Source: Mustelus asterias (lineage: Eukaryota). From it: a stretch of 64,000 nt of DNA. The stretch is taken from positions 145,762,001 to 145,826,000 of the forward strand of contig NC_135805.1 of assembly GCF_964213995.1 (NCBI RefSeq). The letters are read 5' to 3'. The notes under the pieces were generated by a model. It was not told the DNA's origin and did no database searches. It saw nothing but the letters and a program-made list of their open reading frames with translations. Position 1 is the stretch's first letter; each line of letters starts with the position of its first letter. Both the position numbers and the translations under genes were made by a program. Below, one piece after another: positions 1 through 64,000 of the stretch.

Positions 1-59
1 TAACCATTGTGCCATCTTCCCTCCCTAAAGAGCATTCCACCCAGGACCCTCCCTTCACT

Positions 60-310
60 CCATCCCCACAACCCCACACATTTACCATGGGCAATCCACC
101 AAACCTACACATCTCTGGATGCTAAGGGGTAATGTAACATGGTGATTCCACCTAACCTTCACATCTTTGGCGTGTGGGAGGAAACCAGAGTGCCCGGAGG
201 AAACCCGCACAGACACGGGGAGAGTGTGCAAACTCGACACAGACAGGCACCCAAGGCTGGAATTGAACTCAGGTCCCTGGAGTCGTGAGGCAGCAGTGCT
301 GACCATTGAA
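60..310 (-). mobile_element. Degenerate tRNA-derived SINE (HE1/V-SINE-like)
   Basis: Reverse complement gives GGTCAGCACTGCTGCCTCAC...GAGTTCAATTCC (A/B-box-like) and the GTGCGGGTTTCCTCCGGGCACTCTGGTTTCCTCCCAC core shared with the full copy at 14383-14726. Confidence 0.75.
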
Positions 311-1793
311 TTTGATGGTTAATTTGCTTGGGAGCTGTGAATTTCTGATATGTGAGTGTGGCTTTCAATTTGCAATTGTCAACTTCGGTCATGGAAGGTA
401 AGAGTTTATATCAGTTATTTCCAGGCTGGTGAATGTAGCATTATTGTTAGCCTGTCAGTGGCTGAACACATCACATTCTGATATGTGTTATTGTTTACCA
501 ATACTGTTTTTTTTTATTTGCTCTGTACCTGTCTAATTCTGATTTATTATTTTTGGTGTTATCCTACACTATTTCATAACATATTATTTTTATTTTTACT
601 CTGCACCTATCTGCTTCTAATAATGCGTGTCTAGTTTTATTCTCTAACTGTTAGTAATGTTATTATAATTGCATTATATTCTGTAAGCATTTCATTCTGA
701 TCACTGATTGAGTGTTTTCAAACTCTCTCTCTCTCTGCCTCTGGAATGTGGATATGTCTATTTTTTGCTATCTTCACCTGAATTGTGAATGGGTGATTCT
801 TTTCCCTGTCTTTACATTTTCTGAACTGTCGTCCCATATCCTTCAACTTCTCAAGAGACTAAACTCCAGGGAACATAATCCTCATTTACTCAGTCTCTCA
901 TCACAGGGCACCCTGAACCCAGGTACTAATTTAGTGAACCTTTGTTCAACAGTCTCCAATGTGAATATTGTTAACTACAATAAATCTGGTTCCCTAAACT
1001 TTTTTATGCGATTCTGGTTTTTAAACTTTATTCTTTTGCAAGTGAGTGTTGCTATTTTTTCTTTCACTGACACAATAATGGTGTTTTCTTTCTAGAGTCA
1101 GTTTGTGGTAACCTGCACTTTTTTTTCATTCTTGTGTAGAAATCCTTTTGTTTGACGATTGTTCATAATGATTGTAAAATAGAGTGTTCACTCTATGATT
1201 TCTCCTCTCTGTGTACTCTGAACCATTTGCATCACTCTGCACTCACCGTTTTTGCATATTGTATGTGAATACATGGATTTTGTGCCTCTGTGTATCGCTC
1301 AGTATTTGTAAAGCAGGCATAACTGGGAATCAAAATGTGTCTGGTAAAACCTGCGAGAGTGAGTTCCAGCAGAATCTGTCTGGAACAAATGTGAAGTTAA
1401 AGTTGATTGTGATGCAGTCAAAATATTTGAGTTCGATTTCTATAGTGCCATTCAATCTGTGGCATGTTGTATGTCTGTGGATTCAGCTCTCTGTCTATTC
1501 GACTTTGAAAAAAAAATCTATTACATATACGACTGTGGTGAAAGCTCTAAGCTTAATGTTCTCATAATCTCAGTGAATTGGGTTTAGTGCATGACTTCTC
1601 AGTTTCTTGAACATTTTGTGAGTGCAGACACGATTCTACATTTCCCTTGAATCAAATACGAATGTGGATTAACTTATCAAGATGTAGCTGACATTGTGTG
1701 TTTGATTCATTTAAACTCCCTTGTTCCTGCTGTTGGGTGTGACTGTGCCATCCTTATCTGTGGTCATTCAGTGCCTAATACATTGCATAATTT

Positions 1794-3307
1794 ACAAAGA
1801 ACAATACAGCACAGGAACAGGCCCTTCGGCCCTCCAAGCCCACGCCGCTCCCTGGTCCAAACTAGACCATTCTTTTGTATCCCTCCATTCCCACTCTGTT
1901 CATGTGGCTATCTACATAAGTCTTAAACGTTCCCAGTGTGTCCACCTCCACCACCTTGCCCGGCAGCGCATTCCAGGCCCCCACCACCCTCTGTGTAAAA
2001 TACGTCCTGCTGATATCCGTGTTAAACCTCCCCCCCCTCCACCTTGAACCTAAGACCCTTCGTCAACATCACCACCGACCTTGGAAAAAGCTTCCCACCG
2101 TTCACCCTATCTATGCCTTTCATAATTTTATACACCTCTATTAGGTCACCCCTCATCCTCCGTCTTTCCAGTGAGAACAACCCCAGTTTACCCAATCTCT
2201 CCTCATAACTAAGCCCTTCCATACCAGGCAACACCCTGGTAAACCTCCTCTGCACTCTCTCTAAAGCCTCCACGTCCTTCTGGTAGTGTGGCGACCAGAA
2301 CTGGGCGCAGTATTCCAAATGCAGCCAAGCCAACATTCTATACAACTGCAACATCAGACCCCAACTTTGATACTCTATGCCCCGTCCTATAAAGGCAAAC
2401 ATGCCATCTGCCTTATTCACTACCTTCTCCACCTGTGACGTCACCTTCAAGGATCTGTGGACTTGCACACCCAGGTCCCTCTGCGTATCTACACCCTTTA
2501 TGGTTCTGCCATTTATCGTATAGCTCCCCCCTACGTTAGTTCTACCAAAATGCATTGCTTCGCATTTATCTGGATTGAACTCCATCTGCCATTTCTTTGC
2601 CCAAATTTCCAGCCTATCTATATCCTTCTGTAGCCTCTGACAATGTTCCTCACTATCTGCAAGTCTAGCCATTTTCGTGTCGTCCGCAAACTTACTGATC
2701 ACCCCAGTTACACCTTCTTCCAGATCATTTATATAAATCACAAACAGCAGAGGTCCCAATACAGAGCCCTGCGGAACACCACTAGTCACAGGCATTCAGC
2801 CGGAAAAAGACCCTTCCACTACCACCCTCTGTCTTCTGTGACCAACACCAGGTTAAAGTCCAACAGGTTTATTTGGTAGCAAATACCATAAGCTTTCGGA
2901 GCGCATCTCCACTTCTGTGACCAAGCCAGTTCTCCACCCATCTAGCCACCTCCCCCTTTATCCCATGAGATCGAACCTTTTGCACCAACCTACCATGAGG
3001 GACTTTGTCAAACGCTTTACTAAAGTCCATATAGACGACATCCACGGCCCTTCCCTCGCCAACCATTCTAGTCACTTCTTCAAAAAACTCCAGCAGGTTA
3101 GTGAGGCATGACCTCCCTCTCACAAAACCATGCTGACTATCATCAATGAGTTTATTCCTTTCTAAATGTGCATACATCCTATCTCTAAGAATCCTCTCCA
3201 ACAACTTCCCTACCACGGACGTCAAGCTCACCGGCCTATAACTTCCCAGGTTATCCTTCCTACCCTTCTTAAATGACGGAACCACATTAGCTATCCTCCA
3301 ATCCTCC
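1794..3307 (-). mobile_element. 5'-truncated CR1 LINE (ORF2 RT fragment) interrupted by a small Penelope-derived insert
   Basis: ORFs 2869-3309 and 2022-2795 contain YRPVSLTS, DFSKAFDKV, GVPQGSVLGP and FADD motifs. CR1-type 3' tail near 1795-1830. Absent from the paralogous block near 17245. Confidence 0.92.
2846..2911. mobile_element. 66-bp Penelope-like fragment with 13-bp target duplication
   Basis: CTTCTGTGACCAA is duplicated at 2833-2845 and 2912-2924. The insert matches the CACCAGGTTAAAGTCCAACAGGTTTATTTGGTAGC repeat family. Confidence 0.8.
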
Positions 3308-5109
3308 ATTTTTGGACTATTTGTATCTGATTGTGGGGTAGTTTCTGTATTTGTGTAGATTTATTATCAACCAAATTATTTTCCCGATTCATCTATTTCG
3401 GAGAGTGTAACTAACTGTGGGATTTATTATATCGATTTCATTTTTGGCAGTTTTTATAACTAAAGTTTGCATCCTCAGTCTGTCAGCCTCTAGTATCGTG
3501 TATACAGGTAGCAATCAATCAGTAATTATTTTCGTCACTGGTAAGTGTTGAAATATATTCTTCTTGTGTCTGTCTGAGGCAAGAATGTGAATGGCAGATT
3601 CATTTTGCACCAATGATTCTCTGCTTATCTATCTAAGTGTAGTTTTCAATCTGTATCTGTTTTGTCGTAAGTGTGGGATATTCTGTATCTGAACTTTTTT
3701 TTATCTCAGGCATTGTGTTGGAAACTATTCGTTTAATATACTAACATATTAATTAATATCTGTTCATCATAGGATCTAATTTATAATATGGATCTGATCT
3801 ATGCTATAGTAATAGAGTACTCTCGCTGCATTTGAGTTGTGGAATGGTATTCATTTTGAAACTATGTGAATTCTAAAATGTGTCAATCAGATCAATGACC
3901 TTGCATTTAACTCCTGCAGTGTGTAATAAAAGATTTGTCCTCTTCTCTTTCAGTTTTATATAATGCGCTGGGATTTTTTTTTATGTTGGGCTGATATGCA
4001 AGATGTGGCCTTGGCTGAATTCTTGGGCACTTCATTGCAATTCATCCAGATTCTGCCTATAATTTATACGCTGCCCATTCTAGCTAAGATTAGCTATTTG
4101 ATTTCTGACTAGTTTCACAGAGGACATTGAAATCTGGAGTTTTAAAATTCTGTAGTTGATGTCTCCCCTTCTCAACTGGGTTAGAGGGAAATTTGAAAAA
4201 GTCATCCAATGACAAACTATTTTACTCTTGGATTGAAAATAGTTTTCTGACCTGGGAAACAATGTGGGACTGAATAATTATATTCTTCGTTACATTGGGC
4301 CTGATGATCCGGCAGTGTCTGTATACTTTGTGAGTGACAGTTTATCCACATTGTGTCAGAATTATCTTGGCATTTCAGGTGTTTAAGTTCTGCCTTTTTA
4401 AATTAATATTATTATGTATCTACCTTAATTACTCATTTCATCAGGCATCAGGTGAACCCATTGACTCAGCTTGCAAGCATTTTTTAATTGTATGTTTCAG
4501 TATTAATGATTGTTTTTCTTTTCTTGAATTAATTTATTAATTTGCAGGCCTATACTTTTCTTTTAAAAACGTTTCTATTCCAGAATCAAACAGAATTTTA
4601 CATTGAAAATACATTCATCATAAGATTATTTTGTTGTTCTTATTTTAACAGTGAACTACATCAATGCTGGAAATATTTAATTAAGTGCATTAAAAGTACA
4701 GAAAATATGGGAACACTGCAAAAGCCGGGAATCAAACAATGGTCAGTGGCATGGAAGGGAGCTCTTCTCACAGCTATCTGAAAATTGTGCTTCACACGAT
4801 GCTACGCACGCTGTATTTATACAAATGCTTCATCCCTTCAAACTTTAGAACTTTAAATTTGATCCATATAATGATTTGCAAACAGTTGACTCTGAAGGTA
4901 CCAGTTTCCTGTTTCCTCGTTCCAAGTTAAAATACTTCTGAATCAATCTTTACCTTGTTGTAGGACTCATTTTCAACCAGCAGATGGCAAGTCCACAATA
5001 AACTGGATCTTGCCGTCTGTGAACACAAAACTGGAAAGCAACGGGCCCGAAGCTGCACTTGAAGCTGGTGAAGATATCCTTCATCAAGAGGCAAATGCAG
5101 TCACCAGTT

Positions 5110-5575
5110 TAAAGTTTATGTCACAAGTAGGCTTACATTAACCCGCCAATGAAGTTCCTACGCAAATCCCTAAGTGCCTGTTCAGGTGTTAGGAATGGGT
5201 TAACAGTCATCTATTTAAGTCCTAAATTGGATGTTAATCATTGAGTAGAAATCACTAGGATATATAAAGAGGTTCCAGGTGGCACTGGGTTTTGGGTGTG
5301 TGTATGTGGAGTTATAAAAGATAATAAAGTGAGTTTGTGAAGAAGTTAGACTTGCATCATCTTTTATTAGGGTACAGCGAGAGAGAATTTAGCATGGCCG
5401 ATGCATCTAAACAGCACATCTGCCGAACTGTGGGAGGAAACTGGAGAACCCAGAGGAAACCTATGCAGACACGGGGAGAACATACAAACTCCACAAAGAC
5501 AGTGACCCAAGGATGGAACTGAACCCAGGTTCCTGGAGCTGTGAGGCAGCAGTGCTAACCACTGTGCCAACATGT
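5110..5575 (-). mobile_element. tRNA-derived SINE split by a small LTR-like insertion
   Basis: Body 5370-5575 and tail 5110-5186 (TCACAAGTAGGCTTACATTAAC) match the copies at 49030-49262 and 56650-56948. Confidence 0.7.
5187..5369 (+). mobile_element. Putative short solo LTR
   Basis: Starts TGTTAGG, contains TATATAAAG (~5261) and AATAAA (~5323), and interrupts an otherwise continuous SINE. The 3' CA end is not intact. Confidence 0.45.
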
Positions 5576-6631
5576 CACCCTGCAAGGGTTGAGTGGAATC
5601 AAAGGTTCCCCAGAAATTATGTCTGTGCTTGTATGTATGCCAGTGTATATGAGAGGATGGTGTGTGTGTGTTTGTAAAGAGGAAGGGGTGTGTTTGCATA
5701 TGTGTGTGAGAGCGAGAGGGGAGTGGTGTGTGTGTGTGTACAGTGGGGTTTGAGTTTCTGCATCTGCTGGTTTCTGGTTTGGGAGAACACTTTCTCTTCT
5801 ACGCTTGTTTAAATGAGGCCAAGTGAATGCGGGATCCCTCTGTGTCTGTCAGTTTTCTTTATCTTACCATGAATTTTTTTTTACATTGTGTTTGTGTATG
5901 GTAATTTCACTCTTCACATTGTTAATTGCTGCTGTGCAACAATTTGAAATATTTGATATATGTGTCATTGACTGTTTTATTTTGAATTTACCATTTTCTG
6001 TAATATGAATATGGCTGAAATTCTGCAAATAATGTGCTTAGTTAGGAGCTGTGTGCTTTACTTTCACTGTGTCTCTGACATGAAAATGTTTCTGATAGGC
6101 GTATGTGTGGGTTCCATTCAGCATTTTTAACTCTTGTGATAAGTAACTGCAAGTGTATATTCTCTGTAAATGTCAGGGTCACATATGTGTCCATGAATTT
6201 ATCCTGTGTCCCTTAGTTAATGGTAAGTGAATGAAAATGTCATCACTTCCTGACAATTTGTGATCTGAGACTGTTGGAATTTAAAATTTGCTTATCAGAT
6301 TCTGGTGTGCAGGTATTGCCTTTACTTCATTTCTCTCTCTGGTGTGTCACTTTCTGTTTCACTGGAAATCTTTGATATTTCAGTGCAAGGATCACTTTGT
6401 ACCTTTCAATTTCCAATTGAGCATTCACCTTTCTCACCAGTCTCTCCCAGTTCACTTAACATATTAGTTGTGTGTACATATTAACTTGCTACTGTAGCTA
6501 TCAATGTGTGCTTTCTGACTACATTTATCCTTCTTATCTTGAGAAACTTGCAATACCTGTTTTTATATTTATGTTGTGCAAAAGTGGTTTCATTGTGTTC
6601 CTGTTTCTGTTGTGGGTTTAGCATTTTGTTA

Positions 6632-6758
6632 TGATGTGGAATTGCTGGCGTTGGACTGGGGTAGGCACAGTGAATAGTCTCACCACACCAGGTTAAAGTC
6701 CAACAGGTTTATTTGGTAGCATGAGCTTTTGGTGCGTTGCTCCTTCATCAGGTGAGTG
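6632..6758 (-). mobile_element. Penelope-like 3' fragment with degenerate hammerhead motif
   Basis: Same family as 23866-24695. Reverse complement of 6720-6754 reads CAC CTGATGA A GGAGC AAC GCACC AAAA GCTC ATG. Confidence 0.7.
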
Positions 6759-8500
6759 CATTTGGTTGCCTGTCTATGTCATGGGAATCTGGGTTCAGTC
6801 TGTATCTGTCAGCCTCCTCTGATTCAAGCCCTTGGGTCCACTTAACTCTCTACCACACAGTTTTGAAGGAAAGAAGAGTGATTTAGCTCCATGGCTCATC
6901 ATAAATCTTATTACAATACATGTGTCAGTTTTTACAATGTGAGTTTTCTAAAATCTGTACATATCAAAGCTCTTATTTGGCAGGAGAGAATGTTTGTTTC
7001 TCTGTCTGCCACTTTATAACATTGAACATGAGTTCTGAACTGTTGTGTGAAATTTCAGTTGTGTGAAAGTGATTCCTTTCTGCATTTATTACCTATCAGC
7101 TTCTGATGTGTAATTGTGATTTTGGCACTTTGCCTGTCAGTTTCTGGTAATTGTGTGTGAGGGGTTAATTGTCCCTGAGCATTTCTGCTGTTTAAGAGAC
7201 TTCTTTGTACACGAGTGTTGTTTCTTTTGCCCTCTCTCCCTTAATCTGTCAGTTTCTGAATTATTCTGCATCTGGCACTGACTGATATGTGGATTTAATA
7301 TTAGTCAGCATTTGTCAGTTTTTGCTGTATGTTTAGAATGTGAACATCAATGAATCAGTGACTTTCCCTGTTGCAGATGAGCATGTTTTGACATCTGTTA
7401 ATTAATTTTATGAGCGTCACCTTAATTCTGCATCTAATAGTAAATGTAACATTGTGTGTGTGTGCACTTGCGTGTGAGTGTTTTCCATTAATATCTGTGA
7501 ACTATTATTGGTGTACAGACATTTGTCTTCAACTCAGTTTTCAACCTGTGAATGTTCATGTTATCAGCAATCATCAATTTATTTCATCTGTATCTATGAA
7601 AATTTGAATCGGATATTTCACAGGAGAGACATGGCACAAAAATGCAACTGTCAACTTCTGTTGTGTAACTGTGTGTTCTCCATTTTAATTTAAACTGGCA
7701 AGTTATCAATACTTTTTCTTAACTGCAGCCAACAATGTCGGCAATGTGAGTCAGCATGTTTTTACTGTTTAAATATTGCTGTTCAGGAAGAAGTGATTTT
7801 ATTCCATATCTCTCTGTCTCTAATATCTGTGTGTGTGTTTTACATGATGACTGTCTGTCTTTATTGTGGGAAACTGGGTTTATTGTCCAATGGGTTATGT
7901 TAGGAGTGATGTTGCGAAAGTTTCAGTATAACATATTTTATTTGCTGTGATCTAGTATTGTGACCATCAGTGTGAGTAATGATCTGGCATATGATGCATT
8001 ACTGAAATGCAAACAATATGAAAATGAAAGACAAATTTTGTAATCCTTGCAGTGGAATTTAAGGTATTGCTTTATGAGATGCCTGGGTAGAATTCTGTAC
8101 ATTTCAATCAGCTACAGTATCTAATATTTCATTTGCAGCTGAAGATCTAATCTTGAGGTGATTGGACCACCTTACAATGTGATTTGAGGGAAGATACTTT
8201 CACGCACCGCCTGGAAGGGTAGTAGAGATGGAGAAAAGTCAACCTTTAAAATGTATGTAGATGAATACTTGAATAAGGTTATGGGCCAAATGATTCGCTT
8301 CAGCATTTTGCACAAGGGTAAATCCGGTGGGATTATTGTTGATTTAGTTTCCTCCGTCTGAAGTTGATAAACCAAAGGGCCTCTGCCCTACTGTCTGACT
8401 CTCTCAATGCTTGCGACTTTGGACTAACACTGACTGACCTGTCCAGTGATATTGAGCAGGAGTGAATTGGAGAAATGTTTTTACCACCTGTACTTTAGTG

Positions 8501-9467
8501 CATAGAACATAGAACATAGAAAGCCACAGCACAAACAGGCCCTTCGGCCCACAAGTTGCGCCGATCACATCCCCACCTCTAGGCCTATCTATAGCCCTCA
8601 ATCCCATTAAATCCCATGTACTCATCCAGAAGTCTCTTAAAAGACCCCAACGAGTTTGCCTCCACCACCACCGACGTCAGCCGATTCCACTCACCCACCA
8701 CCCTCTGAGTGAAAAACTTACCCCTGACATCTCCTCTGTACCTACCTCCCAGCACCTTAAACCTGTGTCCTCTCATAGCAACCATTTCAGCCCTTGGAAA
8801 TAGCCTCTGAGAGTCTACCCTATCCAGACCTCTCAACATCTTGTAAACCTCTATCAGGTCACCTCTCATCCTTCGTCTCTCCAGGGAGAAGAGACCAAGC
8901 TCCCTCAACCTATCCTCATAAGGCATGCCCCCCAATCCAGGCAACATCCTTGTAAATCTCCTCTGCACCCTTTCAATGGCTTCAACATCTTTCCTGTAAT
9001 GAGGTGACCAGAACTGCGCGCAGTACTCCAAGTGGGGTCTAACCAGGGTCCTATAAAGCTGCAGCATTATCTCCCGACTCCTAAACTCAATCCCTCGATT
9101 AATGAAGGCCAGTACGCCGTACGCCTTCTTGACCGCATCCTCCACCTGCGAGGCCGATTTAAGAGTCCTATGGACCCGGACCCCAAGGTCCTTCTGATCC
9201 TCTACACTGCTAAGAATGGTACCCTTCATATTATACTGCTGCTTCATCCCATTGGATCTGCCAAAATGGATCACCACACACTTATCCGGGTTGAAGTCCA
9301 TCTGCCACTTCTCCGCCCAGTCTTGCATTCTATCTATGTCTCGCTGCAACTTCTGACATCCCTCCAAACTATCCACAACACCACCTACCTTGGTGTCGTC
9401 AGCAAACTTACCAACCCATCCCTCCACTTCCTCATCCAGGTCATTTATGAAAATGACAAACAGCAAG
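8501..9467 (-). mobile_element. 5'-truncated CR1 LINE
   Basis: ORF 8585-9466 has FADD and the CR1 C-terminal (RPHLEYCAQFWSP...FFTQRVV). (CATAGAA)n tail at 8501-8522. Absent from the paralogue near 28905. Confidence 0.92.
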
Positions 9468-10159
9468 GGTTGTTGGGATTTAACATGTTTACCTAGAACT
9501 GGAATTCAATGAAATTCTGACTATTTCTGATCGCTGAAACAGTGGATTTGATATGTCTGTGTCTCTGCACTCTAGGATTACTATTGTACCTACTGGCAGT
9601 TAGAAGTTGACAGGGGAACTTGTTCTTCTGCGATGAATCTGCACCTGGGAAATTATTTCTTATGTTCACCTAGAGGAAGGAAACAAATATCTTGTAAGTC
9701 AAGCTCAGTCGATGTCAAAGACATTTTACAATTGGTAATCAGTTAGAAAAACATGGTCTGCAGCTCATAACCAATAATAAAAAAGGTTTCTGATTCCACT
9801 TCCCCACACAGCCTCTATCCATCCGGTATTTTTGGTGCTTTGATAACACTTGACAACAGTTAGAATCTATCCACACCAGGACCGTTCAGAGGATGTCACT
9901 ACCCGGGGGGATAGTGAGCTTTTCTCACATCTGGTTACAATTTCACTTACCATTTAGTGAAACCAACAGCTGCTGCTAACACATTTCTTTCTCGTTTCTC
10001 AGCAGGATGAGCTGGTACCTCCGATCGTGTCAGTTACAGGATTGCTCCCATCCTCACTGTCCCGCCTGTTTCCACCATTCACTGGGCAGTGCCAACAAAC
10101 AAGCTGAACCGGGGGATTATACATCACAGGTTTGAGCAGAGAAAAACCCGATCATTTTC

Positions 10160-10560
10160 ACTAGCAGCTTATTCACCTTCTGGCTCCCTCAGCAGTGTCT
10201 CACACAGTCCCAGGAACGCCTCTCCCTCCCTCCCCCCCCCCCCCCCCCCGCGGCTCACTCCAATCCCGGAACAGGTTCCTGCTCCGCTCTGCCGCTTACA
10301 AACAGCTCCCGAATCTCCATAAACTTCCCCCGAGTCAGTGAGGATCTCTGAGCTCCTCTGTGTCCACACTCACCAATGGATGTGCTGCTGGGATGTGAAC
10401 GCTGCTTCCTCGCTGACCTGGGCGCTGACATTTCCATTTCAGTCAGGTTCAAACAAAGGATTTCCGCATCACGAAATGGGCGGAGCCAGGGGAGGGCAGT
10501 GCGCATGCGGTCAGGGCATCAGGGCTCTGCGCAGGGCAGCATCGCGCATGCGCCTCTCCA
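10160..10560 (-). promoter_or_regulatory. CpG-rich promoter / candidate first exon with two NRF1-type motifs
   Basis: TGCGCATGCG 10500-10509, CGCGCATGCGC 10543-10553, GGGCGG ~10478. Minus-strand donors G|GTGAGT (10373) and AG|GTGAAT (10176). The NRF1 motifs and both donors are retained in the paralogue at 29960-30520. Confidence 0.5.
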
Positions 10561-10604
10561 CAATCATTCAGAGAACAAATGCAATTTGCTGAGTTATAAT
10601 AAAG

Positions 10605-10807
10605 GCAAAAATACGGCGGATGCTGCAACCTGAAATCACAACAGAAAATGCTGCAAAATCTTACCAGGCCTGACAGCATCTGTGGAGAGAGAATAGAGCC
10701 AATGTTTCGAGTTAGGAAGAGGAAGGCTCCAAATATTCGCTCTATTCTCTCTCCACAGAAGCTGTCAAACCTGCTGAGATTTTCCAGCATTTTCTGTTTT
10801 TGTTCCA
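10605..10807. mobile_element. Hairpin (inverted-arm) non-autonomous repeat, paralogue at 30575-30777, related fragment at 47255-47400
   Basis: CAGAAAATGCTG...TGACAGCATCTGTGGAGAGAGAATAGAGC is mirrored by GCTCTATTCTCTCCACAGAAGCTGTCA...CAGCATTTTCTG. Confidence 0.65.
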
Positions 10808-11317
10808 ATTTGCACGGTTCCCCCCGTTCGATTTGCTCGCAGTTTGAGCAAAGGAAGCTGGACTGTGGGGAAAAGGCAGAGAACGGTTCAAGCTGCTGGA
10901 TAATCCCTGTCTGAAGTTCAAACTGAGATCATTCCCTCAGTGTCTTTGCTGTTCATCAGCACATCCTCACCAATACATCCTCACCCCGAATCGGTGTGTT
11001 TGCTGTGATATCGCAGGAGTTAATACCTGATCAGAACAGTCCCAGATTAATTTAATCAGTTTGAAAAGGTCGGGCACGAAGCGCTTTGTGTTAACATATT
11101 CGGAAGGATTGTACTGAGGCGGGAATATTACTGGCAAGTCTGAATTGAATAGATGCGGGTTTCGAACTAGCTTGTATCTGATATTCCAGTTTGTACGTTT
11201 TGTTCCTCGCGCTCTTTTCACTTCTGTTTGAATTTGAATCTAAAATGTCGGTTCGAGCCGGCAGGAGGAGGAGCTGAATGGTGAAAGACATTTCACTGCT
11301 CTGACTGTCTGTCAGTC

Positions 11318-11390
11318 TCCTCCCCGCCCCGCCTCTCTCTCTCTCTCTCGCTTTCTCAGCCAGGTCGGGGCGAGCTGTATAATAAAGGAA
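11318..11390 (+). promoter_or_regulatory. H4 proximal promoter (GC box, H4 site-II-like element, TATA)
   Basis: CCCCGCCCCGCC, TCAGCCAGGTCGG and TATAATAAA lie upstream of the ATG. Near-identical before the H4 copies at 41854 and 61953. Confidence 0.7.
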
Positions 11391-11431
11391 GCTGCAGCTG
11401 CTCCTCTCTCATTCAGCAGCGATTTGACTGA

Positions 11432-11752
<321 letters not shown>

Positions 11753-11783
11753 ACAAATTCACCCAATTCTCACAAAACCCAAA

Positions 11784-11799
11784 GGCTCTTATCAGAGCC
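11784..11799 (+). terminator. Histone 3' stem-loop (variant loop TATC)
   Basis: AAA-GGCTCT TATC AGAGCC-GCCCA, with purine-rich GAGAGC downstream element at ~11815. Confidence 0.9.
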
Positions 11800-12437
11800 G
11801 CCCACATCTTCACTGAGAGCACTGACCTTAGGCACAGGAGGGGAAAATGTAATTTGGAGCATTATTGCCGCGTATGAAAGATGTACATCTGGCAGAAAGA
11901 GACTTGCTGCATGTGGGGCCGATAAAATAAATAACAAATGTCCGATTTGCCGGTGTTTTAAATGATGTTTAAAGACCTTCATTCGGTTTGTAGCAATTCA
12001 CCTCCCTTCAACCTTCTAAAGCTTTCTCTTATTCTTCGAATCCACGATCATTTTAATGCAGAAGGAATCGCGTTAAATGAGGTTTGTGTGACACTTCGTT
12101 TTTCCCATACGACTCGGGAGTTTTATCCCAGCCCGGTCAATCTTATTGACCAACCAAATCAACTAATTCAAATTTTAGAGGAAGAATTAAAAGTGGCAGC
12201 TCCTAAAAAGGAGGGGAGCCGCTCGAAAAAAAGAGGAAGTGGAAAGAAAACTTAAACATCAAATCGAAATGAGATAAAAGGGTTTAATAATTCCCTGCGG
12301 TGCCCAGCGGGCAGGAAGGGTCGATCACGAAATGAAACTGAATTTAATCCTGGGGCTAAAACACTGAGCAAACATTGAGATTGTTTGCGATTTTTAAATA
12401 AGAGACAAATCATTTAATTTCCGATTCGCGACCCTCA

Positions 12438-12632
12438 GAAATTGGCGGGCTTTTTGTAATTGAAGAAAAGTCAGTTGCAGTTCCACCAATCAGGGCCCTG
12501 AAATAATTGTCGCACATCTTTTCAAACTTGCTGGCCCCAAGCATCCGCGGGGAGCGCGCCGAAAAACCCACCTCAGCACTCAATCCAACAAAGGCTGAAG
12601 AGCAACCAAGTCTGTCAGGGAAAGAGCTGCAA
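12438..12632 (+). pseudogene. Histone H3 relic (promoter remnant, last codons and broken 3' end)
   Basis: 12531-12560 encodes LAPSIRGERA (H3 C-terminus is [10 protein letters not shown]), with stop TAA changed to GAA. The trailer aligns with the H3 3' UTR at 63704-63775: stem-loop collapsed to GGCTGAAGAGC, AAAGAGCTG retained. Upstream GAAATTGGCGG and CCAATCAG match the H3 promoter. Confidence 0.8.
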
Positions 12633-12897
12633 CACGTATTATATATTGGTGGAATAACTTATTTTCTTTCAATTTATTTATTTCACTGTGTGGCAGTGTG
12701 TACTTAATTCAAATTGCTAGTACTTCAGATGCCAGAGGTTAATTCAATACAGCATTAAACCCCTCAGATTAACCCGCCCTCTCACAGATAAAGAGGTAGC
12801 CCGTCAATTAGCTCATTTTAGTGGGAAGTTAGAGGAATTCTCAGATTCGCCACCAATCGGATGGAGAATGGGTCGCCCTTTCTCAGAGAAAGTGGGT

Positions 12898-12913
12898 GGC
12901 TCTGAAAAGAGCC
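12898..12913 (-). terminator. Histone 3' stem-loop of H2A
   Basis: Reverse complement is GGCTCTTTTCAGAGCC followed by ACCCA and GAGAAAG. Confidence 0.95.
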
Positions 12914-12943
12914 TTTGGGTTGTTAGATTTCAGAGTGGTCGCC

Positions 12944-13381
<438 letters not shown>

Positions 13382-14382
13382 TCACTTCTCTTGTAGCTTG
13401 GGGAGGGATGGCGGTGCACACATTGCTGATTGGCTATGGGGAAAACCTGATAACACCTTCTCCACAAAACCAATCAGATAGCTCTTTCCAGCACCAATCG
13501 GGAAAGGCCAATGTGCTGAGGGTGGAAAGTAAGGGCGCCAAATTTCAACCGATTCTTTATTTCAAATGAGCGCCAAAAAACACAGAAAAAGTCGAGTTGG
13601 AATTGTAACAAAGTTATACGCAATTCAGATTTCAGCTCAAGATTAGAATACACCCCATTTCTCTCCCTAATCTAAAATTTCCCTTTATAAATCAGTTTCT
13701 GGTTTTATGTGTGGGATTTCGGTGTAACTGACAAGAAGTCGCAACTTAATTGAAGGAACATACTGCGGGAAATCTGAATTAAAATCAGAGGGCGGAAAGT
13801 CGGGAGCCACATTTTCAAATTCCAACCGATTAATCTTCACATTTATAATCCCGTCAATGTGTAAAACAAAAAAATCATTCAAATAATAAACCAGCTTTAA
13901 TGTGGAATTTTTTTACATTCAGCCAATCTCTCTTCATCTAGTTTCTGATTGCGTGTGTCTGATTAATGAGAACAGGGCAATAATTGGAAAATAGCGCCAA
14001 ATTAGCAGAATCCCAAAATGTATTATTTTTTAAAATCATGTGAGACCGTCGATACATGTCAGAAACAAGGAAATGCTTTCACCCAGAAAGTCTCCAGAAT
14101 AGTCAACACCGCCTAATGACAATGTTTAGAAATTAGCGTCCATTACTTCACTGGTTCCTATTTTATCAGATTCGCTTTTACAAGCCGGGATACATTTGGG
14201 TTTAATCTCGGTCTTTTTTGAAACCCGCTTTCCTGGGGGCGCTAAATCTCATTTCTAGTACTTTGGACAATAATGGCGTGGATAGTCAACATATTAACAT
14301 TATTATAAAATATTATAATGCCGTCTCCGTGTTGTGGACTGCTGCCTCCTGGCGTCGCGCAAAAGCAGAGAGCACATTTTGG

Positions 14383-14726
14383 GACGGCACGGTAGCACAG
14401 TGGTTAGCACTGCTGCTTCACAGCTCCAGGGTCCCGGGTTCGATTCCCGGCTCGGGTCACTGTCTGTGTGGAGTTTGCACATTCTCCTCGTGTCTGCGTG
14501 GGTTTCCTCCGGGTGCTCCGGTTTCCTCCCACAGTCCAAAGATGTGCGGGTCAGGTTGATTGGCTAGGTTAAAAAAAAAATTGCCCCTTAGAGTCCTGGG
14601 ATGCGTAGGTTAGAGGGATTAGCGGGTAAAATACATGGGGGTAGGGCCTGGGTGGGATTGTGGTCGGTGCAGACTCGATGGGCCGAATGGCCTCCTTCTG
14701 CACTGTAGGGTTTCTATGATTTCTAT
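14383..14726 (+). mobile_element. Full-length HE1-like tRNA-derived SINE with 15-bp TSD
   Basis: tRNA head (GGTAGCACAGTGG...GGTTCGATTCC), conserved central core and CR1-like tail (TTTCTATGA)2. GAGAGCACATTTTGG is duplicated at 14368-14382 and 14727-14741. Confidence 0.92.
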
Positions 14727-15091
14727 GAGAGCACATTTTGGTTTAAATTTGCCAGTATTGAGATTGATGCTTCATAAAACACAGGGGTTTACAGGGAATG
14801 AAATGATTGGTTATGGAGACCAAACAGGAACAGAATTGAATTTGAAACATTTTTCTATTTGCTCTCTCTCCCAACAGACAATGAAAGTGTCCGAATATCA
14901 ACTCCTCTGAGAACAGGGCGCTCAACGGGTTAGTGGGCAGACATTATTCATGGAAAACAGTAAATAGAATCATAGCCAAAACGGCTACTGTGTTATCCAG
15001 AACTTCCTGACTGAAACGCTAATGAAAGACAATTTTAAGTCTATGATTTCTAAAACGATAATAGTATAGCTTTCTCACAGAAGTTGTGGGT

Positions 15092-15107
15092 GGCTCTTAA
15101 AAGAGCC
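15092..15107 (-). terminator. Histone 3' stem-loop of H2B
   Basis: Reverse complement is GGCTCTTTTAAGAGCC-ACCCA, with GAGAAAG downstream. Confidence 0.95.
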
Positions 15108-15151
15108 GTTTGGTTGTTTTGAGTATATTTTTTTCAGTGTATCGTGCAGTT

Positions 15152-15529
15152 TTACTTGGAGCTGGTGTATTTGGTCACCGCCTTTGTCCCCTCCGACACG
15201 GCGTGCTTGGCCAGTTCCCCGGGCAGCAGCAGGCGCACGGCGGTCTGGATCTCCCGGGAGCTGATGGTGCTGCGCTTGTTGTAATGGGCCAGACGGGAAG
15301 CCTCGCCGGCGATGCGCTCGAAGATGTCGTTAACGAACGAGTTCATGATGCTCATGGCCTTGGAGGAGATGCCGGTGTCGGGGTGAACCTGCTTCATCAC
15401 TTTGTAGATGTAGATGCCGTAACTCTCCCTCCTGGACCTCCTCTTCCTCTTGCCGCTTTTCGTTATCGGCTTCTTCTGGGCCTTTTTGGCGCCCTTCTTG
15501 GCAGTCTGGGGTTTCTTTTCTTCAGGCAT
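15152..15529 (-). CDS. H2B: Histone H2B with divergent N-terminal tail
   Basis: Core [18 protein letters not shown]...AVTKYTSSK is canonical. Tail is [33 protein letters not shown]. Confidence 0.97.
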
Positions 15530-15579
15530 GGTGTATGCAAACTGCAGACTCAGAATAACTGAAAGTTCAGTCTGAACTC

Positions 15580-15710
15580 TTCTTTTATCGACTAACCCAG
15601 ACGACTATGCAAATGAAGGATGGGTGAAAGACGTGTTCACCATTGGCTAATCTGTAATGATGCGGGTTTCTTTGCTTATTTGATTGGTTCGTTCAGATAA
15701 CCAATCACAG
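15580..15710 (-). promoter_or_regulatory. H2B promoter (TATA-like, octamer, CCAAT boxes)
   Basis: GATAAAA ~15583-15589, octamer ATTTGCAT 15607-15614, CCAAT at 15642, 15683 and 15701. Same layout at 46021-46155. Confidence 0.8.
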
Positions 15711-15971
15711 TTATTGCTCCTCACATCCACAAATTCTCTGCAGTCACATCCTCCACTCCCCTTGCTGCCTCCTTTTTCAAACGATTTCTTAAATTCCACA
15801 CTCTCTCTGGCAATACCAGCGCATTCTCTCTGCTGGTAAAACCACATCGCTCTATAAAATGCTGCTGATACCGTTCTAACCTCTTCCCTTCCTCACCAGC
15901 AAGGACTGCTCCGCATTTCATCCCGTCGCCTGGATGTCGCAGTCCAGAATATTTGAGATAAATCTCAAAGG

Positions 15972-16180
15972 CTGGTTAGCACTGCTACCTCACAGTGCCC
16001 GGGTTCAATTCCGGCCTCGGGTAATTGTGTGGAGTTTGCACGTTTTCCCCATGCCTGCATGGATTTCCTCCGGGTGCTCCGATTTCCTCCCACACTACAA
16101 AGATGCACAGGTTAAGTTTATTGGTCATGCTAAATTGCCTATTAGTGTCCCAACATGTGTAGGTTCGGGGATTAGTGAAC
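15972..16180 (+). mobile_element. Degenerate tRNA-derived SINE
   Basis: GGTTAGCACTGCT...GGTTCAATTCC...GGATTTCCTCCGGGTGCTCCGATTTCCTCCCAC. Confidence 0.75.
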
Positions 16181-18728
16181 AGATTTTTTTTCCTGTCTTG
16201 TTCCTCGCATTGTAAAGAGGGTTGTACAATGTACCTCTTACAGGAACACAATAAATTGCACAGGATTAGAGCACATGGCCCATCGCTCCTGCCCCACCAT
16301 TCAATGTGATCGTGAATGATGTTGGACTTCACACTGATTTTCAAAACTGTTGTCCCATATCCTTCACCTTCTCAAGAGACTAACCTCTATGGAATATAAT
16401 CCTAATTTACTCAGTCTCTCATCATAGAGCACCCTGAACCCAGGTAACAATTTGGTAACTTTTTGTGAGTATTGTTAACAATAGTAAGCTGGTTCTCCGA
16501 TTTCTTTATGGGATTGTGGGTTTTAGAATTTATGGTTCCACAAGTGGGTGTTCCTATTGTTTGTCTCACTGAGACAATAAAGTTTTCCTTCTATATCAAT
16601 CAGTCTGCTGTACTCTGCATGTTGTTTTCCACTCTTGACAGTTGAAATCCTATGGTTTGACGATTGCTCTTAAGAAATGTATAATAGGGTGTTCCTTCTA
16701 TGAGTTCTCCTCCCTGTGAATGCTGAACGATTTGCATTACTCTGCACACACCATTTTCACATCTTATATATGAAGTTGTGTATTTTATATCTCCTATCAC
16801 TCAGTATTTGTAATGTAGCAAAACTGCGATGAAGTCCGTCTCTAAAATTATCTGAGAGTGGGTTCCAGCTGAACCTGTCTGGAACAATGTGAAGTTGAAG
16901 TTGATTGTGATTCAGTCAAAACATTTGATTTAGATTTTTTTCGTGTCATTCAATCTGTGGCGTGCTATTTGACTATGGATTCAGCTCTGTGTCTATTGGA
17001 CTTTGAAAAGCATTGACTGCAAATATTACTGTGGTTATCGCTTTTCAGTTTATTGGAGATTCTGAGAGTGTGGACATGATTCTCGATCTTTCCCTCTCTC
17101 AAAGCAAATAGGAGTGTGGATTAATTCAGTTCTCATCAAGTTCCAGCTGACATTGAGTGTATGATTCATTTAAATATCCTGTGTTTCTCCTGTTGGATGT
17201 TAATGTGCCACTATCTGAGTTTTTCAGTACCTTATACATTGCATCCTTTATGGACCACATTGCATTTCATTGGAGGATAGATTCTGTATTCAGGCGGGCG
17301 TGATATGAACAACATTCTTCAGTTTCAGAGAGTGTAAGTGAATGTGGGATTTATTATATAGATTTCAGCCTTAGCAGTTTCAATAACTGAGGGCAGCATC
17401 CTCAATCTGTCAGCCTCTAGTACAGTGTGTAGATGTAGGGATCTTTCTGTCATTGTTTCTTTCTCTGATATGATTTGGAAGGTATTATTCTTGTGTCTGT
17501 CTGAGGCAAGAATTTGAATGGCAGACTCATTTTGCAGCTATGATTCTGTGATTGTTGAAATAAGTGTTTTCAATCTGTATCCGTTTTCTTGTATATAAGT
17601 GTGGGATATTTTGTATCTGAGCTTTGTTAACTCAGACATTGTGCTGGAATTTACTCATTAAACACCCTAACATATCAATATCTGTTTGATATAATTTATA
17701 ATATGGATTTGATGTATGTTATAGTAATAGATTAATCCCACTAACTGTATTTGAGTTGTGGAATGGTATTTAGTTTGAAACTATATGAATAATAAAATGT
17801 GGATATGTCAATCTGATCCATGGTCTCACATGTAATTCCTGCAGTGTGCAGTGAAGGGATTGTCATTTCTCTTTCAGTTTTCTATAATGTGCTGGGATTT
17901 TTTTTTAAATGTTGACTGGTATGCAACATGTGGCCTTGGCTGAATTCTCGGGCAATTTATATAGCTTCTGTCTATAAATTATACTTTGTCCATTCTAGCG
18001 ACAGATTACTATTTCATTTCTGACCAATGCCACACAGGATTTTTAAATCAGCATTTTTAAAATCTGTGATTGAAGTTTGCTCCTCTCACCTCGGTTCGAG
18101 GGAAACTTTTTTTAAAGAAGTCGCCAAACGGTGCAGTTTAACTCTTGGGTTGAAAAGTGATCTCTGTCCTTGGGAATAGTGTGGGGCTGAAAAATTATAA
18201 TCTGATGATCTGGCTGTATCTGTGTACTTTATGAGTGACACTTTATCCACTTTGTCTCGGAATTAGCTCAACATTTCAGGTGTTTTATGTTCAGTCTTTT
18301 TTAAGTTGATGTTATTATGTATCTACCTGAATAATTGACTTTAGCAGGCATCAGGAGAATCCATTGCCCGGGTTTGCTTACGTTTTTCATGTATGTTTCA
18401 GCTAATTACTATTCTGATGATTATTTTTGACTTCAGATTCATTTATCAATTTACAGGTTGTAACTTTTGTTACAACAAAGTTTCCATTCAAGAAACAGAA
18501 TTTTATATTGAAAACACTTTTATGATAAGACTATTTTGATCTTATTTTAACTGTGACCTCCTTCAAAGCTGGAAATATTTAATTAAATGTATGAAAAGTA
18601 TACAAAATATGGGACCACTGCAAAAGTTGGGAATCAAACTATGGTCAGTGGCTTGGAAGGCAGCCCTTCTCACAGCTATCTGATCATTGTACTTCACGCC
18701 ATGCTACACGCTCTGTATTTATAGAAAG

Positions 18729-19080
18729 CAGTAAGAAGTTTAACAACACCAGGTTAAAGACCAACAGGTTTATTTGGTAGCAAAAACCACACAAGCTTTC
18801 GGAGCTCCAAGCCCCTTCTTCAGGTGAGTGGGAATTCTGTTCACAAACAGGGCATATAAAGACACAGACTCAATTTACATGAATAATGGTTGGAATGCGA
18901 ATACTTACAGCTAGTCAAGTCTTTAAGATACAAACAACGTGAGTGGAGAGAGCATCAAGACAGGCTAAAAAGATGTGTATTGTCTCCAGACAAGACAGCC
19001 AGTGAAACTCTGCAGGTCCAGGCAAGCTGTGGGGGTTACAAATAGTGTGACATGAACCCAATATCCCGGTTGAGGCCGGG
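18729..19080 (-). mobile_element. Penelope-like fragment with intact minimal hammerhead motif
   Basis: Same family as 23866-24695. TATTTATAGAAAGC is duplicated at 18716-18729 and 19082-19095. Reverse complement of 18790-18826 is CAC CTGAAGA A GGGGC TTGGA GCTCC GAAA GCTT GTG. Confidence 0.8.
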
Positions 19081-19979
19081 ATATTTATAGAAAGCTTCAT
19101 ACCCTCAATTTTTAGAACTTAAAATTTGATGAATATAATGATTTGCGAACAGTTGAATTTGACGGTATCAATTTCCTGTTCCTTTACTCCAAGTTAAAAT
19201 GTTTCTGAATATGTAACTTGTTGTATGGCTCATTGTCAACCAGCAGATGGCACCAACAGTCCACAATATGTTGGATCTTGCGCCTGTGAACACAAACTGG
19301 AAAGCAGTGGGCCGAATGCTGCACTTCGAGCTGGTACGTTCATGTGTGTACAGTGGGGTTGAAGTTTCTGCACCTATTTTTTGTTTGGGAGAATGTCTTC
19401 TCTTCTACATGTTTTAAATGAGGCCAAGTGCATGTGGGATCCCTCTGTGTCTGTCAATTTCCATTAATCTTACTGTGGGTTTTGAACATTATGTTTTTGT
19501 ATGGGAATTTTACTCTGCACATTTTTAATTGCTGCTGTGCAAAAATTGGAGATACTTGGTATATGTGTCAATGACTGTGAGTTTTATTCTAAACTTAGAA
19601 TTCTCTGTAACTTGAACATGGCTGTTATTCTGCAAAAAATGTGGCTAATTAGGAGCTATGTGCTTTAATTCACTATGTTTCTGAAATGTATAATGTTTCT
19701 GATATGAGTGGGTTTGATTTATTTATTTTTTAACTTTTTAGTATGTAACTGCAATTTTATATTATCTTTGTAAATGTCACGGTCATATATGTGTCCATGA
19801 ATTTATTCTGTGTCCCTTGGTAATGGTAAATGAATGAGGATTTCATCATTTCCTGTGAATCTCTGGTATGAAACTGTAGGGGTTTAAGCTTTGCCTTTTG
19901 GATTCTAGTGTCTGGGTATTGCTTTTCCTTCACGTCTTCATTTCCAGTTTTATTGTAAAACTCTCATATTTGAGTTCCA

Positions 19980-21462
19980 TATTTGAGGTCGTCGTTGGCC
20001 TCTGGTATAGTACCAGAAGATTGGAGGTTAGCGAATGTTGTCCCATTGTTTAAGAAGGGGAACAGAGACTTCCCCGGGAATTATAGACCGGTGAGTCTCA
20101 CTTCTGTTGTCGGCAAGATGTTGGAAAAAATTATAAGGGATAGGATTTATAGTTATTTGGAGAGTAATGAATTGATAGGTGATAGTCAGCATGGTTTTGT
20201 GGCAGGTAGGTCGTGCCTTACTAACCTTATTGAGTTTTTTGAGAAAGTGACCAAGGAGGTGGATGGGGGCAAGGCAGTGGACGTGGTATATATGGATTTT
20301 AGTAAGGCGTTTGATAAGGTTCACCATGGTAGGCTTCTGCAGAAAATGCAGATGTATGGGATTGGGGGTGATCTAGGAAATTGGATCAGGAATTGGCTAG
20401 CGGATAGGAAACAGAGGGTGGTGGTTGATAGTAAATATTCATCATGGAGTGCGGTTACAAGTGGTGTACCTCAGGGATCTGTTTTGGGGCCACTGCTGTT
20501 TGTAATATTTATTAATGATCTGGATGAGGGTATAGTTGGGTGGATTAGCAAATTTGCTGATGACACCAAAGTCGGTGGTGTGGTAGACAGTGAGGAAGGG
20601 TGTCGTAGTTTGCAGGAAGACTTAGACAGGTTGCAAAGTTGGGCCGAGAGGTGGCGGATGGAGTTTAATGCGGAGAAGTGTGAGGTAATTCACTTTGGTA
20701 GGAATAACAGATGTGTTGAGTATAGGGCTAACGGGAGGACTTTGAATAGTGTGGAGGAGCAGAGGGATCTAGGTGTATGTGTGCATAGATCCCTGAAAGT
20801 TGGGAATCAAGTAGATAAGGTTGTTAAGAAGGCATATGGTGTCTTGGCGTTTATTGGTAGGGGGATTGAATTTAGGAGTCGTAGCGTTATGTTGCAACTG
20901 TACACAACTCTGGTGCGGCCGCACTTGGAGTACTGTGTGCAGTTCTGGTCCCCACATTACAGGAAGGATGTGGAGGCTTTGGAGAGGGTGCAGAGGAGGT
21001 TTACCAGGATGTTGCCTGGTATGGAGGGGAGATCCTATGAGGAGAGGCTGAGGAATTTGGGATTGTTTTCGCTGGAAAGGCGGCGGCTAAGAGGGGATCT
21101 TATTGAAACATATAAGATGATTAGAGGTTTAGATAGGGTGGATAGTGATAGCCTTTTTCCTCTGATGGAGAAATCCAGCATGAGGGGGCATGGCTTTAAA
21201 TTGACGGGGGGGTAGTTATAGAACCGATGTCAGGGGTAGGTTCTTTACCCAGAGGGTGGTGAGGGATTGGAATGCCCTGCCAGCATCAGTAGTAAATGCG
21301 CCTAGTTTGGGGGCGTTTAAGAGATCCGTAGATAGGTTCATGGACGAAAAGAAATTGGTTTAGGTTGGAGGGTCACAGTTTTTTTTTTTTTAACTGGTCG
21401 GTGCAACATCGTGGGCCGAAGGGCCTGTTCTGCGCTGTAATGTTCTATGTTCTATGTTCTAT
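19980..21462 (+). mobile_element. Young 5'-truncated CR1 LINE
   Basis: 410-aa open RT frame (19983-21215) and (TTCTATG)n tail. Near-identical to 50185-51520. Confidence 0.95.
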
Positions 21463-22729
21463 ATTAATTTTGTACCGTTCAATTTACAATGTGTGCATCC
21501 ACCTTTCTCACCAGTGCCTCCCAGTTGCCCTGCTTACTCAGCTCTCTACCTCTCAGTCGCTGTGTTATATTTATGTATTTTATTTTGTACCCTTGTTTTG
21601 TGGGAAGGAAGAGTAATTTTGCTTCATATTTCTCCTCTATGATCCTATTACACTGCATATGATGGTTTTTGCAATGTCTGATTTTCCTGAGATATGTACA
21701 TGTCAAAGCTTGTTTGGCAGACGATAATGTTTTGTCCATAACATTGGGATTTTCATTTGTCATAACACTACATGGCATTTGTCATAATACATTAAAAATT
21801 TGAATGCAACTTCTGAACAGTCATGGAAATTTTCAGTTGTGAGAAATTGACTTCTTTCTGCATTTATTTCATCTCAGTTCCTGATGTGTAAACGTGACAT
21901 TGGCACATTTCCTGTCAGCTTCTGGTAATTGAGGGTTGGTGTTTCATTGTCCATGGGCATTTCTGGTTTTGAGTAACTGTTTTGTTTTGAAACAGAGACT
22001 TGTTTGTACATGAGTGCTGTTTCTTTTTGCATTCCTTCTCTCTGTCAGTTTCTGGCATGTGGATGTGAGAGTTATTCTGCATCTGTCAATAACTGATTTG
22101 ATTTTAGTCAGCATGTCAGTTTTGGCTATGTATGTAGCTTGTGAATATCAATGGATCATGAGCTTTCTCAGGATCTGAAGTGTGGGAATGTTTTTACATC
22201 CTTTAATATAATTTGTTTGAGTGTCAATTTAAGTTTGCATCCAACAGTAAATGCAAGATGTTTTCCGTGTCTTTTAGCACACGTGTGTCTTGTGCTTATG
22301 AATCTGTGTGTTCTATTAATATCTGTGGACTATTGTTGGTGTATGGACATTTGTTTTGAAGTCAGTATTCAATTTGTGAATGTTCATGTTTATCAGCAAT
22401 CATCAATATATTTCCTGGTGGTGTGGCTTTATTCCATACTTATGACATTTTAAATCAAACATTTCTGTTTAACATTTCACACCAGAGCCTTGGCAACTGA
22501 TAGCTTCTGGCTTGCAAGTGAGAGTGTTCTCCATTTTAATTTGCACTAGAAACTTTTCATTGTGACTCTTTGTAATGCAGCCATAATTTTAGGTGTCCAG
22601 AACTCCAACAATCTGTTCTGGCCCCCTATACCAAAACTATAGATAACAAAGCCCACCAATGCCTCTACGTTCTCAGAAGATTAAGGAAATTTGGCATGTC
22701 GGCTCTGACTCTCACCAATTTTAACAGAT

Positions 22730-25109
22730 AAAGAACAAAGAAAATTACAGCACATAAACAAGCCCGTCGGCTCTCCTAGCCTGCACCGACCATGCTGCCC
22801 GACTTAACTAAAACCCCCTATCCTTCCAGGGAACATATCCTGCTATTCCCATCCTATTCATGTATTTGTGAAAACGCCCCTTAAAAGTCACTATTGTATC
22901 CGCTTCCAATACCTCCCCCGGCAGCAAGTTCCAGGCACCCACCACCCTCTGTGTGCAAAATCTGCCTTGTACATCTCCTTTAAACATTGCGCTTTGCACC
23001 TTAAACCTGTGCCCCCTAGCAATTGACCCTTTCACCCTGGGAAAAAGCTTCTGACTATCCACTTCATCCATGCCTCTTGTAATCTTGTAGACTTCTATCA
23101 GGTCACCTCTCAACCTCCGTGGTTCCAGTGAGAACAAACCAAGTTTCTCCAACCTCTCCTCATAGCTAATGCTCTCCATACCAGGCAACATCCTGGTAAA
23201 TCTTTTCTGCACCCTCTCCAAAGCCTCCACATCCTTCTGGCAGTGTGGCGACCAGAATTGAACACTATATTCCAAGTGCAGCCTAACAAAGGTTCTATAA
23301 AGCTGCAACATCAATTACGAATTTTTAAACTCAATGCCCCGGCCGATGAAGGCAAGCATGCCGTATGCCTTCTTGACTACCTTCTCCACTTGCATTGTCA
23401 CTTTCACTGACCTGTGTACCTGTACACACAGATCTCTTTGGCTATCAATACTCTTAAGGGTTCTGCCATTTACTGTATACTTCCTATCTGTATTAGACCT
23501 TCCAAAATGCATTACCTCACATTTGTCTGGATTAAACCCCATCGGCCATCTCTCTGACCATGTCTTCAACTGGTCTATATCCTGCTGTATCCTCTGATGG
23601 TCCTCATCGCTATCTGCAAATCCACCAACCTTTGTGTCATCCACAAACTTACCAATCAAACCAGTTACATTGTCCTCCATATCATTTACATACATTACAA
23701 ACAGCAAAGGTCCCAGCACTGATCCCTGAGAAACGCCACTTGTCACAGCCCTCCATTCAGAAACGCACCCTTCCACTGCTACCCTCTGTCTTCTTTGACC
23801 TTGCCAGCTCCCCTCTGATCCCATGTGACTTCACCTTCTGCACAAGTCTGCCATGAGGGACTTTTGATGTGGAGATGCCGGCGTTGGACTGGGGTAAACA
23901 CAGTAAGAAGTCTCACAACACAAGGTTAAAGTCCAACAGGTTTATTTGGTAGTAAAAGACACAAGCTTTCGGAGCGCTCGCTGCTCCTTCATCAGGTAAG
24001 TGGGAGTTCTGTTCACAAACAGGGCATATAAAGACACAAACTCAATTCACAAAATAATGGTTGGAATGCGAGTCTTTACAGGTAATCAAGTCTGAAAGGT
24101 ACAGACAATGTGAGTGGAGAGAGGGTTAAGCACAGGTTAAAGAGATGTGTATTGTCTCCAGCTGGGACAGTTCATGAGATTTTGCAAGCCCAGGCAAGTC
24201 AATTGGGCCACAGACAGTGCAACATGAACCCAAGATCCCAGCCGAGGCCGTCCCCATGTGTGCAGAACTTGGCCATCAGTCTCTGCCCAACGACTCTGCA
24301 TTGTCGTGTGTCATGAAGGCCGCCTTGGAGAATGCCCACCCGAAGATCAGAAGCTGGATGCCCATGACCGCTGAAGTGTTCCCCAACAGGAAGAGAACAC
24401 TCCTGCCTGGTGACTGTCGAGCGGTGTTCATTCATCTGCTGTCGCAATACACATCTCTTTAACCTGTGCTTAACCCTCTCTCCACTCACATTGTCTGTAC
24501 CTTTAAGACTTGATTACCTGTAAAGACTCGCATTCCAACCATTATTTTGTAAATTGAGTTTGTGTCTTTATATGCCCTGTTTGTGAACAGAACTCCCACT
24601 CACCTGATGAAGGAGCAGCGCTCTGAAAGCTAGTGGCTTTTGCTACCAAATAAACCTGTTGGAATTTAACCTGGTGTTGTGAGACTTCTTACTGTGCCTC
24701 CCCTGTAGCCAGTGAGGATACAAAGATTTCTCTCAAGGCTCCAGCAATTTCCTCCCTTGCCTCTCTAAGTATTCTGGGGTATATCCCACCAGGCCCAGGG
24801 GACCTGTCTACCTTAATGTTTCTCAAGAACCCCAATACCTCCTCCTTTTTCATCTCAACATGGCTCAAACTATCCACACATCATTTCCCAGACTCATCAT
24901 CCACCAAGTCCTTTTCTTTGGTGAATACTGACGCCAAATACTTATTTAACACCTCGCCTATGCTCCACGCATAGATTCCCTCCCTTGTCCTTGAGTGGGC
25001 CAACCCTCTTGCTCTTTATATATGTATAAAAAGCCTTGGGATTTTCCTTAATCCTGCTGGCAAATGCTTTTTCGTGACCACTTAAGTAGCCCTCCTTACT
25101 CCTTAAGTT
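22730..25109 (-). mobile_element. CR1 LINE, decayed, containing a Penelope-like insertion
   Basis: ORFs 22808-23314, 23315-23824, 24689-24877 and 24942-25139 are CR1 ORF2 segments. Confidence 0.88.
23866..24695 (-). mobile_element. Penelope-like retroelement fragment with inverted terminal arm
   Basis: ORF 24199-24489 (RQQMNEHRST...PVGEHFSGHGH...LRVGILQGG...LMAKFCTHGDGL) resembles the GIY-YIG endonuclease C-terminus. 24445-24695 is an inverted copy of ~23900-24152. Hammerhead motifs in both arms. Confidence 0.85.
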
Positions 25110-25209
25110 TCTAGAAAGCATACAATCAGGCTGCATCACAGCTTGCTATGGCTCCTGCTCTGCCCAAGACTGCAAGAAACTACAAAAAGTCATGAAAGTC
25201 GCCCAATCA

Positions 25210-27125
25210 AAGCGATAAAGAAAGGAAAGATAGATTATGAAACTAAACTAGCTCTAAACATTTAAAAAATAGTAAACGTCTTTACAAATATATAAAAATG
25301 AATAGAGTGGCTCGAGTGAATGTTGGACCTTTGGAGGACGAGAGGGGGGATTTAATAGTGGAAAACGAGGAAATGGCTGAGACTTTAAATAGGTTTTTTG
25401 TGTCGGTCTTCACGGTGGAAGACACAAATAGTTTACCAAATATTAATGATCGAGTGTTGGTAGGAGGAGAAGTACTCAATACAATTATTGTTACTCGAGA
25501 GGCAGTGCTTGGTAGACTAACGGGACTGAAGGTGGACAAGTCCCCGGGCCTGGATGGAATGCATCCCAGGGTGCTGAAAGAAATATCAGAGGTAATAGCG
25601 GATGCGTTAGTGGTTATTTATCAAAATCACTGGACTCTGGGGTAGTACCAGCTGATTGGAAAATGGCTACTGTTACGCCGCTGTTTAAAAAAGGAAGTAG
25701 ACAAAAGGCGGGTAACTACAGGCCGGTTAGCTTAACATCTGTAGTTGGGAAAATGCTGGAATCCATCATTAAAGAAGAAATAGCAGGCAATCTGGATAAG
25801 AATGGTTCGATCAAGCAGACGTAGCGTGGATTCATGAGAGGAAAGTCGTGTTTGACGAACTTACTGGATTTTTATGAAAATGTGACTAGTGCGGTTGATG
25901 GAGGGGAACCGGTAGATGTGGTGTTTTTGGATTTCCAAAAGGCATTCGATAAGGTGCCTCACAAAAGGTTGCTGCAGAAGATTGGGGCACACGGAGTTGG
26001 GGGTCGGGTGTTAGCGTGGATTGGGGATTGGCTATCCAACAGGAAGCAGAGAGTTGGAATAAATGGGTTCTTTTCTGGTTGGCAGATGGTGACTAGTGGC
26101 GTGCCGCAGGGATCGCTGCTGGGGCCTCAACTGTTTACTATTTACATAGATGATCTGGAGGTGGGGACTGAGTGTAGGGTAACAAAGTTTGCTGACGACA
26201 CCAAGATAAGTGGGAAAGTGAATTGTGTGGAGGAAGTGGAAGGTCTGCAGAGAGAATTGAATAGGCTGAGTGAGTGGGCGAGGATCTGGCAGATGGAGTA
26301 TAACGTTGGCAAATGCGAGGTTATTCACTTTGGAAGAAATAATAGCAAATTGGATTATTATTTAAATAGAAAGAAATTACAACATGCTACTGTGCAAAGG
26401 GACCTGGGGGTCCTTGTGCATGAGTCACAAAAACTCAGTCTGCAAGTACAACAGGTGATCAAGAAGGCAAATGGGATGTTGGCATTTATCGCGAGGGGGA
26501 TAGAATATAAAAGCAGAGAAGACTTGCTGCATCTGTACAAGGCATTGGTGAGGCCACAGCTGGAATACTGTGTGTAGTTTTGGTCCCCTTACTTGCGAAA
26601 GGATATATTGGCCTTGGAGGGAGTGCAGAGAAGGTTCACCAGGTTGATACCGGAGATGAGGGGTGTAGATTATGAGGAGAGATTGAGCAGATTAGGTTTG
26701 TACTCGTTGGAGTTTAGAAGGCTGAGGGGTGATCTTATAGAGGCATATAAGACATTGAAGGGGCTGGATAGGGTAGAAGTGGAGAGATTCTTTCCACTTA
26801 GGAAGGAAACCAGAACTAGAGGGCACAGCCTCAAAATAAAGGGGGGTCAGTTTAGGACAGAGTTGAGGAGGAACTTCTTCTCTCAGAGGGTGGTGAGTCT
26901 CTGGAATTCTCTGCCCACTGAAGTGGTGGAGGCTACCTCGTTGAATATGTTTAAGTCACGGATAGATGGATTTCTGATCGGTAGGGGAATTAAGGGTTAT
27001 GGGGAGCAGATGGGTAAGTGGAACTGATTCACTTCAGATCAGCCATGCTCTTGTTGAATGGCGGGGCAAGCTCGAGGGGCTATGTGGCCTACTCCTGCTC
27101 CTATTTCTTATGTTCTTATGTTCTT
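25210..27125 (+). mobile_element. CR1 LINE, 5'-truncated with stops and a frameshift
   Basis: ORFs 25298-25645, 25834-26577 and 26593-27027 carry RT motifs. (TTCTTATG)n tail. Confidence 0.92.
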
Positions 27126-28050
27126 AATCCATCACGCAAACCAGCCTCCCATCTATTGACTCTGTCTACATGTGCCGCTGCCTTGGCAAAGCAGCCAGCA
27201 TAATTAAGGACTCCACACAGCCTGGACATACTCTCTTCCACCTTTTCCCATCGCAAAAAGGATGCAAAAGTCTGAGGTCACATACCAAGCGACTCAAAAA
27301 CAACTTCTTCCCTGCAGCCATCAGACTTTTGAATGGATCTAGCTTGCATTAAGTTGATTTTTCTCCACACCCTAGCTATGACTGTAACACTACATTCTGG
27401 ACTCTCTCGTTTCCTTCTCTATGAATGGTATGGTTTGTCTATATAGTGCGCAAAAAACAATACTTTTCACTGTATGCTAATACATGTGACAATAATAAAT
27501 CAAATCAACGTCTGCTCTATCTCTTGGTTGCTAATATGTGTGTGTGGGTTTTACATTGTAACTGTCTGTATTTATAATGGGAACCCGGGTTTATTTTTCA
27601 TCCGATGTCTCACCTATGTGAGTGATGTTATTTTATTCTCTGTACATGTCAAAATCTGCGGAGCAAATTCCAGTAGAACATTTTTTATTTGCTGTGATCT
27701 GGTATTATGACCATTAGTGAGAAGAGTGATCTGGCACATGGTGTATTACTGAAATTGAAACAATATCAAAATTAAAGATAAAGTTTGAGATCCTCGTAGT
27801 GGAATTTAATGTGTTGCTTTTTGTGGTGACTGGGTAGAATGCTTGGATTAATTCTGTACATTTCAATTAGCTGCAGCATCTGATATTTCATTGGCAGCTG
27901 AAGATCTACATTTGTGAGATGATAGGTCCACCTTTCAATTTGATTTGAGGAAAGGATGGTGCTGGGAGTCTGGAATGTACTGCCTGGGAGGGTCGTAGAG
28001 ACAGGAAAAACTCAACCTTTGAAATGTACGTAGATAAACATTTGAATGTC

Positions 28051-28704
28051 ATAACATAGAACCATAGAAAATTACAGCTCAGAAACAGGCCTTTTGGCCC
28101 TTCTTCTCTGTGCTGAACCATTTTATGCCTAGTCCCACTGACCTGCACTTGGACCATATCCCTCCACACCCCTCTCATCCATGAACCCGTCCAAGTTTTT
28201 CTTAAATGTTAAAAGTGACCCCGCATTTACCACTTTATCTGGCAGCTCATTCCACACTCCCACCACTCTCTGCGTGAAGAAGCCCCCCCCTAATATTCCC
28301 TTTAAACTTTTCTCCTTTCACCCTTAATCCATGCCCTCTGGTTTTTTTCTCCCCTAGCCTCAGCGGAAAAAGCCTGCTTGCATTCACTCTATCTATACCC
28401 ATCAAAATCTTATACACCTCTATCAAATCTCCCCTCAATCTTCTACGCTCCAGGGAATAAAGTCCCAACCTATTCAATCTCTCTCTGTAACTCAGCTTCT
28501 CAAGTCCCGGCAACATCCTTGTGAACCTTCTCTGCACTCTTTCAATCTTATTTACATCCTTCCTGTAACTAGGTGACCAAAACTGTACACAATACTCCAA
28601 ATTCGGCCTCACCAATGCCTTATATAACCTTACCATAACACTCCAACTTTTATACTCGATACTCCGATTTATAAAGGCCAATGTACCAAAGGCACTCTTT
28701 ACGA
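28051..28704 (-). mobile_element. CR1 LINE 3' fragment
   Basis: ORF 28247-28711 (RPNLEYCVQFWSP). Absent from block A copy 1. Confidence 0.88.
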
Positions 28705-29959
28705 CAGTCAACGTTATGGCTAAGGGTTGGAAAGAGGAATTAGTGTAGGTTTAGTTTTGTTGGTCCAGAGTCAAAGGGACAAAGGGCCACTTCTGTACGC
28801 TCTCACACTGTGATAATTCTTGGGACTTTGGACTTAGAGAGACTCACTTGCCCTCAGTGATACTGAGCAGAATTGAATTGGGGAAAATGTTTCTGCCTGT
28901 CCTTTAGAGTATGATTGTTTGATGGAACATGTTTACCTAGAACTTGAGATCAATGAAATTCTGAAACTTTATGTTCTCTGTAACAGTGGAATTGATGTTC
29001 TGCCTGTGTCTCTGCACACAAGGATTAACATTGTACCTACTGGCAGTTAGAATGAGACAGAGAAACGTATTCTTCTGTGATGAATCTGCACCTTCGAAAT
29101 GATTTCTTCATCTGTTCACCTAAAGGAAGAAAACATATATCTTGTAACTCAAGCTCAGACGATGTTGATGAAAGAGTCAAATACATTTCTCAATTGATAA
29201 TCAGTAAGAAAAATGTGTTCTACAGATCATAACCAACATTAAAAAATGTTTCTGATTCCACTACCGTACACACAGCCTCAATCTTTCTGGCATTTTAGGT
29301 GCTTTGATAACACTTGACAACATTTAGAATCTATCCACACCAGTACTGCTCAGAGGATGTCACTACCCGGGGGTACAGTGAGACTTCCTCAGATCTGGTT
29401 ACAATTTCCCATTTCACTTACCATTTACTGAAACCAACAGCCGCTGCTAACAGGTTTCTTTCCAGCTTCTGAGCTGGTGCCTCCAATACATTTCCAGTTC
29501 AGATCCCTCCCAACGTTCCAATATTTGTGGGGTAATCGATTGAACAAAGAAAATTACAGCACAGGAACAGCTGAACACCCTACCCTTCTGAGGACCATAT
29601 CCCTCTCTTCCCTTCCGATTCATATATTTGTCAAGACGCCCGTTAAAAGTCACTATCGTATCTATCATTGACCATGCTATAACACCCATTGGTGTTAGGG
29701 GGGTTAGCAGAGTAAATGGATGGGATTACAGGGATAGGGCCTTGTTGGAATTGTTGTTGGTGCAGGCTCGATTGTCTGAATGGCCTCTTTCTGGACTGTA
29801 AGAATTCTATGATTCAGTTAAAGGATTGTTCCCATCCTCACTGTCCCGCCTGTTTCCACCATTCACTGGACAATGCCAACAAACAAGCTGAAACAGGAGC
29901 TGAACCGGGATTATACATCACAGGTTTGAGCAGAGAAAAGCCCGATCATTTTCACTAGC

Positions 29960-30520
29960 AGCTTATTCACCTTCTGGCTCCCTCAGCAGTGTCTCACACA
30001 GTCCCAGGAACGCCTCTCCCTTCCCCCCGGCTCACTCCAATCCCGGAACAGTTTTCCTGCTCCGCTCTGCCTCTTACAAACAGCTCCCGAATCTCCCTGA
30101 ACTTCCCCCGAGTCAGTGAGGATCTCTGAGCTCCTCTGTGTCCACACTCACCAATGGATGTGCTGCTGGGATGTGAACGCTGCTTCCTCGCTGACCTGGG
30201 CGCTGACATTTCCATTTCAGTCAATTTCAAACAAAGGATTTCCGCTCATTGAGGAAATGGGTGAACACAGTAAGAAGTCTCACAACACCAGGTTAAAGTC
30301 CAACAGGTTTATTTGGCAGCACTAGCTTTCGGAGCCCGAAGCCCCTTCTTCGAGTGCTGCCAAATAAATCTGTTGGACTTTAACCTGGTGTTGTGAGACC
30401 TTTTACTGTGCTGACCCCAGTCCAACGCCGGCATCTCCACGAATTAGGCGGGGCCAGGGGAGGGCAGCGCGCATGCGTCAGGGCATCAAGGCTGCGAGCA
30501 GGGCAGCGTCGCGCATGCGC
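29960..30520 (-). promoter_or_regulatory. Paralogous NRF1-type promoter / candidate first exon, interrupted by a hairpin insert
   Basis: GCGCATGCG at ~30469 and ~30511, donors at 30151 and 29970. Roughly 90% similar to 10160-10560. Confidence 0.45.
30261..30440. mobile_element. Palindromic Penelope-derived insert
   Basis: Arm 30266-30322 is mirrored by 30353-30410, ending GGCATCTCCAC. Flanked by GAAATGGG / GAATTAGG where copy 1 has a single GAAATGGG. Confidence 0.8.
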
Positions 30521-31669
30521 TTCTCTCCAAAATCTTTCAAAGAACAAATGCAATTTGCTGAGTTATAATAAAGGCAAAAATACAGCGGATGCTGCAATCT
30601 GAAACCACAACAGAAAATGCTGCAAAATATCAGCAGGTCTGACAGCATCTGTGGAGAGGGAATGGAGCCGACGTTTCGAGTTAGGAAGACGAAGGCTCCA
30701 AACATTCGCTCTTTTCTCTCTCCACAGATGCTGTCAAACCTGCTGAGATTTTCCAGCATTTTCTACCTTTGTTCCAGTTTGCTCAGTCCCCCCATTTGAT
30801 TTGCTCGCAGTTTGAGCAAAGGCAGTTTGACTGTGTTGAAAAGGCAGAGAACGGTTCAAGCTGCTGGATAATCCCTGTCTGAAGTTCAAACTGATCATTC
30901 CCTGCAATGCTTTTGCTTTTTACCAACACAACCTCACCAATACATCCTCACCCCGAATCGGTGTGTTTGCTGTGATATCGCAGGAGTTGATGTCTGATCA
31001 GAACAATCCCAGATTAATTTAATCAGATGGAAAATGTTGGCGATTGAGCATCTATCCAAGAATTTGATTGAAATAGTCCAGATAATTCCAGAGGTTTTGG
31101 ACCATACATTTCTGACATTATTGACAGGATCCTTTTACACATTCCGGGAGTTTGGATTAATCATGTGTCTGCCTCAAGTACAGGATCGGTGAGATACAAC
31201 TTCTCTCGTCGCTTGGAAAGTGTCCAAGGTGGAGTGAGCCTGTTTAGATCAGACTTATTGTTCAACAGTAAAATTCTCAACTCGCCTGGGAGAGGAGTTT
31301 TCTGGGAATGGAATGGAATGGAATGGGAGCTGGGATTGAAATGGGGGCAGACAGTTGGACTCGTTATAAAAAGGATAGTACTGAGGCAGGAATCTTACTA
31401 ATAAGTCTGGATTCAATAAATCCTGGCTTCTAACCAGCTTGTCTACGACATTCCAGTTTATATGTTTTGTTCCACGCTGTCTTTTCACTTTTGTTTAGAA
31501 TTTCATTCGAAAATTTCAGAGCAGGGAGGAGGAGGAGCTGGTTGACTGCTTTGGCGGGGTTAAGTTGATCTCCAGCTTGATCTACAGTTTGAACTTCAGA
31601 CAGGGATTATCCAGCACATTGATCCGTTCTCTGAAGAATTTCTGTGAGATTTTTTCCTGGAGAATTTTT

Positions 31670-33183
31670 TCCCGGGAAGCAGTCACGTACACTCCATTTC
31701 GTCCATCGTGTCTGCATAGGCCATCCAGTACCTATCTATTCTGATCCCATATTCCAGCATTTGGTCCTTAGCCTTGTGTGCTATGGCATTCCAACTGTTC
31801 ATCTAAATGATCCTGCCTATTACCTTAAATCTATGCTCCCAGATTATTGGCCCTTCCACTAAGGGAAAGAGTTCATTCTGATCTATCATCTCTTCTCCAA
31901 GGAAAACAATCCCAGCATCATCAAACTTTCTTCAAAGCAGAAACACTCCAGCTCAGGTAACATCCTGGTGAATCTCCTCGGCACCCTCTCTGGTGCAATT
32001 AAATACTAAACCTGAAACAGGAGGAGGCCATTCAGCCCTTCGAGCCTGCTCCGCCATTCGTTTTGATCATGGGTGATCATCAAGTTCAATATCCTGATAT
32101 ACACACTCCCACCACCATTCCCCCCCCGCCACACCCCCCGTAACCCCCATATCCCTTGATCCCTTTGGCCCTAAGAGCTATATCTAATTTCTTCTTGAAA
32201 TCAGACGTTTTAGCCTCAACTACTTTCTGTGGTAGTGAATTCCACACATTTGCCACCTTCTGGGTGAAGAAAATCTTAAATGTTTACTCCTTATCCTCAA
32301 ATTATGACCTCTGGTTCTGGACTCCTCCACCATTGGGAATATTCTTTTTGAATTTACCCTGTCTAACTCTGTTAGCATTTTATAATTGCTATGAGATCCC
32401 ATCTCACTCTTCTAAACTGCAGTGAATATAATACTAACTGACATAGTGTCTCCTCATATGACAGATCTACCATCCCAGAAATCAGCCTGGTAAACCGTCA
32501 CTGTACTCCTTCGATAGCAAGGACATCCTTTCTCAAATAAGGACAGCAAAACTGCACACAATACTCCAGGTTTGGCCTCACCAATGCCCTATACAATTGC
32601 AGCGAACCATCCCTATCCATATACTCAAATCATAATACGATGAAGGCCAACATACCATTTGCCTTCTTTACTGCCTACTGTACCAGCGTGCTTACTTTCA
32701 ATGACTGATACATAAGGACACCAAGGTCTTGCTCAGTATCCACGTCTCCCAATTTACATCCATTCAAGTAATAATCTGTCTTCCTATTATTGCTAACAAG
32801 CAGACTAACCTCACATTTATCCACATTATACTGCATCTGCCATGCAATGCCCACACAGTCGGCCTGTGCAAATCACATTGAAGCACATCTGCGTCATCCT
32901 CACAGCTCACTGTCCCACTCAACTTTGTATCATCTGCAAATTTGGACATAATACATTCAATTTCCTTTTCCAAATCTGTAATATATAATGTGAACAGTTG
33001 GAGTCCTAGCACAGATCCCTGCAGAACGCTACTAGTCACTGACTTCTAAACAGAAAAGGACCCATTTATGCCAACTCTTTGCTTCCTATCTGCTAACCAG
33101 CTTTCTACCTATTTCAAGACATTACCTGCAATCCCATGTGCTTTAATTTTACACATTCGTCTGTTATGTGAGACCTCGTCAAA
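31670..33183 (-). mobile_element. Old decayed CR1 LINE fragments
   Basis: Short ORFs with QGSVLG/FADD (32764-33039) and a CR1 C-terminal remnant (32220-32402). Confidence 0.75.
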
Positions 33184-33708
33184 AACTAGGACTTTACTAT
33201 TTTCACCTTTTCCCAATTTTAAGTTGAATTCAATAGGCAACTCCCCTAGGTTGACAGACTCCCCTGGTATAAACACACCCCTGATATACACATTCCCAAG
33301 GTTTAGACACACCCCTGCTATAATCATTCCTCTGGTCTATACACTCTCCTGTTTTGCACACTCCCCTTGCTTTGCATACTACCCTGGTTTACACACTCCC
33401 CTGATTACACACTCTACTGACTGACACACTCCCCTGCTTTACATGTTCCCCTACTTTGCGCACTCCCCTGGTTTGTGCACTCCCTTGGTTTACACACTCC
33501 TCTGATTTGCACACTGCCCTAGCTTGCACACTCCCCTGGTTTCCTCACTCCCCTGGTTTGTGCACACTTCCTGGTTTACACGCTCCTCTGGTTTGCCCAC
33601 TGCCCTGGTTTACGCACTCCCCCGGTTCATGCAGTTTCCTGGTTTGTTCGCTCCCCTGGTTTTATCTCCCCTGGTTTGAATACTTCCCTGACTGATACTC
33701 ACCACCAG

Positions 33709-34279
33709 TGTTGTGGGGAAAATCCACTAGTAGTCAGACTTCGAGATTCAGAAAATACGATTTATTAAACGGAGCTCCGGGAGGTAAGGCACAAGTTCGT
33801 AGAACACCTTTTCTCACTAGTATGTCGGGAGTGGTTCATTTTTATACCCTTTACACAATGGGTAAGCTGGTGATTCGAACATTATAACATTGTTTAAGTA
33901 AGTACAAGCAGGTATAGACATTTAACATTTTATGAATGGGTACATTTCCTCATGTCTGTATCTGTCAATGGTCAGTTTCGTCTCATTCAGGTGCTAATTG
34001 GTTTCCTCGCATTCATATTTTCCCGCGTTAATCTAAGCTCATTGTTTCGGGTTTTCCTTATCTTAAAAGATGTTTTGACCCTTGGCTTGGCTTCCTGAGG
34101 TGTTTGTTTGCTATGAGTCACTGTCTGTGATTTGGGAATGGCTTGTCTGTTAGGTTTTGATTTAAAGTGATTTCTGAACAGCGGGAGCCTGTGTCTCCTT
34201 TTTGGCTTCTTTCCCAGTTAACCCTTTATGTGCCAGGCAGCCATTTTAAAGTGTGCTCCCTTGTATTTTTCCCCTTACA
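33709..34279 (-). mobile_element. Solo LTR (family X), inverted relative to 37116-37703
   Basis: Reverse complement starts TGTAAGGGGAAAAA and ends CCCCACAACA. TATA- and AATAAA-like signals. Flanks CCAG/CTAG. Confidence 0.75.
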
Positions 34280-34800
34280 CTAGTAAACACACCCCGGTGG
34301 TTTGCACACTCCTTTGGTTTGCACATCCCCTGGTTTGTGTACTCCCCTGCTTTACACCCTCCCCTGTTTACCAATCTCAAATAGTAAACTCACTCCCCTG
34401 GTTCACACATTCCCCTGATTAACCACATCCCCTTGTAAACACTCCCCTGATTTAAACAGTCCCCTGGTTTGTGCACTGCCTTTGCCTACACACTCCTCTG
34501 GTTTACAAAGTCCTCTGGTTTACACACTCCCATGGTATGCACACTCCCCTGGTTTGCACACACCCTGTCTTGCGCACTCCCTGGTTTGTGCACTCCCCTG
34601 GTTTGCACAGTCCCTGGTTTAGACGCACTAGGTTGTGCATTCCCCTGATTTGCACAATTCCCTGGTTTGCACGCACTTCTCATTTCATGCACTCCCCTGA
34701 TTTACACACTCCCCTGATTTACACACTCCCCTGGTTCGCACACTACCCTGGTTTGCACACACCCCTCGTTTATGCACTCTCCTGGTTTGCACACTCCCCT

Positions 34801-35667
34801 TGATGGGGGATAGTATCGAATTCTAGTATCAGGCCCTTCATTTTACTTTTACCATATTAAGTAGACTAGATTAAGGTAATTGTAAAGTGCCTTATATATT
34901 TATATATAATATGTAATTCACAATTTGCCTGGAACAAAATATGCAAAGCTATTATAAATTGCAAAGGTATTAGAAACTATATATCCACAAATTAACCAAG
35001 TATTATAAGCTTAAACTGTATTTTGAACCATGTATTGTGTGTCTTGGCCAACGTTGTTCTGAATGCAGCATGATGGGAAACACAGTGGTAGACAATTCAA
35101 ATTCTGTTAATACAATGGAACACAGAAAAACAGCTTCTGTTATCTGTTTTTGGATATGCGAAAGGTAAGTTTACTCACAGGCCTAGTATGTAAGGGAGTG
35201 GATTCGTTCATGAGGAGCGAAGCTGGAGCAGTCTCTCAAGCTGAGAAAGGAGGCCCAGGTTCACAGGTGTTGGCTATGGCCTTGGTTACTGGTAATGACG
35301 TGGGCTAGATTTCCTAGGTAAAGGGGAAGGAACCTACATGGGCAATAAGTTAATAATTTCCTATTCCAGTTGACAGGTGGAACGTTATTGGCTGAGGTAA
35401 TAATGTGTGATGTTGTGATTGGGCCTCCAGTCTGACTGCTGAGACGAGGTGGGATATTGAAATGTTCAGAATAATATAATAATTTTACATAGCAATATTA
35501 GGTCAGAGAGCACAGTCAACCCTCAATGACTGTGTCTCTCTCCTGATGCATGCATTAGCAAATTAATTCATTTTCATTCTTTCAATATATGTAGTCTATA
35601 TATTGATTGAGGTTCAACAAATACAGGGCACCCCAAGAGGAACACCCTTCAGAAAATTCCTCTTACA
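34801..35667 (+). mobile_element. Solo LTR (family Y), 867 bp, 5-bp TSD
   Basis: TG...CA termini and CCCCT duplicated at 34796-34800 and 35668-35672. TATA-like ATATATAA at ~35474. Orientation is inferred. Confidence 0.75.
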
Positions 35668-37115
35668 CCCCTGATTTGCATACGCCCCTGATTTGCACGC
35701 GCCCCTGATTTGCACACTCTCCCAGTTTGCACACTGCCTTGATTGACACAGTCCCCTAGTGTGAGCACTCCCCGGGTTTGCACAGTCCTCTGGTTTGCAC
35801 ATTGCTCTGGTTTGTGCACTCGCCTGGTTTACACACTCCCCCAGTTTACACACTCCCCTAGTTTACACACACCCCTGGTTTCTGCACTCCCTTGGTTTGC
35901 ACATTCCCCTGGATTGTGCGCTCCCCTGGTTTGTGCACTCCCATGTTTTGCACCCACCCCTGGTTTGCCCACTCCCCTGGTTTGCACACTTTCCTGGTTT
36001 ACACACTCCTCTGAATAACACACTCCCTGGTTTGCACAATCTCCTGATTTGTACAGTCCCCTGGTTTGTGCACTCCCATGTTTTGCACCCACCCCTGGTT
36101 TGCCCACTCCCCTGGTTTGCACACTTTCCTGGTTTACACACTCCTCTGAATAACACACTCCCTGGTTTGCACAATCTCCTGATTTGTGCAGTCCCCTGGT
36201 TTGTGCACTCCACAGGATTGTGCACTCCCCTAGTTTGTGCACTCCCCTAGTTTGTATATGTCCCTGATTTGCACACTCTCCCAGTTTGCACACTGCACTG
36301 GTTAACACAGTCCCGTATTGTGTGCACTCCTCTGGTTTGCACATTTCTCTGGTTTGTGCACTCCCCTGGTTTACACACTTCCCTGGTTTACTCACTCCCC
36401 TGGTTTACACACTTCGCTGGTTTACACACTTCCCTGGTTTACACACTCCCCTGGTTTCTGCACTCCCTTGGTTTGCACACTCCCCTGGATTGCGCACTCC
36501 CCTGGATTGCGCACTCCCCTGGATTGCGCACTCCCCTGGATTGCGCACTCCCCTGGATTGCGCACTCCCCTGGATTGCGCACTCCCCTGGATTGCGCACT
36601 CCCCTGGATTGCGCACTCCCCTGGATTGCGCACTCCCCTGGATTGCGCACTCCCCTGGATTGCGCACTCCCCTGGATTGCGCACTCCCCTGGATTGCGCA
36701 CTCCCCTGGATTGCGCACTCCCCTGGATTGCGCACTCCCCTGGATTGCGCACTCCCCTGGATTGCGCACTCCCCTGGATTGCGCACTCCCCTGGATTGCG
36801 CACTCCCCTGGATTGCGCACTCCCCTGGATTGCGCACTCCCCTGGTTTGCGCACTCTGCTGGTTTGCACACTCCGCTGGTTTGCACACTCCTCTGAATTG
36901 CGCACTCCCCTGGTTAACACAGTCCCTGTTTTGCACAATCTCCTGGTTTGCGCAGTTCCCTGGTTTGTGCAGTCCCTTGGTTTGCGCAGTTCCCTGGTTT
37001 GTGCACTCTCCTGGTTTATACACTCCCCTGGATTGCGCACTCCCCTGGTTAACATACTCCCTCTTTTGTGCAATCTCCTGGTTTGTGCAGTCCCCTGCTT
37101 TGCACAGTTCCCTGG

Positions 37116-37703
37116 TGTAAGGGGAAAAATGTAAGGAAAGCACACTTTAAAATAGCTGCCTGGCACATAAAAAGTTAACTGGGAAAGGAACCATAAAGCA
37201 GACACCGGCTTCCACTTATACAAAGATCACTTCAAATCAAACCCAACAGACAAGCCATTTAAAAATCACAGTGATTTAAAGTAAACAAACACTTCAGGAA
37301 GCCAGCCAAGGATCAAGACATCTTTTAGATAAGGAAAAAACCCGAGGCAAAGGGAATAGATTAGTCATAGGAAGAGCGGGAAAATATGAATGCAGGAAAA
37401 CCGATTAGCACCTGAATGAGCCGAAACCAACCATTGATAGCCACAGACATAGGAAATGTACCCATTCATAAGAACAATACTATGTCAAATGTCTGTATCT
37501 GTTTGTATCTGCCTTTAACGATGTGATAATGTTCAAATCTCCGGTCCATCTATTGTGTAGAAAGTATAAAGATGGACCGTTCCCGTCATTTTACTGAGAG
37601 AAGGTTTGCTACAGACTTGTGCCTTGTCTCCACGGAGCTCTGTTGAATAAACTGTGTTTTGGAATCTCGAGATCTGACGACTAGTGGATTTTTTCCCACA
37701 ACA
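37116..37703 (+). mobile_element. Solo LTR (family X)
   Basis: TGTAAGGGGAAAAA...TTCCCACAACA, TATAAA at 37565, flanks CCTGG/TCTGG. Diverged homologue of 33709-34279. Confidence 0.78.
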
Positions 37704-38169
37704 TCTGGATTGCACACTCCCCTGGTTCACGCACTCCCCTGGTTTGCGCATTCCTCCGGTTTGCACACTCATCTGGTTTATGAAGTCCCCTGGTTCACGC
37801 AGTCACCTGCTTTGAGCACCGCCTTGGTTTATGTCCTGCCTGCTTTTAAATATTCCCCTGGTTTTAAACGCTCCCCTGCTCTGCACAGTCGCCTGATAAA
37901 CACAATCCTCGTAAAGTCCACTTCTCTGATCTGTTTCAAAAGCAATTCTATCCCCCTTTGTGAATGTACCTATGCTTGCACCACAGTTATGCACTGTGAT
38001 ATGCATGTATTCTAATGCTGTATTCATACCGCATCTGACATCCTTTGCTATGCATGTGTCAGTATCAGAGTCGTAGATTGTTATAGCATGGAAACAGGCC
38101 CGTCAGCCCAACTTGTCCATGTAAACCAGTTTGTGTAATAGTGCTCTTCATTCTGATATTGACACAGAG

Positions 38170-38460
38170 CTCGATACTGGATTACATTGCTGCCTCACAG
38201 CGTCAGGGATCCAGGATCGATTCTCAATTTGGGACACTGTGTGAATTTTGAGGGTTCTCCCCGTGTCAGCATGGATTTACTTTGAGTATTCTGGTTTCCT
38301 CCCACAGTCCAAAGGGCATGCTGTTTCGATGCAATGGCCAAGATAAATTCTCCCTCAGTGTACCTGAACAGGCATCAGAGTATGGCGACTAGGGGGTTTT
38401 CAGAGTAACTTCATTGCAGTGTTAATATAAGCCGACTTGTGATACTGATAAATAACCTTA
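38170..38460 (+). mobile_element. Degenerate tRNA-derived SINE
   Basis: TGCTGCCTCACAGCGTCAGGGATCCAGGATCGATTC...GGTTTCCTCCCACAGTCCAAAG...AACTTCATTGCAGTGTTAAT. Absent from the paralogue at ~59232. Confidence 0.7.
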
Positions 38461-38489
38461 AATTCTATTTAATACTCAATATTCATTCT

Positions 38490-39050
38490 CCCATTTTCTC
38501 TCAGTCTCTGTGTCTGTAATTCTGTATCTGTCGTTCAATTTCTATGTCCCTCTATGTGTCACTGCCCTACTATATCTCTCAGTCTATCTGTCTTTCTCTG
38601 TCACTGTGCCTTGCATCTCAGTGAGGCTGTCTACGTCTCGCTCTATGTGCATCGCTATGTGTCTCTACATCTCAATCTCACTCTGTGTCCCTCTGTTTCT
38701 GTTTGTCTCTCTATGCTTCCCATTCTCTGCCTCAGTCGTGCTGTCCCCCTATCTCTCTCTCCTCTCTCTGTCTCACTTTCTCTAACTTTAACTTTGCTGT
38801 GTGCGTTTGTGACTCTCTCTCTCTCTATCTCTCTCACCCTCTCTCTCTCCACCTATATATATCTCCCATTCAACCCCTCCATCTCCATCTAACTTTACCT
38901 TTGTCTTTCTCAATGTTTTTTCTCATTCTTTCTCTAACTCTGCCTCTCTGTTCTTCAATCTCCTGTTTCTCTTTTCTCCATCTCCCTCACTCGAAGTCTC
39001 ACCATCTCTGTCTCTTTGTCCCTGGCTATGTGTCTCCACATCTCTCTCAT
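38490..39050. repeat. CT-rich low-complexity tract (shorter paralogue at 59250-59460)
   Basis: Degenerate (CT)n/(CTGT)n sequence. Confidence 0.8.
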
Positions 39051-39403
39051 TTGCAGTATTTTATTGCGTGTGTTGTGGACAAAATGCTAACATGGAACTC
39101 TGACACTCACTGTGAACACTGCTGTGGTGTTGTGGGTGAGACGGTCCCTACACTGTCTCCTCAGAACATCCTGGTCCATTATTTTATTTTTAGTTTTTAA
39201 ATCTCCAGTTCGGATCAGAATGGTCAGAGTCTGTCTGTGACTGTCAACAACTACACTATCAGCGGCTGTGGGACTATTCTTTAACTGGACGTCCCTGCTG
39301 TTTGAGTTCAGGGTTTAGTGTTACTGAGCAGTGCAGGACGATAACCTCAAACTGGAAAATCTCGAGGTTTAGAGAAGAGATCATTTGCATTTTCACCATG
39401 AAG

Positions 39404-39677
39404 ATCGCTTCTTGGACTTTTGGCTCAGATCAAGTGTAGTATCTGTTGATCAAGTGTAGTATGGATAGGGTGCTGCACTTTGTTGAGGCCATTAGGTTAC
39501 ATTTAAGCTTCATATTCATATGAAGCAATTTTTTAAAGCGGCATCTCGGCCTTTTGCCTTGGAGGAGGAAACCTCAGGCCCAAGACAGGAGTGGATCAGC
39601 TTGGATCGGAAATGTCTCAACTTGTTGAGATTCTGAATTGGACTTGATTTGATTGAATTGGAATAAAAATACAAAAA
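39404..39677 (+). mobile_element. U2 snRNA-headed retroposed element (candidate snRNA-derived SINE)
   Basis: 39404-39447 matches U2 nt 1-44 (3 mismatches), 39448-39462 repeats U2 nt 25-39, 39541-39556 resembles U2 nt 4-19. Ends in AATAAA and an A-rich tail. Precisely absent from the paralogue at 59713/59714. Confidence 0.8.
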
Positions 39678-40308
39678 AAAGGTGCACAAAGTAATTTCAT
39701 GAACACACATCTGATTGGCCGCTGCTGGGGAGTGAGGTTAACACACAATATGTGGAGCAGAAAATACAGAGAGATTAACAAAGTGAATGGAGAATTTACA
39801 ATTAACCAACATAATTGGGGAAAGTGTCGAAGAGAACGACAATATGCCCTGGGAAGTTTAAATTACAAAAACATTTTAGCATGGGATTGTGTAGATGTGA
39901 ATATTGTGCAGGAGAGAGTGTGTGATAGGGGAGGGAGAAACAGAAGAACATCACTGTGTTTGTGTGTCCGTTCAGATCATGAGATCTCCGCATCATTCTT
40001 GTGTAAAACGCAAATATTTTTCAATCAAATTCTCCCCCTGTATCCCTCCTACTTCTCAAAGTTAGATTTCAATGCAGTTTCTAGGTCGATTTCCACATTT
40101 CAGCCGAAAACTGAGGAAGATGACAGCGATGGGGTGAGAGAGCGCGAACAGTACAACAGCGAAACGGGATTTAATCCTTAATGCAGCCTTCAATCCGGGT
40201 GAAATCTTTTATACAACATACACTAAAGTGTCAGGCACAGTGAGGATTGAACCTGGGACAACGTGGAGCCGGGATTTGAGTGGAAATTGAGAGTTTGGGA
40301 CGAGAGAG

Positions 40309-40384
40309 AAACACAGAGAAGGCAGCAGCAGCCTGGAGCTGACAGCAGCTTGTCTCCGCCCCGTCCGCTCGCTGCCTTTAAATT
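40309..40384 (+). promoter_or_regulatory. H1 promoter (H1 box, GC box, TATA-like)
   Basis: AAACACA 40309-40315, CCGCCC ~40356, TTTAAA ~40377. No proximal CCAAT. Same layout at 60350-60424. Confidence 0.75.
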
Positions 40385-40460
40385 GCTCAGTGTCGCCGCC
40401 AGACGCTTCATTTCTCATCCAGTTCACATTGACGGAGAGATTTGGTGCAGAGTTCCGGAC

Positions 40461-41078
40461 ATGAGCGACAGTGCAGCCGCCGAAACGGCTCCTCCAGCCG
40501 CCGCCACAGGCAAGACAGCCAAGAAGAAAAAGGCAGCAGCTCCCTCGAAGAAAGCAACAGGTCCCAGTCTGGGCGATCTGATCCTCCAGATCGTGGCGGA
40601 ATGCAAGGATCGCACGGGAATCTCCGCTGCCGCCATCAAGAAGGAGCTGCGGAGCAAAGGGGTGGATGTGGAGAAACGGGTGGCCCTGATCAGGCAAAGT
40701 TTAAAGAGGAATGTGGAAAATGGAAAGCTGATTCAGCTCCGTGGGACTGGCGCCTCCGGCTCCTACAGAATCGCTCAGAAAACAGCGGAGCGGAAAACTG
40801 TAAAGAAGGTAAAGACAGGAGCGGCCAGGAAAACCCCAGTGAAGAAAGCGGTGGCCAAGAAAGCAACAAAGAAACCAGCAACAAAGAAATCGGCAACGAA
40901 GAAACCCACAGCCAAGAAAACAGTCAAGAAAGCAATCAAGAAGGCGACTCCAAAAAAGAGCGTGAAGAAAGTAACACCCAAGAAAAAGATTGTTGTGAAG
41001 AAGGTCGCGAAGGGAAAGACATCAAAGGCCAAACCCAAAGCGGCAGCAGCAAAGTCTAAGAAAGCAGGAAAGAAGTGA
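40461..41078 (+). CDS. H1: Linker histone H1 (205 aa)
   Basis: ATG at 40461. Winged-helix domain ending GTGASGSYRI, Lys/Ala/Pro-rich tail with TPVK/TPKK motifs, followed by a stem-loop. Confidence 0.95.
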   Translation: MSDSAAAETAPPAAATGKTAKKKKAAAPSKKATGPSLGDLILQIVAECKDRTGISAAAIKKELRSKGVDVEKRVALIRQSLKRNVENGKLIQLRGTGASGSYRIAQKTAERKTVKKVKTGAARKTPVKKAVAKKATKKPATKKSATKKPTAKKTVKKAIKKATPKKSVKKVTPKKKIVVKKVAKGKTSKAKPKAAAAKSKKAGKK

Positions 41079-41114
41079 AATACACCGAGCAAATCCTAAA
41101 CCTCTTAACCCAAA

Positions 41115-41130
41115 GGCTCTTCTCAGAGCC
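41115..41130 (+). terminator. Histone 3' stem-loop of H1
   Basis: GGCTCT TCTC AGAGCC-ACCCA with AATGAGCTG downstream element. Confidence 0.93.
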
Positions 41131-41844
41131 ACCCACCTCTCTCAGGAATGAGCTGAACCCCCCGCGGTCAATGAATCGCTGTCCCGGCGCTGGGAGCAGA
41201 TTTCAGATAGAAATGTCAATCCAATATTCCCGCTCACTCGCTGACATGTTCTAGACCCGGACCCCCCTCACACTCTGCACTCAAACACAGGGATGTTGCT
41301 GCCTCTCCCTGACCCGGGAATGGCTCCAGGGGAACACTCACACTTTGTGTTAGTTTGTTTATTCACAGATTCAGGGTGTGGGTGTAAAAGAGGAATCCTG
41401 GCGGAGAAAGCCCACCTCACAACTCAAACCCCAAACGCATTTTATCAGCTGGGAGAGATCTGAATAAAATTCTCAACCCGTCTGGAAGAGGAGTTGTCGG
41501 GAATGGAACAGGAGGTGGGATTGAAATGGGAGGAGGCAGTTCGACAGGTTATAGAAAGGATTGCACTGAGGCGGAATGTTACTGACAAGTCTGGATTGAA
41601 TAGATCGGGTTCCTAACTAGCTTGTATCTGATATTCCAGTTTGTACGTTTTCTTCTAAAATATTGGTTCGAGCCGGCAGGAGGAGGAGCTGGATGGTGAA
41701 AGACATTTCACTGCTCTGTCTGTCTCTCAGTCCCCTCCCCGCCCCGCCTCTCTCTCTCTCTCTCTTTCTCAGTCAGGTCGGGGCGAGCTGTATAATAAAG
41801 GAAGCTGCAGCTGCTCCTCTCTCATTCAGCAGCGATTTGACTGA

Positions 41845-42165
<321 letters not shown>

Positions 42166-42198
42166 ACAAGTCCGCTCAATTCTCACACAAAACCCAAA

Positions 42199-42214
42199 GG
42201 CCCTTTTCAGGGCC
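42199..42214 (+). terminator. Histone 3' stem-loop of H4
   Basis: GGCCCT TTTC AGGGCC. Confidence 0.95.
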
Positions 42215-43035
42215 GCCCACATCCTCACATTGAGAGCACTGACCTCAGTACAGCAGCGGGCTCTTTCTACATCTCGAATTTCATGCAACTTTATCATCTC
42301 TTTAGGGATCGGACCATTCTGCATTATCCCTGTGACAATCCTGTTACACAACAAGCTGGACATTATTGCTGCCTGTTTCAGAGCCGCTCACGTTTAGAAC
42401 TCTGACCTTCGAGCAGGAGCCAGTATTTAAATGTTTGGCAGCATCCCTTTTTCCAATTATATTTCAACTTATGAAAGGGTAGATTACGCATTCACCCTGT
42501 GTGTGTCCCATTATGTGGAAATGCAACACCGCTCCAAAAGCTAGTGGCGTTTGCTACCAAATAAAATTTGGACTTTAACCTGATGTTGTTCGACTCCTTA
42601 CTGTGTCCCATTAAACAACAATGTCACAATTATTGCTGTCCATTTCAACATTTGTGTGAGGATGGAAAGACTGGCTTTGAGATAGCAAAATAGTGAACAG
42701 AATGTGTAAGATTGCAAAACTTCCTGCAATTTCCTGTTAATCATTTATTACCATGAACATTTGTGGATATTTTAAGCAGTTGTATCTTTTTATTCCATTC
42801 CTTCAATCGGTTTGCAGGGATTTCACTCCCTTCGACCGTCTAAAGCTGTTTTTTAATCATTCCTTCAATCCACAGAATCCCTGCAGTGCAGAAAGAGGCC
42901 ATCCTTCATGGTGGTGTGTGTGACACTGTTTTGCGCCTATCACTGGGAGTTTGCTCCCAGCCTGTTCTGGCTCTATCACGGAATGAATCTGAATGTGTTC
43001 CTGGTGCGAAGGCTGTGAGGAAAAGTTTGCAGTGA

Positions 43036-43651
<616 letters not shown>

Positions 43652-43700
43652 ACTGCCCGGACCCACTATTGGCCTTTCAAATCCAAAAATAAACCCAAAA

Positions 43701-43716
43701 GGCTCTTTTCAGAGCC
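43701..43716 (+). terminator. Histone 3' stem-loop of H3
   Basis: GGCTCTTTTCAGAGCC-ACCA with AAAGGAG downstream. Confidence 0.95.
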
Positions 43717-43959
43717 ACCAAATCCATCAAAAGGAGCAGTAATCGGCGTGTTGTGCGTCTTCGGTTCCAGGGTACCTGGTATTTACTAACTCCCAATCCG
43801 ATTTTGCAGCTGTTGAATCAAGAGTAAGCCATTTTTATATTGCGAATACAACAAATGGGGGGATATGGGCCTCGTTCAGCCGCCCGTCCAGCGATCTGGA
43901 AGAAATTATTCCAGATTTCCAAGTCGCATGCAGGGGAAGAGCCTCTGTTTCTGCTGTAA

Positions 43960-44170
43960 TATGGTTTCATTCATGGGCTGTCGGTTTCTCTGCGCTTCTG
44001 TTGTCCCAGATTGCATATGGGTTTGAAATTCATATGGGTATGCATGGCAGTTTCCAAAAGGCAGATTTTGTTGTCCTAACCCATTCCATCATCTGCATGG
44101 TGGGATTCGAACCTTTGTGTTCTCCGGAGTATTATCATAGGTCTCTCTTGCGCTCCGCCACTGCCTCCCT
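43960..44170 (-). mobile_element. Highly degenerate tRNA-derived SINE head
   Basis: Reverse complement contains GGGAGGCAGTGGCGGAGCG...GGTTCGAATCCCACCATG (B box). No complete cloverleaf. Confidence 0.5.
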
Positions 44171-44555
44171 CTTCCACTCCAGTTACGGAGTTCACGTAAT
44201 AATGAAAGATTCCCTTCGGATATTGTGTCTGTGCGGGCCACCCAGCACCTATACATTCTAAACCCATTTTCCAGCAATTAGCTTTGCTGGCTTATTTGAC
44301 TGTCCTTCGTTTGGAGGTTGCCGTGCAGGTTAAAGCCATTCGGCTATTCGAGTCCGCAACGACAAAAGATATGCGAATTAGGAAGATTGCCCATTCGAAA
44401 TTGCCCCTTGTCCGAGGAATTGGCAGGGTTCATACATGGGGTAATGGGGATCGGGCATCGATGAGCAGAATGGCCTCCTGCACTGCAGGGAGGAATCCCT
44501 GATCTAACATCTGCTCCATAATTCCACGTATTTACCCCGCTTTTCCTCTACACAT

Positions 44556-44822
<267 letters not shown>

Positions 44823-45541
44823 TTATTCCAAAATAAAATTCACATCCAAAATAAAGGCGGCAACCTTGCGGAATCTAAACTTTTAAAGTAAACCGTCGAT
44901 GTATTTGTAAGTTAAGGAACAAGTTACAAATGGAAATTAGTCCGAAGTTAAACTATTGAATGAACAAGATTTACAATGTCGTCCTACCTCTTTCTAATGG
45001 TCTAAATTTAGTCACAAATTCCAAATTAATTTTTACAATCCCGAGTATGATCAAGATGAATCTGGCAATTGTTTAAACCAGCCTGACCAGGAGCCAGAAT
45101 GTCTCATTCACCGCCCCCTGCAAATAGTCTAATGTATCCATTTTGTAATAGGCTACAAATTCAGTGTCAAAAGCGGAGTTTTCACTTTTGGTGCCAGCTT
45201 GCCAATATGGAGACTGAAGTTTCGACACCAGTAAGGTTGATGTTTAGCAAACTGATCGACAATTGAGAACATTCTTTAACTCAAAGAAACGGACGCATTT
45301 CCGATTTATTCGCTCTCTGTGCAAACCCAGCGACAAGGGCGGATATCAGAGCGCAGCCAGGGTCACCGAGCAGCCACTAAATGTAGCGACTTTACGAACA
45401 AAACACGAAGATCCACGGGACTCATTCTGCATCACTCAATACTCAAACTCATTAGAAAATCAAGTTCAAAGTGCATTCTTATTGACGATAAAAAAATCAA
45501 TTACTAAAAGTGGGCTTAGCTACTTCACAGAAGTTGTGGGT

Positions 45542-45557
45542 GGCTCTTAAAAGAGCC
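45542..45557 (-). terminator. Histone 3' stem-loop of H2B
   Basis: Reverse complement is GGCTCTTTTAAGAGCC-ACCCA. Confidence 0.95.
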
Positions 45558-45587
45558 GTTGTGTTTTATTCAGTGCATTGTGCAGTT

Positions 45588-45968
45588 TTACTTGGAGCTG
45601 GTGTATTTGGTCACCGCCTTTGTCCCCTCCGACACGGCGTGCTTGGCCAGTTCCCCGGGCAGCAGCAGGCGCACGGCGGTCTGGATCTCCCGGGAGCTGA
45701 TGGTGCTGCGCTTGTTGTAATGGGCCAGGCGGGAAGCTTCACCCGCGATGCGCTCGAAGATGTCGTTAACGAACGAGTTCATGATGCTCATGGCCTTGGA
45801 GGAGATGCCGGTATCGGGGTGAACCTGCTTCATCACTTTGTAGATGTAGATGCCGTAACTCTCCCTCCTGGACCTCCTCTTCTTCTTGCCACTCTTGGTT
45901 GTCGGTTTCTTCAGGGCTTTCTTGCCGCCCTTCTTGGAAATTTGCTGTTGCTTCTTATCCTCACCCAT
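45588..45968 (-). CDS. H2B: Histone H2B with divergent N-terminal tail (MGEDKKQQQ...)
   Basis: ATG at 45968. Core protein identical to the 15152-15529 copy. Octamer at 46046-46053 and CCAAT boxes upstream. Confidence 0.96.
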
Positions 45969-47027
45969 TCTCGCCTTCAATTTCAGAAAAGCAATAACTG
46001 GAGCGGGCCCCAGAACTCAGTATTTATCGACTCAGACAAGGCCCAATGCAAATGAAGGATTGGGGAGGACAACTTTCCCCATTGGCTGATTCACAATGAT
46101 GTCAAATCGCAATGTTCTATCTGTCACTGATTGGTTACTTTCGATAGCCAATCAGATTCACTGCTCGTCACAGCCACAATGTCAGAATGACAGAGGTTTG
46201 GCAGTGCAGTGGGCTATTCGACTCATCCTGTCTATACTGTCTCCGGATTTGCAACTCACCCAGTCCCCGTTCTCCTGCCTTCCCTTAGGAACATTGCACA
46301 ATCTTTCTCTTCACAGAACAGCTTATTCCAAATGTGAACTCTTTCTTTGAACCAGCCTCCATAATACTCTCAAGCGGGGCATTGCAGTCTGTAACCATCC
46401 CCTGCATCAACATATTTTTCTTTCACATTGACAAGCAGTCATTTCAGTTCCGTGTTCCCACCTGCCTGATTATGTCATGCGGGGTGTAATTTCTCCAAAT
46501 TAACTCAGCCCATGCCCCTCAGGGGTTTGAGAGCCTCTACCTAATCTCTCCGCTGTCACTTCTCCAAGGAAGTTTGGACTTGTCCATTTTGTGCATCACT
46601 GAATCCCTTTTTTTAAACCCCATTCTTAAAGTTACAAAGCCAATACTGAGAATGGACAGGACGGAATCATATCCATTCCTTGTGCGGTGACACTGCACTA
46701 CCGATATGTTTTATGTTTAAGAGGGAGTGCTTTAACGTTCAGTGTCTTGCTACGAATATTTGGCTTGTCTGAAAGGAATACAACAGATGCTGGAAAACAG
46801 GATAAGTACTCATTTTCGTCATGTAAGTCTTTATTTAGCAGGAGACTGAATGAGTTTGTTTACCAAAAAAGAGGACCTTTTTTGGGCTTTGCTAATAGGG
46901 GCAGAGAGTACAAGAACAATGGAGCTTTGTTCAATTTGCACAAGTCACCTGTATGCCTCAGCAGGAATGTAGGGTCCTGTTCGGTGCACCCGACGTTAGA
47001 AAGCATGTGAAGACCTTGGAGGGATTG

Positions 47028-47647
47028 TGTTACAGGGTCATATAGTCATGCGATACGAGAAAAGGAAGGAGTTAGGTTTGTACCTGAGAAAAAACAGCTG
47101 TCTGAGTTCAGTTGCTGGAAAGGCCTGATAAAGTTAACAGCCTCCAAGCAACTCTCTCTTTACATAATCTTTCTGGAACCTCCAAAGCAAGTTTGCATGG
47201 ACGTCCAAACTATTTTAAGCAGGTTTTAAGTCTCCAGGAAAAATATTGCTTGTTGAAAACCAAAAGAGAAAATGCTGGAAAATCCCAGCAGGTCTGGCAA
47301 CATCTGTAAGGAGAGAAAAGTGCTGACATTACGAGTCCAGGTGATCCATTGTCAAAGTTTTGATTTCAGATTGCAGCATCCACAGTAATTTGCTTTTATT
47401 GCTTAATTGGAACTGAGTTACAGGTTAAGAATCGTTTCGTTCAAAGAAGTGTCAATGATTAAGAGTCAACTGTTTCATTTTGTTAAAGTTATACTCAAAC
47501 GGTGTCGTGGATAAAGCTTGTTTTGTCAGTGGAATTACTTCTGGAGCAAAAGCATCCTTTTCTCAAATTGATGCCAGAATAGAATAATTGTTTGGGTCTC
47601 ATCTGGCTTTATAATATACCTGGGGTTTCTGGTCTGAAATGCTAACA
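47028..47647 (+). mobile_element. Putative solo LTR containing a hairpin-repeat fragment
   Basis: TGTTA...TAACA termini, flanks ATTG/CTTG (4 bp, one mismatch). Orientation is uncertain. Confidence 0.5.
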
Positions 47648-47779
47648 CTTGCTCCAAACCCAAATTCAAATCGAATTGGATCTAAACCATGTTTCGCAGA
47701 GGAGAGACAAACAAGATCCAAGCTGACAAGATAACTCACTGCATCCCATCTTTGATTTGATCAAACACATGATCTCAGG

Positions 47780-49020
47780 CAAAAGGATAGATCTGTTGTG
47801 GTGCAACAAGAGGCCATTTGTTCCATCATTACAGCACTGGCTTTCCATATGAGCAACTCACCTGGATCCCACCACCCCCCCCCCCCCCCCCCCCCACCCC
47901 CAACATTCTCCCCTGACCATGTACGTTCTTCCGTTTTGGATATCAGTCTAAGTCAATTTCAAATGATTTGATTGAACCTGTCTCCAACGTACTCAGACCA
48001 TGCATTGCAAGCCCTAACAACTCGCTGCCTAAGAAAGCTTCTCCTCATACAACTTTTGCTTGTTTTACTCTTTACATTCCATTGTCCCCTCTCATTCTCG
48101 ATCCTTTCAGGAGTGGGAGCTGTTCATCCCTCTCCGTGTTGCTCAGATTCCTCAATATTTTCAAGAAATCCATCAAATCTCTTCTCAACCTTCTCGTCTG
48201 TAAAGTAAACAACTTCTCAAATCTATCTTCAGAATGAAGTTCCTCACCCCTGGAGCCTTTCTACAGTATATTTTCTGCACTCTGTCTCTGATGCCTTCAT
48301 CTCCTTCCTAAAATGTGGATCCCAGAAATGGACACAGGTGAGACTGAACTGGTGATCCCACAAATTGATCATAAGCTCTGTGCTGCTGTACACAACACCT
48401 CTATTAATAAAGCCCAGGAAACATTATTGACCTCTCCCCGAACACTGTGCCACAATATCTTCACCAAGATCTCATTTTCCTCAATGAATGCTCCTCTCGG
48501 CCATCATTTCTCATGGGAAAACAGTTCCAACTTCTCCAATTGCTTGATATAACTGTTGTTCCTCACCCCTGGAACCAGTGTTGTGAATCCTGAACACAAT
48601 ACCTCCAATGTCTTCTCATCCTTTCTAATGTCGGGTGCACCGAACTGGACCCTACATTCCTGCTGAGGCATACAGGTGACTTGTGCAAATTGAACAAAGC
48701 TCCATTGTTCTTGTACTCTCTGCCCTAATTAACAAAGCCCAAGATGCAGTATGCTTTATTCTCTCTTTCAACCTGCCCTGCCACCTTCAATGACTTACAG
48801 ATACATCCATGGAGGTCCCTTTGCATCTGCACCCACGTTTGCATTATATCCTGTATGTTATACTTTTCCTACAAGTCCTTCCAACCAAAATGAAAGATTT
48901 CACATGCTTCTGCTTTGAACTTTATCTGCCAACTGTCTTCCCATTCTTCCAACGTGCCTACATCCTCGCAGTAATACACTAATCCCCTCACAGTTCACTT
49001 AGCTTACACTTTCCTATCAT
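47780..49020 (-). mobile_element. Very old CR1-like LINE fragments
   Basis: Patchy similarity to CR1 3' regions elsewhere in the window. 48600-48740 is an inverted homologue of 46880-47020. Confidence 0.55.
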
Positions 49021-49029
49021 CTGAAGTTT

Positions 49030-49262
49030 AGTGTCACAAGTAGGCTTACATTAACACTGCAATGAAGTTACTGTGAAAATCCCCTCGTCGCCATACTACG
49101 GTGCCTGTTCTGGTACACTGAGGGAGAAGTTAGCATGGCTAATGCACCTAACCACAATGTCTTTCAGACTGTGGGAGGAATCTGGAGCACCCGGAGGAAA
49201 ACCACGCAGACACAGGGAGAACATGCAGACTCCGCACAGACACCCAAGCCGAGAATTGAACA
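49030..49262 (-). mobile_element. tRNA-derived SINE (second tail type)
   Basis: GTGGGAGGAATCTGGAGCACCCGGAGGAAAACCACGCAGACAC core and TCACAAGTAGGCTTACATTAACACTGC tail. Confidence 0.75.
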
Positions 49263-49799
49263 CAGGTTTTTTATATACACATTATATATATTTCAAACAA
49301 ACAATAACAATAGAAACATAGAAAATAGAAGCAGGAGCAGGCCTGTTGGCTTTTCAAGCCTACACTGCCATTCATTATTATCATCAAATTCAATATCGTG
49401 AACCCACCTTCTCCTACATATCCCTTGATCTATTTAGCCCCAAGAGCTATATCTATATCTTCTTGAAACCATTCAATGTCTTGGCCTCAACTACTGCCTG
49501 TGGTAGTGCATTCCACACCTTTGCACTCTCTGGGTGAAGAAATTTCTCCTCAACTCAGTTCTAAAAGGCTTCCCCCTTAACCGTCCACTGTGATCACTAA
49601 TTCTGGACACCCACACCATTGGGTACATTCTCTCTGAATCTACCCTGTCTAATCCTGTGAAAATGTTATAAGCTTCTATGAGATCCCCTCTCACCCTTCT
49701 GAACTCTGGTGATATAATCCTAACTAGCTTAATCACTCCTCATATGACAGACCTGCTTTCACAGGAATCAGCCTGGTAAACCTTCGCTGCAGTCCTACT

Positions 49800-50134
49800 A
49801 GAAATCATAGAAATCATAGAAACCCTACAGTGCAGAAGGAGGCCATTCGGCCCATCGAGTCTGCACCGACCACAATCCCACCCAGGCCCTACCCCCACAT
49901 ATTTACCCACTAATCTACGCATCCCAGGATTCTAAGGGGCAATTTTTAACCTGGCCAATCAACCTAACCTGCACATCTTTGGATGTGGGAGGAAAGCGGA
50001 GCACCCGGAGGAAACCCACGCAGACACGAGGAGAATGTGCAAACTCCACACAGACAGTGACCCGAGCTGGGAATCGAACCCGGGACCCTGGAGCTGTGAA
50101 GCAGCAGTGCTAACCACTGTGCTACCGTGCCGCC
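49800..50134 (-). mobile_element. Full-length HE1-like SINE
   Basis: Near-identical reverse complement of 14383-14726. Confidence 0.92.
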
Positions 50135-50184
50135 TACAGCAAAGAACTTCCTCCGTCAGATAAGGACATCAAAACTGCACACAA

Positions 50185-51520
50185 CATAGAACATAGAACA
50201 TAGAACATTACAGCGCAGAACAGGCCCTTCGGCCCACGATGTTGCACCGACCAGTTAAAAAAAAAAACTGTGACCCTCCAACCTAAACCAATTTCTTTTC
50301 GTCCATGAACCTATCTACGGATCTCTTAAACGCCCCCAAACTAGGCGCATTTACTACTGATGCTGGCAGGGCATTCCAATCCCTCACCACCCTCTGGGTA
50401 AAGAACCTACCCCTGACATCGGTTCTATAACTACCCCCCCTCAATTTAAAGCCATGCCCCCTCGTGCTGGATTTCTCCATCAGAGGAAAAAGGCTATCAC
50501 TATCCACCCTATCTAAACCTCTAATCATCTTATATGTTTCAATAAGATCCCCTCTTAGCCGCCGCCTTTCTAGCGAAAACAATCCCAAATCCCTCAGCCT
50601 CTCCTCATAGGATCTCCCCTCCATACCAGGCAACATCCTGGTAAACCTCCTCTGCACCCTCTCCAAAGCCTCCACATCCTTCCTGTAATGTGGGGACCAG
50701 AACTGCACACAGTACTCCAAGTGCGGCCGCACCAGAGTTGTGTACAGTTGCAACATAACGCTACGACTCCTAAATTCAATCCCCCTACCAATAAACGCCA
50801 AGACACCATATGCCTTCTTAACAACCTTATCTACTTGATTCCCAACTTTCAGGGATCTATGCACACATACACCTAGATCCCTCTGCTCCTCCACACTATT
50901 CAAAGTCCTCCCGTTAGCCCTATACTCAACACATCTGTTATTCCTACCAAAGTGAATTACCTCACACTTCTCCGCATTAAACTCCATCCGCCACCTCTCG
51001 GCCCAACTTTGCAACCTGTCTAAGTCTTCCTGCAAACTACGACACCCTTCCTCACTGTCTACCACACCACCGACTTTGGTGTCATCAGCAAATTTGCTAA
51101 TCCACCCAACTATACCCTCATCCAGATCATTAATAAATATTACAAACAGCAGTGGCCCCAAAACAGATCCCTGAGGTACACCACTTGTAACCGCACTCCA
51201 TGATGAATATTTACTATCAACCACCACCCTCTGTTTCCTATCCGCTAGCCAATTCCTGATCCAATTTCCTAGATCACCCCCAATCCCATACATCTGCATT
51301 TTCTGCAGAAGCCTACCATGGTGAACCTTATCAAACGCCTTACTAAAATCCATATATACCACGTCCACTGCCTTGCCCCCATCCACCTCCTTGGTCACTT
51401 TCTCAAAAAACTCAATAAGGTTAGTAAGGCACGACCTACCTGCCACAAAACCATGCTGACTATCACCTATCAATTCATTACTCTCCAAATAACTATAAAT
51501 CCTATCCCTTATAATTTTTT
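50185..51520 (-). mobile_element. Young 5'-truncated CR1 LINE
   Basis: Open RT frame to the natural stop at 50283 and (CATAGAA)n tail. About 5 differences from 20124-21460. Confidence 0.95.
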
Positions 51521-54194
51521 CCAGGTGTGGCCTCACCAACCTATACAATTGCAGTAAAACATCCCGATTCCTACACTCAAATCCTCTTTCTATCAAAAAA
51601 AAGTACAGAACAGGAACAGCTCCAAGTCTGTGCCAATCATGATGCCCAAACTAAGCTTAAAATAAACCTGCTGGACTTTAACCTGGTGTTGTGAGACTTC
51701 TTACTGTGACCACCCCAGTCCAACACCGGCATCTCCACAACATAGAAGATCATGGACAGTTGGTACATGGAAATCACACCACATGCAAGTTCACCTCCAA
51801 TTCAAACACCACTATGACTTGAAATTCTATCACCATTCCTTCGTTGTCATTGGAGTAAAATATTCACTCTTCCTACCTATCTCGAACATGGCTGTACCTT
51901 TCGCAGACAGCATGGTGCAAGGAGGTGGTTCTAAGATGACTAGTGCAGAACAAATTGCTCACCTTTCTCTGTTCAAAGAACAAATATCATCAGTCTGGTA
52001 AGTGATCGGTATGTGAAATACATTTGATCTGCATCTGTTCATCACTGGTTTATAAGTCATTCTATATATGTGGTTGTGGGATGAATTTTCATCATTCTTT
52101 GAGTTCGTTTGTGAGGCTTTGTCTCCTTCAATATCGGCTACTTTTTTTTCTGTCATTTTCTGGTATGTGTGCATGAATACAATTCAATATTAGATTGTCG
52201 CTGGGATGACTGCAACTAAAGGATTCATGCTGTATGTTCCAGCTCCTTGAGATGCACATGCATGAGATGTGTTCTGTATCTGTCACACTCATTTATGTTT
52301 TTGTGATTGTATGATTTATTCTCTATCTGTCAGTTTTGGTACTTTGTGCACATATAGGATTCACTCTGCAGCACTCAGTCCCCAATCACAATGTACGAGA
52401 GATCATGTTTTTTTTTTAGTCTTATCCTATGTGAATGTTGTTATCAATCTGTACCTTTCTGTAATTGTGATCTTCAGTCCTTGGGAGACTGTCAGCGTGG
52501 CTCTCTATTTTTATCACTTCAACTTAAGGGTGTGAGTGTCATCTATTGCAGCTGTGTTGTTATGGCCTTAATTCTGCAAATGTTAGGCCCTCCATTGGAA
52601 TGGGAGTGTGGTTTATATTCACTATCTTGTCCTGTACACCAGTATGGCCTATTTTCTCTTCCTGCCATTCTCTGTTAATAAATCTGAAAGATAGTTTACT
52701 TCTGTACCTGTCAGTCCGTGTGCTGTATGTGAAAGGTCTGTACATTATGTATAGTTTTCTCTATGATACAGTGTCTGAGATTGAGATGAGTTAAGTACCT
52801 GTTTGCCCATGGAATCAAATACAATGTTGTGATCTATTATGCGTTGAAGTCTCCAACATTACAGGTGAATGTTACATTGTGAAACTTTCAGTGCCTGGAG
52901 GTGAGTGTGAGTTTAGTTCTACATTAGTTCCACATTCATCAGTCATTACCCAGGTGCATGTGTGCCTGATTCATATATGTCTCTGCTACTGTATATAAAT
53001 ATTATTTACATTCTGGATCTCTCAGACATGGTACTGTGTATGAAAGCAGGAATAATCCTACACGGTTACTTTGTATTTCTCTATTGTGTCCATTACAGAT
53101 TCATTTGGCTTCAATATTTCCTGTGTAAATGAGAGCCTTTGCGTTTCATTTGTCCTTTCTTTCAGCTTTCCTTGAAGTGTAAAATAGTCTGTAATTATAT
53201 TTTCCCATTTACTATGGATCTAATGATCTGGTAGTATCGCTGTGCTTTGTGAGTCACACCCTACCTGCTGTGTGTTGGAACCAGCTCCCTGCACTTGTCC
53301 TTCTTTCAAGGTAGCATCTGCCTCAGCAATCATTTGTCATTTGTTTCCTTCCAGAGCTCCTAACTCTGAAGAATAGGCAAGCTCGAAGGCAGAAAAGTGG
53401 TCAAATAATTAATCATAATAGTAAAACCAGTTAAAATCAGTATCTGAGCCCATCACAGTACTACAGCAATCAGTTCCTGCTTCATCTGACATTCTTTGAT
53501 GGGTGGGATTGAGAATCAGTCTTTCCAGCATACTGCTGCTTCATATGGGCTATCCAGATCAGGCTGAGATTTCAGCAAGGGTCAGATTTAAATTTGCAGC
53601 TCTCTTTTAACTAACTGTGCAGTGGGAAACAAGTCATAGTCAGACAGTTAGAGTTTTACAGAACAGCTCGATGCCCTTCGGCCCATCGTGTCTGCACCAG
53701 CCATCAGGCGCCTGCCTATTCTAATCCCATTTTACAGCCCCTGCTCCATTGCCTTGCTTGCTATGGTATTTCAGGTACTTGCCTAAATGCTTCTTAAATG
53801 TTGTGAGGTTTACTTTCTCCACCAGCCCCTCTGAATCACCTTCTACTTAACTTAAATCTTTAACACTTATTATTGACCCATCTACTCAGGGAAAATATTC
53901 CTTCGACCTCTCCTATGTATGTCCCTCATAATTTTGCACACCTTGAAGTTTTACCCTGTTCAGCCTTCTCTGCTCTAAGGAAAGCAACCCCAGCTGATCC
54001 AGCCTCATTTCACAGCAGAAATGCACCAGTATAGGCAACCTCCTGGTGAATCTCCTCGCAATATTTTCTGCTGTAATTACTTCCTTCCGATAATGTGGAA
54101 ACCAAAACTGCGTACAGTACTCTTGGTGTGACCTAACCAACATTTTACACTTCCAACCTAATCTCCCAATGTGTACATTGGGTGGTCCAGTGTC

Positions 54195-54735
54195 TGGCAC
54201 TGCAGTATCACAGCACCAGGGACCTGAGCTCAATTGCGGCCTTGGGTCACTATCTGTGTGGAGTTTGCACATTCTTACTGTATCTGCGTGGGATTCCTTC
54301 AGGTTCTCCGGTCTCCTCCCACATTCCAAAGATGTGCGGGTTAGGTGGATTGACCATGCTAAATTGACCCTTAATGTCAGGGAGATTTGCAGAATGAATA
54401 CATGGGGTTACGGGGAAAGGGCCTGGGTGGGATTGTTGTCGGTGCATGCTCGATGGGCTGAATGACCTCTCCCTGCACTGTAGGGATTCTACTACTGACA
54501 ATGCCATGGACCTGGGTTCAATTCTGGTCTCAGATCACTGTCTGTGTGCAATTTGTACATTCTCCCCCGTGTCTGCATGGCCTTTCTCCCACAGTCCAAA
54601 GATGTGCAGGTTAGGTTGATTGGCCATGCTAAATTGCCCCTTTGTGTGGGGTTACAGGGATAGAGCCTGGCTGGGGTTGTTGCCAGTGCAGGCTAGATGG
54701 GGGGAATGGCTTCCTTCTGCACCGTCGGGATTCTA
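54195..54735 (+). mobile_element. Two tandem degenerate HE1-like SINEs inside old CR1 debris (53650-55010)
   Basis: Two successive GTGTGGAGTTTGCACATTC...CCAAAGATGTGC...GGGATTCTA units (54195-54490 and 54500-54735). Confidence 0.75.
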
Positions 54736-55027
54736 TGCCTCAGTAAATAAAAGCAGGTGTTCCATTTGCTTACTTATCCACCTCTGTATCTGTTTTGCTG
54801 CCTTCTGGGATCTTCCAGCATGAACCCAAAGGTCCCTCTGGTCTTCTGAACGTTCTACTATTCATTGTGTATTATTTATTCAAAATTCAGGGTTAAATTC
54901 CACTTGCCACTGTTTTGCCCATCTGACCAGCCCATCTATATCATCCTGTAATCTAAGACTGCTGCACTAAGTTTCATACCATTTGTAAAATTACTGATCA
55001 TCGCATCCCCACCACCCCACCCCCAAT

Positions 55028-55888
55028 TGTCATGAAGTTGGATATATAAGGTTAATAATGTGGTGTTTTACAAATGTAAATATTGAAAAGAAATGCTCAG
55101 AAAACCAAAATAAATCATATAGCATTGTCTCTTTAAAAAGCATGTGTCTTTATGCTTCGGATTTTAAACTGCAGGAAGCAGGCTGCAGAAGCAACACTTG
55201 TATCCAAAGCAGCAGCCAGAGTTCCAGCGAAGCAAAACAAGCTTTTCAATTGAACCAATGGGTTCAAGGCAAACACGCTGAGGCACAGAACCAATGGAAT
55301 TCAAATGTAAGGTTTGTTGACAGCCTGAAGCCATTCAAATCACAGGAATACTGTGGGGTAATTCCAGGTATTTAAACCCAGACAAGGGGAGATGACAGTC
55401 AGAGCAACCTTGCCACCACTTTAGATTGAAGGAGGGAACGGCGAGTCTCTGAAATGAAATCCTGCAGTAATATATATAGCTTCATCAAATCACCATCTAA
55501 CTGGGAGAAACCAACTCAGAAAGCATTCCAGACCAAAGCATCAGAAGAAAGTTCATACTTCCAACTGACGCCTATTATTTGAGAGTGACTATATTCTGCA
55601 TTAGTCCTGAATGAGTCTTGTAATTGGAACAGCATTCTATTGGGGAATTTATTCAGTTTGCTAATTATTTTAATAAGCTTGTCCCCGGTTCTAAAATAAA
55701 GATCTGTTAATTGTTCATGATAGAGTGTGGCAGATCCTGCTTCAAGGTACCAAAACCAGTAGCTTCATACCATCTCTCGCACACTTCCTTAAGAATACGA
55801 GGTGAAGTATATCCCTTTCTGGGGGGGTGGGGGGGGGGGGGGGGTTCCAAAATTGCGCAGAGGGAAACATCACCTCCGCATCATAACA
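55028..55888 (+). mobile_element. Solo LTR, 861 bp, 4-bp TSD
   Basis: TGTCATGA...TCATAACA imperfect inverted termini. CAAT duplicated at 55024-55027 and 55889-55892. TATTTAAA ~55369 and AATAAA ~55695. Confidence 0.8.
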
Positions 55889-55959
55889 CAATTTATGTCC
55901 AGATCATTAAAGTTCACTACAAACAATTAAGGATCCCACACCCACCCCTGTGGTGCACC

Positions 55960-56097
55960 ACTGTGTCTCCGTGCCCTGTTTGAGAGCAGATTTCCACTCC
56001 ATCTGACGAAGGAGCAGCGCTCCAAAAGCTAATGGTATTTGCTACCAAATAAACCTGTTGGACTTTAACCTGCTGTTGTTAAAACTGTTACTGTGTG
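55960..56097 (+). mobile_element. Penelope-like fragment with hammerhead motif
   Basis: CCAT CTGACGA A GGAGC AGC GCTCC AAAA GCTA ATGG at 55999-56035. TGTGGTGCACCACTG / TGTGTGCACCACTG flanks. Confidence 0.72.
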
Positions 56098-56329
56098 CAC
56101 CACTGAACACAGGCTTCTAGTCACAGCAACAAGCTCCGACTATCACCCTCTGCCTCCTGCCCGAAGTCAATCTTGGATCCAAACTGCCCAGTACCCCATG
56201 TCTCCTACCTTTTTGATCTGAATTCCATGGAGGCTGCACTGGCCTCACCTTAACACAGACTCACCTCTTACTTTTGGGAACGCTGATGTCTCCCAAAGCT
56301 GCTGAAGGGAAGCCCACTCCCCTCACTGA

Positions 56330-56460
56330 GTGAGCGGCAGCGTGACGGAAACAGAGGCTGCACATGCGCTCTGAAACTCAATGTGACGTCCGGAAGGGGA
56401 GGGGCATGGATTACGCAAGCGCAGATCTCGCCTCGTACTCAGCTTCCGGAAATCAATGGG
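56330..56460. promoter_or_regulatory. Orphan CpG-rich promoter-like segment
   Basis: GCACATGCGC (NRF1-like) 56360, TGACGTC (CRE-like) 56384, CCGGAAG 56390 and CTTCCGG 56443 (ETS), TTACGCAA 56411. Confidence 0.45.
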
Positions 56461-56649
56461 AATTTTCCCCATTTCCCTCTCATCAGACACACAGAGCAAA
56501 AGCTCCAAACCCCTGTTATCCTGGTGTGTGGGGGGAGTGCTCGGTGGAGAGGCTGAGTGAAGCTATAGCGATTGAAGCTCTGTGTTTGTCCCAATTAGAT
56601 ATTCAATTTGCAGTCATTCCCTGTGGCTTGTTAATGTAAAGTTTATTTA

Positions 56650-56948
56650 AAGTAAAGTTTATTTATTAGTCACAAGGAGGCTTACATTCACACTACGATG
56701 CAGTTACTGTGAAAATCCCCGAGTCACAATAGTCCGGCGCCTGTTCGTCGAGCACTGAGGGACAATTCAGCATGGCCAATTCACCTAACCTGCACATCAG
56801 TGGACTGTGGGAGGAAACCGGAGCACCTGGGGGAAATCCACGCAGACATGGGGAGAAAGTGCAAACTCCACACAGACAGTGACCCAAGCCAGGAATCGAA
56901 CCCAGGTCCCTGGCGGTGTGAGGCGGCAGTGTTAACCACTGTGCCAAC
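56650..56948 (-). mobile_element. tRNA-derived SINE (second tail type)
   Basis: Reverse complement TGGCACAGTGGTTAACACTGCCGCC...GGTTCGATTCC plus conserved core. Confidence 0.85.
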
Positions 56949-57071
56949 CACAGTGTGTTTGTTATCACACTGTGACCCATCCCGTCAAATCCAGAGATTC
57001 TCCAAACTAGAACTTTATTATTTGACTGAATTTTCACCGTTTTCCAATTGTAAATTGAATGAATAGGTAAA

Positions 57072-59050
57072 TCACCTTGGTTCACACGCTCCCCTGGTAT
57101 ACGCATTCCCCTGATATACGCACCTCCCTCGTTTGTGCACCTCCCTGGTTTGTGCACTCCCCTGGTTTGTGTACCTCCCTGGTTTGTGTACCTCCCTGGT
57201 TTGTGCACCTCCCTGGTTTGTGTACCTCCCTGGTTTGCACACTCCCCTGGTTTGTGCCCTCCCCTGGTTCATACATACCTGTGTGTGCACATTCCCCTGT
57301 TATATACACCCCCCTGTTTTACACACTACTCTGGCTTGCTCATTCCCTTAGTTTACACATTCCCCTGGTTTGCACACTCCTCTCGTTTGTGCACTCCCCT
57401 GGTTTGCGCAGTGCCCTGTTTGCGCAGTCCCCTGGTTGCGCACTCCCCAGGTTTGCGCAGTCCCCTGGTTGCGCACTCCCCAAGTTTGCGCACTCCCCTG
57501 GTTTGCATGCTCCCCTGGTTTATGCGCTTCCCTGGTTCACACACACCCCGGGTTTGTGCACTCCCCAAGTTTGCACATTCCCCTGGTTTGCACACTCCAC
57601 TGGTTTTGATTTGATTTGATTTACTATTGTAACATATATTAACATACAGGGTAAAGTATTGTTTCTTGTGCACTAAACAGACAAAGAATACCATTCATAG
57701 AGAAGGAAACGAGAGAGTGCAGAATGTAGTGTTACAATCATAGCTAGGGTGTAGAGAAAGATCAACTTAATGCAAAGTAAGTCCATTCAAAAGTCTGACA
57801 GGAGCAGGGATGAAGCTGTTCTTGAGTCGGTTGGTACATGATACGGTTGTGTATTTTTCCCGAAGGAAGATGATGGAATCGCGAATGTCTGGGGTGCATG
57901 GAGTCCTTAATTATGCTGGCTGCTTTGCCGATTAAGGAGGAAGGATAGACAGTGACAATGGATGGGAGGTTGGTTTGTGTGATGGATTGGGCTACATTCA
58001 TGGCCTTTTGTAGTTCCTTGTGGTCTTGGGCAGAGCAGGACCATACCAAGCTGTGATGCAACCAGAAAGAATGCTTTCTATGGTGCATCTGTAAAAGTTG
58101 GTGAGAGTAGCAGCTGACATGCCAAAATTCCTTCGTCTTCTGAGAAAGTAGAGGCATTGGTGGGCTTTCTTAACTAAAGCATCAGCATGGGAGGACCAGG
58201 ACAGGTTGTTGGTGATCTGGACACCTAATAAATTGAAGGTCTCGACCCTTTCTACTTCATCCCCGTTGATGTAGACAGGGGCATGTTCTCCTTTACACTT
58301 CCTGAAGTTGATGACAATCTCCTTCGTTTTGTTGACATTGAGGGGGAGATTATTGTTGCTGCGCCAATTCTCCAGATTCTCCATCTCATTCCTGTACTCT
58401 GTCTCATCATTGTTTGAGATCCGACCCACTACGCTGGTGTCGTCAGCAAACTTGAAAATCGAATTGGAGGAGAATTTGGTATATAAGGAGTATAGTAGGG
58501 GGCTGAAAACACAGCCTTGTGGGGCGCTGGTGTTGAAGATGATCGTGAAGGAGGTGTTGTTGCCTATCCTTACTGATTGTGGTCTGTGAGTTAGGAAGTT
58601 CAGGATCCAGTCGCAGAGGGAAGTGCCGAGGCCCAGGCCACGGAGTTTGGAGATGTGTTTCATGGGACTAATAGTGTTGAAGGCTGAGCTGTAGTCAATC
58701 AATAAAAGTCTGACATAGGTGTCCTTGTTATCTAGGTTTGCACACTCTCCTGGGTTAATACACTCCCCTGATTTACACACTCCCCTGGTTTGCGCAATCC
58801 CTGAGTTTACACATACCCTTGGATTTAACACTTCCCTGGTTTGTACTCTTCCCTCCTTGCACATAATCCTCTGGTTTACACACTCTCTCCTCTTACTCAC
58901 TGTCCTGGTGTGCACATATCCCCAGGTATACATGTTCCCCAATTTGCACACCACTGGTATACGCACTTCCCTGGTTTCACAAACTCGCTTGATGTTACAC
59001 AGTCTCTGGTTTTAAACATCCTCTGGTATACATAGTCCCCTGTTTTACAA
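57072..59050. repeat. 17-bp minisatellite array, second copy, interrupted by a LINE
   Basis: GCACACTCCCCTGGTTT-like units at 57072-57606 and 58736-59050. Confidence 0.93.
57607..58735 (-). mobile_element. Rex1/Babar-like LINE, 5'-truncated
   Basis: ORF 57998-58966 contains [51 protein letters not shown] and FADD. (GATTT)n tail at 57607-57622. Confidence 0.88.
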
Positions 59051-59466
59051 CCTCCTCTAATCTGTTCTGTTTCCAAAGCAATTCCATTTCCCTTTGAGGA
59101 TGTATATATGCTTTTGGCACAGTTATGGATTGTGATATCTATGTATTCTAATGCTGTATTCATACCGCATCTTACATCATCTGCTAATGCATGTGTTAGT
59201 ATAATATTGTTCTTCATTCTGATATTGACACAATAGTGCAGTATTGAATCTTCTTTCTCTCTCTCTCTCTCACTCGCTCTGTCTCTAATTCTCAGTGTCT
59301 CTGATTCATTTTATCTGTCTTTGTATGTCTCTCCCATTTTCTATCTCCCTCAATCTACTTCACTTTCTGTGTCACTGTGCCTCCAATCTCAGTGTGACTC
59401 TCTATGTCTCTCTATGCCTACTTCTGTATGTCTTCCCATCTCTCACTCACTGTTTCTGTGTTACTG

Positions 59467-59624
59467 CAGTAAGAATTCTCACAACACCAGGTTAAAGTCC
59501 AACAGGTTAATTTGGCAGCAAAAGCCACTCGCTTTTGGAGCACTGCCCCTTCACCAGGTACTTTATCCTGGTGTTGTGAGACGTCTTACTGTGTTTACCA
59601 TTGTCCAAAGCCGGCATCTCCACA
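59467..59624. mobile_element. Palindromic Penelope-derived insert with 12-bp duplication
   Basis: TCTGTGTTACTG at 59455-59466 and 59625-59636. Inverted arms around CTCACAACACCAGG / CCTGGTGTTGTGAG. Confidence 0.78.
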
Positions 59625-60501
59625 TCTGTGTTACTGAGCAGTGCAAGTGGATAAACTCAAACTGGAAAATTTCGAGGTTTAGTGAAGAGATCATTTGCAT
59701 TTTCACCTTGAAGAAAGGTGCACGATCAATGTAATTTTATGAAAACACATCTGATTGGCTGTTGCTGGGGAGTGAGGTTAACACACAATATGTGGAGCAG
59801 AAAATACAGAGAGATGAACAAAGTGAATGGAGAATTTACAATTAACCAACATAACGGGGGATAAGTGTGGAAGAGAGCAACAATATGCCCTGGGAAGTTT
59901 AAATTGCAAAATCATTTTAGCCTGGGATTGTGTAGATGTGAATATTGTGCAGGAGATAGTGTGTGATAGGGGCGGGGGAAACAGGAGAACATCACTGTGT
60001 TTGTGTGTCCGTTCAGATCATGAGATCTCCGCATCATTCTTGTGTAAAACACAAATATTTTTCAACCAAATTCTCCCCCTGGATCCCTCCTACTTCTCAA
60101 AGTTAGATTTCAATGCAATTTCCATTTCGATTTCCAACTTTCAGTCGAAAACTGAGGAAGATGACAGCGATGGGGTGAGAGAGCGCGAACAGTACAGCAG
60201 CGAAACGGGATTTAATCCCAAATGCAGCCTTCAATCCGGGTGAAATCTTTTCTACAACAGACATTAGGATGTCAGACACAGTGAGGATTAAACCTGGGAC
60301 AATGTGGAGCCGGGATTTGAGTGGAAATTGAGAGTATGGGACGAGAGAAAAACACAGAGAAGGCAGCAGCAGCCTGGAGCTGACAGCAGCTTGTCTCCGC
60401 CCCGTCCGCTCGCTGCCTTTAAGTTGCTCAGTGCCGCCGCCAGACGCTTCATTTCTCATCCAGTTCACATTGACGGAGTGATTTGGTGCAGAGTTCCAGA
60501 C

Positions 60502-61146
60502 ATGAGCGACAGTGCAGCCGCCGAAACGGCTCCTCCAGCCGCCGCCACAAGCAAGACAACCAAAAAGAAGGCAGCGGCTCCCTCGAAGAAAGCATCAGGT
60601 CCCAGTCTGGGCGATCTGATCCTCCAGATCGTGGCGGAAAGCAAGAATCGCAAGGGGATCTCCGCTGCCGCCATCAAGAATGAGCTGCGGAGCAAAGGGG
60701 TGGATGTGGCGAAACGGGTGGCCCTGATCAAGCAAAGTTTAAAGAGGAATGTGGAAAATGGAAAGCTGATTCAGCTCAGTGGCATTGGCGCCTCCGGCTC
60801 CTACAGACTCGCTCAGAAAACAGCGGAGCGGAAAACTGTAAAGAAGGTAAAGACAGGAGCGGCCAGGAAAACCCCAGTGAAGAAAGCGGTGGCCAAGAAA
60901 GCAACAAAGAAACCAGCAACAAAGAAAACGGCAACAAAGAAACCCACAGCCAAGAAACCAGCAGCCAAGAAACCCATCGCGAAGAAAACAGTCAAGAAAA
61001 CAACCAAGAAGGCGACTCCAAAAAAGAGCGTGAAGAAAGTGACACCCAAGAAAAAGATTGTTGTGAAGAAGGTCGCGAAGGGAAAGACATCAAAGGCCAA
61101 ACCCAAAGCGGCAGCAGCAAAGTCTAAGAAAGCAGGAAAGAAGTGA
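60502..61146 (+). CDS. H1: Linker histone H1 (214 aa)
   Basis: ATG at 60502. Paralogue of 40461-41078 with a 10-aa insertion in the tail. Confidence 0.95.
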   Translation: MSDSAAAETAPPAAATSKTTKKKAAAPSKKASGPSLGDLILQIVAESKNRKGISAAAIKNELRSKGVDVAKRVALIKQSLKRNVENGKLIQLSGIGASGSYRLAQKTAERKTVKKVKTGAARKTPVKKAVAKKATKKPATKKTATKKPTAKKPAAKKPIAKKTVKKTTKKATPKKSVKKVTPKKKIVVKKVAKGKTSKAKPKAAAAKSKKAGKK

Positions 61147-61182
61147 AATACACCGAGCAAATCCTAAACCTCTAAACCCAAA

Positions 61183-61198
61183 GGCTCTTCTCAGAGCC
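61183..61198 (+). terminator. Histone 3' stem-loop of H1
   Basis: GGCTCT TCTC AGAGCC-ACCCA. Confidence 0.93.
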
Positions 61199-61943
61199 AC
61201 CCACCTCTCTCAGGAATGAGCTGAACTCCCCGCGGTCAATGAATCGCTGTCCCGGCGCTGGGAGCAGATTTCAGATAGAAATGTCAATCCAATATTCCCG
61301 CTCACTCGCTGACATGTTCCAGACCCGGACCCCCCTCACACTCTGCACTCAAACATAGGGATGTTGCTGCCTCTCCCTGACCCGGGAATGGCTCCAGGGG
61401 AACACTCACACTTTGTGTTAGTTTCTTTATTCACAGATTCAGGGTGTGGGTGTAAAAGAGGAATCCTGGCGGAGAAAGCCCACCTCACAACAAACCCCAA
61501 ACACATTTTATCAGCTGGGAGAGATCTGAATAAAATGCTCAACCCGTCTGGAAGAAGAGTTGTCGGGAATGGAATAGGAGCTGGGATTGAAATGGGAGAA
61601 GTCAAGTTTGACTGGCTACAGAAAGGATTGCACTGAGGCGGAATGTTACTGACAAGTCTGGATTGAATAGATCCGGGTTCCTAACTAGCTTGTATCTGAT
61701 ATTCCAGTTTGTACGTTTTGTTCCGCGCGCTTTTTTCACTTCTGTTTGAATTTGAATCCAAAATGTCGGTTCGAGCCGGCAGGAGGAGGAGCTGGATGGT
61801 GAAAGACATTTCACTGCTCTGTCTGTCTCTCAGTCTCCTCCCCGCCCCGCCTCTCTCTCTCGCTTTCTCAGCCAGGTCGGGGCGAGCTGTATAATAAAGG
61901 AAGCTGCAGCAGCTCCTCCCTCATTCAGCAGCGATTTGACTGA

Positions 61944-62264
<321 letters not shown>

Positions 62265-62295
62265 ACAAATTCACCCAATTCTCACAAAACCCAAA

Positions 62296-62311
62296 GGCTC
62301 TTTTCAGGGCC
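62296..62311 (+). terminator. Histone 3' stem-loop of H4 (U-G wobble in stem)
   Basis: GGCTCT TTTC AGGGCC. Confidence 0.9.
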
Positions 62312-62451
62312 GCCCAGATCCTCACATTGAGAGCACTGACCTTGGTACAGCAGCGGGCTCTTTCTACATATTGAATTTCATGCAGCTTTATCATCTGTTT
62401 CGGAATTGGACCATTCTGCATTATCCCTGTAACAATCCTGTTGCACAAGCT

Positions 62452-62937
62452 CTGGAAATGCCGGCGTTGGACTGGGGTAAACACAGTAAGAGTTTTAATA
62501 ACACCAAGTTAAATTCCAACTGATTTATTTGGTAGCAAATGCCATTAGTTTTCGGAGCAGCACGATAGCCACGTTCCGCACACATGAGGACGGCCTCAAC
62601 CGGGATATTGGGTTCATGTCACACTATCTGTAACCCCCACAGCTTGCCTGGACCTTCAGAGTCTCACTGGCTGTCCTGTCTGGAGACAAGACACATCTCT
62701 TTAGCCTGTCTTGATGCTCTCTCCACTCACATTGTTTGTATATTAAAGACTTGATTAGCTGTAAGTATTCATATTCCAATCATTATTCTGTAAATTGAGT
62801 TTGTCTTTATAGGCCCTTTTGTGAACAGAGTTCCCACTCACCTGAGGAAGGGGCTTAAGGCTCCGAAAGCTTGTGGCTTTTGCTACCAAATAAACCTGTT
62901 GAACTTTAACCTGGTGTTGTTAAACCTCTTACTGTGC
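62452..62937 (+). mobile_element. Penelope-like insert with inverted 5' arm and intact hammerhead motif
   Basis: 62452-62560 is inverted relative to 62860-62937. CAC CTGAGGA A GGGGC TTAAG GCTCC GAAA GCTT GTGG at 62839-62876. Replaces ~42360-42886 of block B copy 1. Confidence 0.82.
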
Positions 62938-63181
62938 AGAAAGAGGCCATCCTTCATGGTGAAGTGTGTGTGTGACACTGTTTTGCGCCTATCACTGGGA
63001 GTTTGCTCCCAGCCTGTTCTGGCTCTATCACGGAATGAATCTGAATGTGTTCCTGGTGCGAAGGCAGTGAGGAAAAGTTTGCAGTGAAATTGGCGGTATT
63101 TTTGGCGGTGAATTTTGAAAAACAGGCGCCATCCGAGCTCAGCCAATCAGAGCTGGCAGCCTGTGGTTGCTATGAGGGTGA

Positions 63182-63703
<522 letters not shown>

Positions 63704-63732
63704 AAACCGACCTCAACCCCCAATCCAAAAAA

Positions 63733-63748
63733 GGCTCTTTTCAGAGCC
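63733..63748 (+). terminator. Histone 3' stem-loop of H3
   Basis: GGCTCTTTTCAGAGCC with AAAAGAGCTG downstream element. Confidence 0.95.
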
Positions 63749-64000
63749 AACTATTCTGTCAGGAAAAGAGCTGCACCGCGGATTGCGGATCATTAGAGCA
63801 ATCTATCTAACCACCAGGGCGGGGAACATCTATTCACAGTTAAGGGAAACAGTGTATAATAGGCATATCCACATTCCAAAGGTAATAACAAATCCATGAC
63901 ACATACTGAGGGAATGTTTTAAACGCAATTCCTGAGATATATTGCTAATACTTTAATGTACCGACATTTTATACTGGGTGCCAGAAATATGAAGATTTCC

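Follow-up and report, generated by a model that had tools for sequence, protein, structure and literature searches.

Introduction

Short interspersed elements (SINEs) headed by small nuclear RNA (snRNA) sequence have been described under the name SINEU, and the available part of that description (PMC4494074) places them in crocodilians only, where they target Mariner-N4_AMi and are moved by Tx1-Mar, the question of their transcription being left open. Transcription of snRNA-headed SINEs is still called undemonstrated in the accessible portion of PMC5786205. U2 snRNA genes, in turn, are used as target by the retrotransposons Keno and Utopia, which share one U2 site according to the accessible text of PMC4640811.

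We have analysed a stretch of 64,000 nucleotides from Mustelus asterias (assembly GCF_964213995.1, contig NC_135805.1, positions 145,762,001 to 145,826,000), hereafter called the window, which contains an insert beginning with U2 sequence. The insert represents a single, damaged member of a dispersed, U2-headed SINE family with thousands of copies, termed here family A, the reality of which is near certain. Family A shows the features by which SINEU is structurally defined in the part of PMC4494074 available (an snRNA head, short length, an A tail and a link to Tx1 elements), and it is by description that we set it beside SINEU. As in SINEU-1, -2 and -3, the head derives from U2, an A tail is present and the length is below 500 nt. 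Both groups also have a 3' end not shared with a LINE (compared with Keno in the case of family A), repeated addition of 5' snRNA pieces, tandem copies around target site duplications (TSDs), internal T runs and a Tx1-clade partner from the Keno-clustering group (PMC4494074). On the other hand, family A differs from SINEU, as described there, in having a U2-targeting partner, copies in U2 genes behind the upstream flank, the absence of a U1 part, and a predicted masking of the head by an antisense arm. A second U2-headed family of the same genome, family B, resembles SINEU-3 in its plan of a U2 5' part, a U2 middle part and a unique tail (same source).

No description of a U2-headed SINE in cartilaginous fish was found in the literature outside subscription papers and Repbase Reports, and the term 'snRNA' is absent from the available part of PMC5499810, which deals with chimaera and shark SINEs. 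Family A extends SINEU-type elements, here apparently of independent origin, beyond crocodilians, and it may already have been catalogued in Repbase or Dfam.

Anatomy of the window insert

The insert lies within a histone-gene cluster, with an H1 ORF ~780 nt downstream. The replication-dependent histone genes of the window (H1, H4, H3 and H2B ORFs with 3' stem-loops) occupy positions 40461–45968, 60500–63800 and 11300–15400, in blocks duplicated ~20 and 30 kb apart, and the two paralogous blocks both contain arrays of a 17-bp minisatellite (33240–37880 and 57089–58842). The window also harbours an inverted pair of 1,090 nt (20122–21211 and 50434–51523), the 100% complementarity of which suggests a very recent insertion or conversion. 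The parts of the insert and its empty counterpart are the following:

39404–39447, + strand: extra piece of U2 nt 1–44 before a 5'-truncated family copy, with a junction found at the window locus only
39448–39462, + strand: family head cut down to U2 nt 25–39
39470–39498, + strand: anti-U2 arm, for which pairing with the head (U2 nt 11–39), rich in G-U pairs, is predicted
39507–39526, + strand: hairpin 2
39527–39534, + strand: conserved U run between two hairpins, Sm-site-like, without the following G
39541–39556, + strand: second U2 fragment, forming the 5' arm and loop of hairpin 3, the 3' arm of which is deleted (23 nt)
39557–39573, + strand: 5' arm of hairpin 4, the 3' arm of which is deleted in the window copy (33 nt)
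39574–39607, + strand: remnant of hairpin 5, with a 12-nt deletion between 39595 and 39596, homologous to the hairpin of family B
39615–39630, + strand: hairpin 6, alignable to the family B segment corresponding to U2 nt 67–85
39662–39680, + strand: AATAAA (39662–39667) and A-rich tail, the final three A of which may be common to the target
59706–59723, + strand: empty site in the paralogous histone-cluster block, with the junction between 59713 and 59714

The segment 39404–39447 corresponds to U2 nt 1–44, with three mismatches to the genome's own U2 (nt 10, 13 and 23), and is followed at 39448–39462 by U2 nt 25–39 again, so that GTAGTA occurs twice in the window copy. Rfam recognises the window head as U2 with 47.2 bits, the gathering score being 46. 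The A run ends at position 39680. An initial reading made from the letters of the window alone (the sequence-only reading) had described the start at U2 nt 1, the repeat with its two GTAGTA motifs, the second U2 piece at 39541, the hairpins at 39507–39526 and 39615–39630, the AATAAA and the A-rich tail, and all of these were present. The empty paralogous site between 59713 and 59714 was likewise found; a contig from run X15 also shows an empty paralogous site, with 39401 joined to 39716.

A dispersed family with inherited structure

The genome searched consisted of 5,313 contigs totalling 3.68 Gb. A 32-mer taken from the undeleted body had 2,891 exact matches, a lower bound for the copy number of family A, and its reversed control none, while the insert itself as query retrieved 2,721 candidates on many contigs, 40 of which were scored. 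The unit measures ~325 nt (about 290–330) and consists of U2 nt 1–38, a structured body and an A-rich tail. U2 identity stops at nt 38/39 in most subfamilies and at about nt 35–37 in a few, AATAAA is present in some subfamilies only, and runs of four to five T occur inside the unit. Full copies have a longer second U2 piece, with U2 nt 7–27 lying within a hairpin, and its high conservation is biased since many aligned rows were selected on it.

Among 59 loci, made up of the 29 best hits and an unbiased set of the first 30 pattern matches on contig C1, 25 showed a TSD of at least 8 nt, compared with 0.5 on average and at most 4 over 200 shuffled pairings. Hence, the lack of a clear TSD reported by the sequence-only reading stands for the window copy but not for the family. 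The upstream unit started within U2 nt 1–13 in 27 of the 30 unbiased loci (exactly at nt 1 in 7), no common 5' extension beyond U2 +1 was found in these 30, and 6 of them were tandem clusters with target sequence between the units. The undeleted body was also detected in contigs of two other organisms, X3 (59 contigs) and X5 (90 contigs).

The flanks of the sampled loci appeared unrelated by eye. The 2,891 matches, TSDs and A tails bear out the proposal that the insert is a mobile, multicopy retroposon rather than a simple truncated pseudogene or a one-off chimera. Alignment of 79 units resolved several subfamilies, with a mean pairwise identity of 90% and a median of 97% to the nearest neighbour. 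Head–body junctions and loop sequences were specific to subfamilies, indicating that family A is an inherited transposing unit and not a sum of chimeras. In this it is unlike the U6/U2-L1 chimeras described in the accessible part of PMC4494074, since the family A unit is inherited as a whole. An independent origin of the copies, by fusion of U2 RNA to the 3' end of some longer LINE or transcript (U6-L1 type), is hardly credible: the one-off head of the window copy would suit it, but it is largely refuted by the inherited, subfamily-specific junctions and loops, and it fits poorly with the U2 head in 27 of 30 unbiased loci, with a body unlike Keno and with the fact that the longer donor was not seen.

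A classical RNA polymerase III SINE was considered and rejected, as Rfam gave U2 as the only credible match at three loci and the T4–T5 runs are internal. No credible match to a ribozyme or to another Rfam family was found in the family A body.

The window copy as an unusual member

The window copy is ~95–96% identical to its nearest family copies and, judged from the assembly sequence only, lacks 23, 33 and 12 nt with respect to a close full copy. Each of these deletions begins in the loop and takes the 3' arm of a predicted hairpin (3, 4 and 5, respectively), a pattern which likely reflects skipping by the reverse transcriptase. A perfect octamer, ATGCAAAT, located at about nt 140 of the family A unit and also found ~200 nt upstream of U1 genes in the same genome, is deleted in the window copy.

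The doubled U2 head, at first taken for a feature of the family, proved to be particular to this copy. A doubled-head pattern had six matches (one in the control), four of which were SINE copies with four different junctions and two of which were due to chance; the window junction was unique among the six, and none of the 30 unbiased loci had a doubled head. Extra U2 pieces ending between nt 40 and 56 were present in 9 of 77 heads scanned, although most of these heads came from searches biased to them and one, L017, was read through one mismatch. Duplications at U2-embedded insertions reach nt 52 (L066 and L130) and nt 58 (L139), that is, the same range as the ends of the extra pieces, making possible a source inside U2 with a short duplication. 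Two origins are conceivable for the extra U2 nt 1–44 of the window copy: a U2-inserted source bearing a 6-nt duplication, or a switch of template to U2 RNA. The latter mechanism has been proposed for SINEU-2, and the U6/U2-L1 chimeras and 3'-truncated U2 pseudogenes treated in the same source may offer an explanation for the additional piece (PMC4494074, available part).

U2 genes and their Keno-like LINE

Tandem U2 arrays with periods of 1,833 bp and 8,035 bp are found on contig C24, and a second type of U2 gene is repeated with a 448-bp period on C21. Both array types are occupied by a LINE with two ORFs, the A tail of which is joined to U2 nt 38/39, the Keno 3' target as quoted in the available part of PMC6136364. 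In this LINE, ORF1 combines a zinc knuckle with RNA-binding domains of the ZCCHC3 type, and ORF2 encodes APE, RT and zf-RVT domains, the RT region being 46% identical to P0052, 'transposon TX1 uncharacterized 149 kDa protein'. The element begins with a U2 nt 1–33/35 head of its own. Target site, domains and this one named homologue suggest that it is a Keno-like Tx1 element. Exact 3' ends of this LINE numbered 286 genome-wide and U2 sequence came next in none of the first 30, indicating that most insertions of LINE and SINE are off-target; the U2 preference of the LINE is real, but relaxed and not strict. Keno appears as U2-specific in the accessible parts of PMC4640811, PMC6136364 and PMC4494074, whereas the LINE described here is widely dispersed. 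Utopia, despite its identical U2 site, has an RLE endonuclease where the partner found here has APE, and its reptile families have 20-bp TSDs, in agreement with the duplications, extending as far as U2 nt 58, observed in this genome (PMC4640811, accessible part).

Several other features of these regions deserve mention. The second U2 type (L130–L133, G000:C21:28.05–28.08 Mb) has a distinct 3' half and promoter flank and is heavily hit by Keno, while the 8,035-bp unit (L061, G000:C24:44.81–44.94 Mb) comprises a single intact U2 gene together with a single interrupted Keno and has been amplified at least 16 times. Nine U2 units on C24 (L113:4725, 6574 and 8423; L114:7581; L115:1244, 6759 and 8602; L116:455 and 7803) have nt 38–48 replaced by one or two repeats of nt 18–37 and therewith lack GTAGTA and the Keno site, possibly as the scar of a failed insertion spread by array homogenisation. 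The Keno 5' UTR is predicted to fold onto its own U2 head by means of an arm unlike that of the SINE (L131:3321, L141:1310–1524), with a weaker energy, of −20.0, that lies within the shuffle range (shuffle minimum −22.7); L141 is a dispersed Keno carrying 92 nt of U2 upstream flank. At L132:5120–8380, a 3.2-kb GATTG-type satellite stands in place of part of a Keno copy, and its unit resembles the last 25 nt of the SINE, probably through low complexity.

Association between the SINE and Keno

A pattern combining the tail with the U2 site yielded 13 matches (control, 6), ten of them SINE-type tails at U2 nt 38/39 and three of them chance. Seven of the ten tails have the SINE body directly upstream, one has an interrupted body and two are tail remnants. 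When 30 Keno 3' ends were followed in the order of the genome, seven had the SINE within 1.5 kb, against an expectation of 0.07–0.24 that assumes 2,891–10,000 SINE copies. At L169, a SINE, a Keno fragment and another SINE follow each other with one target sequence present four times; at L176, Keno and then SINE stand around a single target; and at L217 an older Keno 3' end is immediately followed by one family B copy.

A LINE sharing the 3' end of the SINE, envisaged by the sequence-only reading, did not emerge from the comparison with Keno, the only LINE family compared with that end, which scored 24 versus 19.6 ± 3.9 for shuffles; a common SINE–Keno tail, plausible by eye, was thus not significant. 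Derivation of the body from the Keno 5' or 3' UTRs, as in a non-autonomous Keno derivative, gave scores within the shuffle range. In the absence of significant 3' likeness, another Tx1 or L1 family could also mobilise the SINE. Both elements share the U2 site and a U2 head, the LINE having in addition APE and RT, while the SINE is non-coding and has no significant sequence in common with Keno beyond the head. Nevertheless, the shared U2 site and the shared TSD clusters provide circumstantial evidence that family A is, very probably, mobilised by a Keno-type LINE. The suggestion that the element was born from a U2 gene hit by a U2-targeting LINE is therefore supported as to the LINE, a Tx1 element with a shared site, but not as to the body, which has no significant match to the Keno UTRs.

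SINE copies behind U2 promoter flanks

Exact patterns joining the U2 upstream flank to the head matched 42 times for type 1, four of the matches being SINE copies, and 13 times for type 2, with seven SINE copies of which two are one duplicated insertion. Copies behind a U2 promoter flank, the kind of source locus foreseen by the sequence-only reading, do exist, and total 11 among thousands. Native U2 flank of 240–300 nt or more precedes the SINE at L066:1851, L144, L139 and L142. The first of these, at the end of the C24 array, has upstream 500 nt near-identical to those of U2 genes and shows the order U2 upstream region, U2 nt 1–40, SINE body, truncated Keno, second SINE and U2 nt 38–191, the second SINE having a duplication of U2 nt 39–52. 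In the C21 array, L144 consists of type-2 flank, full SINE and U2 nt 38–185, and L139 and L142 have the same layout away from the U2 arrays. A motif, TGT(N)AA(A)GA(T/G)G, was recognised by eye near position −52 of U1 as well as of the two U2 types, and each U1 and U2 gene is followed by a sequence that, by eye, we take to be 3'-box-like.

An 870-nt cassette (L135, which includes L139) formed by promoter, SINE and U2 nt 38–58 has a TSD on both sides, implying that an embedded copy itself was retrotransposed along with its flank; L135 and L142, with U2 flank on the 5' side and U2 nt 38 onwards on the 3' side, indicate that embedded copies did move. Besides, five dispersed insertions (L122, L123, L124, L140 and L150, identical to L151), plus L149, retain 4–93 nt of U2 upstream flank. 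They belong to several subfamilies, as expected if sources repeatedly sat in U2 genes, and most have a further U2 piece in front; such short flanks could also be template switches to 5'-extended U2 RNA. Embedded copies carry private changes, L066:1851 being rearranged and L144 altered even at nt 1. No embedded copy was linked to offspring, and these private changes would count against the embedded copies as sources.

Proposed cycle and alternative origins of the RNA

The reading we favour, with a probability of roughly two in three, is that the window insert is a damaged SINE copy inserted by Keno-like proteins, and that source copies residing in U2 genes and using the U2 promoter would be the main route of transcription. 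The Keno endonuclease would nick a U2 gene near nt 38, and the U2 head of the SINE cDNA, matching the upstream target, would allow an integration that restores promoter, U2 nt 1–38 and body. RNA polymerase II would then initiate at U2 +1, and Keno proteins would prime on the A tail of the transcript, their relaxed specificity giving rise to scattered, promoterless copies, while rare copies landing again in a U2 gene would become new sources. The anti-U2 arm would meanwhile cover the positions of U2 used for pairing with U6 and with the branch point.

Non-autonomous derivatives of R2 reside in 28S rDNA. R2 is co-transcribed with its 28S rDNA target (cited in PMC4494074, available part), and in both R2 and, as inferred here, the SINE, a promoterless element would be transcribed from the multicopy RNA gene that it targets. 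The SINE is unlike R2 in that the promoter would be that of a Pol II snRNA gene and not a Pol I promoter, no ribozyme was found and most copies are off-target.

A less likely alternative is that Keno-mobilised copies receive their source RNA mostly by read-through from host genes or other flanking promoters, the U2-embedded copies being mainly dead ends and the U2 +1 ends arising through processing or repeated template switching. Some of the thousands of dispersed copies surely lie inside transcribed regions, the embedded copies have private changes, and the extra U2 pieces with their varied junctions resemble the repeated head addition of SINEU-2, read-through having been raised by Kojima for SINEU (PMC4494074, available part). 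By contrast, read-through is difficult to reconcile with the 5' ends, which in 27 of the 30 unbiased loci coincide with U2 +1 or lie shortly inside it and lack a common extension, and also with the movements of the embedded copies at L135 and L142. The only recurring 5' extensions are U2-gene flanks, although those were what was searched.

Transcription from U2 genes is also preferred over an internal promoter. In HeT-A, one element copy drives the next in a head-to-tail pair, and the octamer ATGCAAAT together with 3' sequence of family A might act in the same manner. The octamer occurs in 69 of 79 units, a biased figure because half of it belongs to the selecting pattern, and it lies ~200 nt before the start of the next unit, as does the octamer upstream of U1; moreover, 6 of 30 unbiased loci are tandem. 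We consider this arrangement quite improbable, since the target duplication between tandem units, which often belong to different subfamilies, fits serial insertion, no PSE-like motif was seen by eye at −52 of the next unit, and copies extended on the 5' side by the tail of an upstream unit were not noticed outside tandem clusters. Serial insertion of tandem copies has also been described for SINEU-3 (PMC4494074, available part).

RNA folding and masking of the U2 head

Full copies fold better than their shuffles (z −9.9 and −4.9), as does the window copy (−3.1). Body nt 46–75 are predicted to pair with U2 nt 11–39. In 63 of 68 copies, the mean pairing probability of U2 nt 25–36 exceeded 0.8, compared with nearly 0 for the same region of native U2. 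The head–arm duplex, at −28 to −37 kcal/mol, lay beyond all 300 shuffles in each of eight units. Many of its pairs are G-U, and common variants preserve pairing, though transition bias favours that. The RNAalifold consensus did not contain the head hairpin, probably owing to misalignment of the variable loop, and its covariation term was weak, at −0.95 kcal/mol, with 4 of 61 pairs changed on both sides. Tried as a plain DNA inverted repeat in one unit, the anti-U2 arm was not significant, unlike the RNA duplex.

The bases of the U2 head that are predicted to be masked include those pairing with U6 and with the branch point. The anti-U2 arm is thus predicted to hide them in a hairpin and not to leave them exposed, against the guess of the sequence-only reading about a transcript carrying U6- and branch-point-pairing sequence, and head masking would keep the SINE RNA out of splicing. 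Aberrant snRNAs are degraded and, if not, can disturb splicing (PMC13573567, available part); such harm offers a possible reason for masking and is no evidence that masking takes place here.

The U run between hairpins 2 and 3 is kept in 40 of 40 aligned rows and is aligned by cmscan to the Sm site of U2. A canonical Sm site has the form RAU4-6GR and is single-stranded; family A has an A-A-U run between hairpins without the G of the consensus. Of 21 matched family B copies, 4 keep the Sm region as it is in U2 and 11 have a variant with G for A. One might take the strong folding (z −9.9 and −4.9), the conserved U run and the presence of the body in contigs of other organisms as signs that the source is a U2-like snRNA gene kept by host selection for a cellular function, the dispersed copies being its processed pseudogenes. 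Such an origin is, however, extremely unlikely, considering that the U2 regions read contain no array of intact, homogeneous SINE genes, that subfamilies turn over rapidly (mean pairwise identity 90%) and that embedded copies include an A tail.

Family B and the origin of family A

Family B, which is older than family A, had 883 exact matches, with hits 88–91% identical to the query. Its monomer of ~220 nt consists of U2 nt 1–31/35, one hairpin, a segment matching U2 nt 44–154 and a unique tail; the U2 nt 44–154 match, including the Sm region, scored 47 versus 19.3 ± 3.2. Family B is devoid of GTAGTA. In the window, a family B copy on the − strand (46620–46682 and 47648–47762) is split by an insertion of ~970 nt.

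The 3' half of family A matches family B with a score of 90 versus 19.4, which gives family A the appearance of a module derived from family B to which a new 5' module with a U2 head was joined. Within family A, hairpins 4 and 5 are duplicates (33 versus 12.9). A direct match of the 3' end of family A or of hairpin 2 to U2 was not significant, the link running via family B. The order of these events is deduced from the comparisons.

Taken further, these data would be compatible with a Pol II SINE lineage that parasitises U2 genes and Keno alike, homes to U2 arrays, where it restores a source equipped with a promoter, is capped and handled like an snRNA and has had its head disarmed twice; we propose this broader scheme tentatively and regard it as doubtful. 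Under such a scheme, an Sm-like site with snRNP export and re-import would give the RNA access to Keno proteins, and disarming would have come about by loss of the branch-point sequence in the older monomer and by masking of that sequence with an antisense arm in the younger dimer.

Implications

The passage from the monomer of family B to the dimer of family A is reminiscent of the history of Alu. For genome annotation, thousands of family A copies can score as U2 in Rfam (47–49 bits for a cut-off of 46). With named U2-embedded loci as candidate sources and dispersed copies that carry U2 flank, our findings offer a concrete transcription route for snRNA-headed SINEs, and they suggest a way in which a mobile RNA may bear the catalytic 5' end of U2 without disturbing splicing.
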